Sequence record: MG752970.1
Length of the DNA stretch: 64,000 bases
Direction: 5' to 3' (one strand)
Part shown: one piece after another, positions 1 through 64,000 of the stretch
How positions within the stretch are numbered: the first letter of the stretch is position 1
How the letters are laid out: every line of letters begins with the position of its first letter
Program-made: the position numbers and the translations under genes
Notes under the pieces: model-generated
The model's database searches: none
What the model was told of the DNA's origin: nothing
Seen by the model: only the letters and a program-made list of their open reading frames with translations

Positions 1-28
1 CCCGCCGCGATGATCAATAGTAAAGGTG

Positions 29-1888
29 TCATATTTCTGTTTTTAAATACTTCGCACGAATTTTATCGATTAGATGCGTGTTAAGCATTTTTAAAAATGC
101 ATTCGTATCTGCCACACTATTTACTGGCAAACACTTGGCCTTCGTCTTCATACATTCGTCATTTCCTCTTTCTAGCTCATCTCCAAGATATGTGATTTCT
201 GATGCATTTAATTTCAGAAATGACTCATCATATAGAGCCGATTGCTTGTCCAAACCTACACTTGAAATATCAATAGTGGTCCGACCTGTTATTCTAATTT
301 TTAAATGATCATACCACTCATAGCCTTGAAGTAGAAACTTTAGGCCTACCATGACTGATTGTCGATATTCAGGATCCAACGGTTTAATGGATACCATCGC
401 ATTGCCTCTAACTCTAATCTTGGCACTGTGAATTCCCAGTGATGCTATTTTTTGGACCAATACATCAATGACTTCGTCTTCAAGTAGAAGATGTGGATTT
501 AGACATTTCTTAAAACCAATTTCTTCTGTGTGTGCGATAAACGTAGACGGGTCATTTTTTCTGGTTCCTGAGTATTTGTTGACTCCGCCATCCGCAAAAA
601 TATCTACGTTATAAATGTGTTGATTGATGGCGCGGATAGTATTACCCGTGATAATGGCTGGGGCATCAAGACCCAATTCTCTAAGCTTCGTTGCAATCTC
701 ATCGAGCAATTTTAAATTGCTAGCACTTAATTCTGGATTGGAATTTCCACGAGCAACCAACGTGTCATCATAATCAAACGCGAATTTCTTTGATTCGATA
801 TAATCTTTATAGAAATCCAGCAGGATGGTTTTTGCCAACAAGTCTGGATCATGCGTTTTTGAAGATTCTAGATGCGACAATTGCGCCAAAATACTTCTGT
901 TACCCGGATACGTTTTTTGCATTTCTTCAGATGCATTGAGATTGTAAACGGTGGTTATATCTTCTACAGGGAGATATTTTCCTTTATCTAAAGTTTCCAT
1001 AACGTCATGAGATGATAGACCCTTCATGTCTCTATCAGGAACGTTGTTCATGACAAGATATTTTTTAGCTTTAGAAGTTTTTATTGCATGATACATTCCT
1101 TCTGTTACGTAAGTAGGTATCAGTGAAGACCATTGAGTTCCTGAAGAAAAAATAATCAGATCGGCATAATGAATAGCCGTCGCCGCTTCTTCACTGATGC
1201 GCGGGCATTTAGCGTCACCATTCACGTCTTCAAAAAAGATTGTGTCAATTGGATCATCAATGCTGTCCCATGCTACGATGTCTTCTTCATCACGTAGAAT
1301 ATGTCGCGATTTTGTAACTGCTTTAAGAAATAGACTTTCGTCAGAATTTCCAATAACCCTATCTTCTGGAATACCAATCAATTTTGCCATGATCTTACCG
1401 GCTGCAAATAGTGAATTTCCATTCATGGCAGCAATAGCCGCATAAATGATATTTGCAACAGAGAAATCGGCGTAATCGACACTTAATGCAATTGCTTGCG
1501 CAAAATAATATCTGGTGGCAGTTAGCAGTAATTCAGTTTTGTCAGCATCTAAACCCAGATTTTTAATTCGTTCTGTCATCCATGGCTCAACTTCCACTGC
1601 CGCCATGGTGATGCGTTTATTTAGAAATTTTTCTAATTCTTTTCCGCCACTGAATGTGTCATATGATCCAATGATATCCGCATACGTGGATTGATTTTTA
1701 CGAAGATCGGATGGTCCTAAAATGTTACCATTGAACACCTGGCGAACCACGCCTGTTGACAGACCATTGTCATAATAATTTGCCAACACTTGGATTTTAT
1801 GCTGATTTAAGCTGCCGCCCAACACGGCATGCAGACCCTTTTGTAGGGCAATTGATCCGGTTCCGCCGGAAAAGATGACGATATTCAT
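29..1888 (-). CDS. Fusion: N-terminal YvcK/GlmR-CofD family domain + C-terminal HAD subclass IIB (phosphomannomutase-like) domain
   Basis: N-terminal IVIFSGGTGS...DNGLSTG...PSDLRKN and FSSGTQWSSLIPT motifs of YvcK/CofD; C-terminal DYDDTL (HAD motif I), ITGN, TGRTTIDI..GLDK and YLGDELERGND resembling PMM-type HAD IIB. Confidence 0.7.
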   Translation of the reverse strand: MNIVIFSGGTGSIALQKGLHAVLGGSLNQHKIQVLANYYDNGLSTGVVRQVFNGNILGPSDLRKNQSTYADIIGSYDTFSGGKELEKFLNKRITMAAVEVEPWMTERIKNLGLDADKTELLLTATRYYFAQAIALSVDYADFSVANIIYAAIAAMNGNSLFAAGKIMAKLIGIPEDRVIGNSDESLFLKAVTKSRHILRDEEDIVAWDSIDDPIDTIFFEDVNGDAKCPRISEEAATAIHYADLIIFSSGTQWSSLIPTYVTEGMYHAIKTSKAKKYLVMNNVPDRDMKGLSSHDVMETLDKGKYLPVEDITTVYNLNASEEMQKTYPGNRSILAQLSHLESSKTHDPDLLAKTILLDFYKDYIESKKFAFDYDDTLVARGNSNPELSASNLKLLDEIATKLRELGLDAPAIITGNTIRAINQHIYNVDIFADGGVNKYSGTRKNDPSTFIAHTEEIGFKKCLNPHLLLEDEVIDVLVQKIASLGIHSAKIRVRGNAMVSIKPLDPEYRQSVMVGLKFLLQGYEWYDHLKIRITGRTTIDISSVGLDKQSALYDESFLKLNASEITYLGDELERGNDECMKTKAKCLPVNSVADTNAFLKMLNTHLIDKIRAKYLKTEI

Positions 1889-1889
1889 T

Positions 1890-3020
1890 TTATTCCTTGA
1901 TGAGTTTTACTAGACCTTCACAATATTCTTTGATGTCTAGTTTGGTGTGCTGCGTCTGAAGATCCACTATTTGTTTCGCAAATTCTGGATCATTCTTAAG
2001 CTGTGTGACCCTATTTACGACATCATCGCGGGTTGATACGTATAGGAAATTAGATAGAATATCATTTCCGCCGTATACTCTCTTTTTGTGATCCAATCTT
2101 GAATCAATGAACGTGACGCATCCTGCAAGAATAGATTCGTAAATTCGCTGATTCAGCATTTCGAATTTTTCGTATGCTTCATCTCCAATGACCACATGCG
2201 ATAGTGCTTTCTGCATTTTCAGGATCATTTCGTCGTATTTCACTGCAGCACCATACGTAGGATGCCTTAAATCTCCTACTAACTTTGGAGTAAAATCTTC
2301 GGCTTTAATTTTGCCAAATAGCTCAACATTAATAGAATCTGGTAAACCGAAATAGAATTTGATTAGATTTTTTTCTCTTCGGCCGGAGCGCATCGTGCCA
2401 CCATACGACAAATCAAATTCCTTCTGTGATTCAATTAGCGTATTTGGAACTGGGAACATGAGCGGAAATTTTTCAAATGCATACTGCTTGAAATCCTTGA
2501 TACGAATTCCAGTTTTATCGAAAGCAGTTTTTACATGATCCAAATTGTAGCTTTGAGAAATTACCGTGATATCTTCGCGAGTGATTTCAATGTTCTTGCG
2601 TTCATAATCATTCGCCCAGGGTTTCTTCTCGATAGTCGGCCAAGCCTGTTTAAGCGTGAGATTGGGATCACAGTAGAGGTAAAAGACTTTACCTTTGAAG
2701 TTGTTGATAATGTCATAAATGATTGTTTGTGTTGGGTCATCGAGTCCACCGAAATAATTGATGTTCCCATTGATAATGCATAATGCGTCATAATCTTGTG
2801 CATTTACGTCTTTATATTCGTCACCAATTTGGTGCATGATTAATCCGGGAGTTGGATTAAATGATTCTTTAGCTAATACTTTGGTGTAGGCATGAACCTC
2901 AGCACCAGCACCTAACAGCATGTTAATGAGCGAACGTGCCTCACCATTGCCGCCAGACGTGTCACGAGTTCCCCACGCGATGCGCGCACCCAGTTTAACT
3001 ACAGCGATTTTTGTTGTCAT
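1890..3020 (-). CDS. bgt: DNA beta-glucosyltransferase (T4 BGT homolog)
   Basis: Colinear similarity to T4 BGT: KIAVVKLG, INGNINYFGG, YLYCD (catalytic Asp), YGGTMRSGRREK, VIGD, RIYE. Start moved from 3218 to the ATG at 3020, downstream of a TATAAATA motif. Confidence 0.85.
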   Translation of the reverse strand: MTTKIAVVKLGARIAWGTRDTSGGNGEARSLINMLLGAGAEVHAYTKVLAKESFNPTPGLIMHQIGDEYKDVNAQDYDALCIINGNINYFGGLDDPTQTIIYDIINNFKGKVFYLYCDPNLTLKQAWPTIEKKPWANDYERKNIEITREDITVISQSYNLDHVKTAFDKTGIRIKDFKQYAFEKFPLMFPVPNTLIESQKEFDLSYGGTMRSGRREKNLIKFYFGLPDSINVELFGKIKAEDFTPKLVGDLRHPTYGAAVKYDEMILKMQKALSHVVIGDEAYEKFEMLNQRIYESILAGCVTFIDSRLDHKKRVYGGNDILSNFLYVSTRDDVVNRVTQLKNDPEFAKQIVDLQTQHTKLDIKEYCEGLVKLIKE

Positions 3021-3064
3021 TTTGTAAACCTTGAAAAATAGACCCGAATGATTGGCCTCGGGTC

Positions 3065-3072
3065 TATTTATA
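3065..3072 (-). promoter_or_regulatory. T4-type late promoter TATAAATA upstream of bgt
   Basis: Exact TATAAATA on the minus strand 45 nt before the ATG. Confidence 0.6.
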
Positions 3073-3078
3073 TGAGAA

Positions 3079-3714
3079 TTAAAGAACTGATTGCTTATCT
3101 TTGGCGCGCTTGATCCATTCGTCTCTTTCTTCAAGAGACAATTCTGACCATGGCGCGAATAGATTGCAATGTAGAGTCGGGTGATTTGCGGCGTGATGCT
3201 CGTACAGATCCTGAGCAAATTTCATGAGATTTGGATGAACATCCTCCATCAATATTTGACGATTAGACTCTTCTTTCTTTTCATTTGTCTTTTTGCCAAT
3301 TGGTATTTTGATACCAGCTGCGTCAACGTCATTTTTGATTTTGATGATAATACTCAAAATGCCATTTTCTAGATTAGCCTGAGTTACTTGAGAATTAAGC
3401 GCTAGAGGAATCACCTTGGTGAACGCACGCGTAGCTATTCCTTTATGGATATATGCATCATGTGTGCTTTCATCTTGGGCTGCAGTTTGCAATCCACTAA
3501 CAATTAAATTTCCGTCTCTCACCGTGACTGTGAGATTTTCTTCAGAATAACCGGCAACGGCGAAACACACCACGTATTCCGATTCATTTAGTCTGAGAAT
3601 GTCGTACGGTGGAAAATTACTTGTCAAAAGCTGTGTTGGATGAATGTCCAATAGACGTTCAAGTCCTACTGACATTTTTGATGCTTCGCGAAGAAGCGAG
3701 ACTAGTTCATTCAT
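3079..3714 (-). CDS. Small heat-shock protein (Hsp20/IbpA-like) with C-terminal extension
   Basis: NFPPYDI, FAVAGYS, YIHKGIATRAF, ANLENGILSI alpha-crystallin motifs. Confidence 0.85.
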   Translation of the reverse strand: MNELVSLLREASKMSVGLERLLDIHPTQLLTSNFPPYDILRLNESEYVVCFAVAGYSEENLTVTVRDGNLIVSGLQTAAQDESTHDAYIHKGIATRAFTKVIPLALNSQVTQANLENGILSIIIKIKNDVDAAGIKIPIGKKTNEKKEESNRQILMEDVHPNLMKFAQDLYEHHAANHPTLHCNLFAPWSELSLEERDEWIKRAKDKQSVL

Positions 3715-3809
3715 GATATTCTCCTTTATTAAGCAAGAAATGTTGTTGTACCCATAAGGCGTACTTCTTATTTACTGCCCGGAGAATATCATGAATGCTG
3801 ATTATTTTG

Positions 3810-5141
3810 TTACCAACCGTGAGCCTCAGCTAAATCTTTCTTTAGAGTCTCAAGGGCTTCACCCCAATTGCCATCGACGCCTTGTCTATACTGATGATGA
3901 TCCCACCACACTGATTTTTCTTTTCCAAATCTCCATTCTAGTGGTGTAGTTACTAGCATACGACCACGCTTATCCAGCATGTCGAACAGATGGAAATTGG
4001 TATTAGCCACCCCAACATAATCATCCAATTTAGTGAGGGCATTTGGCATCGCGGTGACCATATTTTCATGGTCATTTAGGTGTGAATAATCAACAACGGG
4101 CAATTTTGTTGCAGCTTGAATAGCTCTAATTTCTTCTGGATTTGGATCTCGTTGCAATATAACGATGGTTCCCTTTTTAATAGTGGAAGCCAATTCAACT
4201 GGATCTATTTCTCTATTGAATGCTCCATCATTTCCCGTTCCAGCGCGCCATGTGAGACCGATGACTGGGCCATCCATTTGATCGATTTCGTGTTTCTTTC
4301 CTAATTTAGGACGAACAAATTTAAGGCTCTCTGGTACATCCGTTCTTCCTAGCATATATGGAACATCACCTACTAGGACCGGAGTGACCTGGGCCTCACC
4401 AGCGTATATATCGAAGCCACAGTGTATGTTAAGGATCTCATCAACAACTGGGTGCATGTTAAGGAGTATCTTAGCACCTCTAGCTTGCAGATCTGGAAGG
4501 TATCTTGCAAGCATCAACATGTCACCTATGCCCTGTTCACCTAAAATTCTAAGAGTTACGCCATCCAAATCGTGTGCAGTAGGAATGGTGGTGTAATGTC
4601 TTTCTGTTGTTCGGTGGATGTAGTTATTGAAACCATTCAGGAAATCACCCAATAGAAGCTGCAAGTTACAAAGAATTCTCTTTATAGTGCGGCTGTCTGG
4701 TTTCAAATATGCAGCCTTCTTAGTATACGTTAATGCATGTTCGTATTTTCCAGTTTGTTGGAAATAACCACCAAGATTAAAGTAAGCATCTGCCAAAATA
4801 TCCTTAGGACCATTCATTTCCAGAGTTGGCATGATTTTTTGGTAAACATTTTTAGCTTTCTCAAGATGTCCATGCTTTTGATACAGAGCTCCTATTAGAA
4901 GAGCATCCGCAATGTTCCCCGTGATGTGCAGCTTCTTATTAAGAGAAGAAACTGCTGCGTCAATTTGTCCCAAAAATTCATAGCACAAAGCCGCGCCATG
5001 ATAGGCAACAGCTTGTTCTGATGGTAAATTGGAATTACCTATGTAATTCTGAATTAATTGTAGAGAATGTTTTATCGTATCTTCGTCATTAGCAAGAATA
5101 GCATTTTGTATGCTTTTTACGATATCTCCAAGGTTAAACAT
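3810..5141 (-). CDS. TPR-repeat protein with C-terminal GT-B glycosyltransferase domain
   Basis: TPR helices (AYFNLGGYFQQTGKYEHAL); EQGIGDMLMLARYLP and IGLTWRAG motifs typical of TPR-GT9-like proteins. Confidence 0.65.
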   Translation of the reverse strand: MFNLGDIVKSIQNAILANDEDTIKHSLQLIQNYIGNSNLPSEQAVAYHGAALCYEFLGQIDAAVSSLNKKLHITGNIADALLIGALYQKHGHLEKAKNVYQKIMPTLEMNGPKDILADAYFNLGGYFQQTGKYEHALTYTKKAAYLKPDSRTIKRILCNLQLLLGDFLNGFNNYIHRTTERHYTTIPTAHDLDGVTLRILGEQGIGDMLMLARYLPDLQARGAKILLNMHPVVDEILNIHCGFDIYAGEAQVTPVLVGDVPYMLGRTDVPESLKFVRPKLGKKHEIDQMDGPVIGLTWRAGTGNDGAFNREIDPVELASTIKKGTIVILQRDPNPEEIRAIQAATKLPVVDYSHLNDHENMVTAMPNALTKLDDYVGVANTNFHLFDMLDKRGRMLVTTPLEWRFGKEKSVWWDHHQYRQGVDGNWGEALETLKKDLAEAHGW

Positions 5142-5956
5142 TTAGCACTTCCTCCGGCCTTCATGAATTCTGTTAGTGGTACTCTGTGGATTTTATATCC
5201 TCGTGCATTCAGCTTATGTTCATCTTCTTTCGACATATCGTTCACGATGATGTCGGTGCCGATTGAGATAGCATTACAACCGAACGCGTCTGCTGTTTCT
5301 TTATTTACACACAGAATTTCATCAAGTCCATACGAATCTACGATAGATTCATATGACACTTCGTCAAATGCATCTCTATAGAGCATGACATGTCCATTAT
5401 CAAGTGGACAAAAACAGGTATCTAAGTGGTAGAAATTTGGATTTATCAGACGTAGAGGCTTGACAACAATCCCATAGTCAGAAAGAACCTCATATGCATA
5501 ATCTACGAATGATCTATCGGTGCGAAACCCGTAACCCATGAAGAGTAGATCATCAAGTGCATAAAGAGCGTCGCCAGCCCCTTCAAACTTCTTATCGTCC
5601 GGGGTGGCCAAACATGGTAGTTGAAGCTGACTAAATGCCTTCAAAAAATTTGCTTCTTCGCCCTGTCGCTCTGGATTGGCAAATTTACTAACTATTGCTT
5701 TATGTGATCCACCATGTTTTAGATTTTTCACGATGAGACCAGCATTTGCAGTAAAAACCTGATCTGGAAGACCTTCTTCTGGATCCATGAAGATAGCTGC
5801 ACTACCAAGCTCGTAAATTTTGGACACCAGTGAAGCAAATTGTTCACTTGCCAGTTCTCTGTTTACGGTACCAATCTTACCACTCATCCATGGGTTGATT
5901 ACATAATCGACACCAAAGAAATGGGGCTCACACATCAAGAAATTTTTGGTTTTCAT
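5117..5956 (-). CDS. Amidinotransferase / dimethylargininase (pentein) family
   Basis: VDYVINPWM, PDQVFTANAG, FEGAGD, YHLDT, KAGGSAKCLT (catalytic Cys-His-Asp). Confidence 0.8.
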   Translation of the reverse strand: MKTKNFLMCEPHFFGVDYVINPWMSGKIGTVNRELASEQFASLVSKIYELGSAAIFMDPEEGLPDQVFTANAGLIVKNLKHGGSHKAIVSKFANPERQGEEANFLKAFSQLQLPCLATPDDKKFEGAGDALYALDDLLFMGYGFRTDRSFVDYAYEVLSDYGIVVKPLRLINPNFYHLDTCFCPLDNGHVMLYRDAFDEVSYESIVDSYGLDEILCVNKETADAFGCNAISIGTDIIVNDMSKEDEHKLNARGYKIHRVPLTEFMKAGGSAKCLTLEIS

Positions 5957-6585
5957 TAGAATGATACCTTTTGGGTTCCAATTTTTAGACCATTTGAATA
6001 CACACCGACTACCGTATCAAGAATAGTTTCAAATGGAGCATAGAATCCATTTTTGGCTACGTCTATGATTAGCTTGTTCTGAATGCTAGACTTGGTGACA
6101 GCAGAAATAAAGTCTTCTTGTTCTTCTTCTTTCTTTGAAAAATCAAATGATTCGCCGTCATCCTGAATGAATGAGAAATCTGAAGTTGTAAGCAGAACTA
6201 GCAGCGTATTTGAGCAACAATTACGTGCAGGTCCTTTTAACCCAAACGAGATTGATGAATGGACGTCGGTATATTCCAAATCAAATACATAATTGCCAGA
6301 ATATCCACGGTATCTTGGTGCGTATACAACCTCTCCAATGTGAGAACGATTGCATATTACTTTGGCACTAGAATCAAGAATATCAAACATATTCTTGAAA
6401 GATTCCATCTGATAGTAATACAAAGGATTGAAATTGGGATTTTCCAAATTGGCGTAAACATCCAACCTCTTTGGTTTTTCAAAGTGCATAACTTGAAAGA
6501 AGCCACACTTGTTTTGGATTCCATTTATTAGCGAATCTTTACCAAGCCTATCGACGCCTTCAATGATGATCGATGTGTATGTCAT
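5956..6585 (-). CDS. dNMP kinase (thymidylate-kinase-like; candidate hmdCMP kinase)
   Basis: IIEGVDRLGKDS P-loop, CNRSHIGEVVY motif; same operon as the TS-fold gene. Confidence 0.7.
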   Translation of the reverse strand: MTYTSIIIEGVDRLGKDSLINGIQNKCGFFQVMHFEKPKRLDVYANLENPNFNPLYYYQMESFKNMFDILDSSAKVICNRSHIGEVVYAPRYRGYSGNYVFDLEYTDVHSSISFGLKGPARNCCSNTLLVLLTTSDFSFIQDDGESFDFSKKEEEQEDFISAVTKSSIQNKLIIDVAKNGFYAPFETILDTVVGVYSNGLKIGTQKVSF

Positions 6586-6890
6586 TTAATTATCTTTCTT
6601 GAATTGGTGATGGGATATCCCATGACAATGTACTGATTTATAAGCTCAGTTTCTGCCTGCAATGCTTCTTCTTCGGTATCATAAACACGAATTGTAGAAA
6701 TCATGGGTTTATGTCCATCTGCAACGATGCCCCGAATATAGTCATGTTTCGGGGTTGTATGTTTATCGGATCTTGATTCTGATAAATGCTTCAGTAATCT
6801 GTCCGATGTTTTCTGATATGTTTTGCCAACATAAAATATTTGTTGGTTTCTAGGATCTATCAGACTGTAGACCGTTGTTTGTCTCGTCAC
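6582..6890 (-). CDS. Small GIY-YIG nuclease-domain protein
   Basis: VYSLIDPRNQQIFYVGKT...RL..H...E..LI...N pattern. Confidence 0.6.
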   Translation of the reverse strand: MTRQTTVYSLIDPRNQQIFYVGKTYQKTSDRLLKHLSESRSDKHTTPKHDYIRGIVADGHKPMISTIRVYDTEEEALQAETELINQYIVMGYPITNSRKIIK

Positions 6891-6926
6891 TTCTTCCTCT
6901 TATTGCTTTTCTAGAAGAAGCGATTG

Positions 6927-7346
6927 TCAAATGTTGATTCGTTCGTAGGCAAAACCGTTTTCGGTTGTGTAGTACACGTGCTTAATTCCATGGCGTATGA
7001 TCGCTTCCATACACGCAGCACATGGCCTTGCCATTCCCAGAACTGTCTTCTTTTTCTCTTGCTTTTCTCTATAGATATAGATTGAGCAATTAGAAAGATC
7101 ACGATATCTTACTTTATTGATCGCGTCAATTTCAGCATGAATGCAATGGTCAACATCAACAGTGTCGAATTTTCGGTGAACATTGAATTCTTTTTGAAGT
7201 GTGTGGGTTTTAGTTTGATTGGTGCCGACACTGAGAACATTTCTGTTGCGCGCAATGACGGCACCCATCTGAACGTATTTGTAGTCAGACGTGTATGACA
7301 CGCTCTTGGCTACATCAAACAATCGCTTATCTTTTGTGCTAAACAT
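6927..7346 (-). CDS. Zn-dependent cytidine/dCMP deaminase-fold protein
   Basis: HAE...PCAAC zinc-binding motifs. Confidence 0.75.
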   Translation of the reverse strand: MFSTKDKRLFDVAKSVSYTSDYKYVQMGAVIARNRNVLSVGTNQTKTHTLQKEFNVHRKFDTVDVDHCIHAEIDAINKVRYRDLSNCSIYIYREKQEKKKTVLGMARPCAACMEAIIRHGIKHVYYTTENGFAYERINI

Positions 7347-7382
7347 AGTACAAATATTGTAATTCGTCTAGCATCCTATGAG

Positions 7383-7607
7383 TTAAAAGGTTGTGGGCTT
7401 AGCTATACTTCTAACCAATTCCATAAATCCAACTTGAAGATCGGTTCTTGCTTTTTCCAGCCAGCGTGTATCTACATCTGGAATTTTAGAAATATCATCA
7501 ACTAATTGACCAACTTCTTCTGCCTTTGTCTTTACCGTATTGATGAAATGCTGCTCTTCTTCTGTGAGCTGTCTGTAGCCCTTGATGTTAGCTGTAATTT
7601 CTGCCAT
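7383..7607 (-). CDS. acb2: Anti-CBASS cyclic-oligonucleotide sponge Acb2 (T4 Vs.4 family)
   Basis: IKGYRQLTEEE...RWLEKARTDLQVGFMELVRSIAKPTTF closely matches the Acb2 pattern IKGYRDLS...[27 protein letters not shown]. Confidence 0.85.
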   Translation of the reverse strand: MAEITANIKGYRQLTEEEQHFINTVKTKAEEVGQLVDDISKIPDVDTRWLEKARTDLQVGFMELVRSIAKPTTF

Positions 7608-8443
7608 TACTCTGCCTTTTCAAATTTGTTCAACCACTTGGTAAATTGGAATTCCTTTGGAATTTTCTTGAATTCACCAGCTCGGAGGAATCTTACTTCT
7701 TCTGGACCAGAAATTGCTGGAGCCTTAATGAAATCGAACTCACCTGTTTCTACAATCTCGTCAAGCATCTTGAAGTGCCGTTCATAGACATGGAATGAAT
7801 CTGCACTGTGATGATACTCACCAAGCTGTAGGTCTGGATAAAATTCCTTAAGAGCCATCGCAACCATTTCATGAGTGAAACTGAAGCAAGGTGCATCGTT
7901 GCCCATTCCAAAAATACCATCCTGTGAGCGCATGCGAACAGTCATGTTCAGTTTGTTGTCACGAATGCGGAAATTCAGACAGTAAGTACAAGGAACGTCC
8001 TTCGTGTCAGATTGAAGATGTTCTTTGCGGAGAATCATCATGGATGCACGACGAGAATCCTTGTCCTCTTTCAGAGTATTGACCACCGTATCAAACTGAT
8101 TATCATCACCAAAGAAAATGTATTGACCATAGTTTGAATTAATTGAACCATCCGAATTGATCAGACCTCCCCACATTGAAGCGTGCTCTACAATTGAACG
8201 ATCGAATTTGTCACCCTTCAGATACCACAGAAATTCTCTCTTGATGTAATCCAACTTTAGCTTTCGTGCGGCAAATGATGGAAAGCGAACATATGGGGGA
8301 AGAGTGTAGGCGTAGTTTTCAATTTCTAAAACTAGCTGTCCTCTTGGAGAGACTTGTTTACCCTTTGCTTTTACGTCCTTGAAAATCTTTAGGAAGGATT
8401 TTTTATGTAGGCCCTTCGAACCTAGATGTGAATACTTACTCAT
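7607..8443 (-). CDS. Thymidylate-synthase-fold enzyme, probable dCMP hydroxymethylase
   Basis: Catalytic DVPCT; MRSQDGIFGMGND has Asp at the specificity position like T4 gp42 (MRSNDVVFGFRND), not Asn as in ThyA. Start at 8443 follows an AAGGAG SD. Confidence 0.8.
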   Translation of the reverse strand: MSKYSHLGSKGLHKKSFLKIFKDVKAKGKQVSPRGQLVLEIENYAYTLPPYVRFPSFAARKLKLDYIKREFLWYLKGDKFDRSIVEHASMWGGLINSDGSINSNYGQYIFFGDDNQFDTVVNTLKEDKDSRRASMMILRKEHLQSDTKDVPCTYCLNFRIRDNKLNMTVRMRSQDGIFGMGNDAPCFSFTHEMVAMALKEFYPDLQLGEYHHSADSFHVYERHFKMLDEIVETGEFDFIKAPAISGPEEVRFLRAGEFKKIPKEFQFTKWLNKFEKAE

Positions 8444-8507
8444 GGTGTGCTCCTTCTGAATTACGTGATATTTACTGCATCCAGGAGCTAGCAACACTGA
8501 CAGAAAT

Positions 8508-8529
8508 AGAAAAGGACCCGAAGGTCCTT
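8508..8529 (-). terminator. Intrinsic terminator
   Basis: AAGGACC-CGAA-GGTCCTT hairpin followed by a T-run on the minus strand. Confidence 0.65.
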
Positions 8530-8533
8530 AAAT

Positions 8534-9907
8534 TTACCAACTGCGCTTATCTTTGATGTCAATAATCCAATCTTTAAACTTGAGTTTAAGTTCGAAGAAT
8601 TGCGTTACCTCATCAAACCAGAAGATCATATCACGATGATACTGTGTTTTTATTCCTCGGCGATAATCGTATCCATACTTATTTTTTGGATCATATTGTG
8701 GGTTTTTCTCAACTTGAAGACCATTTAACATATCTGGGGTCTCCAGCAATTTATGCCCACCCATCTTGAGGTGATTTGATTTGTGAGACTGAAAATCTAC
8801 AATACTACCACTTGGTGGATCGTAAACAGTCTTTCCTGTTGAATAATCATATTTAGACTTTGGCTGGAAATATGATTCAACATCAGAGGATTCGATTCCA
8901 TCTACCACGAAGCTATCGGTATTTGTCTTAGCTATTACTGGTGTGAATTTAGGTCCATAATACTGAGACATCCAGCCGGTCATTCCATGAATTGATGCTG
9001 AATGTTTGTTATCCAGTCTTTTTCTGATACCAGTTCTAAGTCTATTTTCAACCACATCCGGAGAAATTTCTTCAAGAACGGTATCAAATTTAATTAGCTT
9101 TTTGGCGTCGTACGTAATAAACAGAGTATGAGAGTGTTTATCAGTCAAGCCAGCCGCAGTTACCTGTCCATCATTCACTAGATGGTTCATCAGGTATTCT
9201 TCAGCTTCTTTTTCTGTGTATGGCTTTTTGGCATCTTCAGCCTTGATCACTTCGGGGGTTTTCATGAAATACAGACGTTTATGTTCCGTCTCGTAAATCA
9301 CGTAAGTTTGATCTAGGTTGATTTTTCCAAAATCTGGAAATATATAGTTGAAATACCCGTACGTGACCTTTCCAAAGAAAATCCCCTTTGTATCATTCTT
9401 TAGCTCAACATAGTCACCAAGCTTCAAATCCGCAAGCTTCATAGACTTCGCGTAATGAACTGCTGATGAAGCCTGCGCCGCTTTATAAATTTCAGAATTT
9501 ACTGGGAGAAGAACAACCTTCGACCCATTTCCTTTGTCCCATCCCCAAACACAATCTTCGCTCATCACACCTTCGGAAATGTTGCAGTGGCCTAGCAGTT
9601 TAGCCAAATTGCCAGATGAAATTTCCAATTCGAACCCGCGCGGATCTTCAATTCGCCACCAAGTAGTAGTGTCATTCCACCCACCACCATGCGTAACATT
9701 TTTAGATATTCGCATGCCCTTCATGGGAGCATTATCTAAAATTTCCTTGCTGAAAACGTTACTCGACCAAGAGTTAATCGTCTCTTGACGCTTTCTGCAC
9801 GCAGCATTTTCTTCGTAATAGGTAGCAAAACCCAATTTGGTTGCTACACCATGCCTAGATTGATATCCTATGTAAAACTTTTCAGGAATGACGATTTTTT
9901 CGTTCAT
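8534..9907 (-). CDS. Hypothetical protein (457 aa)
   Basis: Long ORF on the coding strand; no recognised domain. Confidence 0.75.
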   Translation of the reverse strand: MNEKIVIPEKFYIGYQSRHGVATKLGFATYYEENAACRKRQETINSWSSNVFSKEILDNAPMKGMRISKNVTHGGGWNDTTTWWRIEDPRGFELEISSGNLAKLLGHCNISEGVMSEDCVWGWDKGNGSKVVLLPVNSEIYKAAQASSAVHYAKSMKLADLKLGDYVELKNDTKGIFFGKVTYGYFNYIFPDFGKINLDQTYVIYETEHKRLYFMKTPEVIKAEDAKKPYTEKEAEEYLMNHLVNDGQVTAAGLTDKHSHTLFITYDAKKLIKFDTVLEEISPDVVENRLRTGIRKRLDNKHSASIHGMTGWMSQYYGPKFTPVIAKTNTDSFVVDGIESSDVESYFQPKSKYDYSTGKTVYDPPSGSIVDFQSHKSNHLKMGGHKLLETPDMLNGLQVEKNPQYDPKNKYGYDYRRGIKTQYHRDMIFWFDEVTQFFELKLKFKDWIIDIKDKRSW

Positions 9908-9925
9908 AGTTTACCTTAGTTTAAA

Positions 9926-10729
9926 TTACCATGGATGATTGCGGGTTTTCTTACTGCGTGGCTTAGATGACCAATTACGATCGTAGATAAATCCAGGATT
10001 GATAGTGTTTCCTTCGCGAACATAACGCTTGCGCGAAACACTAACTTTGACAAATGTTCTATCCATGTCTTCGTGAGCCAGAGCGCACCGGTGAACATCG
10101 TACGGAGTCATTTGAATCACACTGTACGGGTCGTAAGTGATGATCTGGTCCTCATCCAGCCCCTCTGCGATACGATCAAACACCTTCAGTGATGTTTCAC
10201 AGTCACCATCTTCCAAAGGAAAGACAGCATTGAAAAATTCAGTAGGAAGTTTATCGTAGCAGATATATGTGTGACTTACTGGACCCGTTTCGCGCACCAA
10301 CTCCTTAGTCTTCTTTCCAGTAATGTCTACTTGTTTTCCATCTTTGTCAGAGATGAATGCGTCAGAATGCGCACCTGCTCGTCGATGGGTGGCATTTGCC
10401 TTTACGGTTTTCTGATCAACCGTGATGTACACGTAATGATCTTCTTCGTAAAACCCATATTGCGATTCACGAGCGTGAATCATGGTCAGAAGCTCACCAA
10501 AATTGTCCAGAATTTCAACCGGAATCTTCCAGCCCTGTTGGGGCATGTGAAGAGGCAAATCAAGAACGCGAATTCCTTTCCAGTCAGAAAAGCGTTGGGT
10601 ATTAACCAACTTGCCAATAGGAACACCAACATGGGGTCTCAAGCCAAATTCCTCGATATTCCACATTTGCCTATCTCGGCGAACAAGAGATGGGAATCGC
10701 AGGGACGAAATGATCTTTTCAAAGTTCAT
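9926..10729 (-). CDS. Putative 2OG-Fe(II) oxygenase-like (double-stranded beta-helix) protein
   Basis: RRAGAHSD (HxD), YDVHR (distal His) and RTFVKVS (Arg) spacing. Confidence 0.5.
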   Translation of the reverse strand: MNFEKIISSLRFPSLVRRDRQMWNIEEFGLRPHVGVPIGKLVNTQRFSDWKGIRVLDLPLHMPQQGWKIPVEILDNFGELLTMIHARESQYGFYEEDHYVYITVDQKTVKANATHRRAGAHSDAFISDKDGKQVDITGKKTKELVRETGPVSHTYICYDKLPTEFFNAVFPLEDGDCETSLKVFDRIAEGLDEDQIITYDPYSVIQMTPYDVHRCALAHEDMDRTFVKVSVSRKRYVREGNTINPGFIYDRNWSSKPRSKKTRNHPW

Positions 10730-10735
10730 GTGAAA

Positions 10736-10759
10736 ATGGGAGGATTTTCACCCTCCCAT
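10736..10759 (-). terminator. Intrinsic terminator after nampt
   Basis: ATGGGAGG/CCTCCCAT 8-bp stem. Confidence 0.55.
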
Positions 10760-10779
10760 CCTGTTGAAGTGTTGTTCTA

Positions 10780-12177
10780 TTACTTACTGGCGTTTGCCCG
10801 AACTTCTTCGAAAGTCATGTCGCGCAGGAGTTCACCATTGCGATACACAACTTCGAGAACGGTTTCGGTAGGAGTCTTGATGAATTCCTCTTCACGCATT
10901 GTGCGATATTCACCATTCATGGTTTCACGAACAAGCTTGAGACGACCCTTCTTACTCTTCTTGCCTTGGTCAGTGATAGGATCCTTGAAGATATCACGCC
11001 CTTCACCATTCACTTGCATCCACGAGCACTTCATTGCGAACTTGAGAGTATCGCGATTGATGCCTTGAAGAAGAGCACCGCCCATACCGAAGGCGATGTT
11101 GTCTGCCGAGAAGCCATTCAGCTCCATGTTGGCCAGAATCGCACGGATAGAACGAATGTTGACACCATCACCTTGAATCAGGCGAACGTTGTTGAGAACG
11201 CGGTAACCCTTATCGTTGGTGGTTGTGCCAAATTGCTTAGCAAGAATGTTCAAGCACTTCATCACCGTGGTTTCCGGATCACCAGAGTCGGGACGAATGA
11301 CCAGGGTTGCACCGGAATCGACGACTTGCGTCTTCAGTTCCTTACCCCAGATATTTTCACATGCATTGAAGATATCGTAACCATCCGAGACGACTGCATA
11401 GATTGCACCCGGCTTTGCGAAGGCATCAACGCAGCGCTTGAACTGTGCTACTTCACCTTCACGGCCACCTGCGGTTGTAGTGCTGTGTTCAGCTGCGGGA
11501 ATACTGAATGCTGGCATGTCCTTCACATTGTAGTACTTGCGAGCAAACAGAATTGCTGTCATGGTATCAGTGCCCATGAAATTGATCAGGTGACCGAGAC
11601 CGCCAATTCCAGCACTTTCAAAAGAGCTTACACCACGAGCACCAAAATCGTGTAGCTTGAATGAGATGCCAGAAACATCGCCAGTTTCTTCAAGATACTT
11701 TGCGATAATCTTCTTGCATTCGTAGGATTGAGTTGCTACCGTTGTTGGATACCATACTGCACGAAGAAGTGCGGTTTCCAGATACGATGTCAACCAGAAG
11801 CACTTTGGGTCAGTGTTCTCGATCGTCACGAGAACATTCTTGGTAGGAATGACGCTGCCTTCTGGAACAGCCTTGATTTCAACAGGGAGCTTGCCGCCAA
11901 GCTCGTTGACGATGTACTTCCAACCTTCGTAGTTGAACGGTTCACCATGTGCTTCCCACAGAAGCTTTGCTTCTTCAACCTGATCCATGGTGATTGGATT
12001 GGTCAAATATTGCTTGATGAACATTTGCAGACCGAAAAACACGGTAGCATCGTATTCACCACCTCGTGATTCAATGTACGAGAAAACACGCTCCGTGCCT
12101 TCTGGATACTGGAGGAAGTGGGATGCCTTGTATGAATCGGTATTGAGCAACAGGTTGTTAAGTTCGGTGTGTGACAT
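10780..12177 (-). CDS. nadV: Nicotinamide phosphoribosyltransferase
   Basis: TDSYKASH, LHDFGARG, PAAEHST, VVSDGYD, VIRPDSGD, LIQGDG, FGMGG, RDT.KFAMK motifs. Confidence 0.95.
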   Translation of the reverse strand: MSHTELNNLLLNTDSYKASHFLQYPEGTERVFSYIESRGGEYDATVFFGLQMFIKQYLTNPITMDQVEEAKLLWEAHGEPFNYEGWKYIVNELGGKLPVEIKAVPEGSVIPTKNVLVTIENTDPKCFWLTSYLETALLRAVWYPTTVATQSYECKKIIAKYLEETGDVSGISFKLHDFGARGVSSFESAGIGGLGHLINFMGTDTMTAILFARKYYNVKDMPAFSIPAAEHSTTTAGGREGEVAQFKRCVDAFAKPGAIYAVVSDGYDIFNACENIWGKELKTQVVDSGATLVIRPDSGDPETTVMKCLNILAKQFGTTTNDKGYRVLNNVRLIQGDGVNIRSIRAILANMELNGFSADNIAFGMGGALLQGINRDTLKFAMKCSWMQVNGEGRDIFKDPITDQGKKSKKGRLKLVRETMNGEYRTMREEEFIKTPTETVLEVVYRNGELLRDMTFEEVRANASK

Positions 12178-12297
12178 TTGAAAACTCCTTTCAAAAGTTT
12201 AGTGGATTAGCGAATGATCTTCTTCGAACACTCGCTGTTGGTATTAATATTTTACTGTGTACTGCACCCTAAGAGAAATATCCCTTAGGTAATTTGA

Positions 12298-12702
12298 TTA
12301 GTAATCGTCGCTTGATAAATAATCGGAATCATCATCGTCATATCCATCATCTACTTCATACTCATCATCTCTTGGGTCATAATCAGAATCATGAATGTAT
12401 TCCACTATTTTAGCAGAATAATCATCCACGAATTCATCGCGTAGTTGACCCACATCTACGTCGATCCATTCACCAGAAATAGAATCAAAATATGAAACTG
12501 CATTAATTTCGACGCTTTCTGGTTCATCTGGTTCTAGCTGAAGACCGGTTCCGCGTTCTCGTGCTCCACGACATGCGGCTGAATAGTCATAGACAATCTT
12601 GATAGTACAGTCTTCGAAATTTTCGTCGAATTCCCTATCCTCAATCATATAGGATAGATCAACACCGTCAAATTCAATTGTATCAGCACCGCTCTTTGGC
12701 AT
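12298..12702 (-). CDS. Acidic hypothetical protein
   Basis: ORF with D/E-rich C-terminus. Confidence 0.65.
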   Translation of the reverse strand: MPKSGADTIEFDGVDLSYMIEDREFDENFEDCTIKIVYDYSAACRGARERGTGLQLEPDEPESVEINAVSYFDSISGEWIDVDVGQLRDEFVDDYSAKIVEYIHDSDYDPRDDEYEVDDGYDDDDSDYLSSDDY

Positions 12703-12708
12703 TTGTAT

Positions 12709-13182
12709 TTATTCGTCCTTGATGAAGTGATTGTATGCAAATTTAACAAGGCTCTTATGGAGCTCTCTTCCATCTGCTTCGAATTCTGCATCGGTCATCC
12801 AACGAACATCACCAGTTTCAAAGTGAGGTTTGTCAAAATGCTCGATATCTTTGATTTTAGCTACATAAATGCCCATTCCAAGATGAACACCAATGTAAGT
12901 AGAAGACTCAATGTTATTCGTTCTCAAACCTAGCTCTTCCTTACCTTCACGGAGAGCTGCTTGTTTGATGTTTTCTCCATCGTCTATCTTTCCCTTTGCT
13001 ATTTGGAATCTGTCTCCACCATATGCCGGGTTAGATGGAACCATGAAGAGCATGCGAATTTGGCCATCTGGGAATTTTTTGAATGGAATCACTCCTGCGC
13101 GTTTTGGCAATCGCGTGACCTTTTCTCCATCGTCCAGTTCCCGTTCTTCTGTGTTCTGTAGTAGGTTCTTAATTAGTTGCAT
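12709..13182 (-). CDS. Nudix hydrolase
   Basis: Nudix box GKIDDGENIKQAALREGKEELG. Confidence 0.85.
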   Translation of the reverse strand: MQLIKNLLQNTEERELDDGEKVTRLPKRAGVIPFKKFPDGQIRMLFMVPSNPAYGGDRFQIAKGKIDDGENIKQAALREGKEELGLRTNNIESSTYIGVHLGMGIYVAKIKDIEHFDKPHFETGDVRWMTDAEFEADGRELHKSLVKFAYNHFIKDE

Positions 13183-13202
13183 GATTAATCCTGTTGACCT
13201 AC

Positions 13203-13210
13203 TATTTATG
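13203..13210 (-). promoter_or_regulatory. Late-promoter-like CATAAATA
   Basis: 20 nt upstream of the Nudix ATG. Confidence 0.5.
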
Positions 13211-13265
13211 TCACAAGATGTAACAGGGAAGAGTCACTGAGAAATTAATCTCAGCAACTCTTTAA

Positions 13266-13829
13266 TTACACGTAAGCTTGTAGAACTTGATTTGGATCTG
13301 CAACAGCAGCAACACCCGCAGGTTCGAAGCTCCAGTTAGATCCAGAACGAACTAGAGAACCAACGTGCAACGCGGTTTCAGCGCCATATTGACTGACGGA
13401 ATATCGTGCTAGAACATCACCGGTATCCACGTTTTCCAGATCAAATTTAGCATTAGCAATTTGACTGAAATTCTGACCTCGTTTAGCATATTCGTGAATG
13501 AATACGTAAAGGTCGATTTGAACCTTATCTGCTGGAACATTTGGTAGAGTGATGAAAACTTCTTCGTCTTCGCCACCATCGCGCACATCCTTTGGAATTT
13601 CTACCCCATGTGCCTTCTTGTTATTGAAGAATGCAACGTCGGTAGCTGCTCCTAGCTTCCCATTAGTATCCAAAACGAATGCGAAAATGTCTAGATCAAA
13701 TCCATACTGAGAATTCTTCAGTGGATGACTATCCCAGTGCAAACGACCTTTAAGGTTTACCAAAGAAGGAGCCACCTTCGTAAGGTCAAGAACCATTGCT
13801 GCGTTTTTGTTAAGATCAAGCATTAGCAT
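13266..13829 (-). CDS. terD: TerD/TerZ family stress protein
   Basis: LHWD...FDLDIFAF...VAFFNN...DVRDGGEDEEV..L..VP; start at 13829 after a GAGG SD. Confidence 0.85.
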   Translation of the reverse strand: MLMLDLNKNAAMVLDLTKVAPSLVNLKGRLHWDSHPLKNSQYGFDLDIFAFVLDTNGKLGAATDVAFFNNKKAHGVEIPKDVRDGGEDEEVFITLPNVPADKVQIDLYVFIHEYAKRGQNFSQIANAKFDLENVDTGDVLARYSVSQYGAETALHVGSLVRSGSNWSFEPAGVAAVADPNQVLQAYV

Positions 13830-13866
13830 GTTAGTTTCCTCGTTAACTGGTGTACGATGAAATATT

Positions 13867-14877
13867 TTATTGAGAAACATTCCTACGGTTCTCGATAATT
13901 GAGTGAATGGTCGCAATCGTCAAAACTACAACTGCTGATAATCCGGTAATGATATCGGGGATTTCGATAATGGTATTAGCAAACATCATGCCTGCTAGAA
14001 TACCGATTGACCAAAATGCTCCGTGTTCTAGATATTGAAGCTCACCCAGAGTTCCCTTATCAACCATATGAATAGTCATTGACCGAACAAACATCGCTCC
14101 CATACCAAGACCCAATCCAATGATGATAATGTTGTTTGAGATTGCAAATGCTCCAACTACTCCATCGAATGAGAATGATGCATCGAGAACGTTTAGGTAA
14201 ATGAATGATCCCAATCCAACCTTTGCTGCTGACGCAGTTCCTCGACCCTCAAGGAATTCACCAAGAAGATGAACAACAATCCAAGCAATCCCACCGAATA
14301 GTGCAGCATACATGAAATCTTCACCTTCATGCAGAAGAGCTCCAACCCACAAGACCGATGCAGCCGCAAAAACAACAGTTGATACGGTAGAGTTTTGAGT
14401 GAATTTTCCTAGAAACTGCATTACCTTTTCAATACCAGGAATCCAATGATTTTCTTTTTCTTGATCAAAGAAGAATGATAGAAAAACCATCAATAGGAAT
14501 GTTCCACCAAATCCGGCAATACTGACATGGGCGGCAGTTACCGTATCTGCATACCTTTTAGCATCTTCAAATGGTAGCAAAACCGATTGAACGAATGACA
14601 GTGAACTGGTTCCCCATACAATAAGAATTGGGAACAAAACCCGAACACCAAACACGGCAAATAACATACCCCATGTTAGGAATCGGTGTCGCCACTTGTC
14701 GTCCAAAGTTTCTAGAACCTTTGCATTGACTACCGCATTATCGAGAGACATTGATACTTCAAGCATCCCTAAAATAATGGTCTGAATTGCTGCAGCAATT
14801 CCACCCGCCATGAAATAGGTGATAACCACCGAAATAAAAGCAAAGATGAAACTTCCTTTATAATATTTTGCAAACAT
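13867..14877 (-). CDS. DUF475 / TerC-like integral membrane protein
   Basis: LEVSMSLDNAVVNAKVL, LDASFSFDGVVGAFA, YLEHGAFW motifs; multiple TM helices. Confidence 0.85.
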   Translation of the reverse strand: MFAKYYKGSFIFAFISVVITYFMAGGIAAAIQTIILGMLEVSMSLDNAVVNAKVLETLDDKWRHRFLTWGMLFAVFGVRVLFPILIVWGTSSLSFVQSVLLPFEDAKRYADTVTAAHVSIAGFGGTFLLMVFLSFFFDQEKENHWIPGIEKVMQFLGKFTQNSTVSTVVFAAASVLWVGALLHEGEDFMYAALFGGIAWIVVHLLGEFLEGRGTASAAKVGLGSFIYLNVLDASFSFDGVVGAFAISNNIIIIGLGLGMGAMFVRSMTIHMVDKGTLGELQYLEHGAFWSIGILAGMMFANTIIEIPDIITGLSAVVVLTIATIHSIIENRRNVSQ

Positions 14878-14887
14878 GATTTTTCCT

Positions 14888-15565
14888 TTAACCGATCCAT
14901 GCCTTGAGCTTTTCATTGCAGATAAGCTCATAGAAAGAATCGTCGGTCATAGAATGAGGATTTGGGATGTGTGCGAAAGCAACGTGTGGATACTGATTAG
15001 CAATTCCTTGCAAATACAGCAAATTCACCTGATTTCCAATTGCAATGAATTGATAGAAAGTGTTACCATTTGTTCCTGCCAGCACATGTTCAAACTTTGA
15101 ATTATCACCTGCATCTCCGTCTGTGATAATTCCAGCATATTGTCGCATTTGTGGCTCTGAAGCTTCTTTCTTACCACCAAACAGTCGACCAAAGAATCCA
15201 GTTTTTTCTGGTTCTACGGTCTGCTCAAATGCATCAATGATTGGTGCGTATGAGGTCCCGCTGTGTGCTTGGATGTGGCGTCCCTTTGTTTTCAGATACG
15301 AACCAACGTCGTCAGCTACCGCATTTTCGGTCAAACGCATTGATGTATCAAAGAAACCAATATCAAGTTCGCCATTGTCATCAAACTTCATGGCGGCAGC
15401 GATAAACAGGTCAATGGTGCGTTGAACCCAACCATTGGCAAATTCTTCACTCATTGAACCTGACTTGTCAATGGCAAGTTTGGTAACCATAGTTGGGATA
15501 TTTACGATCCCTGCTTTTTGTAGATTTAGTTCAAATTTCTTTGAGAGATCGAGTGCAATAGTCAT
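14888..15565 (-). CDS. vWA domain protein (TerF/TerY-associated type)
   Basis: MIDAS DKSGSM, FDDNGELD, GTSYAP, IITDG, FYQFIAIG. Confidence 0.8.
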   Translation of the reverse strand: MTIALDLSKKFELNLQKAGIVNIPTMVTKLAIDKSGSMSEEFANGWVQRTIDLFIAAAMKFDDNGELDIGFFDTSMRLTENAVADDVGSYLKTKGRHIQAHSGTSYAPIIDAFEQTVEPEKTGFFGRLFGGKKEASEPQMRQYAGIITDGDAGDNSKFEHVLAGTNGNTFYQFIAIGNQVNLLYLQGIANQYPHVAFAHIPNPHSMTDDSFYELICNEKLKAWIG

Positions 15566-16699
15566 TTAGACCACTCCTGATTGTTGAAGTTGTTGGAGAT
15601 AATCACGTTGACCTTGTGCGATCAATTCACGATCGGCCAGACGTTTCGCTTGTGCATCTTGTTGAATCTTTCCCACATCAGCCAGAGTTTCCAGAGCGCG
15701 CTTACGAATGTGTGTAAGAGTGTCATTTTCCAGTGCAGCAGTGTTCAAGACAGTGGCGGCACCAATTGCTGCTTCCTTGGCTGAATCTGCGGATTTCTTC
15801 GCACTATCATTCAGCAATTGACGAGAATTCTGAACTACCTGAAGAGCTTTCTTGCTGTCAAGACTTGCCATATAGGTGACAAAATCCATCTTGATCAATG
15901 GGATGGCATCCTGGATGGTGTCTCGTAAAACCATAATCGAGGTACGTGCCGTCTCAATTTGGTTCATAATTTTTGGTGCGTTATTCTCAGCCATCGCCTT
16001 GCTTCGAATAAATGAATCAATCCGAATACGCAAACGATTCAGCGTCGCTTCTGCGCGTGAACGAGCTTGCATCTTCATGGGAGCATCGGGATCGTTGACA
16101 TCCGGAACCGGATAATTTTTGATGGATTCTACCAACTGACGTTCTATTTCTTCAGCCTTTGAAATATCATCCATCAAATTACGATACGCCTCGTAATTCT
16201 CTTTGTACAACTGCTCAAGATCGCGCACCCACTCGGTTTCCACCGCGATGTGATTGTTCATCTTGACTTCTAATTCGTCAAACGCTTTAGATGCAGTTTC
16301 AAATTGCTTTGAGAAGAGCTTACGGAAATCAGTAAACTTATCCTGAAACCAGCCACTTATACCAGTCTTTGCAATTGACGCAGGGTCTAGACGTGAGACT
16401 TCGAAGCGAACATTATTCAGCATTTCGCCGAGCTCATCGAACTTGCCCATGGTCATTTTCCCAATAACCTTATCGGTCGTAAGCTTGACCTTTTGTCGCG
16501 AATCTGCTCCTAATCTTTCAACATCATCATCTGTGATTGCAATGATGGACGTAGGAATATTTCGCTGCGCCACAGCAGAACCCAGCGGCGATTTAACTGG
16601 GGTCGTTGATGCTGGAACAGGAAGATTAGAGTTATCTGTTGATGTGAAAACCGGTGCAGCAGCTTTCAACTTAGACAACGGTGAGGGTTTCGTTTCCAC
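15566..16699 (-). CDS. telA: Toxic anion resistance protein TelA/KlaB family
   Basis: Long coiled-coil with TelA-like pattern, adjacent to Ter genes; GTG start. Confidence 0.7.
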   Translation of the reverse strand: METKPSPLSKLKAAAPVFTSTDNSNLPVPASTTPVKSPLGSAVAQRNIPTSIIAITDDDVERLGADSRQKVKLTTDKVIGKMTMGKFDELGEMLNNVRFEVSRLDPASIAKTGISGWFQDKFTDFRKLFSKQFETASKAFDELEVKMNNHIAVETEWVRDLEQLYKENYEAYRNLMDDISKAEEIERQLVESIKNYPVPDVNDPDAPMKMQARSRAEATLNRLRIRIDSFIRSKAMAENNAPKIMNQIETARTSIMVLRDTIQDAIPLIKMDFVTYMASLDSKKALQVVQNSRQLLNDSAKKSADSAKEAAIGAATVLNTAALENDTLTHIRKRALETLADVGKIQQDAQAKRLADRELIAQGQRDYLQQLQQSGVV

Positions 16700-16747
16700 G
16701 ATTTTATGTATTTGTATAGATATGAAGATTGTACTTCATTAAAGTAC

Positions 16748-16773
16748 TAAATGGTAGCCTAGGCTACCATTTA
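16748..16773. terminator. Palindromic terminator
   Basis: TAAATGGTAGCCTAGGCTACCATTTA perfect inverted repeat. Confidence 0.6.
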
Positions 16774-16775
16774 GA

Positions 16776-17813
16776 TCAATACCCGATAAACGCGCAACCA
16801 ATGTCCCAGTGATCTTCAAACATTTGGCCCCTCATTTTTCGGAATTCTTCGAATGTGAACCACTTAGCCTCTTCTGCATCGTCATCTCCCTTAACTTTTG
16901 GAAGACCCTTGCCCATTTGAGACAGTTTGAAGTGGAATGCCATCGTGATGATTCTTCCACGTGTGGACCGTTTTGGATGGTCAAAGATTTTTTCAGAGAC
17001 GATTGCCCTATTCAAAACTTCTCGCTGCAATTTAATCCGTGTTTCTTCCACCAGTTCACGGATAGCGGCATCACGATATGTGTCATTACCCACATATCCA
17101 CCAGGAAGTGCCCAAAGACCTTTGCCTGGAGCATGCTTTCTCTTTACCAGTAGAATATGTCCACTTTGCGTCACCACTGCATCCGCAGTATTAAATGTTG
17201 GCTTATACGGAGAGAAAGCCCAGCGTGCATCGTGCTCGTCCTGGAAATTTCTCCATTCTACAAGATACTTGTAAGAATCCGTTTTCATGAAATCCTGAAG
17301 AAAACTGAAAACGTTGGGATGCACAAACATGCGGATGCTCTTCATCACACCACGCAGATACGCTTCACGAATTTCTGTTGCATTGATATGATCGTGATAT
17401 TCTGCCTCGACTAGATCCCATTGAGGAAACGCATTCAGATACCACGTGGTGGCGTCCTTGTCGTATCCGATTAGACCGATCTTTTCAATCGTCTTCTCAG
17501 GATGCATGTCTTTAAACTCGCTGACCCGCGATTGAACGTCACCAATCCATTTGTCATTGTTATAGATGGTGTCTTCATTTCGCATGATCGTGAGATGATC
17601 CTTAATCTCCGTGTCAACGAAGCAGGATCCAATCATTTGTGCGCGCTCTGAAAACGTGAATGGATTGTCAATATCCCTTGGAATGCCGGTACTGCCGATG
17701 ATAACCAAAACTTCTTCAGCCATCGAGTATGCTTTCTCGATCAAAGAAATATGGCCATCATGGATAGGTTGAAATCGTCCGATAAGGACTAGAAGATCGT
17801 ATTTTTTACTCAT
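16776..17813 (-). CDS. nadM: Bifunctional NMN adenylyltransferase / ADP-ribose Nudix hydrolase (NadM-Nudix)
   Basis: GRFQPIHDGH (HxGH), NPFTFSER, INATEIR, GLWALPGG..AIRELVEET, DDAEEAKW, FEDH. Confidence 0.93.
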   Translation of the reverse strand: MSKKYDLLVLIGRFQPIHDGHISLIEKAYSMAEEVLVIIGSTGIPRDIDNPFTFSERAQMIGSCFVDTEIKDHLTIMRNEDTIYNNDKWIGDVQSRVSEFKDMHPEKTIEKIGLIGYDKDATTWYLNAFPQWDLVEAEYHDHINATEIREAYLRGVMKSIRMFVHPNVFSFLQDFMKTDSYKYLVEWRNFQDEHDARWAFSPYKPTFNTADAVVTQSGHILLVKRKHAPGKGLWALPGGYVGNDTYRDAAIRELVEETRIKLQREVLNRAIVSEKIFDHPKRSTRGRIITMAFHFKLSQMGKGLPKVKGDDDAEEAKWFTFEEFRKMRGQMFEDHWDIGCAFIGY

Positions 17814-17866
17814 AGGACTCCCCTATTAGTTGGTTGGAAAAGGTCAGCATTCGGCTGCTGACCTAG

Positions 17867-17874
17867 TATTTATG
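17867..17874 (-). promoter_or_regulatory. Late-promoter-like CATAAATA followed by a hairpin in the nadM leader
   Basis: Motif plus AGGTCAGCA/TGCTGACCT 9-bp stem at 17841-17864. Confidence 0.45.
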
Positions 17875-17891
17875 ATGATTAATTTTTGAAC

Positions 17892-18221
17892 TTACGTTCG
17901 ACCGAAGTCACTTTCGTCCTGGATTTCTCCGTTGCAATCGATGAGAACGCGAATACACTTAACATGGCCACGCCGAGCCATTAGATTCAATTCATCAAAG
18001 ATTGTTTTTGAATTTGTGATAATTCGCGAAAATTTGTCACCCATGTACGTCTTGACGAAATCGCGTTGAAGTTGAATGTCAGGAGATACCTGTGAAAGAT
18101 CATTTTGGAACTTTGTGGACAGTTTCAGAAGCCGTGAAAAATTGGCATCAGAACCCGTAGACAACAGCGCCGCGATGGTGTAGTAATCTGACCATTGATT
18201 CAATTCACTGACGGTGCGCAT
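17892..18221 (-). CDS. Hypothetical protein
   Basis: ORF; start codon uncertain (MRTVSE chosen). Confidence 0.5.
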   Translation of the reverse strand: MRTVSELNQWSDYYTIAALLSTGSDANFSRLLKLSTKFQNDLSQVSPDIQLQRDFVKTYMGDKFSRIITNSKTIFDELNLMARRGHVKCIRVLIDCNGEIQDESDFGRT

Positions 18222-18451
18222 GTTTGACCCCATAGAGTAAATATGGTCTAAGTTTTTCTTTCTTTGGTTGTGTTTGCACTTGCCTCCATTTTTCTGGTGA
18301 AACAAGTAAAAGCGGTATCTTTCTCAACACATCATCCTCCTAGTGCTACGGTAAAACCTACAGAATGATCCCAGATGAAAAAGTCCAATGTAATGATTGA
18401 CACTACATTGGACTCTGTAGGAGGACTCTGAGACCCTCTGGTGTGTTCGTA

Positions 18452-19123
18452 TTATGCTTCAGTTTGCTCGGTGCTTTCAGCTGCCGGGGCTTCTACAGCA
18501 TCTGCCTTGGGTGCGAGCTTGTAGGTCTTCGACTTCTTGTCGATGACGATGGGCATTGCATGCGCGCCGTTCTTGCTCTTGAGAGTAGAGACGAACACGC
18601 CCGCGGTGGATTCCTTGATTTCGAATTGTTCAGCGAGAGACTTCAGCGTGAACTCTGCACCGGTCTCGATGAATGCTTTGATTTTGTCCAGAGTGGATTC
18701 GGTTTGCTTGACAACACGCTTGCGAGTGGTCTTGGTCTTCGACTTGATGCCTGCGATGTCTGCTGCCTTTGCGGCGATGTCTGCTTCTTGTGCCATCCAC
18801 GAGAAAGCAGAAGGTTGAATTTTTGCTGCTTCTTGTTCGAGAGTGTCGCCGTCATTCAGTTCTGCGCCACTGTGAAGATTTGCATCTGCAGACGTTTGGG
18901 TATGTTCGACGTTCGTATTCATTTGGATCACCTTGAAAACTCGGTTCATCGCAGTTTCACGATCACTGAATTTTTTGACCGGTGCATCTGCGAACTTGTT
19001 GTAAAGAGCCACCAAATCATTGGTGGAGATGGGTTGAAGATCGATCGCCTCGTTGACGGCGAGGACGTTTTCGGCTGCTTCCGAGACGATGGTCAGGTCG
19101 TTGGTGTTGATAAAAGCGGTCAT
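18452..19123 (-). CDS. Hypothetical protein with probable C-terminal winged-helix DNA-binding domain
   Basis: AAGGAG SD; FTLKSLAEQFEIKESTAGVFVSTLK helix-turn-helix pattern; Ala/Lys-rich linker; C-ending codon bias. Confidence 0.6.
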   Translation of the reverse strand: MTAFINTNDLTIVSEAAENVLAVNEAIDLQPISTNDLVALYNKFADAPVKKFSDRETAMNRVFKVIQMNTNVEHTQTSADANLHSGAELNDGDTLEQEAAKIQPSAFSWMAQEADIAAKAADIAGIKSKTKTTRKRVVKQTESTLDKIKAFIETGAEFTLKSLAEQFEIKESTAGVFVSTLKSKNGAHAMPIVIDKKSKTYKLAPKADAVEAPAAESTEQTEA

Positions 19124-19168
19124 TTCAAAACTCCTTCAATGTGAGAAGACTACACAAAACCTAAACAC

Positions 19169-19284
19169 TGTCCAATTCCGGACAACAACCAGCTACTTAG
19201 AAGGACTTCATATTGCCCGAATCCGGACAACAGCTAACCCTCTACATTCACTATCAAATTTGTAACAATGTCCGAATCCGGACA
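19169..19284. repeat. Three imperfect 16-bp dyad repeats TGTCCGAATCCGGACA
   Basis: Copies at 19169-19184, 19214-19229 and 19269-19284. Confidence 0.8.
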
Positions 19285-19823
19285 GAATTACGGCATCCCG
19301 TTACATGTAACGGCGCAAACATCAGATACCGGGGATATACTACTGAAAGCCTCCACCACCTACTAACTGACAAACTGTGTCACAGAGTGTAACAACCAGG
19401 AATTCGTCAGTCATTAGATTCCAATACTTTTGTTATGCTGCATGATAGGTAAATTATACCTAAAGTGATTCGTAAAAGATACAGGCCTTAGGCAAAAATT
19501 GTCCGAATCAGTGAGTTAAACAAAAGTTATATCACTAAAACCAACCGTACTTCTAAGCCAGTCTTAGGTTTGGAGCATATCTAGTCTGTATAAGTATAGT
19601 AACTCAACGAATTTCCTAAGAACATAGGTCGATTGTAAGAACGAAAAGATACAGTGAAAAAACTACCTATACGAAATGTGTACTTTTGACGGGCGTCATG
19701 TTATATGACAGTTCGGTAACGATCATGTTACAAATTTGTATACGAATGTATCATCAAAAAGACATCGTTCATGTACTCTAGATATCTAATCGTGCGCGTG
19801 TACGCGTATACATTGTTACAAAT
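19258..19823. repeat. Inverted repeats and palindromes built on TGTAAC/GTTACA
   Basis: 14-bp IR ATTTGTAACAATGT 19258-19271 / 19810-19823; perfect 16-bp palindrome CCGTTACATGTAACGG 19298-19313. Confidence 0.7.
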
Positions 19824-19901
19824 CAAAAGTACAATTTCGTTACACTTTTGTGTCCACTCGTTACAATTCCCGCCCAGTCTTCAAGATGAGCGAGACCGAA
19901 A

Positions 19902-21473
19902 TTATTTTGAGGATTCTAGAACACCGTATCTAGACAGCACGGTTCGGGCCTGATCCATAGTGATGGGTTCTCCTACCAATCCAGAAGAAACCGAAACCAA
20001 CTCCTGAGGTTCCATTGGTTGGATAATTCCTTGCTTTACCCATGAATCTACGATTTTCTTGGTATCACTAAAAGTCTTAAACGACTTCATAGGATTTTTA
20101 GCCATCTTGACCAGGAAAATCTTAGCCGAGGCGGCAGCCCATTCTGGAGCCACGGTCTTGGTGTTGTCTACTTGATCGATAATTCCTGTTGCATGGATTG
20201 ACTTAAGAGCGGTATCTGTTTCGTTTGGAAGTTTCTTGTCAACTATTCTACTAAAAAATTTCATCAATTTTTTCAGGTATTCATTTCGAAATGCATCTGG
20301 GTCGGCTGCTATTTTTAGGCAGGTTGCAAACCTCATGCTTCCTTCATAAATTTGATCTAATTTTGGAATGTAGTCGCCACCCATCATGCGAAATTCTATG
20401 TATCCAAACTTTTCGTATTTGCTGACATTGATTCCCATGTACTTGCCCGAACTTAGAATTATTTCATTTCCAAGTTCTATTAGTTCTTGTATTTCACCAA
20501 GCATGTCCCGAGTGGTGTTCATGTGAGTCAGTAAGTTTGCAACCTGCTGAAGTTGAGGCTTTGCCATGGTACTACTAAGTCTGTCGAATAATCCCAGAAC
20601 GTGCTGCTCATCAACGAATAAGGCTAGCTTTAGATAATCTATCTTAGGCTTACCAGATAGTGAAACACTTACGTGAAGCCCAGTGGTGTCATCTGTATTG
20701 CAATCATGCTCTTTAAACATCTTCCAAACTTGATCCAGAGCCTCTTTAAACCCCTCTGGTGTCAAAGGAGGACTAACGATTTCTACACCAAATTGATCAT
20801 TTTCATTAGACAATGATGAATCTGGCTCCACATACCAATCATCGTTATTTTTGAAAACCGTTTTGTCTGTGTCGTGCCTAACCTTTCCATTCACATATCT
20901 GGTTAGAATATTCGCCACATCCTCATATCTATTAGATTCGTGCTCCAAATATTTGACTATGAGCTTACCTTCATCTTCCCAGCTATAACCTTCGTTGAAG
21001 TTGGCGTTATAGTCTGTAATACTGATAACCTCTTCCAAATTATCCTTAATGAAGTCATCTTCAGAAACGTTGAGATTGTCAGGAGCATCATCTTCTGCCA
21101 TTTTTCTAGCTTCTCTTTCGATCCATGCAGAATTTTCATCGTCACCGTGCTCATCTCTAGCTTTGCCGATGTATTCATCCAGGTTATCCTCAACCCAATC
21201 CATGATCTTTTCATGTCTCCATGAAGTATACGCATTGTTGAATTTTCTGGAAAACGTAAAATTCATTCCTCCTATTTTCCATATTTTCTCAATGTCGTAT
21301 AGATCACGTATCTCTTTCTTCAGATCGATATACGTCACATCCTGTCTGGTTTCGTACTCACCTGGGAAGTAGACTTCTGCCTCAAATCCCATTCTAATAG
21401 AATTGTCTGTCAGAACCTTAGAGAAGGTAGACATGTCCATTTTTAATTCGGAAAGTTTCTGGATTAGCTTCAT
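19902..21473 (-). CDS. Putative amidoligase (COOH-NH2 ligase type 2) domain protein
   Basis: MGFEAE, WYVEPDSSL, GVEIVSPPL, TGLHVSVS, KYMGIN, YIEFRMMGG motifs. Confidence 0.7.
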   Translation of the reverse strand: MKLIQKLSELKMDMSTFSKVLTDNSIRMGFEAEVYFPGEYETRQDVTYIDLKKEIRDLYDIEKIWKIGGMNFTFSRKFNNAYTSWRHEKIMDWVEDNLDEYIGKARDEHGDDENSAWIEREARKMAEDDAPDNLNVSEDDFIKDNLEEVISITDYNANFNEGYSWEDEGKLIVKYLEHESNRYEDVANILTRYVNGKVRHDTDKTVFKNNDDWYVEPDSSLSNENDQFGVEIVSPPLTPEGFKEALDQVWKMFKEHDCNTDDTTGLHVSVSLSGKPKIDYLKLALFVDEQHVLGLFDRLSSTMAKPQLQQVANLLTHMNTTRDMLGEIQELIELGNEIILSSGKYMGINVSKYEKFGYIEFRMMGGDYIPKLDQIYEGSMRFATCLKIAADPDAFRNEYLKKLMKFFSRIVDKKLPNETDTALKSIHATGIIDQVDNTKTVAPEWAAASAKIFLVKMAKNPMKSFKTFSDTKKIVDSWVKQGIIQPMEPQELVSVSSGLVGEPITMDQARTVLSRYGVLESSK

Positions 21474-21492
21474 GTTGATCTCACATTTTAGC

Positions 21493-21500
21493 TATTTATC
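21493..21500 (-). promoter_or_regulatory. Late-promoter-like GATAAATA
   Basis: 19 nt upstream of the amidoligase ATG. Confidence 0.5.
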
Positions 21501-21513
21501 CGGAGCAATAAAA

Positions 21514-21533
21514 ATGGGAGCCTAGGCTCCCAT
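21514..21533. terminator. Palindromic terminator
   Basis: ATGGGAGCCTAGGCTCCCAT with flanking A-run. Confidence 0.65.
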
Positions 21534-21557
21534 AAATCGGTCTCTTCTTAATTATTT

Positions 21558-21857
21558 TTATGTGAGACCGAGAACTCGCTTCTGCTCTGCGGACAGTGAA
21601 GCGAGTGTGTCTTTCTTTAGCTGCTCATCTGCTAAAGTTTTCTTTCTATCTAAATCAATTGGACTTGAATCTGCGAGTTCATACCAATGATACCCAATTT
21701 GGATAGCCCATCCTTTTGATACTCTACCTTTTCCACCGTACCATCCTTTTCCAAATGCAAATTTATCTGCATCGGTTTCTTTGGTGAAATATCCGATGAC
21801 TGGACCATCACTAAATTCCCCGCCATCACCATGCACTCGCCAAATTTCCGTTATCAT
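21558..21857 (-). CDS. Hypothetical protein
   Basis: ORF coupled to the spoVR stop (ATGA overlap). Confidence 0.7.
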   Translation of the reverse strand: MITEIWRVHGDGGEFSDGPVIGYFTKETDADKFAFGKGWYGGKGRVSKGWAIQIGYHWYELADSSPIDLDRKKTLADEQLKKDTLASLSAEQKRVLGLT

Positions 21858-23371
21858 TGCTCAAATTTTCCCTTGAAGTGGATTTTGAAGTCGTGCTCTC
21901 CTTCAGAATCTACCGACTCAAGAATCACTGGTTGTTCCCAAAGATTAACGACATGCAATCCTGTACGTTCAGCTTGGTCGCTCTTCAGTGGCATCTGGGT
22001 CAGATTGTGTCGAAGTGTTAGAGCTCGCGTATTGTAGATATCTACGTCTACGACTTGAATATCTGGAACATACACAGACCGCATGTAATTATCCGACAGA
22101 ATCTTACGTACTCGATAGTAACCATCATCGTTGTGAATGGCTGAAATCGAGTAGAAATCATCTTCCTCTTGATCACTAAATGCAAACATCTTAAAGTGAC
22201 GCATGAGGTGCGGAGAGAGGAACTGAGCTACGAATGATGAGTCGTTATAGTTCATCATTGCATCTTGCACTGCATCTACCCAGTCCTTACCAATGAGGTC
22301 AGGGAACCACGTACGATCTTCTTCAGTGGGTTCTTCGCAGATTCGCTTAATGTCCTTGAACATAGCAAATCCCAAAGCATACGGATTAAAACCACTGAAA
22401 TAAGGACTGTCATAACCGGGTTGAGCCACAACCGCAGTATGACTGTGCAGGAATTCTTGGTATGCACCAGAATCCATGATGCCCTTTTCATACAGACGAG
22501 TCATGATGTAGTAATGAGTGAAGGTTGCAAAACCTTCATTCACCACCTTCGTCTGAGACTGAGGGAAGAAATACTGATTGATCTTCCGAACGATTCGGAT
22601 AATCTCTCGTTTCCAACCGGGCAATGTGGGAGCATTCTTCTCAATGAAGTACAAAATGTTGTCTTCAGGTTGAGTGATGTTGCTCTTCACTGCATCTGCT
22701 TTGGGTTTCTTTGGAACCGTCTTATCCCAAAGTTCATTGTAGTTTCGAATCTTTTCATCGAATGCTTCATACGCCCGCTTTTCTTCATCTTCAGCTCGAA
22801 GAGTTGGCGTATGAGCCCGCTTGACCTTATCCACTCCAAGATAGGCCAAGGCGTGGCAGCTATCAAGAACAGATTCCACTTCATCGAAGCCATAACGTTC
22901 TTCGCAGCTCTTGATGAACTTCTTAGCAAAGTTCATATAATCGATAATAGAGCTGGCATCCGTCCACTGCTTGAACAAATAATTGTTCTTGAACACCGCA
23001 TTGTGACCGTATCCTGCGTGTGCGATAACGAGTGCCTGCATCATCGCCGTGTTGCTGTCCATGCAGTAAGAAATGCATGGATTGGAATTGATCACAATTT
23101 CGTAAGCAAGACCCATATTACCGCTTTCATACCGGCGATGATTTGAAATGAAATCCTTACCGAACGACCAGTGGTTGTAATAGATCGGCATGCCCACAGA
23201 AGCGTAGGCATCCAACATGGCTTCTGCCGTAATGATCTCGATTTGGTTAGGATACACATTGAGTCGTAGTTCTTCCTTGGCGATCTTTGCGATCTCCTTC
23301 TCTACGATTTCCAGCATCTCAAAAGACCAATCTTGACCTGCAGTAATCAGCGGCTTTTTCTTCTTGCTCAT
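21854..23371 (-). CDS. ycgB: SpoVR/YcgB family protein
   Basis: YPNQIEII, GMPIYYNHWSFGK, GLAYEIVINSNPCI, TKVVNEGFATF. Confidence 0.93.
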   Translation of the reverse strand: MSKKKKPLITAGQDWSFEMLEIVEKEIAKIAKEELRLNVYPNQIEIITAEAMLDAYASVGMPIYYNHWSFGKDFISNHRRYESGNMGLAYEIVINSNPCISYCMDSNTAMMQALVIAHAGYGHNAVFKNNYLFKQWTDASSIIDYMNFAKKFIKSCEERYGFDEVESVLDSCHALAYLGVDKVKRAHTPTLRAEDEEKRAYEAFDEKIRNYNELWDKTVPKKPKADAVKSNITQPEDNILYFIEKNAPTLPGWKREIIRIVRKINQYFFPQSQTKVVNEGFATFTHYYIMTRLYEKGIMDSGAYQEFLHSHTAVVAQPGYDSPYFSGFNPYALGFAMFKDIKRICEEPTEEDRTWFPDLIGKDWVDAVQDAMMNYNDSSFVAQFLSPHLMRHFKMFAFSDQEEDDFYSISAIHNDDGYYRVRKILSDNYMRSVYVPDIQVVDVDIYNTRALTLRHNLTQMPLKSDQAERTGLHVVNLWEQPVILESVDSEGEHDFKIHFKGKFEQ

Positions 23372-24654
23372 TTCTTAACCTCAAACAGGTTGCGGAACAC
23401 GGAGTAAATCTCGGTCTCGTCCTTGATGTAGGCAACATTCAAACGTTTGTTTGTAGCTGCTAGACCTTCGTACTGAGCCATTAGTTCACTCTTGCCACCA
23501 CCTCTCCAACCGGAGCTGCTTGCGATTTCTACGTAAGCGTAATATTGCACCTTGGGAAGCAGAGTGTTATTCAGAAATTCACGGCAACGACTTGCATCAT
23601 CACCAAATGAATCACCATCCGAAGCCTGGCAGACATACACGTTGGTATCACTGAAACGCTTACGAATGATTTCATCTGCGAGTTCCAATGCAGGCAGAAC
23701 CAATGTACCGCCAGTCATACCTGAATCGAAGAACTCATCCTCATTCACTTCCTTAGCTGTCGTCGTGTGGTGAACAAAAGCTAAGTCAATATTATCATAG
23801 TCACGTACTAAGAACAAGTACAGCAACATGTAGAACTTACGAGCAATCAGCTTTTCAGTCTCACCCATGGAACCAGAATTGTCCATGATGCAAATCATTG
23901 CCGCATGCTTCGATTCGATCTCTTCAACGACGGTGGCTCTGTAGCGCAAATCAATTGGATCGATGAACGCCATGTTTTCCAACTTCGCCTTGAGCTTGTC
24001 GATTTGCTCAATGATTTCGTTGCGTCGATCTACTGATGCCTTAGTATTGATGAACACCAGTTGATCGTATTCCTTCTGAAGCTCTTTGATTTTCGCCTTG
24101 ATAGACGACTTAAAAGCAGCACGTCGAGAGAAACTTTGCTTAAGAGATTTCGTAACACTGAGCTTCGCTGGAGAACCAGTGTTCGTCCAACCTGCTGTGT
24201 GATATTTGGTCTCCTTGATTTTTGCGATGCTTTCTTTTACTAGATCCGGAAGCTCCAGACCTTCGAAGAAATATTGCAAGAATTCATCTCGAGACAGGCG
24301 AATGACAATGTCATCAACTTCATCATCACCTTCACCCGGCTCACCAGCTCCCCGACCACCTTGACCGCCGCCCTTTGGCTTTGGAAGAGAATCACCGGTG
24401 TTGAAATCCTTATTACCAGGACGAACGAACTCTTTGTTACCACGTTCGAAGTCATGCTGGAATGTTGGTTCATCGATGGTCTTTCGCTTGATGTAGACGT
24501 CTGCACCACTCGAGCCAACTTCTTTGATGCCCTTCCCTTTGATGATGTCTGGTAGAGCTTCCTTGATTGAGTTATTCACCCGACGCAGAAATTTCTTGCG
24601 ATTTTCGGATGACTTTCCTTTGCTTGCACCGCGGCGATCGATAAACGTGGTCAT
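23368..24654 (-). CDS. yeaH: YeaH/YhbH (DUF444) vWA-containing protein
   Basis: FIDRR...GKS..NR.KFL, FIDPIDLRY, CIMDNSGSMG, TGGT. Confidence 0.92.
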   Translation of the reverse strand: MTTFIDRRGASKGKSSENRKKFLRRVNNSIKEALPDIIKGKGIKEVGSSGADVYIKRKTIDEPTFQHDFERGNKEFVRPGNKDFNTGDSLPKPKGGGQGGRGAGEPGEGDDEVDDIVIRLSRDEFLQYFFEGLELPDLVKESIAKIKETKYHTAGWTNTGSPAKLSVTKSLKQSFSRRAAFKSSIKAKIKELQKEYDQLVFINTKASVDRRNEIIEQIDKLKAKLENMAFIDPIDLRYRATVVEEIESKHAAMICIMDNSGSMGETEKLIARKFYMLLYLFLVRDYDNIDLAFVHHTTTAKEVNEDEFFDSGMTGGTLVLPALELADEIIRKRFSDTNVYVCQASDGDSFGDDASRCREFLNNTLLPKVQYYAYVEIASSSGWRGGGKSELMAQYEGLAATNKRLNVAYIKDETEIYSVFRNLFEVKK

Positions 24655-24726
24655 CTGTGAAATCCTTATTGGAAGAGAGGACCATCCTCTCTTCCTATTT
24701 ACTACTCACTGAGGTACAAACTTTCC

Positions 24727-26670
24727 TCAATTAGACTTTCTGTACTGGAGCCACCATTGCACGAGCAGTTGAGTTTGCTTTTCAGTGTAACCCTTTTGCT
24801 TCATGCGAACCACGAATTCATCGTGCTTGCGTTGATCATCCTTGCTACCCTTCGTAGTGAAGGAGATAACCGGGATGAGTTCTTCGGTGCTTGCAAAGAT
24901 GCGCTTTTCAATCACATCGCGAATCTTCTGGAAGCTATCCCAACGAGGAGCTTCACCCTTGTTAGCAGCGCGGTGACGGAGAACATGATTGACGATCTCA
25001 CCTCGGAAATCCTTTGGATTCACGATACCCGCTGGCTTTTCGATCTTCTCAAGTTCAGCGTTCAGTTGACCGCGATCGTACAGTTGACCAGTGGCTTCAT
25101 CGCGAAGCTCGTCATCACGAATCCATGCATCGGCCAGCTGAACATAACGATCAAACATAGTCTGACCGTAGTCGCTGTACGATTCAAGGAATGCGATACG
25201 CAGTTCCTTCTCGATGAATTCGATGTATCGCTCAGCACCCTGGTTCACCAGATTCAGAAGCTCTTGCTCACGTTCTTGTGGGAACTGTTCCTTGATGATA
25301 GCGTTCTTCAACACTGCCATCAGATGAACCGGATTTGCACCAACTTCATCCTTGTCGTAGTTGAACGTGGATGCAAGTACCTTGTAAGCGAAACGCGTTG
25401 ACATACCGGTCATGCCTTCGGTCACACCTGCTGCATCCTTGTATTCATGTAGCGGTTTAGCACGAGGATCCGTATCCTTGATGTTTTCACCGTTGTATAC
25501 ACGCAGCTTCGAATATGCGCTCGAATTTTCAGGCTCCTTCAGACGGCTCATCACCGAGAACTCAGCCATCATTTCGAGAGTGCCTGGTGCGCATGGCGCA
25601 TCACGTAGCGTCGAATTTGCAAGCAGCTTCTTGTAAATCTGAACTTCTTCGTCCTTACGAAGCGTGTATGGAACTCGAATCAGCTTAATACGGTCGATGA
25701 ATGCTTCCACCTTCTTGTCGGCCTTGAATGCTTGCCATTCAGCTTCGTTCGAGTGGGCAATGATCACACCATCAAATGGCATCGAACCGATTGCTTCAGT
25801 GCCGTTAAACAGTTTTTCCTGTGTTGCAACGAGGAACGGGTTCAGCACCTTGATTGGCCACTTGAACATTTCAACGCCTTCGACCACGCCACGATTGCCG
25901 TAGCACAGACCACCAGAGTAGCTGTATGCGAATGGGTGATTTTGTGGGTAGTCTTCCAACTTACGAATATCCACCTTACCAACCATCGTCGAGACGTCTT
26001 GGTTGTTTTCGTCACCGGGTTCGATACGAGCAACTGCAATTTGTTGCAGCTTCGATGGGTAGCGCTTGACAACCTTGAAATTCGAAAGATCGCCACCGTG
26101 AACCTTGATCTTCTCAACCATCCATGGGGAAGGAATACCCTTCAGCGCCATTTCAGGAATATTGAATTCATCGCGGAGAACCTGCTTCATAGCTTCATCG
26201 GTGAAGATGTGAAGAGGATTGTCATTCACTGGGGAATATTCACCCGTAGTGATATCCTTCAGCGTGTAGAATGGCTCGACTTCAGCCAGCTCCTTCAGTT
26301 TTTCTGCAAGCGAGGATTTTGCCGAACCGACAGGACCCAGGAAGTACAGAATTTGACGTGCTTCTTCCAGGTTTTGAGCTGCGTGATGTAGGAAGTCTAC
26401 GATTTCCTGCACCACATCTTCCATGCCGTAGAAATCCTTGAAGGCAGGATAACGGCGAATCAGACGGTTGCCGAAGATGCGCGATAGACGAGCATCCTTG
26501 CCCGCATCAATGATCTCTGGATTGCCAATAGCAGTCAGAAGACGTTGAGCCGGTGATGCGTAGGCCTTTGGATCGGTCTTGCAGAGCTCCAGATAATCAT
26601 CAATGGAAATTTCGACTTCTTCGCGCGTTGCGAATTGGTCACCAAAAAGTTTTGCCAGCTTGCTAGACAT
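24727..26670 (-). CDS. yeaG: PrkA/YeaG AAA+ serine kinase/ATPase
   Basis: GPVGSAKSSL Walker A, EPGDENNQD, YSGGLC..NRG, AHSNEAEW, EAFIDR. Confidence 0.95.
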   Translation of the reverse strand: MSSKLAKLFGDQFATREEVEISIDDYLELCKTDPKAYASPAQRLLTAIGNPEIIDAGKDARLSRIFGNRLIRRYPAFKDFYGMEDVVQEIVDFLHHAAQNLEEARQILYFLGPVGSAKSSLAEKLKELAEVEPFYTLKDITTGEYSPVNDNPLHIFTDEAMKQVLRDEFNIPEMALKGIPSPWMVEKIKVHGGDLSNFKVVKRYPSKLQQIAVARIEPGDENNQDVSTMVGKVDIRKLEDYPQNHPFAYSYSGGLCYGNRGVVEGVEMFKWPIKVLNPFLVATQEKLFNGTEAIGSMPFDGVIIAHSNEAEWQAFKADKKVEAFIDRIKLIRVPYTLRKDEEVQIYKKLLANSTLRDAPCAPGTLEMMAEFSVMSRLKEPENSSAYSKLRVYNGENIKDTDPRAKPLHEYKDAAGVTEGMTGMSTRFAYKVLASTFNYDKDEVGANPVHLMAVLKNAIIKEQFPQEREQELLNLVNQGAERYIEFIEKELRIAFLESYSDYGQTMFDRYVQLADAWIRDDELRDEATGQLYDRGQLNAELEKIEKPAGIVNPKDFRGEIVNHVLRHRAANKGEAPRWDSFQKIRDVIEKRIFASTEELIPVISFTTKGSKDDQRKHDEFVVRMKQKGYTEKQTQLLVQWWLQYRKSN

Positions 26671-26683
26671 TAAGTCTTCTCCA

Positions 26684-27319
26684 TTAGTTTAAGGCAAGGT
26701 CAACAACTTCATCAACTGATGCGTGGTTGATGGTATTAATGTACTTCAATTCACCGCTATCGTACAACGCTGCAGCAATCTTAGAAGGTGCTTGGTCATC
26801 ACCATCAACAACATAGAACTTTAGACCATGCGTCCACAGCATCTTCAAGCAATCGCGATCCTTAACCTTAGCATCAGCTTCGTTTTGATTGCGACCCTTA
26901 GGGTTATACGGCTTAACCCGTTTGATGAAGACGTTTACATTATTATACGAGTTATACACTTCGGACACTAACTTAGGAAAATTAATGAAATAATCTCCCG
27001 GAGTATAGATGAGTCCTAAGTTCAATGGACAATCCGTAATAACGGCGTCAATGCTATGACCCGTTAAAATTCGGATGCGACGATGTTGTTCTGCAAAAAT
27101 GAAGTCTTGTTCGGACAGCATTCGCACACGCTGCTCCCACGTAAGCTCCTTAGCAAACTCAGGAGCTTCTTCGACATTCATTCCACGCAATTTTAGCAAA
27201 CCGAAAAGGAGAGCACGAGTGGTACTCTTACCAGAACCAGGACCGCCATACAAGTTGATGACGGTCTGGTTCTTATTTTCAGATACTGGTGGAAATGGTT
27301 TTAATACAAATTCTGTCAT
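26684..27319 (-). CDS. P-loop kinase/ATPase (AAA_28, NadR-kinase-like)
   Basis: INLYGGPGSGKST, EFAKELTWE, ITDCPL, RNQ motifs. Confidence 0.7.
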   Translation of the reverse strand: MTEFVLKPFPPVSENKNQTVINLYGGPGSGKSTTRALLFGLLKLRGMNVEEAPEFAKELTWEQRVRMLSEQDFIFAEQHRRIRILTGHSIDAVITDCPLNLGLIYTPGDYFINFPKLVSEVYNSYNNVNVFIKRVKPYNPKGRNQNEADAKVKDRDCLKMLWTHGLKFYVVDGDDQAPSKIAAALYDSGELKYINTINHASVDEVVDLALN

Positions 27320-27323
27320 CAAA

Positions 27324-27527
27324 TCAATCCTTTACTTGTACGCAGCGAGCAGAAGTACCACGGTACATATAAAAATCCGAATTTGCCGCGTGTGACGCAC
27401 CTGACGAATTGAGTTGTTTGGCAATCGCATTACATGTCTGAATGTTGTCATACAGACCTAATGTTGATTGGGTAATGCTAGTACCGCCGCCTGCAACAAT
27501 CGTACTGATGAGTAAAATAGTCCACAT
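27324..27527 (-). CDS. Small hypothetical protein with hydrophobic N-terminus
   Basis: Coupled ORF, 67 aa. Confidence 0.55.
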   Translation of the reverse strand: MWTILLISTIVAGGGTSITQSTLGLYDNIQTCNAIAKQLNSSGASHAANSDFYMYRGTSARCVQVKD

Positions 27528-28144
27528 TACTTATTTCCCTTCTTCAGGTGTGAGTATTCGTCGATGAATCCCAGCAGATACTCATGTTGGTCACTCAGAA
27601 TGTTTCCATTCTGCAGCACCAAAAATTCGGCTCTTGTTGGGCGATATGGAATATAAAGCAGATTCATTCCCATATCTTCATGTAGTCGATCACCCTTCTT
27701 GTTGTTGCACCACCAGCAAGACGTCACCACGTTTTCCCACACATCTGGACCACCCTTAGATGTAGGGTACACGTGATCTCTAGACAAATCTGAGAACTTA
27801 AACCATTCACCGCAGTACGCACAAATGTGCTGATCACGAATGAACAGATTTTGGTTAGTCAAATTTATATCACGTGACTTTCGCTTCTTCTCGTGATTAA
27901 CAGTATGACGATCAAACTTGATGGCGATGATGCTGTTAGTCTCAATGATGGTCTGCTGACCAGTCATTCGATTGATACCGCCATATATGCGCATAAACTC
28001 ATCACCATAACCCCATGCCACTTTGCCTCGAGCATGGTAATGAGCTGCCTTTAATGGGGTAATCCACTTATCTGGAATGCCATCACCATCCAGCTTCAGG
28101 ATATGAGGCATTTTCCGCTTAGCTAGTTGTTCGGTGATAGACAT
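27527..28144 (-). CDS. HNH endonuclease (McrA-like)
   Basis: RDQHICAYCG...RDHVYP..KGG..WENVVTSC..CNNKKG. Confidence 0.88.
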   Translation of the reverse strand: MSITEQLAKRKMPHILKLDGDGIPDKWITPLKAAHYHARGKVAWGYGDEFMRIYGGINRMTGQQTIIETNSIIAIKFDRHTVNHEKKRKSRDINLTNQNLFIRDQHICAYCGEWFKFSDLSRDHVYPTSKGGPDVWENVVTSCWWCNNKKGDRLHEDMGMNLLYIPYRPTRAEFLVLQNGNILSDQHEYLLGFIDEYSHLKKGNK

Positions 28145-28211
28145 AATTTTGTTTGAATTGTGATTCGTTAAGTAAGATAGTATCACCGCTTGGCACTAAG
28201 AAGAAGCTAGA

Positions 28212-28478
28212 TTAAGCTTCTAAAAATGTTTCCATTAGACCTTCAATCTCAACTTCTTCTAATCTATTAGTTTCGGCAAAATCCAGAATATCTTCTTCTG
28301 TCATCAAGAGAGACTCATGATCCCAACACTGCAAAACATCAAACACTTCTTCTAAAACAAGTCTTGCGTGCCACGCATTTACTTCCGTAGGACCAACGTG
28401 CAGCGGAAAATCCATGTGACTGTGGAGTTCTGCACTTTTATACATATTTGCTAATTCTTCAATAGCGGCATCAATCAT
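28212..28478 (-). CDS. Hypothetical protein
   Basis: Coupled ORF. Confidence 0.6.
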   Translation of the reverse strand: MIDAAIEELANMYKSAELHSHMDFPLHVGPTEVNAWHARLVLEEVFDVLQCWDHESLLMTEEDILDFAETNRLEEVEIEGLMETFLEA

Positions 28479-29101
28479 ATTGTTCTCCGTTCTTCTTCAC
28501 GATGAGTGTTGTCGGGATCATTCACCCATTTGAGATTTGCTTCGATGAGTTTTGGTAGAGTAACAGGCGTGTAATCGATGAGTTCGACACACGCGCAGAT
28601 ATGCAGCCCTGTTTCTAGCTTCTTGTTATGAATGTGACCATGGATATTTAGAAGCTTTCCAGCTTGAAGCTGATCATCAGCAACCGGAACATGCGTCATG
28701 ATGTACTGAATTCCATTATGAGTGAAATGCAGTTTGTCAGTAATATAGTCGAAATTTAAATCTCTAAATTTCTTCTTGCCTCTATCCCAATCATGGTTAC
28801 CCTTCACGAGCACCTTATATCCCGGAAGAGAATCCAAGATTGAATTCATCTCATTGGTGCTCGTGAAGCACACATCGCCACAGTGAATCAGTATGTCATC
28901 CGGACCAACCGTATTATGCCACCTTTCCTGCATGGCTAGATTCATCTCTGGGATGTCGCTGAAAGGTCTGTTGCTATATTTGATAATGTTCTTGTGCCCA
29001 AAGTGCGTGTCACTCAGAAAAAATACGTTTGAATCATCAAACGTAAGCAGCCCCGGTTCTACGCCAAGATCAACGTCGAATGTAATTTCGTTTCTGTTCA
29101 T
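28475..29101 (-). CDS. Calcineurin-like metallophosphoesterase
   Basis: SDTHFGH, HCGD, KGNHD, THVP, IHGHIH. Confidence 0.9.
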   Translation of the reverse strand: MNRNEITFDVDLGVEPGLLTFDDSNVFFLSDTHFGHKNIIKYSNRPFSDIPEMNLAMQERWHNTVGPDDILIHCGDVCFTSTNEMNSILDSLPGYKVLVKGNHDWDRGKKKFRDLNFDYITDKLHFTHNGIQYIMTHVPVADDQLQAGKLLNIHGHIHNKKLETGLHICACVELIDYTPVTLPKLIEANLKWVNDPDNTHREEERRTI

Positions 29102-29122
29102 ATGCGGGGGAGAATCATGATT

Positions 29123-29545
29123 TTACCAATCGTAAACGAAGCTCAACATAGCTAATGCCAGCACTTCTTCCTTGAACTTATCAATGACATCTTGTGTGAC
29201 CCAACTATACGTTGACACTTCATCGCCTTCGTGCTGCCTGCGTTCCTCAAGATGATCTAGAATGTTAAACGTGTCTATCGTCTGATGGCGCTCGGCGTAG
29301 AATTCATCATACCACGTAAACTCAGTTCCAACAGCCTCTTGGAATGATTCCTCGAAACTGAAATGCTGAACCCACGAATATGCGTGTTTTAGCTCTGACG
29401 GCGCGTATTTGAAAACGGACCAACGTTCATCCAACGGAATACTAGTATCCTTGATTATTTCACGGAAATCCTTTTCAATTGCAATCAATTCTTTCTGAAT
29501 GCTTGAAATTCTTCCCTGAATTTCAGTCAATTTATCATTCATCAT
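29123..29545 (-). CDS. Hypothetical protein
   Basis: GGAGG SD before the ATG at 29545. Confidence 0.65.
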   Translation of the reverse strand: MMNDKLTEIQGRISSIQKELIAIEKDFREIIKDTSIPLDERWSVFKYAPSELKHAYSWVQHFSFEESFQEAVGTEFTWYDEFYAERHQTIDTFNILDHLEERRQHEGDEVSTYSWVTQDVIDKFKEEVLALAMLSFVYDW

Positions 29546-30023
29546 TGTCCTCCAGATCCTCTGAAAATTCGTGGTTAATGACCAATTCACCCAGATCGCC
29601 TGGGTTTAACTGGGATGCATCTAGATCACCTACGTTATATGATAGCGTCGTATGTGGCGTATAGTCTGGGAAATCCCAGGTAGCTTGATGGGTATCCATT
29701 AGATACTTCCACCGTTCTTCAAGTTCTGGACAATCAAGCAGTGCAACCAAGCAATTCTTCTGCCCTGAATTAGTAGGCCAAACCTTGAATCCCTTTACCT
29801 TGGCAATCATTGGTGTTTCAAGATCGCCCAATGGTTCATAATCCGGTAGATGCTTTCGCGAGTACAGCAACGTAGCATGCAGATCATTTTGGTCTACTGG
29901 ATTAGGGATGTTATTTTCCTCTGCAAAATCAGATAGCGCTTTCGCGCTATCTTCATCATACGTTACGGCTGCGTAAGTTCCAGTTTTTGGTTTGCTGGTA
30001 TCCAGCAGCTCTGTAACTTTCAC
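29535..30023 (-). CDS. acb1: Anti-CBASS 2H phosphoesterase Acb1 (T4 gp57B homolog)
   Basis: YAAV, IPNPV, LHATLLYSR, ATWDFPDYTPHTTLSYNVG match the T4 57B pattern. Confidence 0.88.
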   Translation of the reverse strand: MKVTELLDTSKPKTGTYAAVTYDEDSAKALSDFAEENNIPNPVDQNDLHATLLYSRKHLPDYEPLGDLETPMIAKVKGFKVWPTNSGQKNCLVALLDCPELEERWKYLMDTHQATWDFPDYTPHTTLSYNVGDLDASQLNPGDLGELVINHEFSEDLEDNDE

Positions 30024-31024
30024 TTTGGCGCCTTTACAAACTTGCGAGTTTCAACATCTCTCCAACGATTTAGTGCTACATCAAAGTAGATGCCATCATG
30101 AGCATCGTTCGCGACTGGCACAGAAACTTCTAGAACATTGCGTTCAGCTTCAGCGATTTGATCAGCATTTAGGAATCTACCCTTAGCATCACGCCACTTT
30201 CCATTTACATCGCGCTTCCAGCCCTGATTTGGAACAATGATTGACTTGCCGGTCTTTTCATCTTGTTCTAGGAACATGACTGAAGCAGTGAACGCGTCAT
30301 CCTTGATTCCATGCTTGTGTTCAGCAATGACTTGATATTGACAAGCACGACCTTTGGTATGTCGATAATCAGAAGGAATTGACACCACATCCCTAGGGTT
30401 AATCTTAACGATGACCACTCTGTCAGTGGATGGGTTGCTAGATGCAAAACTGGACAGATAGCTTAGCGAGCAGAAATGCAGACCTCTTGAGCAATGGTTA
30501 TCACGATTCGCATCAACATCTTCGCGCTTCATCCGAACCGTTTTTCCTGGAGAATTATCCATGGTTCCGGTATGAATATCTTTGAAGTTATGGCGAACGC
30601 GCTTATATGCCAAGATACAACCATCATCGGTGATCGTGAACTTACCAGATTGCGCGAACTCATAGAGCTCAAAAACTGCGTCCTCTGAAGGATTTTGAAG
30701 CACGTTATTTAAGAACAGAGTAAGTGGCTTCGCGTCTTTTCCTGATCTAACCAACGAAACGATAATTTCAGTTAGCGTGGTGTTGACAGGTTCACCCTTA
30801 TAATGAATGGTTTCATCAATGAGTTGAAGATCCGTTCCATGTAGGAATGTTCCAACTGCCTTGGCAACCGTCACCAGTCCTGCCACCTTGTCCCATTCTT
30901 TTGCCTGCAGAGCATCACGCAGTGATTGATAGTTCAAGTGCGTGCTGTCAATATTGTGTGTCACACCATCCAACTTCAAAATGATGAAGCTAGACTTCAT
31001 GATGTACGGAATTGCCTTAGTCAT
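30020..31024 (-). CDS. rIIB: rIIB-like protein
   Basis: FLNNVLQNPS, ITDDGCILAYKRV, DNSPG..V.M.R..VD, CSRGLHFC, DVVSIPSDY. Confidence 0.9.
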   Translation of the reverse strand: MTKAIPYIMKSSFIILKLDGVTHNIDSTHLNYQSLRDALQAKEWDKVAGLVTVAKAVGTFLHGTDLQLIDETIHYKGEPVNTTLTEIIVSLVRSGKDAKPLTLFLNNVLQNPSEDAVFELYEFAQSGKFTITDDGCILAYKRVRHNFKDIHTGTMDNSPGKTVRMKREDVDANRDNHCSRGLHFCSLSYLSSFASSNPSTDRVVIVKINPRDVVSIPSDYRHTKGRACQYQVIAEHKHGIKDDAFTASVMFLEQDEKTGKSIIVPNQGWKRDVNGKWRDAKGRFLNADQIAEAERNVLEVSVPVANDAHDGIYFDVALNRWRDVETRKFVKAPK

Positions 31025-33407
31025 AGGATTCTCCCAAATGTTTATCAATTGCTACTGCGTAATCTACTAATGCCTGAGCTTCACTTTTAACATAACAATT
31101 TGACACAAATCTCATTAGAGGATAACGTGCCAGCGATACCTCGATTCTTTCTCTAATTTCTTTGTCAGAATCATTCTTTGGATCAAATTTAGGATCTAGT
31201 AAAATACCCAGGTTGCGAATAAGTCGTAACGTTTCTTTCTTTTTCGTGTCTGTGATGGCTTTATTTACGAGAACAGCATCTCGCATCACTTGAGCAAAAT
31301 TAGTCTTACTATTTTCTAAAATTGTTCCAGACAAATCATCTTTGTACAAACTCTTTGCGATCTGCATGAAAATCGATGTTGTGTTGTGTTTAGACAAATT
31401 TTCATCCATCCATGTCACAATGTCAACCATCGAAATTTCTTCTTTATTCTTACTTACTAACTTTGAAACCTGATCTTTTAGATACGACAATACCTCAACC
31501 CACTTCCCGGTTTGCATGACATCCACATCAGATTTCCGGATAGCACGAATTTTTACACCGTTTGGTAGAAGACCAAGCTGAATTGAAATCTTGACCATTT
31601 CAGCAAGCTTTTGTTTTACCTTGCCATGTTCATAGTCATCGTTTTCAATTACATCAAATCCAACAACTCGCACATAATAGTACGTCTGTTTTGGATCTAG
31701 AGTTACCTTTTCCTTGGGCCATGACATCGCTGAATACAGAGTTTCAGTATGTCTGCTTGGTCGGCCATACCATCCCCTAGGTGGCTGCTTTTTAAATTCG
31801 TAGTCAAAAACAGAAAGCTCTAAATCCTTAGACTTTACTACCTTAGGTGATTCTCTCTTTGGAAGTTCTGACAGTTTTCGGCATTCAACATTCAGCAACC
31901 GCTGGAATTCTTTTAGCGCCTTTTCAAATTTGTTACCTGAAAGCTTAACATCTTCTTTGGGGCGAATCACGTAAATCGGGTTAGCATGTCTAGATGAATA
32001 AATGCCATGATTAGCAGCACCATCTTTACTTCTATTTTCCGCAAAAAATGATGCTCGATTTGCGGGTGTTAGTCGGTCTTGATCTTCGTAAAAGAATGTT
32101 CCATTCACTACGTCCAAATTATATTGGTACGTGTAAACGGGGACACGATTGCCCTTGTTGTCATAATCCCAAGATCTGTTTTCCAACAAACTATCTTTCA
32201 GGGTTCGTGAATCGACTTGCTGAATTCTAAAAATAGTCTGGGTTGGATCATCTATCGAAATGGTCTCATATTGATTGCTTAGCTGCTCACCTTTCCACGT
32301 AGGAACGTGCCAGCCCTGGGCGAGAATGGTATTCGTCAGCGGTAAGAACGACGGGTCACCCTTTCGCATTGACGCAAACATGCGCTTTGCCTGAATTCTA
32401 TTAGTGCATGTTGCAATCTTAGATTCAATTTCGGCGATAGATTCGTTGTAGATATGCTCTAATCTATCGATTATAGCTTTACACGTTGGCTTATCGTACG
32501 CCAACTGCTCTCGTGACACCGTAATTGCCAATTCACCAATAGCAAATTCAAGCATCAGTTTTTCACGAGACAACAGCGAAAACTTATTGGCGCTTCGACT
32601 GTATTCGTGCGCAAAAACTTTGTCTAGATCAACCGGATAAATGATTGGACCAAGCTTGACTAACAGACCCGAGAAGTAATTAGAACCGTTTTCAAACGCA
32701 TATCGATAAGTTCTGGCCTGTTTCGAGAATGATTCCGATGTCATCCTATCAATCCTGAACTGCGGGCGAGGATTTACGATTTGAGGAATCACCTCAAATG
32801 AACAATACGTCTTTTGAATGCATTGTCCAAAATATGAAATATCCTGGATCTTAACAGGAATTTTTACCTCAACGCCATTTGGTTCATTTGTCTCTTCTCC
32901 AACAATAACATCACCGGATGGAGTAGTTGACGAGGTAATAGACGTGAAGGCCGGAATACCCTGCGCATTACGATACATCGCGTATTCGACCTTAATTCCG
33001 TCTTTTACGCAAATGACCGTAAATGAATCAGTATAAGCAAATGGTGTCTTTGAGCCAAGACCAAATCCACCAATTTCGTCATTATTATTCGTCTTGGTGG
33101 ATTTGGTCATGACGGTGTAAATCTCTTTTACTTCTTGGGTGTTGAGACCGACACCGAAATCTTTCACCGAAAACCATGGTTCCATTTGCGTTGGAACATG
33201 AATTTCAAACGGCAGATTCTTACAACCAGCTTTTGTATGGGAATCTAGTGCATTTGATCCGATTTCTCTAACTACTGAAGCAATCTTGTCAGAGTAAATT
33301 TTGTCAAATAGAATTTCAAACATCTTTGCAGATGCATCAATTCTAAACGCACTTTCTTCAAACTCCTCAGATAGTTCTACTTCACTTAGTTCTTCTTCGA
33401 TCTTCAT
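31017..33407 (-). CDS. rIIA: rIIA-like protein (N-terminal GHKL ATPase)
   Basis: REIGSNALDSH, KDFGVGL, STK, GGFGLGSKTPFAYTDSF; adjacent to rIIB. Confidence 0.9.
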   Translation of the reverse strand: MKIEEELSEVELSEEFEESAFRIDASAKMFEILFDKIYSDKIASVVREIGSNALDSHTKAGCKNLPFEIHVPTQMEPWFSVKDFGVGLNTQEVKEIYTVMTKSTKTNNNDEIGGFGLGSKTPFAYTDSFTVICVKDGIKVEYAMYRNAQGIPAFTSITSSTTPSGDVIVGEETNEPNGVEVKIPVKIQDISYFGQCIQKTYCSFEVIPQIVNPRPQFRIDRMTSESFSKQARTYRYAFENGSNYFSGLLVKLGPIIYPVDLDKVFAHEYSRSANKFSLLSREKLMLEFAIGELAITVSREQLAYDKPTCKAIIDRLEHIYNESIAEIESKIATCTNRIQAKRMFASMRKGDPSFLPLTNTILAQGWHVPTWKGEQLSNQYETISIDDPTQTIFRIQQVDSRTLKDSLLENRSWDYDNKGNRVPVYTYQYNLDVVNGTFFYEDQDRLTPANRASFFAENRSKDGAANHGIYSSRHANPIYVIRPKEDVKLSGNKFEKALKEFQRLLNVECRKLSELPKRESPKVVKSKDLELSVFDYEFKKQPPRGWYGRPSRHTETLYSAMSWPKEKVTLDPKQTYYYVRVVGFDVIENDDYEHGKVKQKLAEMVKISIQLGLLPNGVKIRAIRKSDVDVMQTGKWVEVLSYLKDQVSKLVSKNKEEISMVDIVTWMDENLSKHNTTSIFMQIAKSLYKDDLSGTILENSKTNFAQVMRDAVLVNKAITDTKKKETLRLIRNLGILLDPKFDPKNDSDKEIRERIEVSLARYPLMRFVSNCYVKSEAQALVDYAVAIDKHLGESYD

Positions 33408-33739
33408 AGAATCCTTTCCGTCTTATACTTGGCAGTTCTGGCTGAAATTATTTCTCTTAGATACTTAACCGTGGGATCTTGAAATCCTTTGGGCCAGTTG
33501 ATCATGTTGGCGTATTCATCAAACTCAACAGTGCTGTCATTTATCTTTGCAACAGCATCACTATAAGCGATTTTGCCTTCTGCGATAGCTACTCGCAGAC
33601 AGTCGATGACTAGAAAATTTCCTACGTCTGCTGATGCTTGACCCGTTTCATTGTTCAGTGAAATGAGATTGTCAACAAAGTCTTGAACAGATGCGTCATT
33701 AAGAGCTTGTCCGGTTGCAATATATCGCACGATAAGCAT
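33404..33739 (-). CDS. Hypothetical protein
   Basis: Coupled to the rIIA start. Confidence 0.65.
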   Translation of the reverse strand: MLIVRYIATGQALNDASVQDFVDNLISLNNETGQASADVGNFLVIDCLRVAIAEGKIAYSDAVAKINDSTVEFDEYANMINWPKGFQDPTVKYLREIISARTAKYKTERIL

Positions 33740-33775
33740 TCTTTAACCCCATGTCATCAAAATCAATATATGAAT

Positions 33776-33804
33776 ATTGTAGCATCCCAGAGGACTAAAG
33801 TAAA
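33776..33804 (-). promoter_or_regulatory. Sigma70-like early promoter for the rII operon
   Basis: TTTACT-17 bp-TACAAT with TG at -15/-14. Confidence 0.55.
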
Positions 33805-33827
33805 AAGGGATACCAAAGTATCCCTTT
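33804..33827. terminator. Intrinsic terminator
   Basis: AAAGGGATAC-CAAA-GTATCCCTTT. Confidence 0.65.
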
Positions 33828-33850
33828 CATTTATCGCTCTAATTTTCTGA

Positions 33851-34090
33851 TTACTTGCGCTTGGTGGTAGTCAGAGCATATGCGTATGAACGCGTGGTCT
33901 TGCCAGCCTTCGTCGTGACGACTTCCTTGCGAGTTAGACCTGCTTCACGAGCGATGTACAGATTGCTCAGAATGGTTTGAACGGTCTTCTTGCTGTGACG
34001 GTTGCCCATCTTGGTGCGCAGTTGAGCACCAGTAGCATATTGGCCATTCAGTGATTGCAGCTTGGTCAGGATTTTCTCAGTAATAGTCAT
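33851..34090 (-). CDS. Small basic protein, possible winged-helix
   Basis: 79 aa, K/R/T-rich, biased codon use. Confidence 0.55.
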   Translation of the reverse strand: MTITEKILTKLQSLNGQYATGAQLRTKMGNRHSKKTVQTILSNLYIAREAGLTRKEVVTTKAGKTTRSYAYALTTTKRK

Positions 34091-34161
34091 TTTGTTTCCT
34101 TATGGAAGAGTTGTAATAAAACTACGATTTGCCACTTTACACTTTCGTGAACCCGTGACAA

Positions 34162-34623
34162 TTAGGCTAGTTTAAATTCACGCAGATACGTATGCAGTGC
34201 CAGCGCGGATTCAACTGTTTCGTATGGCAATTCGTCTTCAAGATTGAACGTGTAATAGTCGTACACGTAATCAGGAACAATCACACCAACTGCAGTAAGA
34301 GCTCCATTCAATGAATGCTCATCTTCATAAAATTTTACGAATGGAAGAGTCAGCTTGTGCGACAGTTTTTTAATTTGATCATGTGCTTCATCAAGAGCAC
34401 CACTGGGTCCACCCTGTAGGACAATAATGGTTTTGTCTTTTTCAGCCCATTCGAGATAAACTCGGCGGGCTTCATCATAATTGGGACCAATTCGATCACG
34501 TTGGCGGTATTTGACAAGCATTTCTGAGACTGCATGAGCAGTCTGAATCCCTCGCTGAATATCAGAAATGTAAAGATTTGTTAATGCATAGAAACGATAC
34601 TGTGTTCGCATTGTTGTTGTCAT
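34162..34623 (-). CDS. PTH2 (peptidyl-tRNA hydrolase II)-like phage protein
   Basis: GIQTAHA, W...KTIIVL.GG, F.ED..SLNGALTAVG pattern. Confidence 0.5.
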   Translation of the reverse strand: MTTTMRTQYRFYALTNLYISDIQRGIQTAHAVSEMLVKYRQRDRIGPNYDEARRVYLEWAEKDKTIIVLQGGPSGALDEAHDQIKKLSHKLTLPFVKFYEDEHSLNGALTAVGVIVPDYVYDYYTFNLEDELPYETVESALALHTYLREFKLA

Positions 34624-34663
34624 TGTTGAATAATTATTACGTTTATTTTAATTCACGAATATA

Positions 34664-35284
34664 CTAACGAGAAATGGAATATTCAACAAGTGGACCATCG
34701 ATATACACTTCACTCTCATTAGATTCTAATGTCCACCTTTTTGTTCTATTTGTCTCTTTGTCAAAATATACCGGAACATATCCAATGTATTTGCATAGAT
34801 CAAATTCTTTGTATATCCCAGGAACTCCCCATCTCCAATTATTAGGAGTGGTGAATTCATGGTATCTACTCAATGATTCTTTTAACAGCTTAGAATAACC
34901 GCCTACAATAGTTGTATAGTTTTTGGCAACGATGCGATGAAGAATCTTCTTTTCCGTATTAAACATGAATGCGTACACTAGCTCACCATCATGTTTTAGA
35001 CCAATAATCTCATTTGTGTCCAATGCAAATCCGGAGGTATGATTTGAATTGGCAAATAGTTTAGCACTCTCATAATCAATGCTAACTAATTCGCATTTTC
35101 TGGCCATAAGTTTATTATGGCTCCCTAATTTAGATGCTAAACGAGATTCTATTATTGCCGGCTTAGCTTCAAGCTCATGTCTAAAAACCCTCATCCTGGA
35201 TTCAGATACTTCCAGTTCTGATATTCTGCCCTGCACTTGTTCCGGCTTTATTGGATCTTCGACTCTAAATATTACATTGCTCAT
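34664..35284 (-). CDS. Hypothetical protein resembling the C-terminal domain of phage homing-endonuclease-associated proteins; ends in TAG
   Basis: IGLKHDGELV...TTIVGGYSKLLK motif. Confidence 0.45.
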   Translation of the reverse strand: MSNVIFRVEDPIKPEQVQGRISELEVSESRMRVFRHELEAKPAIIESRLASKLGSHNKLMARKCELVSIDYESAKLFANSNHTSGFALDTNEIIGLKHDGELVYAFMFNTEKKILHRIVAKNYTTIVGGYSKLLKESLSRYHEFTTPNNWRWGVPGIYKEFDLCKYIGYVPVYFDKETNRTKRWTLESNESEVYIDGPLVEYSISR

Positions 35285-36216
35285 ATTGGATTAAATCCTT
35301 TTCTGGTGTACATGAATACGCCATCAGAGTCTGGTTCTACTTCAAATCCACCATTTTCCATTTTGTAAATTAGAGTATCGTATGGAATGAATAGTCGTCT
35401 GTCATCATATGCAAAACGTTGGTAGATTTTTTCACGATACTTATTATCTATATGCTCAAACCCCTCGAATCCATGCAGTTTGGGTCTGTCTACCAAATCA
35501 ATATCAAACATTTCACGATATTGGTCTCTCTTAAACTCCGCTGAATCTTTTGCTGTTGGATTTTCTGCAAATTTCTTGAACGTATTGCTGGTCAAAATAG
35601 AATACATGATTTCAGGAGTGCTCTGCAGTGGAGACTCACAGCACATCATGCCTTTAAGATAATTTGCTACTGCGTAGTCCTTTTCTTTTTCTTCAAACAT
35701 CACCCGTCCATCATCCAGAACTTTCAATTCTGGTTGCATTTCTGTCAACACTACATAGAATCCTTCGTTAATAAGAGATGTGGCCATGAACGCATGAATA
35801 GGCAGCTGAGGACTTGGACATACTGCATAGGTCAAAAAATTATCATAGAAATAACTACCCCAGAATGCGTTCAGATTAATCCGCCTTACGTCGTATGTTA
35901 TGCAATCTGCGAATGGGATAAGCATTTGCGACGTAAAAAATTCCTCAGTGTCTGCGGAATTCAATGTCTGATTGTTATACAAGAACTCATAATGAATCGC
36001 GTGTATAAGAGTTTTTTCACCCAATGCAACCATCATTAGCTCACTATCTATTCCACCGCTTGCCAATACTGCAATAGGTTTACTTCCAGCATCAGCTATG
36101 ATTTTGTCAACGACCATATCAAGTTCCGAACGCGGTGACCCTACATTTCTGGATATTCCACCAATATCCATACACCAACGATCTCTTGAATGGTACGTGT
36201 GTCTATGCTTATTCAT
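35281..36216 (-). CDS. PP-loop / asparagine-synthase C-terminal-like ATP pyrophosphatase
   Basis: IAVLASGGIDSE, RPKLHGFE. Confidence 0.6.
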   Translation of the reverse strand: MNKHRHTYHSRDRWCMDIGGISRNVGSPRSELDMVVDKIIADAGSKPIAVLASGGIDSELMMVALGEKTLIHAIHYEFLYNNQTLNSADTEEFFTSQMLIPFADCITYDVRRINLNAFWGSYFYDNFLTYAVCPSPQLPIHAFMATSLINEGFYVVLTEMQPELKVLDDGRVMFEEKEKDYAVANYLKGMMCCESPLQSTPEIMYSILTSNTFKKFAENPTAKDSAEFKRDQYREMFDIDLVDRPKLHGFEGFEHIDNKYREKIYQRFAYDDRRLFIPYDTLIYKMENGGFEVEPDSDGVFMYTRKGFNPI

Positions 36217-37292
36217 TTCATTCCTAAATAAATGGCGTTTTTCTGGCCTGCTTGAGGGTAATCATCCATTGATATTTCGACAATGTTATCAAGCTCTACT
36301 TCATCTCTGTTTATAGAATATTCAAATTCAGTAAAATCAAATTTGTAGTCATTCCGGTTTTTATTCAATAGATTATCAAAATACGTATCGAAGAAAATTG
36401 GACACACGAATTTATAGATGTAAGCCCAAACACCACTCGATCTAACATTGAAATCAAATACTTTCACACGTCCATTATGTCTTACTGCCTGAATGGCTGA
36501 CATAATTGGAGCAGACATTTTGCTAGCAAAATTGAACGTATCAGTAGAATCAACCTTGCATCTCATGTACGTACACGTATGATTAGCATTCATGCGCATC
36601 ACGCCGCTCATCCACTGACGACCATGATTTCCTTGACTTCTAAATTGATCATTCAGATAGTGATGATAGATGACGTTCGACGTGTCAATATATTCTTGAA
36701 TGATATAAGCACCAAGCAAACCGGGCCTCATCTGGTAGCTATTAAATGCATCCAGAAGACCACGGCTGGAGAGGAAGTTCAAGAAATCTTTCTTTGAGTC
36801 ATGTTTAGTATATGACCATGGATTTCCACCTGAAGTCCCAGAACCATGAGACGGTTTAACGTAGATGGCTATATCATCTGGAACTTCTTCTAAACTGGAC
36901 CATGTTTTTACATAGTCTAAATCTGTGTCAGTCACAACCCGGTTGAGATTCGATTTATCAGAAATATCAAAACTATATGATTGACCCGGAATGGAATTTA
37001 CTCTGAAATTGACTTCATTGAAAATCCAGTCATTGCAAATAAAACCCATGGGCATATAATCGTCTTCATGGGATCTAATTTGCAAATCTACCAATGATTT
37101 GTCTATCATATTCGAGACACTGTCAAATTCCTGCACCAGTGATTTTCTTGGTGCAAGGAATTTTCCTTTGCAATAAATGTATGCTCGATGCCCCGCCTTT
37201 TCTATAGATCGCGCATACAAATTCGCTTTGTGCTGGGTCGTAATAGCCGAGCCACAGTAAATAGGAACGTTATACGTGGTGGTGCCAGACAT
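36213..37292 (-). CDS. ATP-grasp fold protein
   Basis: YVKPSHGSGTSGG, YIIQEYI, KVFDFNVRSSG (E.N.R-like). Confidence 0.6.
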   Translation of the reverse strand: MSGTTTYNVPIYCGSAITTQHKANLYARSIEKAGHRAYIYCKGKFLAPRKSLVQEFDSVSNMIDKSLVDLQIRSHEDDYMPMGFICNDWIFNEVNFRVNSIPGQSYSFDISDKSNLNRVVTDTDLDYVKTWSSLEEVPDDIAIYVKPSHGSGTSGGNPWSYTKHDSKKDFLNFLSSRGLLDAFNSYQMRPGLLGAYIIQEYIDTSNVIYHHYLNDQFRSQGNHGRQWMSGVMRMNANHTCTYMRCKVDSTDTFNFASKMSAPIMSAIQAVRHNGRVKVFDFNVRSSGVWAYIYKFVCPIFFDTYFDNLLNKNRNDYKFDFTEFEYSINRDEVELDNIVEISMDDYPQAGQKNAIYLGMK

Positions 37293-37836
37293 TTAACAAT
37301 TTAGCTTGTGCAGATCCGGATTTAAATCCGTGAACTACTTTGTTTGGACGCAATTGATACCACTTACATGTGCCATCAACTTCGAACATTAGATCACCAT
37401 CGTCCGTGTAGAGGGTAGTGGTAGCATCTGGTGCACCCTCTAGCAGAAAATTAGTCGTGACACTACTTCTTACGATGTTGTTGTCTAAATGCGTGCAGAG
37501 AACCCTGTTGGCCGGAACCACAAAGCCACTAACAGTACGTACTGGAAAACCGACTATGTCTTCTATTTCTTGTCGGTATGTCCCACCATACAGGGTGAAT
37601 AGATACGCAAAAAGAACACCGTCATGATGATATGCATCATACAAGGTGTTCTTTCCGGCATTAGTTTTAAATTTCCAAAACCAACGATCTGGGATTACAT
37701 ATCCGTATTCCGGTTCCTGATCTTGTAGGTAATCCCAGTATCTGTTAAAAACTTCTAATAATTTTGGAAGTGCTTCAGTATATTTTTCTTGGTCGCTCGC
37801 CATATTGGAATCCAAATAATCTCGCTTTGGCATCAC
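37270..37836 (-). CDS. 2OG-Fe(II) oxygenase-like protein
   Basis: CTHLD (HxD), TNFLL, VVHG, terminal beta-strand. Confidence 0.5.
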   Translation of the reverse strand: MMPKRDYLDSNMASDQEKYTEALPKLLEVFNRYWDYLQDQEPEYGYVIPDRWFWKFKTNAGKNTLYDAYHHDGVLFAYLFTLYGGTYRQEIEDIVGFPVRTVSGFVVPANRVLCTHLDNNIVRSSVTTNFLLEGAPDATTTLYTDDGDLMFEVDGTCKWYQLRPNKVVHGFKSGSAQAKLLNVWHHHV

Positions 37837-38437
37837 GCATGCTGCCGATGTCTAGCTCAAGATTATTTAGTTGACGGGCGGCGTCAATGATCTGTGCCCA
37901 TTTGCTATGTGACAAGCTGATAATTTTATCAGCAATAAGTTCATCCATTGCATTCAGTTCTTCGCATGTTTCAAAATCATGCTCAATATGAAGAACCTCA
38001 AAAACCTCGTAAGTTTGCGCGTGCACATCAACGTCAACAAAATCTAGTGCAATGTCAATGCCCCACTTAGGAACAATGGTGAGAAGTTTTGCAACATCCA
38101 TGGAATCATAGTTATCAACATAACTACGAATTTGATCTCGCAAATCTCCGGCAAAACCGTATCTAACAAATGCCGTAGTATGATCAATGGAGATTTGCGG
38201 AGGCAAATATGGGCCAATGTAATCCTCCATGTTCCAGTGCACCGATTTCTGATACAGAGCACAATCCTTATACTTTGGAACTTTAATTCCATTTTCTTTT
38301 AGGATTGCCACTTCAGCAGGTGTCAATTCAAATCCATCCTTATCAAAGTACTTTACGTTTTTAGTCGTAAGGTGCTTTTCCGGATTTTTAAGAGGCTGCG
38401 TTAGCCATCCGTCATTTTTGTCAAATGGTACTTGCAT
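37775..38437 (-). CDS. Hypothetical protein
   Basis: Coupled ORF, 220 aa. Confidence 0.7.
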   Translation of the reverse strand: MQVPFDKNDGWLTQPLKNPEKHLTTKNVKYFDKDGFELTPAEVAILKENGIKVPKYKDCALYQKSVHWNMEDYIGPYLPPQISIDHTTAFVRYGFAGDLRDQIRSYVDNYDSMDVAKLLTIVPKWGIDIALDFVDVDVHAQTYEVFEVLHIEHDFETCEELNAMDELIADKIISLSHSKWAQIIDAARQLNNLELDIGSMRDAKARLFGFQYGERPRKIY

Positions 38438-38789
38438 TATTCCATCTCTTTGTGATTTTTGCTTCTGCTAGAACCGATACTTCTTTGAAGAAGGTCTTTT
38501 CAGTGATTCCATTCCTTGAACCCTCTTCGGTGAATTCATACTTCCATTCCGAAAATCCGGGTCTACGAACGCGTATGAGTACTACTTGATTTGCTCGAGC
38601 ATACTCATTCATTGCCTCTTCTACGCATTGGCGAATGATTGCCAATTGGGATAGAGACAGAGTTCCACTGTATTCATCTAATACTTTTGAGAAATATTTA
38701 AGTCGGTATTTTCGACCCAATAATTTCTCAGCGGCAGACGGATCTCTCGTGAAGATAAAGTCCACCACTGCTTTTGGAGTAATCATCAT
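38421..38789 (-). CDS. Hypothetical protein
   Basis: Coupled ORF. Confidence 0.6.
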   Translation of the reverse strand: MMITPKAVVDFIFTRDPSAAEKLLGRKYRLKYFSKVLDEYSGTLSLSQLAIIRQCVEEAMNEYARANQVVLIRVRRPGFSEWKYEFTEEGSRNGITEKTFFKEVSVLAEAKITKRWNNASTI

Positions 38790-39535
38790 TCATGCAGAGA
38801 TTTATCAATCACCGTGATGTTGGAATCACCATAATGCTGAACACCATCGGCAACCAAATTTAGACCCATTTTCTGGACTAGATGTTTCATCGGTTCACTC
38901 TGCGATAGACCCGAGAGATAGATGCGAGATACATTTTTCACCTCAGCAAACATCACGGCTTTTTTGAACATGGAGGTTGCAAGTCCTTGACCACGAAGAT
39001 CTTCATCAACGGTGATTCGCATATTAATTTCACCGGTTTTCTTGTCATACTGTGCAACGCATGCTGCTACAACTACATTCAAATTATCATGCGAATCTGG
39101 TGTAGTCAGAATGATAAACATCGCTTCGTTGATGTCAACCTTACGAATTTCCTGAAGCGCCTTCATGAAAGCACCTAGGTGATATCTAACTTCTTCCAAC
39201 GACGCGCCGGTATTTTTACGCCAGTGGCGTAGATCATCGTAATACGCAGTGAAAAGACCAAATTCATCACTTGTCAGTGGTGATGTTTCTGGCTGATCGA
39301 TGATTTTCTGTAGAGCTGTATCAAAATCGATAGGTTCTACTTTACCAAAAATTGATTCAAACTCGTTTCGATCCATGTCAGCATAATGCTCGCAAATGAA
39401 CTTGACACAGTTTCCATCAAAACTGGGATCGATGAGTCCGTCATTTGCAATGAAATTCATAGCAAGAATGACGTCAACGTAATGAGTCTGATTCAATTCT
39501 GCCAGAATCTGAGATACTGAAGTGAACGTGCTCAT
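38786..39535 (-). CDS. GNAT acetyltransferase (C-terminal domain)
   Basis: ITVDEDLRGQGLATSM acetyl-CoA motif A. Confidence 0.7.
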   Translation of the reverse strand: MSTFTSVSQILAELNQTHYVDVILAMNFIANDGLIDPSFDGNCVKFICEHYADMDRNEFESIFGKVEPIDFDTALQKIIDQPETSPLTSDEFGLFTAYYDDLRHWRKNTGASLEEVRYHLGAFMKALQEIRKVDINEAMFIILTTPDSHDNLNVVVAACVAQYDKKTGEINMRITVDEDLRGQGLATSMFKKAVMFAEVKNVSRIYLSGLSQSEPMKHLVQKMGLNLVADGVQHYGDSNITVIDKSLHE

Positions 39536-39858
39536 TCGTCGAATTCCTTTAGGATTTTGGTGTACAGCTGTTGATACAGCGCATCGGGTGGTGGGACTGT
39601 CATTTTAGTGCTATCCATTAGCAAAAATAGTGACATAGCCAAATTCTTCAGCATCCGGATATTTTCACGTGACAGCATGATGTGAGTGGCCGCATCACCA
39701 CCTTCAAACACGATTTTTTCTACCATGTTGGTGATGATGCCATTGATGTAGGCTTCTGCATCTGCTTCCGTCTCAATGGAATCTATCCAATGCGCGATAA
39801 ATTGAGTTTCAGGTTCGGACCGTACCGCTTCTTCCGATTCTTTTAGATCACCGTACAT
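39532..39858 (-). CDS. Hypothetical protein
   Basis: Coupled ORF. Confidence 0.6.
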   Translation of the reverse strand: MYGDLKESEEAVRSEPETQFIAHWIDSIETEADAEAYINGIITNMVEKIVFEGGDAATHIMLSRENIRMLKNLAMSLFLLMDSTKMTVPPPDALYQQLYTKILKEFDE

Positions 39859-40034
39859 AGTTGTGATATCGTTGTGAGAGTTATTATTTAACTACTTTAG
39901 CTACCAACAGTACACTTTGCTTTAGCTCTGTTTGTATCTCTGGTCATTCAGGTGAGGCCCAGAGATGATCAAATTTGTAAATTGTGTAGGCCTATTAACG
40001 ACAATCAGAGCACCATCTGGGTGCTCTGATTCGT

Positions 40035-40202
40035 TCAATCACGGTTGCTTTCTTGAGATGTCACCACCTTTTTAGTGTGTAGAACATATCCATCATCGTC
40101 AGGATATTCAGTCTCTAGCCAATCCTGCGAAACCTCGCTGCCGTAAACCGCTACAACGCAATCCCATCCAAGTTCAACATTTGTAACAACAGTGATTTCC
40201 AT
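40035..40202 (-). CDS. Small hypothetical protein (55 aa; below ORF-track cutoff)
   Basis: MEITVVTNVELGWDCVVAVYG...; ATG overlaps the TAA of the upstream gene; hairpin terminator follows. Confidence 0.55.
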   Translation of the reverse strand: MEITVVTNVELGWDCVVAVYGSEVSQDWLETEYPDDDGYVLHTKKVVTSQESNRD

Positions 40203-41104
40203 TATTTCCTGCGCTTTGCAGAATCAAGTTCACGTTGAGCAGAAGGGTGAATTGGCCACTTCACTTGCTTATAGCTTTCAGGATCAACTTCTCGCCACTT
40301 GGTATGACCGGTTGCTTGAAGATCATCAAGATGACCAACGATGCATCGAGTAAGAGCAGTAATTTCCTTATCCATCACCGGATTTTTATAGGCGAATGTA
40401 GCCAGAATCGACTTGACAGCGTACGTTTTTACTGCAGTCTTCTGCCAAGCATAAAGACCTTCAGGCACAGTCGAGTTGATGTAGAAGCCTTCCAAAGCTG
40501 GATGTTTCATGGCCACCAGTTTGAGTTTTCCAGTGCCAGCCTGACCAACATCCTGCAAGACTGACATGGGTTTACCACCAACAATCACAGCCGCATCAAT
40601 AGTCCCACTCAACAGTGCCTTAACCGCCGCCGCATTATCAAGATTGACTTCAGTAAACTCAATTCCGGTTTTAGCCTTGATGATTTGACTCGTTACCCAA
40701 TTACCGGAATTTTCTTGACCTACTGATACCTTCTTACCAGCAAGATCATCGATAGAATTGATACCAGAATTTGCGCGTGCCACAAGATGAATTTCTTCGT
40801 TATACAACGGAAAGATCATCTTAATCTTTGACATCATTGCACTATCAGTAATCGCCTTATATGCTAGTGCATCTTGTTGAACAATGCCATATTGGATTCG
40901 TTTATCGGAAAAGATGCGTTCAATGTTGCTTAGAGACCCAGCCGTTTCATAGACCGAAATATTTACGGTCTTCTCGCAGACATTCTGAATGTCCTGTCCG
41001 ATCTTGACGTATGTGCCAGTCAAAGACCCAGTTGCAATACCCACATCTGCAAGTGCGAGCGCAGACATCAGCATCATGAAAATCGCAACCACATATTTCT
41101 TCAT
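40202..41104 (-). CDS. TAXI-family TRAP transporter solute-binding protein
   Basis: Signal peptide; IATGSLTGTY, ETAGSLSN, GIVQQD, PLYNEEIHLVAR, GKKVSVG..SG. Confidence 0.85.
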   Translation of the reverse strand: MKKYVVAIFMMLMSALALADVGIATGSLTGTYVKIGQDIQNVCEKTVNISVYETAGSLSNIERIFSDKRIQYGIVQQDALAYKAITDSAMMSKIKMIFPLYNEEIHLVARANSGINSIDDLAGKKVSVGQENSGNWVTSQIIKAKTGIEFTEVNLDNAAAVKALLSGTIDAAVIVGGKPMSVLQDVGQAGTGKLKLVAMKHPALEGFYINSTVPEGLYAWQKTAVKTYAVKSILATFAYKNPVMDKEITALTRCIVGHLDDLQATGHTKWREVDPESYKQVKWPIHPSAQRELDSAKRRK

Positions 41105-41134
41105 TGCTTTGCTCCTATCTAGTAACTGGGATGC

Positions 41135-41503
41135 TTACAGAGTGTTCAAGCTCTTCAGCGATTTGATTGCCTTGTCAGACGATTGATCTTGATGTGGCGC
41201 TCGTTCAACCTTACGAACCGGTTCCGTCTTCCGTGGAACTTCTCGCGGTTCGGAATTCACAACCTCTTCTACCGGTTTGGTGACTTCTCGACTTTGTTCC
41301 GATTGCACAATCGGAGGATTTACCGGTTGAGTAATTTCCACTTTTGGTTCTGGTGCTGGAGTCGCAGCTTGTGGCTCTTCTACCGCTGGTGCTGCTTTCT
41401 TGTCAAGCAAACCGGATGTCTTTGCGTAGTAATATCCTCCGCCAAGAATACCGGTCACCGCAACTAGAACCAGAAATTTCTTTGCGCCTGCTGTGAGTGC
41501 CAT
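41135..41503 (-). CDS. Membrane-anchored Pro-rich protein
   Basis: N-terminal TM helix, low-complexity tail. Confidence 0.6.
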   Translation of the reverse strand: MALTAGAKKFLVLVAVTGILGGGYYYAKTSGLLDKKAAPAVEEPQAATPAPEPKVEITQPVNPPIVQSEQSREVTKPVEEVVNSEPREVPRKTEPVRKVERAPHQDQSSDKAIKSLKSLNTL

Positions 41504-41513
41504 TTTTGTTTCC

Positions 41514-42440
41514 TTACTTAGTAAATTGAAGAGTCTTGCTCTTGGCAGGAATCACCAAGTTGTTGAGGTTTCGTCCATTCAAATCTTCAAGCATAGCGAT
41601 TGTTTTGTCAGCCTGCATCGCATCCTTCAGATCCACACCATCGATGAACTTCTGCGAATCATTCATGAAGACATCGATTTCACCCAGCATCTGACCATAA
41701 CTGTCGGCCATTTGATGCAAAGTTTCTTCTCGAAGACTGTTCATTTGGTCATCGCCCTTGAACACAGTCTTCACTGCTTTCCAAGCCGCATGGCTGGCCT
41801 TAACTGCTTTGAATTCTCGTTCTTGAATTGAGATTTCAAAATCGATATCGTCAGCGATGGTGTTGAGAGCATTATATGCTCTGTCAAGTTGAGTCGAGAA
41901 AACTGTCATCTTATCGGATGTTGCCTTCATTCGATTGATGGCATCATTCAATTTCCCAACCTTGGTGGCAGATGACCTTTTGCCAGGTTCATCGCCATGC
42001 GCATTGTAGTAATTGAATTTGTCCTTTTCAGCTTCCAAATCATTTGTGAAGCTGTTGAGAACTTCGGTGACCTTTCGCCGTTCACCTGCAACCTTCTTTC
42101 GATTGTCGTCAACAATCTTAATTTTCTCTCGAGACTTTTTCTGAATCTCTTTAAGTACTGCAATAGGATCAATATTCACAATCAATCCTGTCACAGCTCG
42201 CATCAGGAGTTTGTAGCTGATCCAGAGTCGATTGACGAGAGTTCCATCCAGCAAGATTGCCACAAGACCTAGAACAGCAGCACCGAGAACGATGGTGTAA
42301 AGGGTATTTTGCAGAATCGATACAATGAACGGAAGAATGTGGTAGAGTCCGTATCCCAAAAGTCCTACTAGACCGGCACCAACTACCATCCCTGTGGTGC
42401 CTTCAGGACGATCCCAGAAACTCAAAGATTTCTTTTCCAT
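41514..42440 (-). CDS. Two-TM protein with long coiled-coil
   Basis: Hydrophobic N-terminal helices followed by heptad pattern. Confidence 0.65.
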   Translation of the reverse strand: MEKKSLSFWDRPEGTTGMVVGAGLVGLLGYGLYHILPFIVSILQNTLYTIVLGAAVLGLVAILLDGTLVNRLWISYKLLMRAVTGLIVNIDPIAVLKEIQKKSREKIKIVDDNRKKVAGERRKVTEVLNSFTNDLEAEKDKFNYYNAHGDEPGKRSSATKVGKLNDAINRMKATSDKMTVFSTQLDRAYNALNTIADDIDFEISIQEREFKAVKASHAAWKAVKTVFKGDDQMNSLREETLHQMADSYGQMLGEIDVFMNDSQKFIDGVDLKDAMQADKTIAMLEDLNGRNLNNLVIPAKSKTLQFTK

Positions 42441-42443
42441 GTT

Positions 42444-43079
42444 TTATCCCAGGAATACTTCAATTTTCTTGATGAGAGTTTCACCACGTGATTGAACTGA
42501 GCGTACAGCTTCATGGAAGACGGCCACATCATGGTTGAGCTCATCTTCGATTTGTTGCATTTTGCTGTTAGTATCAGCAAGCGATGCCTTTGCCGAATCC
42601 AACTGGTTTTGAAGCTCTTCGATTTGGGCGGTGGTTTGATTTGCCTGATCAATCAGATTTCGAGTTGCTTCCTTTGCAGGATTTGTTTTTGTCTCGATGA
42701 AGTTCTGTTCGTACTTATCGAAGATGTCATGCATCAGACCTGCTTGACGAGTAAGTTCGTCCTTACTAATACCGCATGCCGCAAGAGCCGCCTTAAATCG
42801 CATCGTTTCATCAGCGATGACAGACTCAAGGCTTGTCAATGTTGTCATAAATTTTGCGAGACCCTCTGCCAGAGGATTCTTGTCAACTTGCGCAGCCAGA
42901 TCTGTTACAGCATTTGCTACCGCAGCTGGATCAACAGTGCCGGGTTCGGGAGCGACAGCCGGAATATTCACCTTGGTTGGTTCGGGTGTGGGAGGCGTTG
43001 CGTCAGGTGCTGAAACCCAGACTGCATCCTTCAGTTTGCTGAGGAAGCCTTTGCTTTGAGGTTGTGTATCAGTAGTCAT
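42444..43079 (-). CDS. Coiled-coil hypothetical protein
   Basis: Heptad-rich C-terminus. Confidence 0.65.
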   Translation of the reverse strand: MTTDTQPQSKGFLSKLKDAVWVSAPDATPPTPEPTKVNIPAVAPEPGTVDPAAVANAVTDLAAQVDKNPLAEGLAKFMTTLTSLESVIADETMRFKAALAACGISKDELTRQAGLMHDIFDKYEQNFIETKTNPAKEATRNLIDQANQTTAQIEELQNQLDSAKASLADTNSKMQQIEDELNHDVAVFHEAVRSVQSRGETLIKKIEVFLG

Positions 43080-43114
43080 AGTGCTATTGTATTCCGAATT
43101 ATCCTAAATAAAAA

Positions 43115-43519
43115 TTAGAATTCTCTGCCGATTGTTAAATGAAGTTCATACTTCTTCGTATCGAGACCTAGCTCCTTTCTTAGAAACGTAAGCTCTGGCG
43201 AAATGATTGGGAGAACCCAGAATTTCCAATGAGCCTCAACCACTGGGGAGTACTCGATGGTGATAATTTTACCATCATACTTCTTCCAAAGGTGTTGAAA
43301 ATCAACAGGAACCCTTTCTTTACCGTTAACGACCGTAACATGAGGCTTCCAGGCAAGACCCTGAAGAATCTTACCAGTACCTTTAGTAACCCAATGCCTG
43401 TAGTACTCGCAGATGCTGTTATCAACTTCTGCTACGCAAAACCAATCTTGATCCCGATTGGTTCGCTTGAGACCAGGTCGTTTAGGATTATAGATGATTT
43501 TTGCTTTGCACGTGTTCAT
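43115..43519 (-). CDS. 2H phosphoesterase family protein
   Basis: Two HxT motifs: KPHVTVV and LHLTIG. Confidence 0.6.
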   Translation of the reverse strand: MNTCKAKIIYNPKRPGLKRTNRDQDWFCVAEVDNSICEYYRHWVTKGTGKILQGLAWKPHVTVVNGKERVPVDFQHLWKKYDGKIITIEYSPVVEAHWKFWVLPIISPELTFLRKELGLDTKKYELHLTIGREF

Positions 43520-43562
43520 GATGAAATTATATCAGCTGCATTCCCTAAGAACATAGCAAAAA

Positions 43563-43589
43563 AGGACGAATTCTTTTAGAATTCGTCCT
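43563..43589. terminator. Intrinsic terminator after the Ro60 gene
   Basis: AGGACGAATTCT/AGAATTCGTCCT 12-bp stem. Confidence 0.65.
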
Positions 43590-43611
43590 AAATCTACTAA
43601 ACGTTTAAATC

Positions 43612-45078
43612 TTAGGAATGCTTCTTGATGATTTGCTCCATCTCACTCAGAAATGCTTCAGCATCCTTGGTGCTCATGTTTTTAGCTGCTTCCTTTGCTT
43701 CTGCCATCATATCAGTCATTGCTGAGTTCTTCTTCTCAGCCTTTTCCTTCTTGACATGAAGCTCCTTTTCATCTTCAACAATGAAGTCGAGGACCTTTTC
43801 CGAGAAGCCTGTGATTGTGGTAGCCTCGTTTGCACGAGCAATACCATTCTCATAGGATGCGACATTCAGAATGTATGTATTCTTGTGCCACTTCTTTGGA
43901 CGATCAGACGATTGCTCATCTGTGATGACAATAATTCTGTCATACTCACCCATTGTCAATAGCTCATCATACGATCTACCCATAGCAGTACCGCCATGAC
44001 CTTGTGAGTTTCTGATTGCGTCACGCAATGCGAAACCACGGCGCGCTGGAACAAGCTTCAGTTGAGTCGAGAACGAATAGACATCAACGCTGTCACACAT
44101 CTCACGGCATAGAATAGCCAAAGCTGCTGCTGCATCAAATCGATCCATTTGCGATTTACGAGCGATAGGAGTCCCAAACATAGAACCTGAAATATCAACC
44201 ATGAGTGCCGTTCTACCCACAAGCTTTTCACGATCAGCAACGCATCGCATCATCATCTTTTCAATGATACCCTCAAATCGAGGAACAACTTTGGCTGCCG
44301 AGATGAATTGGAATGGCAAAACTCTATCAACCTTTACGTTCTCGGAATACAACTCAATTAAACCTAGATCCACGCCTGAATCCGACATGTTACGTAGGTT
44401 CATCAGGAAGGCCTGCGCACCTAGCTTGTTGTCATTCATTAGACGTGTAAATGTGTTTTTCTTATCCGCACCCGCAGACAAAGAAGTTTCCCACGTATCT
44501 GGAGTCTCCAGTGTTCCATCTGCTAATTGCTTAAATGTCGCTTCTTGTTCTGCTGTTGGCTTTGCGTGCACAAGGAACATAACATCACGCAGCTTGATGG
44601 CAGCAGAATTCTTATCCCATTTTGCAAGCTCAAACGCGTTGAACTTATTGAAGCACGCCGCTAGACCACGCTTTACAGACGCAGCCAGGGGTTCTTTACC
44701 GTTGGCCCAATATAGAGACAAAAATTCTGACATTTCATCTGGTCGTTGGATGATACCCTTCAAGGTGTTCTCAACTTCACCGCGATGAGACTTCAATTTT
44801 GCCATTGCGCGAGCTATCAGCAGTGGAGCATGACGCAGCTTCATATCCGTACGTGCTTCAATAGCGATGTCTCGTGCAACAGCAGGCTTAACCTTTGAAA
44901 CCAAATCGATGATTACTTCGGCAATCTTCTTTCCATCCACGTAGAACTGGTTTTCCCACAACATGCAGGACATGACAGTACGACGAAGTTTTGCTTCGTT
45001 GTCGCGTAAAACTGGAACTTTAGCACCATTGTGGTTGGCAACAGTTGCTGGCTTTGTGATCTTCTTATTTGTCTTCAT
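43612..45078 (-). CDS. rsr: Ro60 / TROVE-domain RNA-binding protein with vWA
   Basis: LWENQFY, ARTDMKLRHAP, IIQRPDE, AKWD, LRDVMFLVHAKP, TWET.LS, FLMNLRN, VLPFQF, VDISGSM, GGT, IVITDEQ. Confidence 0.92.
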   Translation of the reverse strand: MKTNKKITKPATVANHNGAKVPVLRDNEAKLRRTVMSCMLWENQFYVDGKKIAEVIIDLVSKVKPAVARDIAIEARTDMKLRHAPLLIARAMAKLKSHRGEVENTLKGIIQRPDEMSEFLSLYWANGKEPLAASVKRGLAACFNKFNAFELAKWDKNSAAIKLRDVMFLVHAKPTAEQEATFKQLADGTLETPDTWETSLSAGADKKNTFTRLMNDNKLGAQAFLMNLRNMSDSGVDLGLIELYSENVKVDRVLPFQFISAAKVVPRFEGIIEKMMMRCVADREKLVGRTALMVDISGSMFGTPIARKSQMDRFDAAAALAILCREMCDSVDVYSFSTQLKLVPARRGFALRDAIRNSQGHGGTAMGRSYDELLTMGEYDRIIVITDEQSSDRPKKWHKNTYILNVASYENGIARANEATTITGFSEKVLDFIVEDEKELHVKKEKAEKKNSAMTDMMAEAKEAAKNMSTKDAEAFLSEMEQIIKKHS

Positions 45079-45107
45079 TTTTATCTCCTATGGGAATACA
45101 CCACATT

Positions 45108-45209
45108 TTAGTAGCCTTTAAACACGCCATGAATTCCGGCTAGCACTCGGCCAAAAATCACAAATGGCAACACCATTAGATCTAAGATTAGATTCAGGAT
45201 GAAATTCAT
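45108..45209 (-). CDS. Possible 33-aa hydrophobic peptide
   Basis: MNFILNLILDLMVLPFVIFGRVLAGIHGVFKGY. Confidence 0.3.
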   Translation of the reverse strand: MNFILNLILDLMVLPFVIFGRVLAGIHGVFKGY

Positions 45210-45294
45210 CTTGCTTATGAATTAAGATGGTGGATGAATTTAAATTGTAGTCAGAAAGTGTTCTATGTAGAAGCGTTTTATGACATTTGGCGGG

Positions 45295-45366
45295 TGCTCA
45301 ATAACAGAATCGAACTGTTGTCTCCGGGTTACAAAGCCGGGGTAATAGCCACTATACTAATTGAGC
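45295..45366 (-). tRNA. tRNA-Thr(UGU), CCA not encoded, C31:C39 mismatch
   Basis: Acceptor GCTCAAT/ATTGAGC, D arm GTATAGTGGCTATTAC, loop TT-TGT-AA, T arm AACAG-TTCGATT-CTGTT. Confidence 0.75.
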
Positions 45367-45374
45367 ATGCATCA

Positions 45375-45382
45375 TATTTATA
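45375..45382 (-). promoter_or_regulatory. T4-type late promoter TATAAATA
   Basis: Exact motif 8 nt upstream of tRNA-Thr. Confidence 0.6.
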
Positions 45383-45394
45383 TGATGCCGGAAA

Positions 45395-46471
45395 TCAAAT
45401 TAATTTCAAACTAGTGTATGGAACTTTAACCAAATAATACATTTGCGTGCTTGTTGCGTCATCATATGGTTGAGTCATGAAATACACCGCATCGGTATGA
45501 CCGGTTCCAGGCCATAACGCATTCTCAGTAATATTCGATATATTGGGATCAACCGTAGAATCTAGCACTCCATACTGGGTACCATTTGGTTTATACGCAA
45601 CAATAGAATCTGTTCCATAGTTAATACCCCAGAACAGATCGTGAATCGAGTCATGGACTAGACTAAGTGTTGTTGCTATTGATTGTCCGGTCAATGTCCA
45701 AGTAGTTGGATTCAATTCATAGTATCCTAAAGTTCCAGAGTTGGATTTCAGCCATATCGTATTTCTTGTTGTGTCTAGGATAAAATCTGAAATACCGGGA
45801 TCAAATGAAAATACAGTAGAGGTAGATCCAGTTGTCACATCGAATTTTAACAAATCTTTGATGTAATTTGGATTTGTCGGATTGCCATTTGGGGCAATAA
45901 ACAAAATGTTTCCATCGAATCCTAGTTTTGCTAATCCATACTGTCTACCAGTTAACGTGTATGTGCTGGTTGGTTGAAGTGTGTTAGGATCTATTTTATA
46001 GAAATACGTGTTTTTGTTTGCCGTTGGATCTTGAATAAGTAGCCAAACATCATTCGTGTTGCTTATTACTATCTGTCCTGTAGAGGTGTTTCCGGTAATA
46101 GATGGAGATATGGCATGTAAGATGGCTGAAGTTGCAGCATCTATTTTAAGAAGTAGATTACTTGCACCTTTAGCCCAGAATACATTTCTAGAAGAATCAA
46201 ACGTGAATGATGGAACCCCAAAAATTGAATAACCCGTAGGAAGTGTGGTATCTGGGTTGGACAGAGATATTGTTCCCGTATCTGTCATGCTTACCGGATT
46301 ATATCTATATCCTAAAACCGGATTTGACCCTCCAGATGTTGCCCATAGCTCACCGGTCGTTGGATCAAAATCACCTTCAAATGTCAGATCATCATTTCTA
46401 ATGGCCACCACACCCGAATTTCCCACTATACGTTTTAAACTCGATATAATCCCTATTAGCCAAGTGTTCAT
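45395..46471 (-). CDS. Beta-propeller-like (YncE/Vgb-type repeat) protein
   Basis: Repeating xxDxxxxxxWxx...YKIDP blades; T/S/G-rich. Confidence 0.5.
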   Translation of the reverse strand: MNTWLIGIISSLKRIVGNSGVVAIRNDDLTFEGDFDPTTGELWATSGGSNPVLGYRYNPVSMTDTGTISLSNPDTTLPTGYSIFGVPSFTFDSSRNVFWAKGASNLLLKIDAATSAILHAISPSITGNTSTGQIVISNTNDVWLLIQDPTANKNTYFYKIDPNTLQPTSTYTLTGRQYGLAKLGFDGNILFIAPNGNPTNPNYIKDLLKFDVTTGSTSTVFSFDPGISDFILDTTRNTIWLKSNSGTLGYYELNPTTWTLTGQSIATTLSLVHDSIHDLFWGINYGTDSIVAYKPNGTQYGVLDSTVDPNISNITENALWPGTGHTDAVYFMTQPYDDATSTQMYYLVKVPYTSLKLI

Positions 46472-46488
46472 ATAATTTCTCTCAATTC

Positions 46489-47256
46489 TTATTCATTACG
46501 ACTATTTAATGTGATTATCGAATTTAAGACCATTTTTGGAGTAATATTCAACATAGCCTTAAGACAGTGATCACAATGATTTCTGTTTCCGCATGGATCA
46601 TTAGCATGCAGATAAATGTGATTTTCCAGATCATAACCGGTATGATCTGGAATCGTAAATCCTCCCATTATTACCACAGCTGGAACACCCACCGCGGCAG
46701 CTGTGTGATGCATTCCACCCTCATGACCCACGTATCCCTTAGATCCTTTTAAGACAGCTGCAGCATATCTGGCAGTTGGAGTTATTAGCATCTCTGAATG
46801 TGGAATTCGATATGAAGGTTCTGATGCGGCCAACTGAATCACTTTAATTCCATGCTCTTTTAGTAACTCTCCTAGAGCATCCCAATGTTCAAACGGCCAT
46901 TGCTTATTCACTGATACGACTCTATCCTTAAGAGTTGGCTCTGCCACCCAGTATTCCGTTGCCTTTTTGGTCCATGAAAGCTCTTCTGCATCAAAGAAGA
47001 ATTCTGCAGGAATGGGTCTGTATGGTTTGAAGAACCATTTTTCTTCGGTTGCACCAGAAGTGTAGCCTCGATGACCTCTATTACGAAGTCTTATAGCGCC
47101 ATCAACATCAAATACAGAAACATATGGATTGTTTTTCCATGCATCATGGCGTAGAATATTTCCATGTTGATCTTCCATGATAATCATCTTACCAGTTTCT
47201 TCATGGATTTTTCTGGCTTCACCCAGAGCCATCAGTGTATCGCCCCAGCTCATCAT
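46489..47256 (-). CDS. Glycosyltransferase family 9 (heptosyltransferase-like)
   Basis: SWGDTLM, NKQWPFEHW, VGHEGGMHHTAAAVGVPAVVI. Confidence 0.8.
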   Translation of the reverse strand: MMSWGDTLMALGEARKIHEETGKMIIMEDQHGNILRHDAWKNNPYVSVFDVDGAIRLRNRGHRGYTSGATEEKWFFKPYRPIPAEFFFDAEELSWTKKATEYWVAEPTLKDRVVSVNKQWPFEHWDALGELLKEHGIKVIQLAASEPSYRIPHSEMLITPTARYAAAVLKGSKGYVGHEGGMHHTAAAVGVPAVVIMGGFTIPDHTGYDLENHIYLHANDPCGNRNHCDHCLKAMLNITPKMVLNSIITLNSRNE

Positions 47257-47292
47257 AATCTCCTTTAGAAGAATATTTATTTCAGCGACCAC

Positions 47293-47300
47293 CATAAATA
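47293..47300 (+). promoter_or_regulatory. Late-promoter-like CATAAATA for the plus-strand gene
   Basis: 16 nt upstream of the ATG at 47317. Confidence 0.5.
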
Positions 47301-47316
47301 TTCTCAACTACAGAGG

Positions 47317-48027
47317 ATGGCGATGAACTTTAAAGAATTTCTTAATGAAGCAGTAGATCCGGTTCTTGATACCAAAGAAAAGATCGAAACTTATATTGAA
47401 AGCAAAAAGAAACGTTTCGAAGGCTGCATAGTTGCAATTGACGATGATTTGACGGTGAATGTCAAACCACCAGCAGGAAGCTCGACATGTACGGTAGATT
47501 TATCCGGTCTCAAATTTAGTAAAATTCCGTTGAAGTTCGGAAAAATCGAAGGGAGTTTGAATTTATCCAACACTAACATTACGACGTTTGAAAATGCTCC
47601 GCGCTCTTCAAGGGCTGTAATAGCACGTAATTGCAAGCAACTGGTAAGTCTAAAAGGTGTGCAAGAAAACATTAACCAATTAGATGTGTCTGGAAGTACT
47701 GCGTTGAAATCACTTGAAGGTGTTCCTCGTATAGTGCGATTCCTATCAATTGAAAATTGTACTGGCATAGAATCGCTTCACAATATTCATGAAATGGCGG
47801 GAACGATTAGTAATTTCTATTTGGATGGAACAGATTTTAAGCATTCCATTCTAGGATTAGCTCTATTAAAAAATTGCCAGATGTGGAAAAGATGGAGTGA
47901 AGAAAAAACTGTTTCAGATAGAGCTCTTAATATTCTTAACAGAATTATGAGAGGAGACAATCCGGATATATTCGATGTACAAGCTGCGCTTGTTAACGCC
48001 GGTTTAGGTAGATACGCCGAACTTTAA
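47317..48027 (+). CDS. Leucine-rich-repeat-like protein with conserved C-terminal motif
   Basis: LxxLxGxP-type repeats (LVSLKGV, LKSLEGVP); C-terminal DIFDVQAALVNAGLGRY; AGAGG SD. Confidence 0.65.
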   Translation: MAMNFKEFLNEAVDPVLDTKEKIETYIESKKKRFEGCIVAIDDDLTVNVKPPAGSSTCTVDLSGLKFSKIPLKFGKIEGSLNLSNTNITTFENAPRSSRAVIARNCKQLVSLKGVQENINQLDVSGSTALKSLEGVPRIVRFLSIENCTGIESLHNIHEMAGTISNFYLDGTDFKHSILGLALLKNCQMWKRWSEEKTVSDRALNILNRIMRGDNPDIFDVQAALVNAGLGRYAEL

Positions 48028-48465
48028 AATATCCCGAAGTGCCATCAGTCTACCACAAAACTCGTCTACGGTGAGCATTGTAAAGTTTGGGTCTACTTTA
48101 CCGATACGATGAGTAAGAACTTCATTACCTGAAGCAAGCAGAGCATCTCTAAAGTGTTCTGCTTGATCGAACATAGATGCATATGCCAAATCTAGAAAAT
48201 CCTGCCATTCCTCACCTAGACGATCTAGTGATGCTGAATTCCAATACAGTTTCGTTCGGCGATAATCTCTAAGTCCCTCACCAGCTCTTTTTGCTTCTAA
48301 TCCAGATAGCTGGCAAATTTCTCTCTGCTTAACCACATCCTGGAATTTTGTGGATTGCAGTAGCCCCTCCATCGACGCACATTGAACGTCATCAAATATG
48401 AATGAGTGGGGATAGAAATTAGAAAGGGCTCCACTTGGAAAAGGAGCCCTTGAATGTATGTCCAT
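48004..48465 (-). CDS. NADAR (YbiA / T4 gp30.3-like) ADP-ribosylhydrolase
   Basis: ALSNFYPHSF...CASMEGLLQSTK, AY..MF.Q...FRDALLASG..VLTH. Confidence 0.8.
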   Translation of the reverse strand: MDIHSRAPFPSGALSNFYPHSFIFDDVQCASMEGLLQSTKFQDVVKQREICQLSGLEAKRAGEGLRDYRRTKLYWNSASLDRLGEEWQDFLDLAYASMFDQAEHFRDALLASGNEVLTHRIGKVDPNFTMLTVDEFCGRLMALRDILKFGVST

Positions 48466-48466
48466 T

Positions 48467-64000: not shown

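Follow-up and report, generated by a model that had tools for sequence, protein, structure and literature searches.

Three adjoining genes of the Ralstonia jumbo phage RsoM2USA (MG752970.1) rather probably form a translationally coupled operon whose products would make an activated hexose and transfer it to 5-hydroxymethylcytosine (hmC) in DNA, as judged from the sequences. The genes encode ORF2, a homolog of the T4 beta-glucosyltransferase (BGT), ORF1, a fusion of a YvcK/GlmR-like and a HAD-IIB domain, and ORF486, a GlmU-like sugar-1-phosphate nucleotidyltransferase. The best reading is that the fusion and the nucleotidyltransferase constitute a portable module, which would lead from hexose-6-phosphate through hexose-1-phosphate to NDP-hexose and feed an hmC-directed DNA glycosyltransferase. 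The enzyme set is undescribed, but the principle of a phage-made NDP-sugar has precedents. The window analyzed is the first 64 kb (64,000 nt) of the record (Table 1).

Table 1. Features of the locus; positions are those of the window unless otherwise indicated.
Feature	Position	Strand	Evidence
ORF2, DNA beta-glycosyltransferase (T4 BGT / GT63 homolog), 376 aa	1890..3020	-	PF09198, PHROG 7922, 1bgt
ORF1 fusion, 619 aa, YvcK/GlmR-like + HAD-IIB	29..1888	-	PF01933 + profile vs PDB
ORF1 N-terminal YvcK/GlmR-like (CofD-superfamily) domain, residues 1-345	854..1888	-	PF01933, PDB profile, Foldseek
ORF1 C-terminal HAD-IIB domain (PMM / alpha-PGM type), residues 366-619	32..793, stop codon 31..29	-	PDB profile, Foldseek
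GlmU-like sugar-1-phosphate nucleotidyltransferase gene, 5' end	1..32, ATG 32..30	-	record ends joined
ORF486, remainder of the GlmU-like gene	343,806..343,044 of MG752970.1 (outside window)		
ORF10, dCMP hydroxymethylase homolog	7607..8443	-	1b49/1b5e match, diagnostic residues
ORF6, P-loop dNMP-kinase-like protein	5956..6585	-	PHROG 761 thymidylate kinase 1.8e-6
ORF8, dCMP deaminase	6927..7346	-	PF00383 at 8.6e-15

All three operon genes are on the minus strand. The stop codon of ORF2 ends at 1890 and the ATG of ORF1 is at 1888..1886, in agreement with the 1-nt gap and the 619-aa fusion described in the original prediction. At the other end of ORF1, the TGA of the fusion and the ATG of the nucleotidyltransferase overlap as ATGA, and no terminator-like site was found on the minus strand among the three genes. 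The point at which the record was linearized in GenBank falls inside the nucleotidyltransferase gene. When the record end was joined to the window start, an in-frame N-terminus, MTPLLLIIAAGNGTRMGSITIPK, was obtained, bearing the G-x-G-x-R motif of the family. The gene was invisible to the original prediction, the window containing no more than 32 nt of it, and nucleotidyl transfer had there been assigned to the YvcK domain; the dedicated GlmU-like enzyme coupled downstream, with invariant G-x-G-x-R, K and GD, is a more economical candidate. The 2021 genome paper of RsoM2USA labeled ORF2 'beta glucosyl transferase' and ORF486 'GlmU' on the basis of BLAST, left ORF1 without annotation, and did not link the three ORFs together (PMC8504454).

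ORF2 matched the Pfam family T4-Gluco-transf (PF09198; 7.1e-24, 84.8 bits, cutoff 27), the beta-glucosyltransferase PHROG 7922 (2.5e-57) and the structure of T4 BGT (1bgt; 5.2e-39). In an alignment of T4 BGT, ORF2 and seven operon-linked homologs, the residues E22, D100, R191, R195, D258, Y261 and R269 (T4 numbering) were invariant, the position of S189 of T4 BGT was occupied by Thr, and E272 was Glu in all sequences but one. In T4 BGT, D100 is the catalytic base, and R191, R195 and R269 are ligands of the UDP phosphates; the T4 enzyme takes glucose from UDP-glucose and attaches it as the beta-anomer to hmC of duplex DNA. The identification of ORF2 as a T4 BGT homolog with conserved catalytic residues was thus confirmed. 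RsoM2USA-type BGTs are 24–31% identical to T4 BGT. The start of ORF2 at 3020 is supported by the homolog alignments, which start at residues 1–4. The putative acceptor of ORF2 is hmC, as suggested by the T4-type hydroxymethylase ORF10.

The best PDB match of ORF10 was the T4 dCMP hydroxymethylase (1b49/1b5e, 1.2e-22, versus about 1e-10 for ThyA). With the diagnostic residues taken from PMC13326640, ORF10 has Asp at the positions of L143 and N177 of EcThyA and keeps D169, and it is a likely source of the hmC acceptor. ORF6 had no match in PDB and is a candidate hm-dCMP kinase. The dCMP deaminase ORF8 is part of a T4-like pyrimidine rerouting set, and ORF473 is a separate canonical TS. Also GT9-like proteins and an NDP-sugar SDR are encoded elsewhere in RsoM2USA.

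The N-terminal part of ORF1 matched the Pfam family CofD (PF01933; 4.9e-22, 78.9 bits, cutoff 30). Its best solved relatives in the profile search against PDB were YvcK/UPF0052 proteins, with the staphylococcal homolog 2ppv at 2.8e-23. Also in the Foldseek search the top eight matches were YvcK structures (TMt 0.71–0.78), and FbiA ranked lower (TMt 0.64, E 9e-9). All matches in the sequence searches were to UPF0052 and none to CofD or FbiA. An identity as a CofD/FbiA 2-phospho-L-lactate transferase was rejected, FbiA being only a secondary structural match and the neighboring nucleotidyltransferase GlmU/RmlA-like. The fusion scored 61.5 bits with the NCBIfam model of the YvcK subfamily (TIGR01826), below the trusted cutoff of 196, and the domain is therefore a divergent relative and not a YvcK orthologue. 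The motifs GGTGS, YDNGLSTG, GPSDLRKNQ and SGTQWSSLIPTY are kept in both phage and bacterial members. The first Asp of YDNGLSTG (D40) was invariant in a 33-sequence, phage-dominated alignment of the fusion family (alignment A1), and it is followed by Asn, like the corresponding Asp in 'DNGGSTG' of 2ppv; the catalytic Asp pair of B. subtilis GlmR is D38 D39 (PMC13046274).

A Pfam search with the C-terminal ~255 aa of ORF1 alone gave no match. When a profile of 20 homologs was searched against PDB, the top 17 matches were all PMMs or the L. lactis alpha-PGM (3e-13 to 2e-4) aligned over their full length, among them 7myv (3e-13) and 4bnd (1.5e-11). Phosphatase subfamilies scored 0.002–0.035 (the Cof-like PfHAD1) and E~1 (T6PP, about 0.9). 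The top Foldseek matches were likewise 4bnd and PMMs, and the original assignment of the two domains to YvcK/CofD and to PMM-type HAD-IIB was borne out. The HAD domain is closer to PMM and alpha-PGM than to the Cof, T6PP, SPP and MPGP phosphatases, an assignment to be read with the knowledge that HAD-IIB enzymes of PMM-like sequence can be phosphatases and that sequence cannot tell the two activities apart.

The HAD motifs of ORF1 are D372-Y-D374-D-T376 (I), T414-G-N (II), K548 (III) and G-D570-E...G-N-D577 (IV). D372, D374, T376 and K548 were invariant in all 39 fusion sequences compared, and D570 and D577 in the phage-dominated alignment A1; motif IV is GN-E in the bacterial members versus GD-E in phage. 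The C-terminal stretch earlier likened to PMM, ITYLGDELERGND at residues 564–577, does align with PMM motif IV 'FFGDrtdkGGND'. A C2B cap lies between motifs II and III and can be aligned with that of PMM and 4bnd. It includes the conserved arginines R494 and R509, which align with R123 and R141, two of the three phosphate-clamping cap arginines of PMM2, while the third falls in a deletion.

The nucleotidyltransferase is ~250–264 aa long and has one domain; the C-terminal acetyltransferase beta-helix of the bifunctional GlmU architecture is absent. The catalytic residues R, K and GD were invariant in the 20–23 family members, and in a profile search against PDB the GlmU uridyltransferase domain was matched at 1.3e-16 over positions 1–202. 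With the AF2 model (pLDDT 93), the top 50 Foldseek matches were all sugar-1-phosphate nucleotidyltransferases of the GlmU, RmlA and GMPP type (TMq 0.72–0.83), with no CofC, FbiD or IspD among them, and the sugar-binding half of the GlmU/RmlA fold is present. Scores with the NCBIfam GlmU models were all far under the cutoffs. The uracil-reading Gln76 of GlmU is Gly in the aligned phage enzyme, so that the nucleotide used may not be UTP.

The pairing of BGT and fusion, on whose conservation the original prediction depended, is far above chance. Of the 33 independent viral loci, 31 had a BGT homolog (43–49% identity) no more than 10 kb from the fusion; in most of them it lay immediately upstream in the same orientation, and most gaps were of 0–50 nt. 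The viral loci also included homologs of dCMP hydroxymethylase (19/33) and dNMP kinase (19/33, the kinase next to the BGT gene), a guanylate-kinase-like gene (17/33) and a MazG-like gene (12/33). Among 50,697 phage records, 122 had a BGT homolog, and just two of these 122, RsoM2USA and an uncultured phage of 462 kb, had the fusion and the nucleotidyltransferase. Counting phages and bacteria together, 48 of 50 loci have the nucleotidyltransferase and the fusion side by side. In gut-bacterial MAGs the pair is located in surface-polysaccharide clusters that also contain Wzx, Bac_transf and epimerase genes, and its immediate neighbors are GT2 or GT8 glycosyltransferases, a setting to be expected for a soluble module that supplies NDP-sugar. 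The core of the original prediction, a self-supplied activated sugar for a DNA transferase, is supported.

In the proposed pathway, ORF10 would make hm-dCMP before replication, to be phosphorylated, with ORF6 as the candidate kinase, and then incorporated, and the MazG-like ORF477 would deplete dCTP, as their homologies suggest. The HAD-IIB domain, by its subfamily a mutase of the PMM / alpha-PGM type, would convert hexose-6-phosphate to hexose-1-phosphate. ORF486, as its fold and catalytic residues indicate, would make NDP-hexose from hexose-1-phosphate and an NTP, probably UTP, and ORF2, with its invariant residues, would use the inverting mechanism of T4 BGT, with D100 as the base, to attach the hexose to hmC of duplex DNA. 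The pay-off would be hmC DNA shielded from host nucleases, independently of the host UDP-sugar pool. Nothing in the sequence shows the sugar to be other than glucose, as originally suggested; glucose is a fair default, with roughly even odds for a hexosamine or a different hexose.

The proposed scheme does not explain the conserved YvcK-like domain, as the route from Glc-6-P to UDP-Glc needs only a mutase and a nucleotidyltransferase. The domain is probably catalytic and adds a fourth, conserved activity to this precursor pathway, the candidate roles being a second nucleotidyl- or phospho-transfer, supply of a bisphosphate activator to the mutase, and UDP-sugar sensing. GlmR-type proteins have been reported as uridyltransferases (PMC10128056, PMC13046274), so ORF1 and ORF486 could share the work in another way than proposed here. 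A possibility of limited probability is that RsoM2USA-type DNA might carry an hmC adduct of a kind so far undescribed, namely a hexose other than glucose or a hexosamine, perhaps O-methylated in some relatives, or else a sugar linked through a phosphodiester. Its synthesis would need the YvcK/CofD-type enzyme. If true, this would be the first known involvement of the poorly understood YvcK/CofD-type family in modifying nucleic acids, and would define a reaction for it.

It is unlikely that ORF1 alone would lead from sugar-6-P to sugar-1-P (HAD domain) and on to UDP-sugar (GlmR-type domain), with ORF486 acting on another substrate or as a redundant back-up. For the GlmR proteins of Listeria, B. 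subtilis and S. aureus, D38/D39-dependent synthesis of UDP-GlcNAc with GlcNAc-1-P and UTP as substrates has been reported (PMC10128056; PMC13046274), and the phage domain retains the first Asp with Asn as the second, as in 2ppv. Consecutive pathway enzymes are also commonly fused, and the AF2 model of ORF1 (pTM 0.89) suggests a fixed arrangement between its domains. However, the fusion is far under the NCBIfam YvcK cutoff, and it is coupled to a GlmU-like enzyme that is catalytically intact by its residues, with a conservation (48/50) unexpected for a redundant enzyme. The module might also be unrelated to DNA and supply a sugar donor for host envelope or virion proteins, the BGT neighborhood then reflecting shared expression timing. 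This is very improbable: BGT is linked in nearly all viral loci, mostly closely spaced and together with hm-dCMP synthase and dNMP kinase homologs, its catalytic and UDP-binding residues are invariant, and in the tree a single branch (support 100/98) divides the BGT-linked from the BGT-less fusions, although in bacteria the relatives of the pair work in the synthesis of surface polysaccharides, the 352-kb viral contig L025 has the pair without BGT within 10 kb, and RsoM2USA has the GT9-like and NDP-sugar SDR genes mentioned above.

Quite unlikely, too, is a CofC/CofD-style route, in which the nucleotidyltransferase would turn X-P into NDP-X, the CofD-like domain would transfer X-phosphate to a hydroxyl of hmC or glucosyl-hmC with release of NMP, the HAD domain would make or trim the precursor, and BGT would use host UDP-glucose, resulting in a phosphodiester-linked hypermodification. 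The sole firmly established transferase chemistry of the CofD superfamily is NDP-X + ROH -> RO-P-X + NMP, FbiA is a significant structural match to the N-terminal domain, whose motifs are under very strong constraint, and a nucleotidyltransferase gene adjoining a CofD-like gene recalls CofC/CofD. LicD phospho-alcohol transferases were present in 4 of the 16 bacterial loci, and SP-15 DNA has phosphodiester-linked adducts, with phosphoglucuronate as a comparable case (PMC5977210). Still, YvcK/GlmR proteins are nearer relatives of the N-terminal domain (TMt 0.76; sequence matches all UPF0052) than CofD/FbiA (TMt 0.64), and the HAD domain belongs to the mutase subfamily. The original suggestion of a CofD-type phospho-transfer onto the glycosylated base is weakened, because the partner is GlmU/RmlA-like over its full length including the sugar-binding half, unlike CofC/IspD, and because the pair adjoins and serves ordinary Leloir glycosyltransferases in bacteria.

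Compared with the T4 system (gp42, gp1, gp56, b-gt), RsoM2USA has homologs of the hydroxymethylase, dNMP-kinase-like protein, NTP pyrophosphatase, dCMP deaminase and canonical TS, and its BGT has all the catalytic and UDP-binding residues. T4, in contrast, depends on host UDP-glucose and is without a mutase, nucleotidyltransferase or YvcK-like partner; none of these partners was found in ~120 T4-like or Enterococcus-phage BGT records. In RB69 and DLP3, phage UDP-arabinose genes have been experimentally established to feed DNA arabinosyltransferases (PMC13326640), and phage NDP-sugar synthesis for DNA glycosyltransferases has been predicted in SP-15 (PMM and UGPase) and Pootjesviridae (PMC13326640, PMC5977210). 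The earlier claim of an undescribed route thus stands for the enzyme set but not for the principle. The arabinosyl-5-hydroxycytosine clusters of RB69, DLP3 and HY126 likewise have a TS-family acceptor enzyme and a phage HAD protein and nucleotidyltransferase that build the NDP-sugar (PMC13326640). However, their 5-hydroxy-C acceptor needs a D169N TS homolog while ORF10 keeps D169, their route consists of isomerase, kinase and HAD phosphatase instead of a PMM-type mutase, and they have other transferases and no YvcK/CofD-like component.

The DHPU cluster of SP-15 has been assigned, bioinformatically, a PMM, a UTP-Glc-1-P uridylyltransferase, a UDP-Glc dehydrogenase, GTs and a TagF-like phosphotransferase (PMC5977210). 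It resembles RsoM2USA in having its own mutase and nucleotidyltransferase with a predicted UDP-glucose supply for DNA base modification, but the base is thymine-derived, the enzymes are unfused and of other families, and a BGT homolog and a YvcK-like domain are lacking. In both sequence and structure the ORF1 N-terminal domain is matched best by Firmicutes YvcK/GlmR, a regulator that binds UDP-GlcNAc and is also an accessory uridyltransferase. The domain keeps the glycine-rich loop, D-(D/N)-G-x-S-x-G and the GxGSxxTSxxP-like motif, but in the phage it is joined to a HAD domain of mutase type, and GlmU-like and glycosyltransferase genes accompany it instead of a yvcJ-glmR-whiA operon. With CofC/CofD (FbiD/FbiA) of F420 biosynthesis the superfamily of the N-terminal domain and the adjacent nucleotidyltransferase gene are shared, but YvcK is the closer match in structure, F420 genes are absent and the nucleotidyltransferase belongs to the sugar-1-P class and not to the CofC-like one. 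Bacterial ManB/ManC or Pgm/GalU pairs also combine a mutase and a nucleotidyltransferase beside glycosyltransferases, as do the bacterial relatives of the pair, but the RsoM2USA-type mutase is an eukaryote-like HAD-IIB protein outside the alpha-D-phosphohexomutase superfamily and carries the extra YvcK-like domain.

The ORF2 product was identified as a homolog of the T4 beta-glucosyltransferase (BGT), with matches to Pfam T4-Gluco-transf (7.1e-24), PHROG 7922 (2.5e-57) and the T4 BGT crystal structure (5.2e-39). When ORF2 and seven homologs were aligned with T4 BGT, the sequence of which was taken from the T4 genome, residues E22, D100, R191, R195, D258, Y261 and R269 were invariant, D100 being the catalytic base. 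The conserved catalytic residues of the original prediction were thus found, and also the 1-nt gap that it placed between ORF2 and ORF1, the gene of the fusion protein.

The N-terminal domain of ORF1 belongs to the CofD superfamily (PF01933, 4.9e-22), and its solved relatives at the sequence level were YvcK/UPF0052 proteins only. Full-length homologs of ORF1 with about 40% identity were found in the hundreds; of the candidates scored, 662 had E ≤ 0.001. Many of the homologs are on contigs of 130–370 kb, and some have precomputed PF08282 (HAD-IIB) or PF03332 (eukaryotic phosphomannomutase, PMM) annotation. The C-terminal 283 aa gave no match when searched singly against the PDB and Pfam, and homolog profiles were therefore needed. 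The top PDB matches of a profile built from 20 homologs were only phosphomannomutases and the atypical alpha-phosphoglucomutase (alpha-PGM) of L. lactis, with full-length alignments (7myv 3e-13, 4bnd 1.5e-11); trehalose-6-phosphate phosphatases were at E ~1. All four HAD motifs were present (D372-x-D374-x-T376; T-G-N; K548; G-D570-E...G-N-D577), and YLGDELERGND, which had been described as PMM-like, aligned with PMM motif IV. The AlphaFold2 model, constructed with 33 homologs, was confident (pLDDT 92, pTM 0.89). In the Foldseek search of the PDB, YvcK structures ranked first (TMt 0.71–0.78) and FbiA/CofD lower (TMt 0.59–0.65), while the C-terminal domain matched 4bnd and PMMs; the YvcK-like fold was not found in the BFVD viral structure library. 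The Pfam match, the C-domain profile and the Foldseek results for both domains thus agree on a 619-aa YvcK/CofD and HAD-IIB fusion, and the sequence observation behind the original prediction was correct in every particular. No part of the fusion is more conserved than the YvcK/GlmR-like domain, and the model predicts rigid packing of this domain against the HAD domain. GlmR proteins have been reported as accessory uridyltransferases, the activity of which needs an Asp pair (PMC10128056, PMC13046274); in the phage domain the first Asp is kept and the second is Asn, as it is also in the staphylococcal homolog.

Clustering of all ORFs across 33 loci encoding the fusion (32 IMG/VR contigs and one uncultured 462-kb phage) revealed a gene of about 250 aa adjoining the fusion in 32 of them, mostly directly downstream on the same strand, which was identified as a MobA/GlmU-like nucleotidyltransferase (PF12804). 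From RsoM2USA the gene seemed to be missing. Its ORF486, at the extreme end of the record, is 25–39% identical to the nucleotidyltransferases of these loci; as annotated, it starts at an internal Met and is without the N-terminal G-x-G-x-R loop. Joining the record end to the window start produced the in-frame N-terminus MTPLLLIIAAGNGTRMGSITIPK, the ATG of which overlaps the ORF1 stop codon as ATGA. The restored N-terminus indicates that MG752970.1 was linearised inside the ORF486 gene, which is the cause of the truncated ORF486 in GenBank and implies that the assembly is circular or circularly permuted. The gene had escaped the original prediction because only 32 nt of it lie inside the window. 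The operon order is thus BGT, 1-nt gap, fusion, ATGA overlap, nucleotidyltransferase. A scan of window positions 1–4000 for sigma-70 promoters and intrinsic terminators found no more sites than in shuffled sequence and therefore gave no operon boundaries.

With the family profile, the GlmU uridyltransferase domain was the best match (1.3e-16, positions 1–202 of 249), and IspD and TarI aligned in the nucleotide-binding half only. The catalytic R, K and GD are invariant in the family. The top 45 Foldseek matches of the model (pLDDT 93) were exclusively sugar-1-phosphate nucleotidyltransferases (GlmU, RmlA, ST0452, HddC and GMPPA/B; TMq 0.68–0.83), with LicC at rank 46; CofC, FbiD and IspD were absent from the matches. 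A CofC-like identity was rejected by both the sequence profile and the fold ranking.

The window bases 1–6600 were 100% identical to the start of MG752970.1, the record of Ralstonia phage RsoM2USA, a jumbo myovirus with a genome of 343,806 bp and Ralstonia solanacearum as its isolation host, and the GC content across the region (~0.39–0.40) matches the remainder of the window (0.38–0.48). In GenBank all the genes, ORF1 included, are labelled 'hypothetical protein'. In the 2021 genome paper 80 ORFs were named by BLAST, among them ORF2 as 'beta glucosyl transferase', ORF10 as 'putative thymidylate synthase' and ORF486 as 'bifunctional protein GlmU'; the paper left ORF1 without a label, did not connect the operon genes and did not discuss DNA modification (PMC8504454).

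Coordinates of the operon genes, of related genes in other loci and of further genes of RsoM2USA (window positions unless another record or locus is named)
Feature	Location	Strand	Remarks
ORF2, BGT homolog	3020..1890	minus	376 aa; Pfam T4-Gluco-transf, PHROG 7922, T4 BGT structure
ORF1, fusion	1888..29	minus	stop codon 31..29
ORF486, nucleotidyltransferase	1-32 + MG752970.1 343,044-343,806		ATG at 32..30
SAM methyltransferase	L004 9192-10004; L015 4786-5598; L008 8970-9992; L033 8781-9587		between BGT gene and fusion
Guanylate-kinase-like and MazG/PRA-PH-like genes	L003 12602-13261; L005 9524-9973; equivalents		after nucleotidyltransferase
ORF358, NDP-sugar SDR	MG752970.1 225,112-226,089; L051 2613-3590		outside window, among structural genes
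ORF4	3810-5141	minus	N-terminal TPR repeats
ORF5	5117-5956	minus	arginine dihydrolase/dimethylargininase-like
ORF9	7383-7607	minus	74 aa
ORF14; ORF16; ORF22	10780-12177; 12709-13182; 16776-17813	minus	NAD+ salvage set
ORF17-19	13266-15565	minus	Ter-type set
ORF28/ORF30	21854-26670		PrkA/SpoVR pair
ORF60	46489-47295	minus	GT9-like

The pairing of the BGT homolog with the fusion, proposed as a check of the original prediction, proved to be conserved: a BGT homolog of 43–49% identity was present in 31 of the 33 viral loci, often less than 100 nt from the fusion. One of the two loci lacking it has no upstream DNA, and the other, L025, is a 352-kb 'viral' contig with a bacterial-type pair and no BGT within 10 kb. 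By tblastn, 48 of 50 loci have the nucleotidyltransferase next to the fusion. ORF10 and ORF6 homologs were each found in 19 of the viral loci, and guanylate-kinase-like, DinG-like helicase and MazG-like pyrophosphatase genes in 17, 16 and 12, respectively. The guanylate-kinase-like and MazG/PRA-PH-like genes come after the nucleotidyltransferase in many phage loci, and with them the conserved block also takes in enzymes of the nucleotide pool; RsoM2USA has its MazG-like gene, ORF477, about 7 kb off on the other side of the record junction. The BGT and fusion genes of five loci are separated by that of a class-I SAM-dependent methyltransferase (Methyltransf_31/23, 1e-10), a hint that some relatives methylate the sugar or the precursor of the sugar. 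A BGT homolog was present in 122 of 50,697 deposited phage genomes (T4-like, Enterococcus phages and others; ~28–30% identity), and the fusion together with the nucleotidyltransferase only in RsoM2USA and the uncultured LR756500.1. The group with the module is large and consists almost entirely of uncultured jumbo-phage contigs, some above 300 kb, with RsoM2USA as the sole cultured phage.

A prokaryotic scan, in which each species was represented by one genome, gave 15 fusion loci, all in MAGs and mostly of gut Bacillota. In these the nucleotidyltransferase precedes the fusion, BGT is absent, and the neighbours include GT2 and GT8 glycosyltransferases, a Wzx flippase, an initiating sugar transferase, an NDP-sugar epimerase, a CMP-sugar cytidylyltransferase and LicD, making them surface-polysaccharide clusters. 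In the maximum-likelihood tree a single branch (support 100/98) separated the BGT-linked fusions from those without BGT. The motifs of the YvcK-like domain are essentially the same in both groups, whereas the HAD motifs I and IV are DYDDT and G-D-E ... G-N-D in the phage type and DLDGT and G-N-E ... G-(N/H/A/S)-E in the bacterial type (MAG contigs L036–L050 and L025).

For the acceptor base, the best solved relative of ORF10 was T4 dCMP hydroxymethylase (1.2e-22, versus ~1e-10 for E. coli ThyA). At the positions diagnostic for substrate and product (Lee et al. 2026; PMC13326640), ORF10 has Asp corresponding to L143 and N177, indicating a dCMP substrate and a non-methyl product. ORF10 is thus more likely a dCMP hydroxymethylase than the annotated thymidylate synthase. 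An RB69-type 5-hydroxy-dCMP synthase was rejected, as ORF10 keeps D169 and lacks the diagnostic change to D169N. Also encoded by RsoM2USA are a canonical thymidylate synthase (ORF473, 243 bits), the MazG-like NTP pyrophosphatase ORF477, the dCMP deaminase ORF8 and a DHFR (PMC8504454), a set that follows the T4 pattern. Together with the ORF10 residues, this makes hmC DNA the likely acceptor on grounds of homology. The dNMP-kinase-like ORF6 had no match in the PDB. ORF9, flanked by the dCMP deaminase and the hydroxymethylase homolog, matches the Acb2/Tad1 hairpin domain (PF24729, 2.2e-15), a fold known from the sponges with which phages bind CBASS/Thoeris signalling nucleotides.

The most economical interpretation of BGT, fusion and nucleotidyltransferase is a precursor-supply module. 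A hexose-6-phosphate would be converted by the PMM/alpha-PGM-type HAD domain to hexose-1-phosphate, from which the GlmU-like enzyme would form the NDP-hexose, and the BGT homolog would transfer the hexose onto hmC. The same pair stands beside unrelated Leloir glycosyltransferases in the bacterial polysaccharide clusters, which argues for a soluble NDP-sugar as the product instead of one made on DNA. The original prediction had the fusion alone performing both the mutase and the nucleotidyl-transfer steps; this part is unlikely, since a universally co-inherited, catalytically intact nucleotidyltransferase would then be left without a job. A CofC/CofD-style phospho-transfer giving a phosphodiester-linked DNA adduct has a comparable case in the phosphoglucuronate of SP-15, but it is disfavoured by the ranking of YvcK above CofD for the N-terminal domain, by a nucleotidyltransferase of the sugar-1-phosphate type and by a HAD domain of the mutase type. 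A role outside DNA is unlikely, the linkage to BGT and hmC genes being tight and repeated.

The precursor-supply scheme leaves the YvcK/GlmR-like domain unexplained; it could carry out a second nucleotidyl- or phospho-transfer, supply the bisphosphate activator of the mutase, or sense nucleotide sugars. Glucose would be the simple default as the donor sugar, in view of the conserved BGT residues, the abundance of Glc-6-P and an alpha-PGM as the closest structure to the HAD domain. The GlmU/GlmR-flavoured relatives, the distinct BGT clade, the methyltransferase in some loci and an SDR elsewhere leave room for a different sugar, and a new hmC adduct is a realistic possibility, though a minority one. 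The SDR, ORF358, is a generic member of the 4,6-dehydratase/epimerase family (best NCBIfam match dTDP-glucose 4,6-dehydratase, 3.4e-40, under every cutoff; 'GDP-mannose 4,6-dehydratase' in PMC8504454). It could modify the NDP-sugar that the operon produces; a scan of viral contigs with ORF358, in search of a link to the operon, gave no useful relatives.

Also ORF4, the C-terminal ~270 aa of which are without a family match, or the GT9-like glycosyltransferase ORF60 (1.9e-7) could be a further sugar-handling enzyme, but neither showed conserved adjacency to the operon in related loci. ORF5 matched NCBIfam NF052232 (2.4e-73, under cutoff) and Pfam DDAH_eukar, and was named 'nitrate reductase' in the genome paper (PMC8504454). 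The window further includes a NAD+ salvage set of a NAMPT-type phosphoribosyltransferase (5e-58), a NUDIX protein and an enzyme described in the genome paper as NMNAT/Nudix bifunctional (PMC8504454), a set which resembles the phage NAD-reconstitution pathways countering NAD-depleting defences. The genome paper also lists TerD-like, TerC/DUF475 and vWA proteins, which make up a Ter-type set, and a PrkA/SpoVR pair (PMC8504454).

The results define a conserved and portable three-gene module of a DNA glycosyltransferase, a YvcK-like/PMM-like fusion and a GlmU-like nucleotidyltransferase, directly testable in the cultured RsoM2USA. If the interpretation is true, a self-supplied donor would free hmC glycosylation from the host UDP-sugar pool, dependence on which is a known weakness of T-even phages when the host is galU. 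It may also permit another sugar, with a bearing on the sequencing or cloning of such DNA and on predictions of its sensitivity to defences, type IV restriction among them. The biochemistry of the widespread YvcK/GlmR family is debated; the version which phages and bacterial polysaccharide clusters have wired to a mutase and a nucleotidyltransferase offers a clean system for the reaction of the fold.

The original prediction considered the route undescribed, which stands for the enzyme set but not for the principle of self-supply. This set was not found in the searchable literature, nor was any DNA-modification operon in which a YvcK/CofD-type protein has a role; searches combining CofD, YvcK or 2-phospho-L-lactate transferase with phage or hmC gave nothing relevant, and the jumbo-phage survey of Iyer et al. 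does not mention CofD/YvcK-type proteins. Phage-encoded synthesis of the donor sugar for DNA glycosylation is, however, established for arabinose in RB69, DLP3 and HY126 (PMC13326640). It has been predicted in SP-15, with PMM and UGPase, and in Pootjesviridae, with UDP-Galf mutase (PMC13326640; PMC5977210), and in TET-type clusters glycosyltransferases are paired with epimerases (bioRxiv 2023.12.21.572611).

Follow-up and report, generated by a model that had tools for sequence, protein, structure and literature searches.

The T4 pathway to glucosyl-hydroxymethylcytosine, which comprises gp42, gp1, gp56, cd, td, frd and the alpha- and beta-glucosyltransferases, modifies the mononucleotide first and glycosylates the DNA afterwards. 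Several other described systems share parts of this scheme. The arabinosyl-5-hydroxycytosine pathway of RB69 and DLP3 combines a thymidylate synthase (TS) homolog that has Asp177 and an acidic residue at position 143 (E. coli ThyA numbering) with phage NDP-sugar synthesis genes and DNA glycosyltransferases. In heptosyl-5hmC clusters, a glycosyltransferase of T4 BGT architecture needs a HAD-bifunctional enzyme, in which HAD is fused to an APH-like kinase, and a cytidylyltransferase to place heptose on DNA; the 5hmC itself is made after replication by a methyltransferase and TET (bioRxiv 2023.12.21.572611). Finally, on C-modified viral contigs, Asp177 TS homologs are accompanied by dCMP-deaminase and PRA-PH domains (PMC8670742; bioRxiv 2024.12.05.627091), as in the MetaGPA-type TS modules of the 5hmC carbamoyltransferase system, a trait that these modules share with the phage described here.

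This phage, RsoM2USA, is a jumbo phage with a 344-kb genome and, unlike T4, a beta-proteobacterial host, the plant pathogen Ralstonia. We analyzed a window of 64,000 nucleotides (bases 1-64000 of MG752970). Sequence similarity, the diagnostic residues, the folds and the conserved linkage of the genes suggest, with a probability of roughly three in four, that RsoM2USA carries glycosylated 5-hydroxymethylcytosine in its DNA, made by a pathway that is T4-like but differently built. As far as its genes tell, RsoM2USA shares the T4 order of events. Like T4, it encodes a predicted dCMP hydroxymethylase of the TS fold whose active-site signature is the same, a BGT-family DNA glycosyltransferase that conserves the catalytic Asp and the UDP-binding Arg and Glu residues, and a separate ThyA, DHFR and dCMP deaminase. 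The predicted system is nevertheless a variant of the T4 scheme, given three extra conserved partners that the first-pass annotation had missed: a fusion of YvcK/CofD-like and phosphomannomutase-type (PMM) domains, a nucleotidyltransferase and a PRA-PH NTP pyrophosphatase.

What the enzymes do, which sugar is used and how far cytosine is replaced are inferred from sequence, folds and linkage. In the proposed pathway, ORF10 would convert dCMP and methylene-tetrahydrofolate to 5hmdCMP, the ORF6 kinase would yield 5hmdCDP, and host NDP kinase would complete the triphosphate. After replication, ORF2 would move a hexose onto the hydroxymethyl group. The donor would arise from hexose-6-phosphate, converted to hexose-1-phosphate by the PMM/alpha-PGM-type HAD domain of ORF1 and to NDP-hexose by the GlmU/IspD-like nucleotidyltransferase ORF486. 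Thymine would stay normal, with the deaminases ORF8 and ORF217 supplying dUMP to the canonical ThyA, ORF473, and the DHFR, ORF194, recycling folate.

The predicted dCMP hydroxymethylase

ORF10 (7607-8443, minus strand), named thymidylate synthase in the RsoM2USA genome paper, has a TS fold (Pfam Thymidylat_synt PF00303, 85 bits). Its best PDB sequence match is T4 dCMP hydroxymethylase (1.4e-22), with MilA at 5e-20 and E. coli-type ThyA at about 1e-10. The first-pass annotation had claimed that an Asp replaces the ThyA Asn in this protein and had predicted dCMP as the substrate from it. The HMMER alignment agrees: ORF10 RMRSQDGIFGMGND is aligned with T4 gp42 NMRSNDVVFGFRND, and the last Asp of the ORF10 segment corresponds to T4 Asp179 and E. 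coli Asn177. At ThyA positions 58/80/94/143/146/147/166/167/169/173/177/207/209, ORF10 reads E W Y D C T R S D G D H Y and so matches T4 gp42 at each of the 13 active-site positions compared. The TS catalytic set is complete (E58, Y94, R126, R127, C146, R166, S167, H207, Y209); in ThyA, C146 is the catalytic Cys, Glu58 and Tyr94 form the proton relay, and Arg126/127', Arg166 and Ser167 bind phosphate. The diagnostic positions 143/147/169/177 are D/T/D/D, exactly as in T4 dCMP hydroxymethylase; ThyA, the dUMP hydroxymethylase of SPO1, the 5mC enzyme of PaMx74 and the 5-hydroxy-dCMP synthase of RB69 all differ from it there. This hmC signature, Asp177 included, is kept in all 120 metagenomic ORF10 homologs and in 23/23 BGT-linked TS genes, in line with the predicted dCMP substrate. 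The closest homologs from cultured phages, the Xp15 and Acinetobacter phage Effie proteins (39-40% identity), have it too. In Xp15 the TS is paired with an annotated carbamoyltransferase gene, and in Effie with a gene that matches it in size and position but carries no annotation; in RsoM2USA, unlike either, the TS is paired with a BGT-type glycosyltransferase and a putative donor module.

Published residue rules, which are correlations across a limited set of tested enzymes, associate N177D with dCMP as substrate, L143D/E with a product that is hydroxymethylated and not methylated, and D169N with 5hodCMP synthases (PMC13326640). Positions 177 and 147 were flagged independently (PMC8670742). 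A phylogeny with gp42, ThyA and hmdU synthases had been suggested as a check, and in our maximum-likelihood tree ORF10 forms one clade with T4 and Aeromonas gp42 (support 99/96), apart from SPO1/SP10, PaMx74 and ThyA. The RB69 5hodCMP synthase (gp48) is nested within this clade, so that placement alone leaves the product unfixed. ORF10 could make another C5 product, either 5-methyl-dCMP as in XP12 and PaMx74 or 5-hydroxy-dCMP as in RB69, since Asp177 is common to ORF10 and to the 5mC and 5hodC enzymes. We consider this very unlikely. Position 143 is Asp in ORF10, Asn in PaMx74 and Leu in ThyA; position 147 is Thr in ORF10 and Pro in PaMx74. ORF10 keeps Asp169, which is Asn in all tested 5hodCMP synthases (PMC13326640), and also W80 and G173, both absent from RB69. 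RB69 itself differs from RsoM2USA in having Asn169 (flavin-dependent hydroxylase), no BGT homologs and arabinose as its sugar. Moreover, if 5mC were the product, the BGT homolog would have no acceptor. The four diagnostic residues, the tree, the separate ThyA and the linkage to BGT in many lineages together support the prediction that ORF10 is a dCMP hydroxymethylase, and not a dTMP, hmdUMP, 5mdCMP or 5hodCMP synthase.

The glycosyltransferase homolog and its linked putative donor genes

ORF2 (1890-3020, minus strand) is a homolog of T4 DNA beta-glucosyltransferase (Pfam T4-Gluco-transf, PF09198; PDB 1BGT, 5.2e-39; phrog_7922, 3e-57). It belongs to a subfamily separate from that of T4 b-gt, to which it is 28% identical (BLASTP, 2e-42). 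In the HMMER alignment with 1BGT (residues 50-328), T4 Asp100, Arg191, Arg195, Arg269 and Glu272 are identical; in the T4 enzyme, Asp100 is the catalytic base and the other four bind UDP. The first 50-70 BGT residues, including T4 Glu22, are left unaligned with ORF2 by both HMMER and BLAST. Glu27 is invariant in a Gly-rich loop of the ORF2 subfamily, although we only infer its equivalence to Glu22.

Among 26 distinct BGT lineages from uncultured phages, the BGT gene is followed by the fusion gene in 24 and by the nucleotidyltransferase gene in 24, and the complete triad is present in 24; the two partner genes are absent beside T4 b-gt. An hmC-type TS is linked to BGT in 18/26 lineages, and an ORF6-type kinase lies directly upstream of BGT in 16/26.

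In RsoM2USA, the fusion gene is ORF1 (29-1888, minus strand; Pfam CofD 4.9e-22). Its C-domain is predicted to be of the mutase type, with all four HAD motifs (I-IV) and a cap like that of PMM. In the AF2 model of the protein (pLDDT 91.7), Foldseek matched this domain to 4bnd/PMM (E 5e-10) and to 4bnd, 8b5v and PMM1/2 at E ~1e-9. The HAD motifs are invariant in the family: D372/D374/T376 (DxDxT), K548 and G569-D577 (GDx..ND). Among 19 ORF1 homologs, Hydrolase_3 matches 11 and PMM 5. The two ends of the record fall within the nucleotidyltransferase gene, ORF486. Its 5' end occupies 1-32 on the minus strand, and the remainder, at record positions 343806-343044, is annotated as truncated. Once the ends are joined, the reading frame extends to an ATG at position 32 of the window, which overlaps the ORF1 stop as ATGA, and regains an N-terminal IIAAGNGTRMG nucleotidyltransferase motif common to all homologs. 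Its family is similar to the N-domain of GlmU, to IspD and to archaeal sugar-1-phosphate nucleotidylyltransferases; sugar-1-phosphate nucleotidylyltransferases are its closest match. With these two genes linked to it, ORF2 may use an NDP-hexose donor other than UDP-glucose. RsoM2USA would resemble the heptosyl-5hmC clusters in its T4-BGT-architecture glycosyltransferase and in a donor made via a HAD fusion and a nucleotidyltransferase; it differs in that a pre-replicative TS homolog would make the 5hmC and the PMM-type HAD is fused to a YvcK/CofD-like domain (bioRxiv 2023.12.21.572611).

The N-terminal domain of ORF1 is without a role in this donor-supply model. That gap, the CofD family match in 19/19 ORF1 homologs and the almost invariant triad raise another scenario, in which the CofD-like domain attaches hexose-1-phosphate, or some other phospho-alcohol, to glycosyl-hmC or hmC as a phospho-linked group. 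The group would come from an NDP-activated compound made by the nucleotidyltransferase, the BGT product would not be the end point, and the result would be a hypermodified base containing a phosphodiester. CofD transfers 2-phospholactate from a GDP-activated donor, and the adjacent, translationally coupled CofD-like and NTP_transf_3/IspD-like genes recall the CofC/CofD pairing. However, by Foldseek the N-domain is structurally nearer to YvcK/UPF0052 proteins (2ppv/2hzb, TMt 0.74-0.77; E 2e-15) than to CofD/FbiA (TMt 0.6-0.69; E 7e-9). Donor synthesis alone explains a PMM-type HAD beside a sugar-1-phosphate-like nucleotidyltransferase, and the literature searched yielded no comparable base modification with a phosphodiester link. 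On balance, we regard this scenario as unlikely and favor donor supply.

Operon context and the nucleotide pool

ORF10, ORF8, ORF6 and ORF2 all lie on the minus strand where the first-pass annotation had placed them, as a TS operon with a kinase and a deaminase and with bgt downstream. The clustering of TS, deaminase and kinase distinguishes RsoM2USA from T4. Genes in the cluster are closely packed: they overlap or lie no more than 95 nt apart. A terminator-like hairpin at 8512-8529 (minus strand; 7-bp stem with 4 G-C pairs, then a T-rich tail) lies between ORF11 and ORF10. It is the sole intergenic one on the minus strand, just upstream of ORF10, and may mark the start of a transcription unit; hairpins of this sort are no more numerous in the region than chance predicts, hence it is weak evidence. 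Together, the spacing and the lone hairpin fit a single transcription unit. The gene order differs from that of T4, as had been noted: in the T4 stretch shown, gene 42 directly precedes b-gt and 56 lies elsewhere.

ORF6 (5956-6585, minus strand; P-loop GVDRLGKDS) is predicted to be a thymidylate-kinase-fold nucleotide (dNMP) kinase (AF2 model, pLDDT 93.2). VIA-align scores for the model are Z 15.8 against YorR of SPbeta (2axp/3kb2) and Z 12-13.5 against thymidylate kinases; Foldseek places human TMPK at E 6e-6. A kinase in this operon had thus been called correctly, but similarity to T4 gp1 (PDB 1DEK) was not found in a PDB sequence search or among the 50 best structural matches. With YorR and thymidylate kinases as the top structural matches, ORF6 falls outside the gp1 family, although it may work like gp1. 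RB69 likewise has an extra thymidylate-kinase-like kinase adjoining its TS, RB69p045, which is weakly similar to ORF6 (E 4e-4).

ORF8 (6927-7346, minus strand) is a zinc enzyme of the dCMP/cytidine-deaminase family, with HAE and PCxxC motifs (Pfam dCMP_cyt_deam_1 8.6e-15; phrog_174 dCMP deaminase 6.4e-23); it may act on dCMP, on dCTP or on a modified cytosine nucleotide. BGT-family enzymes are known for 5hmC, and RsoM2USA retains ThyA and DHFR for normal dTMP. Both facts argue against a role for ORF8 in which it deaminates 5hmdCMP, or the triphosphate, to a 5hmdU nucleotide, so that (glycosyl-)hydroxymethyluracil replaces some thymine and cytosine is not the modified base. Such a role is suggested by the position of ORF8 in the ORF10 operon, two genes downstream, and by PW916 and AXL3, which have an Asp177 TS beside a deaminase (the TS is annotated as dUMP hydroxymethylase in PW916). 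Deaminases linked to Asp177 TS enzymes can accept 5-substituted cytosine nucleotides, and some gave 5hmdU in vivo, but those are linked to 5mC-type TS enzymes (bioRxiv 2024.12.05.627091). The ORF8-type deaminase, moreover, is not a conserved member of the cassette, occurring near BGT at 1/36 loci at the threshold used. We therefore give a 5hmdU product hardly any weight.

Complete replacement of cytosine is a separate question. A genome search for thyA and a dCTPase had been proposed, and it succeeded in part. A canonical ThyA (ORF473, the second TS, 243 bits), the DHFR ORF194 and a second deaminase, ORF217, lie elsewhere in the genome. A gp56-type dCTPase (phrog_173) has no match across the whole RsoM2USA record, and a trimeric dUTPase was not found in the phage. 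Unlike T4, RsoM2USA has only two MazG/PRA-PH NTP pyrophosphatases, ORF476/477, as candidates to remove dCTP and return dCMP. Neither has BLASTP similarity to gp56, and among solved structures the sequence of ORF477 comes closest to DR2231, a MazG-like NTP pyrophosphohydrolase. With this role only a candidate one, dCTP could be poorly excluded and modification could be partial or absent in virions, with C and glycosyl-hmC mixed. Such an outcome is possible but somewhat doubtful, as PRA-PH NTP pyrophosphatases are statistically tied to C-modified contigs (PMC8670742) and directly follow the cassette in 9/26 lineages.

The closest cultured relative, XacN1, lacks an ORF10-type TS and a BGT, which makes the module accessory; a search of XacN1 for ORF6, run without a positive control, was blank. 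Glycosyl-hmC DNA made with the phage's own NDP-hexose supply is the most likely reading of the RsoM2USA locus. What is new is that the BGT gene opens a conserved triad, part of an undescribed gene set that is widespread in uncultured phages and apparently produces the sugar donor itself.

The TS-fold enzyme ORF10

Over its first 9 kb, the window is 100% identical to Ralstonia phage RsoM2USA (MG752970.1, 343,806 bp), positions 1-9000. The genes of this region all lie on the minus strand, and each is labelled 'hypothetical protein' in that GenBank record. In the RsoM2USA genome paper (PMC8504454), ORF10 is a 'putative thymidylate synthase' and ORF473 a 'Td thymidylate synthetase', while ORF2 is named 'beta glucosyl transferase' and ORF8 a deaminase. 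The paper nowhere mentions hydroxymethylcytosine or modified DNA and contains no restriction or nucleoside analysis. Our literature searches found no paper linking RsoM2USA with DNA modification. At its core, the region encodes a predicted T4-type hydroxymethylcytosine (hmC) pathway, of which there is no earlier report from this host group or genome class.

Family scans place ORF10 (7607-8443) in the thymidylate-synthase (TS) fold. The first-pass annotation had predicted dCMP as its substrate from an Asp where ThyA has Asn. We confirm this observation, since the quoted motif is present and its final Asp aligns with T4 Asp179 in a HMMER alignment to gp42. Against all PDB sequences, the top match to ORF10 is T4 dCMP hydroxymethylase (1.4e-22), followed by the CMP hydroxymethylase MilA (5e-20); thymidylate synthases are much weaker, at about 1e-10 for the E. 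coli type.

Residue rules in E. coli ThyA numbering have been tested by the Weigele and Peters groups (PMC13326640, 2026). N177D selects dCMP, L143D/E accompanies a hydroxymethyl rather than a methyl product, and D169N is typical of a recently discovered group, the flavin-dependent 5-hydroxy-dCMP synthases that RB69 and DLP3 encode. Positions 177 and 147 also independently separate cytosine-modified from unmodified viral contigs in MetaGPA (PMC8670742). By these rules, for which a limited set of enzymes has been characterised, and by alignment to references drawn from annotated records, ORF10 is predicted to make 5hmdCMP: it has Asp143, Thr147, Asp169 and Asp177, as does the 5hmdCMP-forming T4 gp42. 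The same four positions read Leu, His, Asp, Asn in E. coli ThyA (dTMP); Ile or Leu (by alignment), His, Asp, Asn in the phage's own ThyA, ORF473 (dTMP); Glu, Thr, Asn, Asp in RB69 gp48 (5hodCMP); Asp, Asn, Asp, Asn in SPO1 gp29 (hmdUMP); and Asn, Pro, Asp, Asp in the PaMx74 enzyme (5mdCMP). PaMx74, a phage said to have 5mC in place of C (bioRxiv 2024.12.05.627091), served after that preprint as the 5mC-type stand-in in place of XP12. ORF10 also has E58, W80, Y94, C146, R166, S167, G173, H207 and Y209. Thirteen of its residues are identical in the 120 best metagenomic homologs (58-68% identity, plus one at 97%), the sole exception being one Ser167-to-Ala.

A maximum-likelihood tree (LG+C20, 34 sequences) groups ORF10 with gp42. 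One clade, with 99/96 support, joins the ORF10 family with Xp15/Effie, with gp42 of T4 and Aeromonas, and with RB69 gp48; it excludes SPO1/SP10, PW916/phage G, PaMx74 and the two ThyA sequences. Placements within the clade are unreliable because of long branches. As RB69 gp48 lies in the same clade, the case against ORF10 being a 5-hydroxylase is made by its residues and not by its clade. We dropped PW916 as an hmU reference. The enzyme of this Pseudoxanthomonas phage (L013, 2974-3792), annotated 'deoxyuridylate hydroxymethyltransferase', has Asp at both 177 and 143 and thus looks dCMP-specific, which makes its annotation doubtful; the same holds for the AXL3 homolog. A search for relatives of PW916 turned up neither PaMx74 nor XP12.

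Related genes occur in other phages. The gp319 of Bacillus phage G (L017, 7971-9017) has the full hmC-type signature, and genes close to it encode a dCMP deaminase (gp317), an 'alpha glucosyl transferase' (gp313) and a glucose-1-phosphate thymidylyltransferase (gp309); phage G (498 kb) may have glycosylated hmC as well. Among cultured phages, the nearest homologs of ORF10 are in Xp15 (L009, 5321-8744) and Effie (L010, 4875-8789). Two genes away in each lies one of about 1.64 kb, which in Xp15 bears the annotation carbamoyltransferase and in Effie has none. Because this layout fits the 5-carbamoyloxymethylcytosine system described from metagenomes, both phages may carry that base. The closest cultured relative of RsoM2USA, XacN1, has canonical ThyA only and no ORF10-type TS; we found no BGT in it, and a search for ORF6, run without a positive control, gave no match.

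A conserved, putative glycosylation cassette

ORF2 (1890-3020) belongs to the T4 beta-glucosyltransferase (BGT) family (5e-39 against PDB; BLASTP 2e-42, 28% identity). The printed alignment shows the catalytic Asp100 of T4 BGT and its Arg191, Arg195, Arg269 and Glu272 unchanged in ORF2, whose N-terminal 50-70 residues do not align. Metagenomic homologs are numerous, 45-56% identical over their full length, and often on contigs of 300-370 kb. In two of these, the gene after BGT encodes a CofD-domain protein of about 600 aa and the next one is NTP_transf_3/IspD-like, which is the order of ORF2, ORF1 and, across the record ends, ORF486. The first-pass annotation did not notice this cassette.

To these two contigs we added 34 loci from IMG/VR, searched all 36 BGT loci with RsoM2USA proteins, and collapsed them to 26 lineages (<90% BGT identity), counting a partner if it lay within 10 kb. 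The CofD-like protein and the nucleotidyltransferase each accompany BGT in 24 of the 26 lineages, an ORF10-type TS in 18 and an ORF6-type kinase, usually directly upstream, in 16; a PRA-PH gene of the ORF477 type lies directly downstream of the cassette in 9/26. All 23 BGT-linked TS genes have the hmC signature, one with Cys at 147. In an RsoM2USA-like 360-kb JGI contig (L021, 5890-10564), two GT2-family glycosyltransferases replace BGT directly upstream of an hmC-type TS and an ORF6-type kinase; one has methyltransferase and TPR matches. The sugar-adding part thus varies, and the glycosylation machinery seems exchangeable among relatives.

ORF1 (29-1888), which carries a CofD domain, gave a confident model (pLDDT 91.7). 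The C-terminal half of its family has invariant HAD motifs (DxDxT, Lys, GDE..GND), and Pfam assigns Hydrolase_3 to 11 of 19 homologs and eukaryotic-type phosphomannomutase (PMM) to five of 19. The modelled C-domain matches atypical alpha-phosphoglucomutase and phosphomannomutases (E about 1e-9). For the N-domain, UPF0052/YvcK proteins are the better match (E 2e-15, TMt 0.74-0.77), with CofD/FbiA at TMt 0.6-0.69. A rival reading has this YvcK/CofD-like domain perform a second, CofD-like transfer of a phospho group, and it is on the CofD side that the structural match is the lesser; no paper in the literature searched ties CofD to hmC, jumbo phages or DNA modification. We think it improbable that the triad makes an undescribed base, either through a phosphodiester-linked group (e.g. 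hexose-1-phosphate) added to glycosyl-hmC by the CofD-like domain or through a sugar other than glucose. If it did, RsoM2USA would be the first cultured phage for studying such widespread viral hypermodification.

The nucleotidyltransferase family most resembles the GlmU N-domain, archaeal sugar-1-phosphate nucleotidylyltransferases and IspD. ORF486 is 5'-truncated in the annotation, where it is missing the N-terminal GxGTR motif common to all homologs. Joining the record end to its start restores both the motif and an ATG at window position 32, from which the protein reads MTPLLLIIAAGNGTRMG...; the gene spans window 1-32 and record 343044-343806 on the minus strand. It follows that the record was cut within this gene and that the two assembly ends are contiguous. 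The ATG of the gene overlaps the ORF1 stop codon as ATGA, so that the adjacent genes are probably translationally coupled.

Kinase, nucleotide pools and neighbouring genes

Family scans gave ORF6 (5956-6585) a weak thymidylate-kinase PHROG match alone, and it has no match among PDB sequences; its identity was resolved by structure prediction. The AlphaFold2 model (40 homologs, pLDDT 93) matches SPbeta prophage YorR (Z 15.8) and many thymidylate kinases (Z 12-13.5) by VIA-align, Foldseek agrees, and T4 gp1 is not among the 50 best structural matches. This makes ORF6 a nucleotide kinase of the thymidylate-kinase fold, one that, on this model, may do the job of gp1 without being its relative. In RB69, too, a thymidylate-kinase-like gene adjoins the TS homolog; its similarity to ORF6 is weak (E 4e-4). 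A 185-aa gene downstream of TS in another contig (L006), tested as an ORF6 homolog, proved unrelated.

The first-pass annotation had proposed seeking a separate thyA and a dCTPase elsewhere in the genome. Searched in full with Pfam, the record has two TS-fold genes and no more: ORF10 at 85 bits and ORF473 at 243 bits, the latter a canonical ThyA. As for a dCTPase, the whole genome has no match to the T4 gp56 family, nor to the trimeric dUTPase family, and candidates of another type are present. These are the MazG-type NTP pyrophosphatases ORF476 and ORF477 (Pfam PRA-PH), between ThyA and the record end. Neither has BLASTP similarity to gp56; ORF476 has no match among PDB sequences, and the nearest solved relative of ORF477 by sequence is the MazG-like NTP pyrophosphohydrolase DR2231. 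A dCTPase in RsoM2USA is thus a plausible prediction. Beside Asp177 TS homologs in cytosine-modified viral contigs, the commonest domains are PRA-PH and dCMP deaminase (PMC8670742; bioRxiv 2024.12.05.627091). ORF8 (6927-7346) is of the dCMP/cytidine deaminase family in family scans, with no match among PDB sequences; ORF217 is a second, more typical dCMP deaminase, and ORF194 is a DHFR.

Several neighbours stand apart from these functions. Homologs of ORF3 (Hsp20, 3079-3714) and ORF4 (a TPR protein, 3810-5141) are absent from the 36 loci searched and one of ORF5 (5117-5956) occurs in 1/36, so we do not count them in the pathway. ORF5 is arginine dihydrolase/DDAH-like (NCBIfam Arg_dihydro, 247 bits, under the cut-off); its homologs lie close to the genes for TS or BGT in L021 and L026, two large contigs from relatives, where they adjoin NAD-salvage genes, as in RsoM2USA (ORF14 NAPRTase, 673 bits). 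ORF7 (6582-6890), a small stand-alone GIY-YIG domain of 102 aa between the deaminase and kinase genes, may be a remnant or minimal homing endonuclease; NUMOD3 (PF07460) is fused to some metagenomic ORF10 homologs. ORF9 (7383-7607; 74 aa) matches the Acb2/Tad1 hairpin domain (Pfam 2.2e-15) and lies inside the nucleotide-metabolism operon, its start overlapping the ORF10 stop. The Acb2/Tad1 family comprises phage sponges for CBASS/Thoeris signalling nucleotides.

A predicted route to glycosylated hmC

For RsoM2USA we infer all activities, the identity of the sugar and the degree of cytosine replacement. ORF10 would convert dCMP to 5hmdCMP, which ORF6 would raise to the diphosphate and a host kinase to the triphosphate. 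ORF476/477 would hydrolyse dCTP, while the deaminases would supply dUMP for conversion to dTMP by ThyA with DHFR. After incorporation of 5hmC at replication, ORF2 would move a hexose onto it from a phage-made donor, with the PMM-type domain of ORF1 turning hexose-6-P into hexose-1-P and the nucleotidyltransferase turning this into NDP-hexose. There is precedent in a viral DNA-glycosylation cluster, in which a BGT-like glycosyltransferase depends on a HAD fusion protein and a cytidylyltransferase for installing heptose (bioRxiv 2023.12.21.572611). Public runs with the window's DNA are soil metagenomes only, at 6-8% of its words, and contigs cannot show base modification.

With its BGT/YvcK-CofD-PMM/nucleotidyltransferase unit, thymidylate-kinase-type kinase and PRA-PH enzyme, the system is a variant of the T4 scheme rather than a copy. 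T4 relies on host UDP-glucose as donor, whereas RsoM2USA is predicted to bring its own donor supply, which, if true, would end that reliance. This BGT subfamily is nearly always found with the YvcK/CofD-PMM fusion and the nucleotidyltransferase, in dozens of uncultured phages, several on contigs >300 kb. RsoM2USA is cultured, infects a major crop pathogen and is under consideration for biocontrol; being culturable, it makes the role of the CofD-like domain directly testable. A glycosylated hmC genome, if present, would account for resistance to restriction enzymes and many CRISPR nucleases, and would affect the sequencing, cloning and host-range engineering of this phage.
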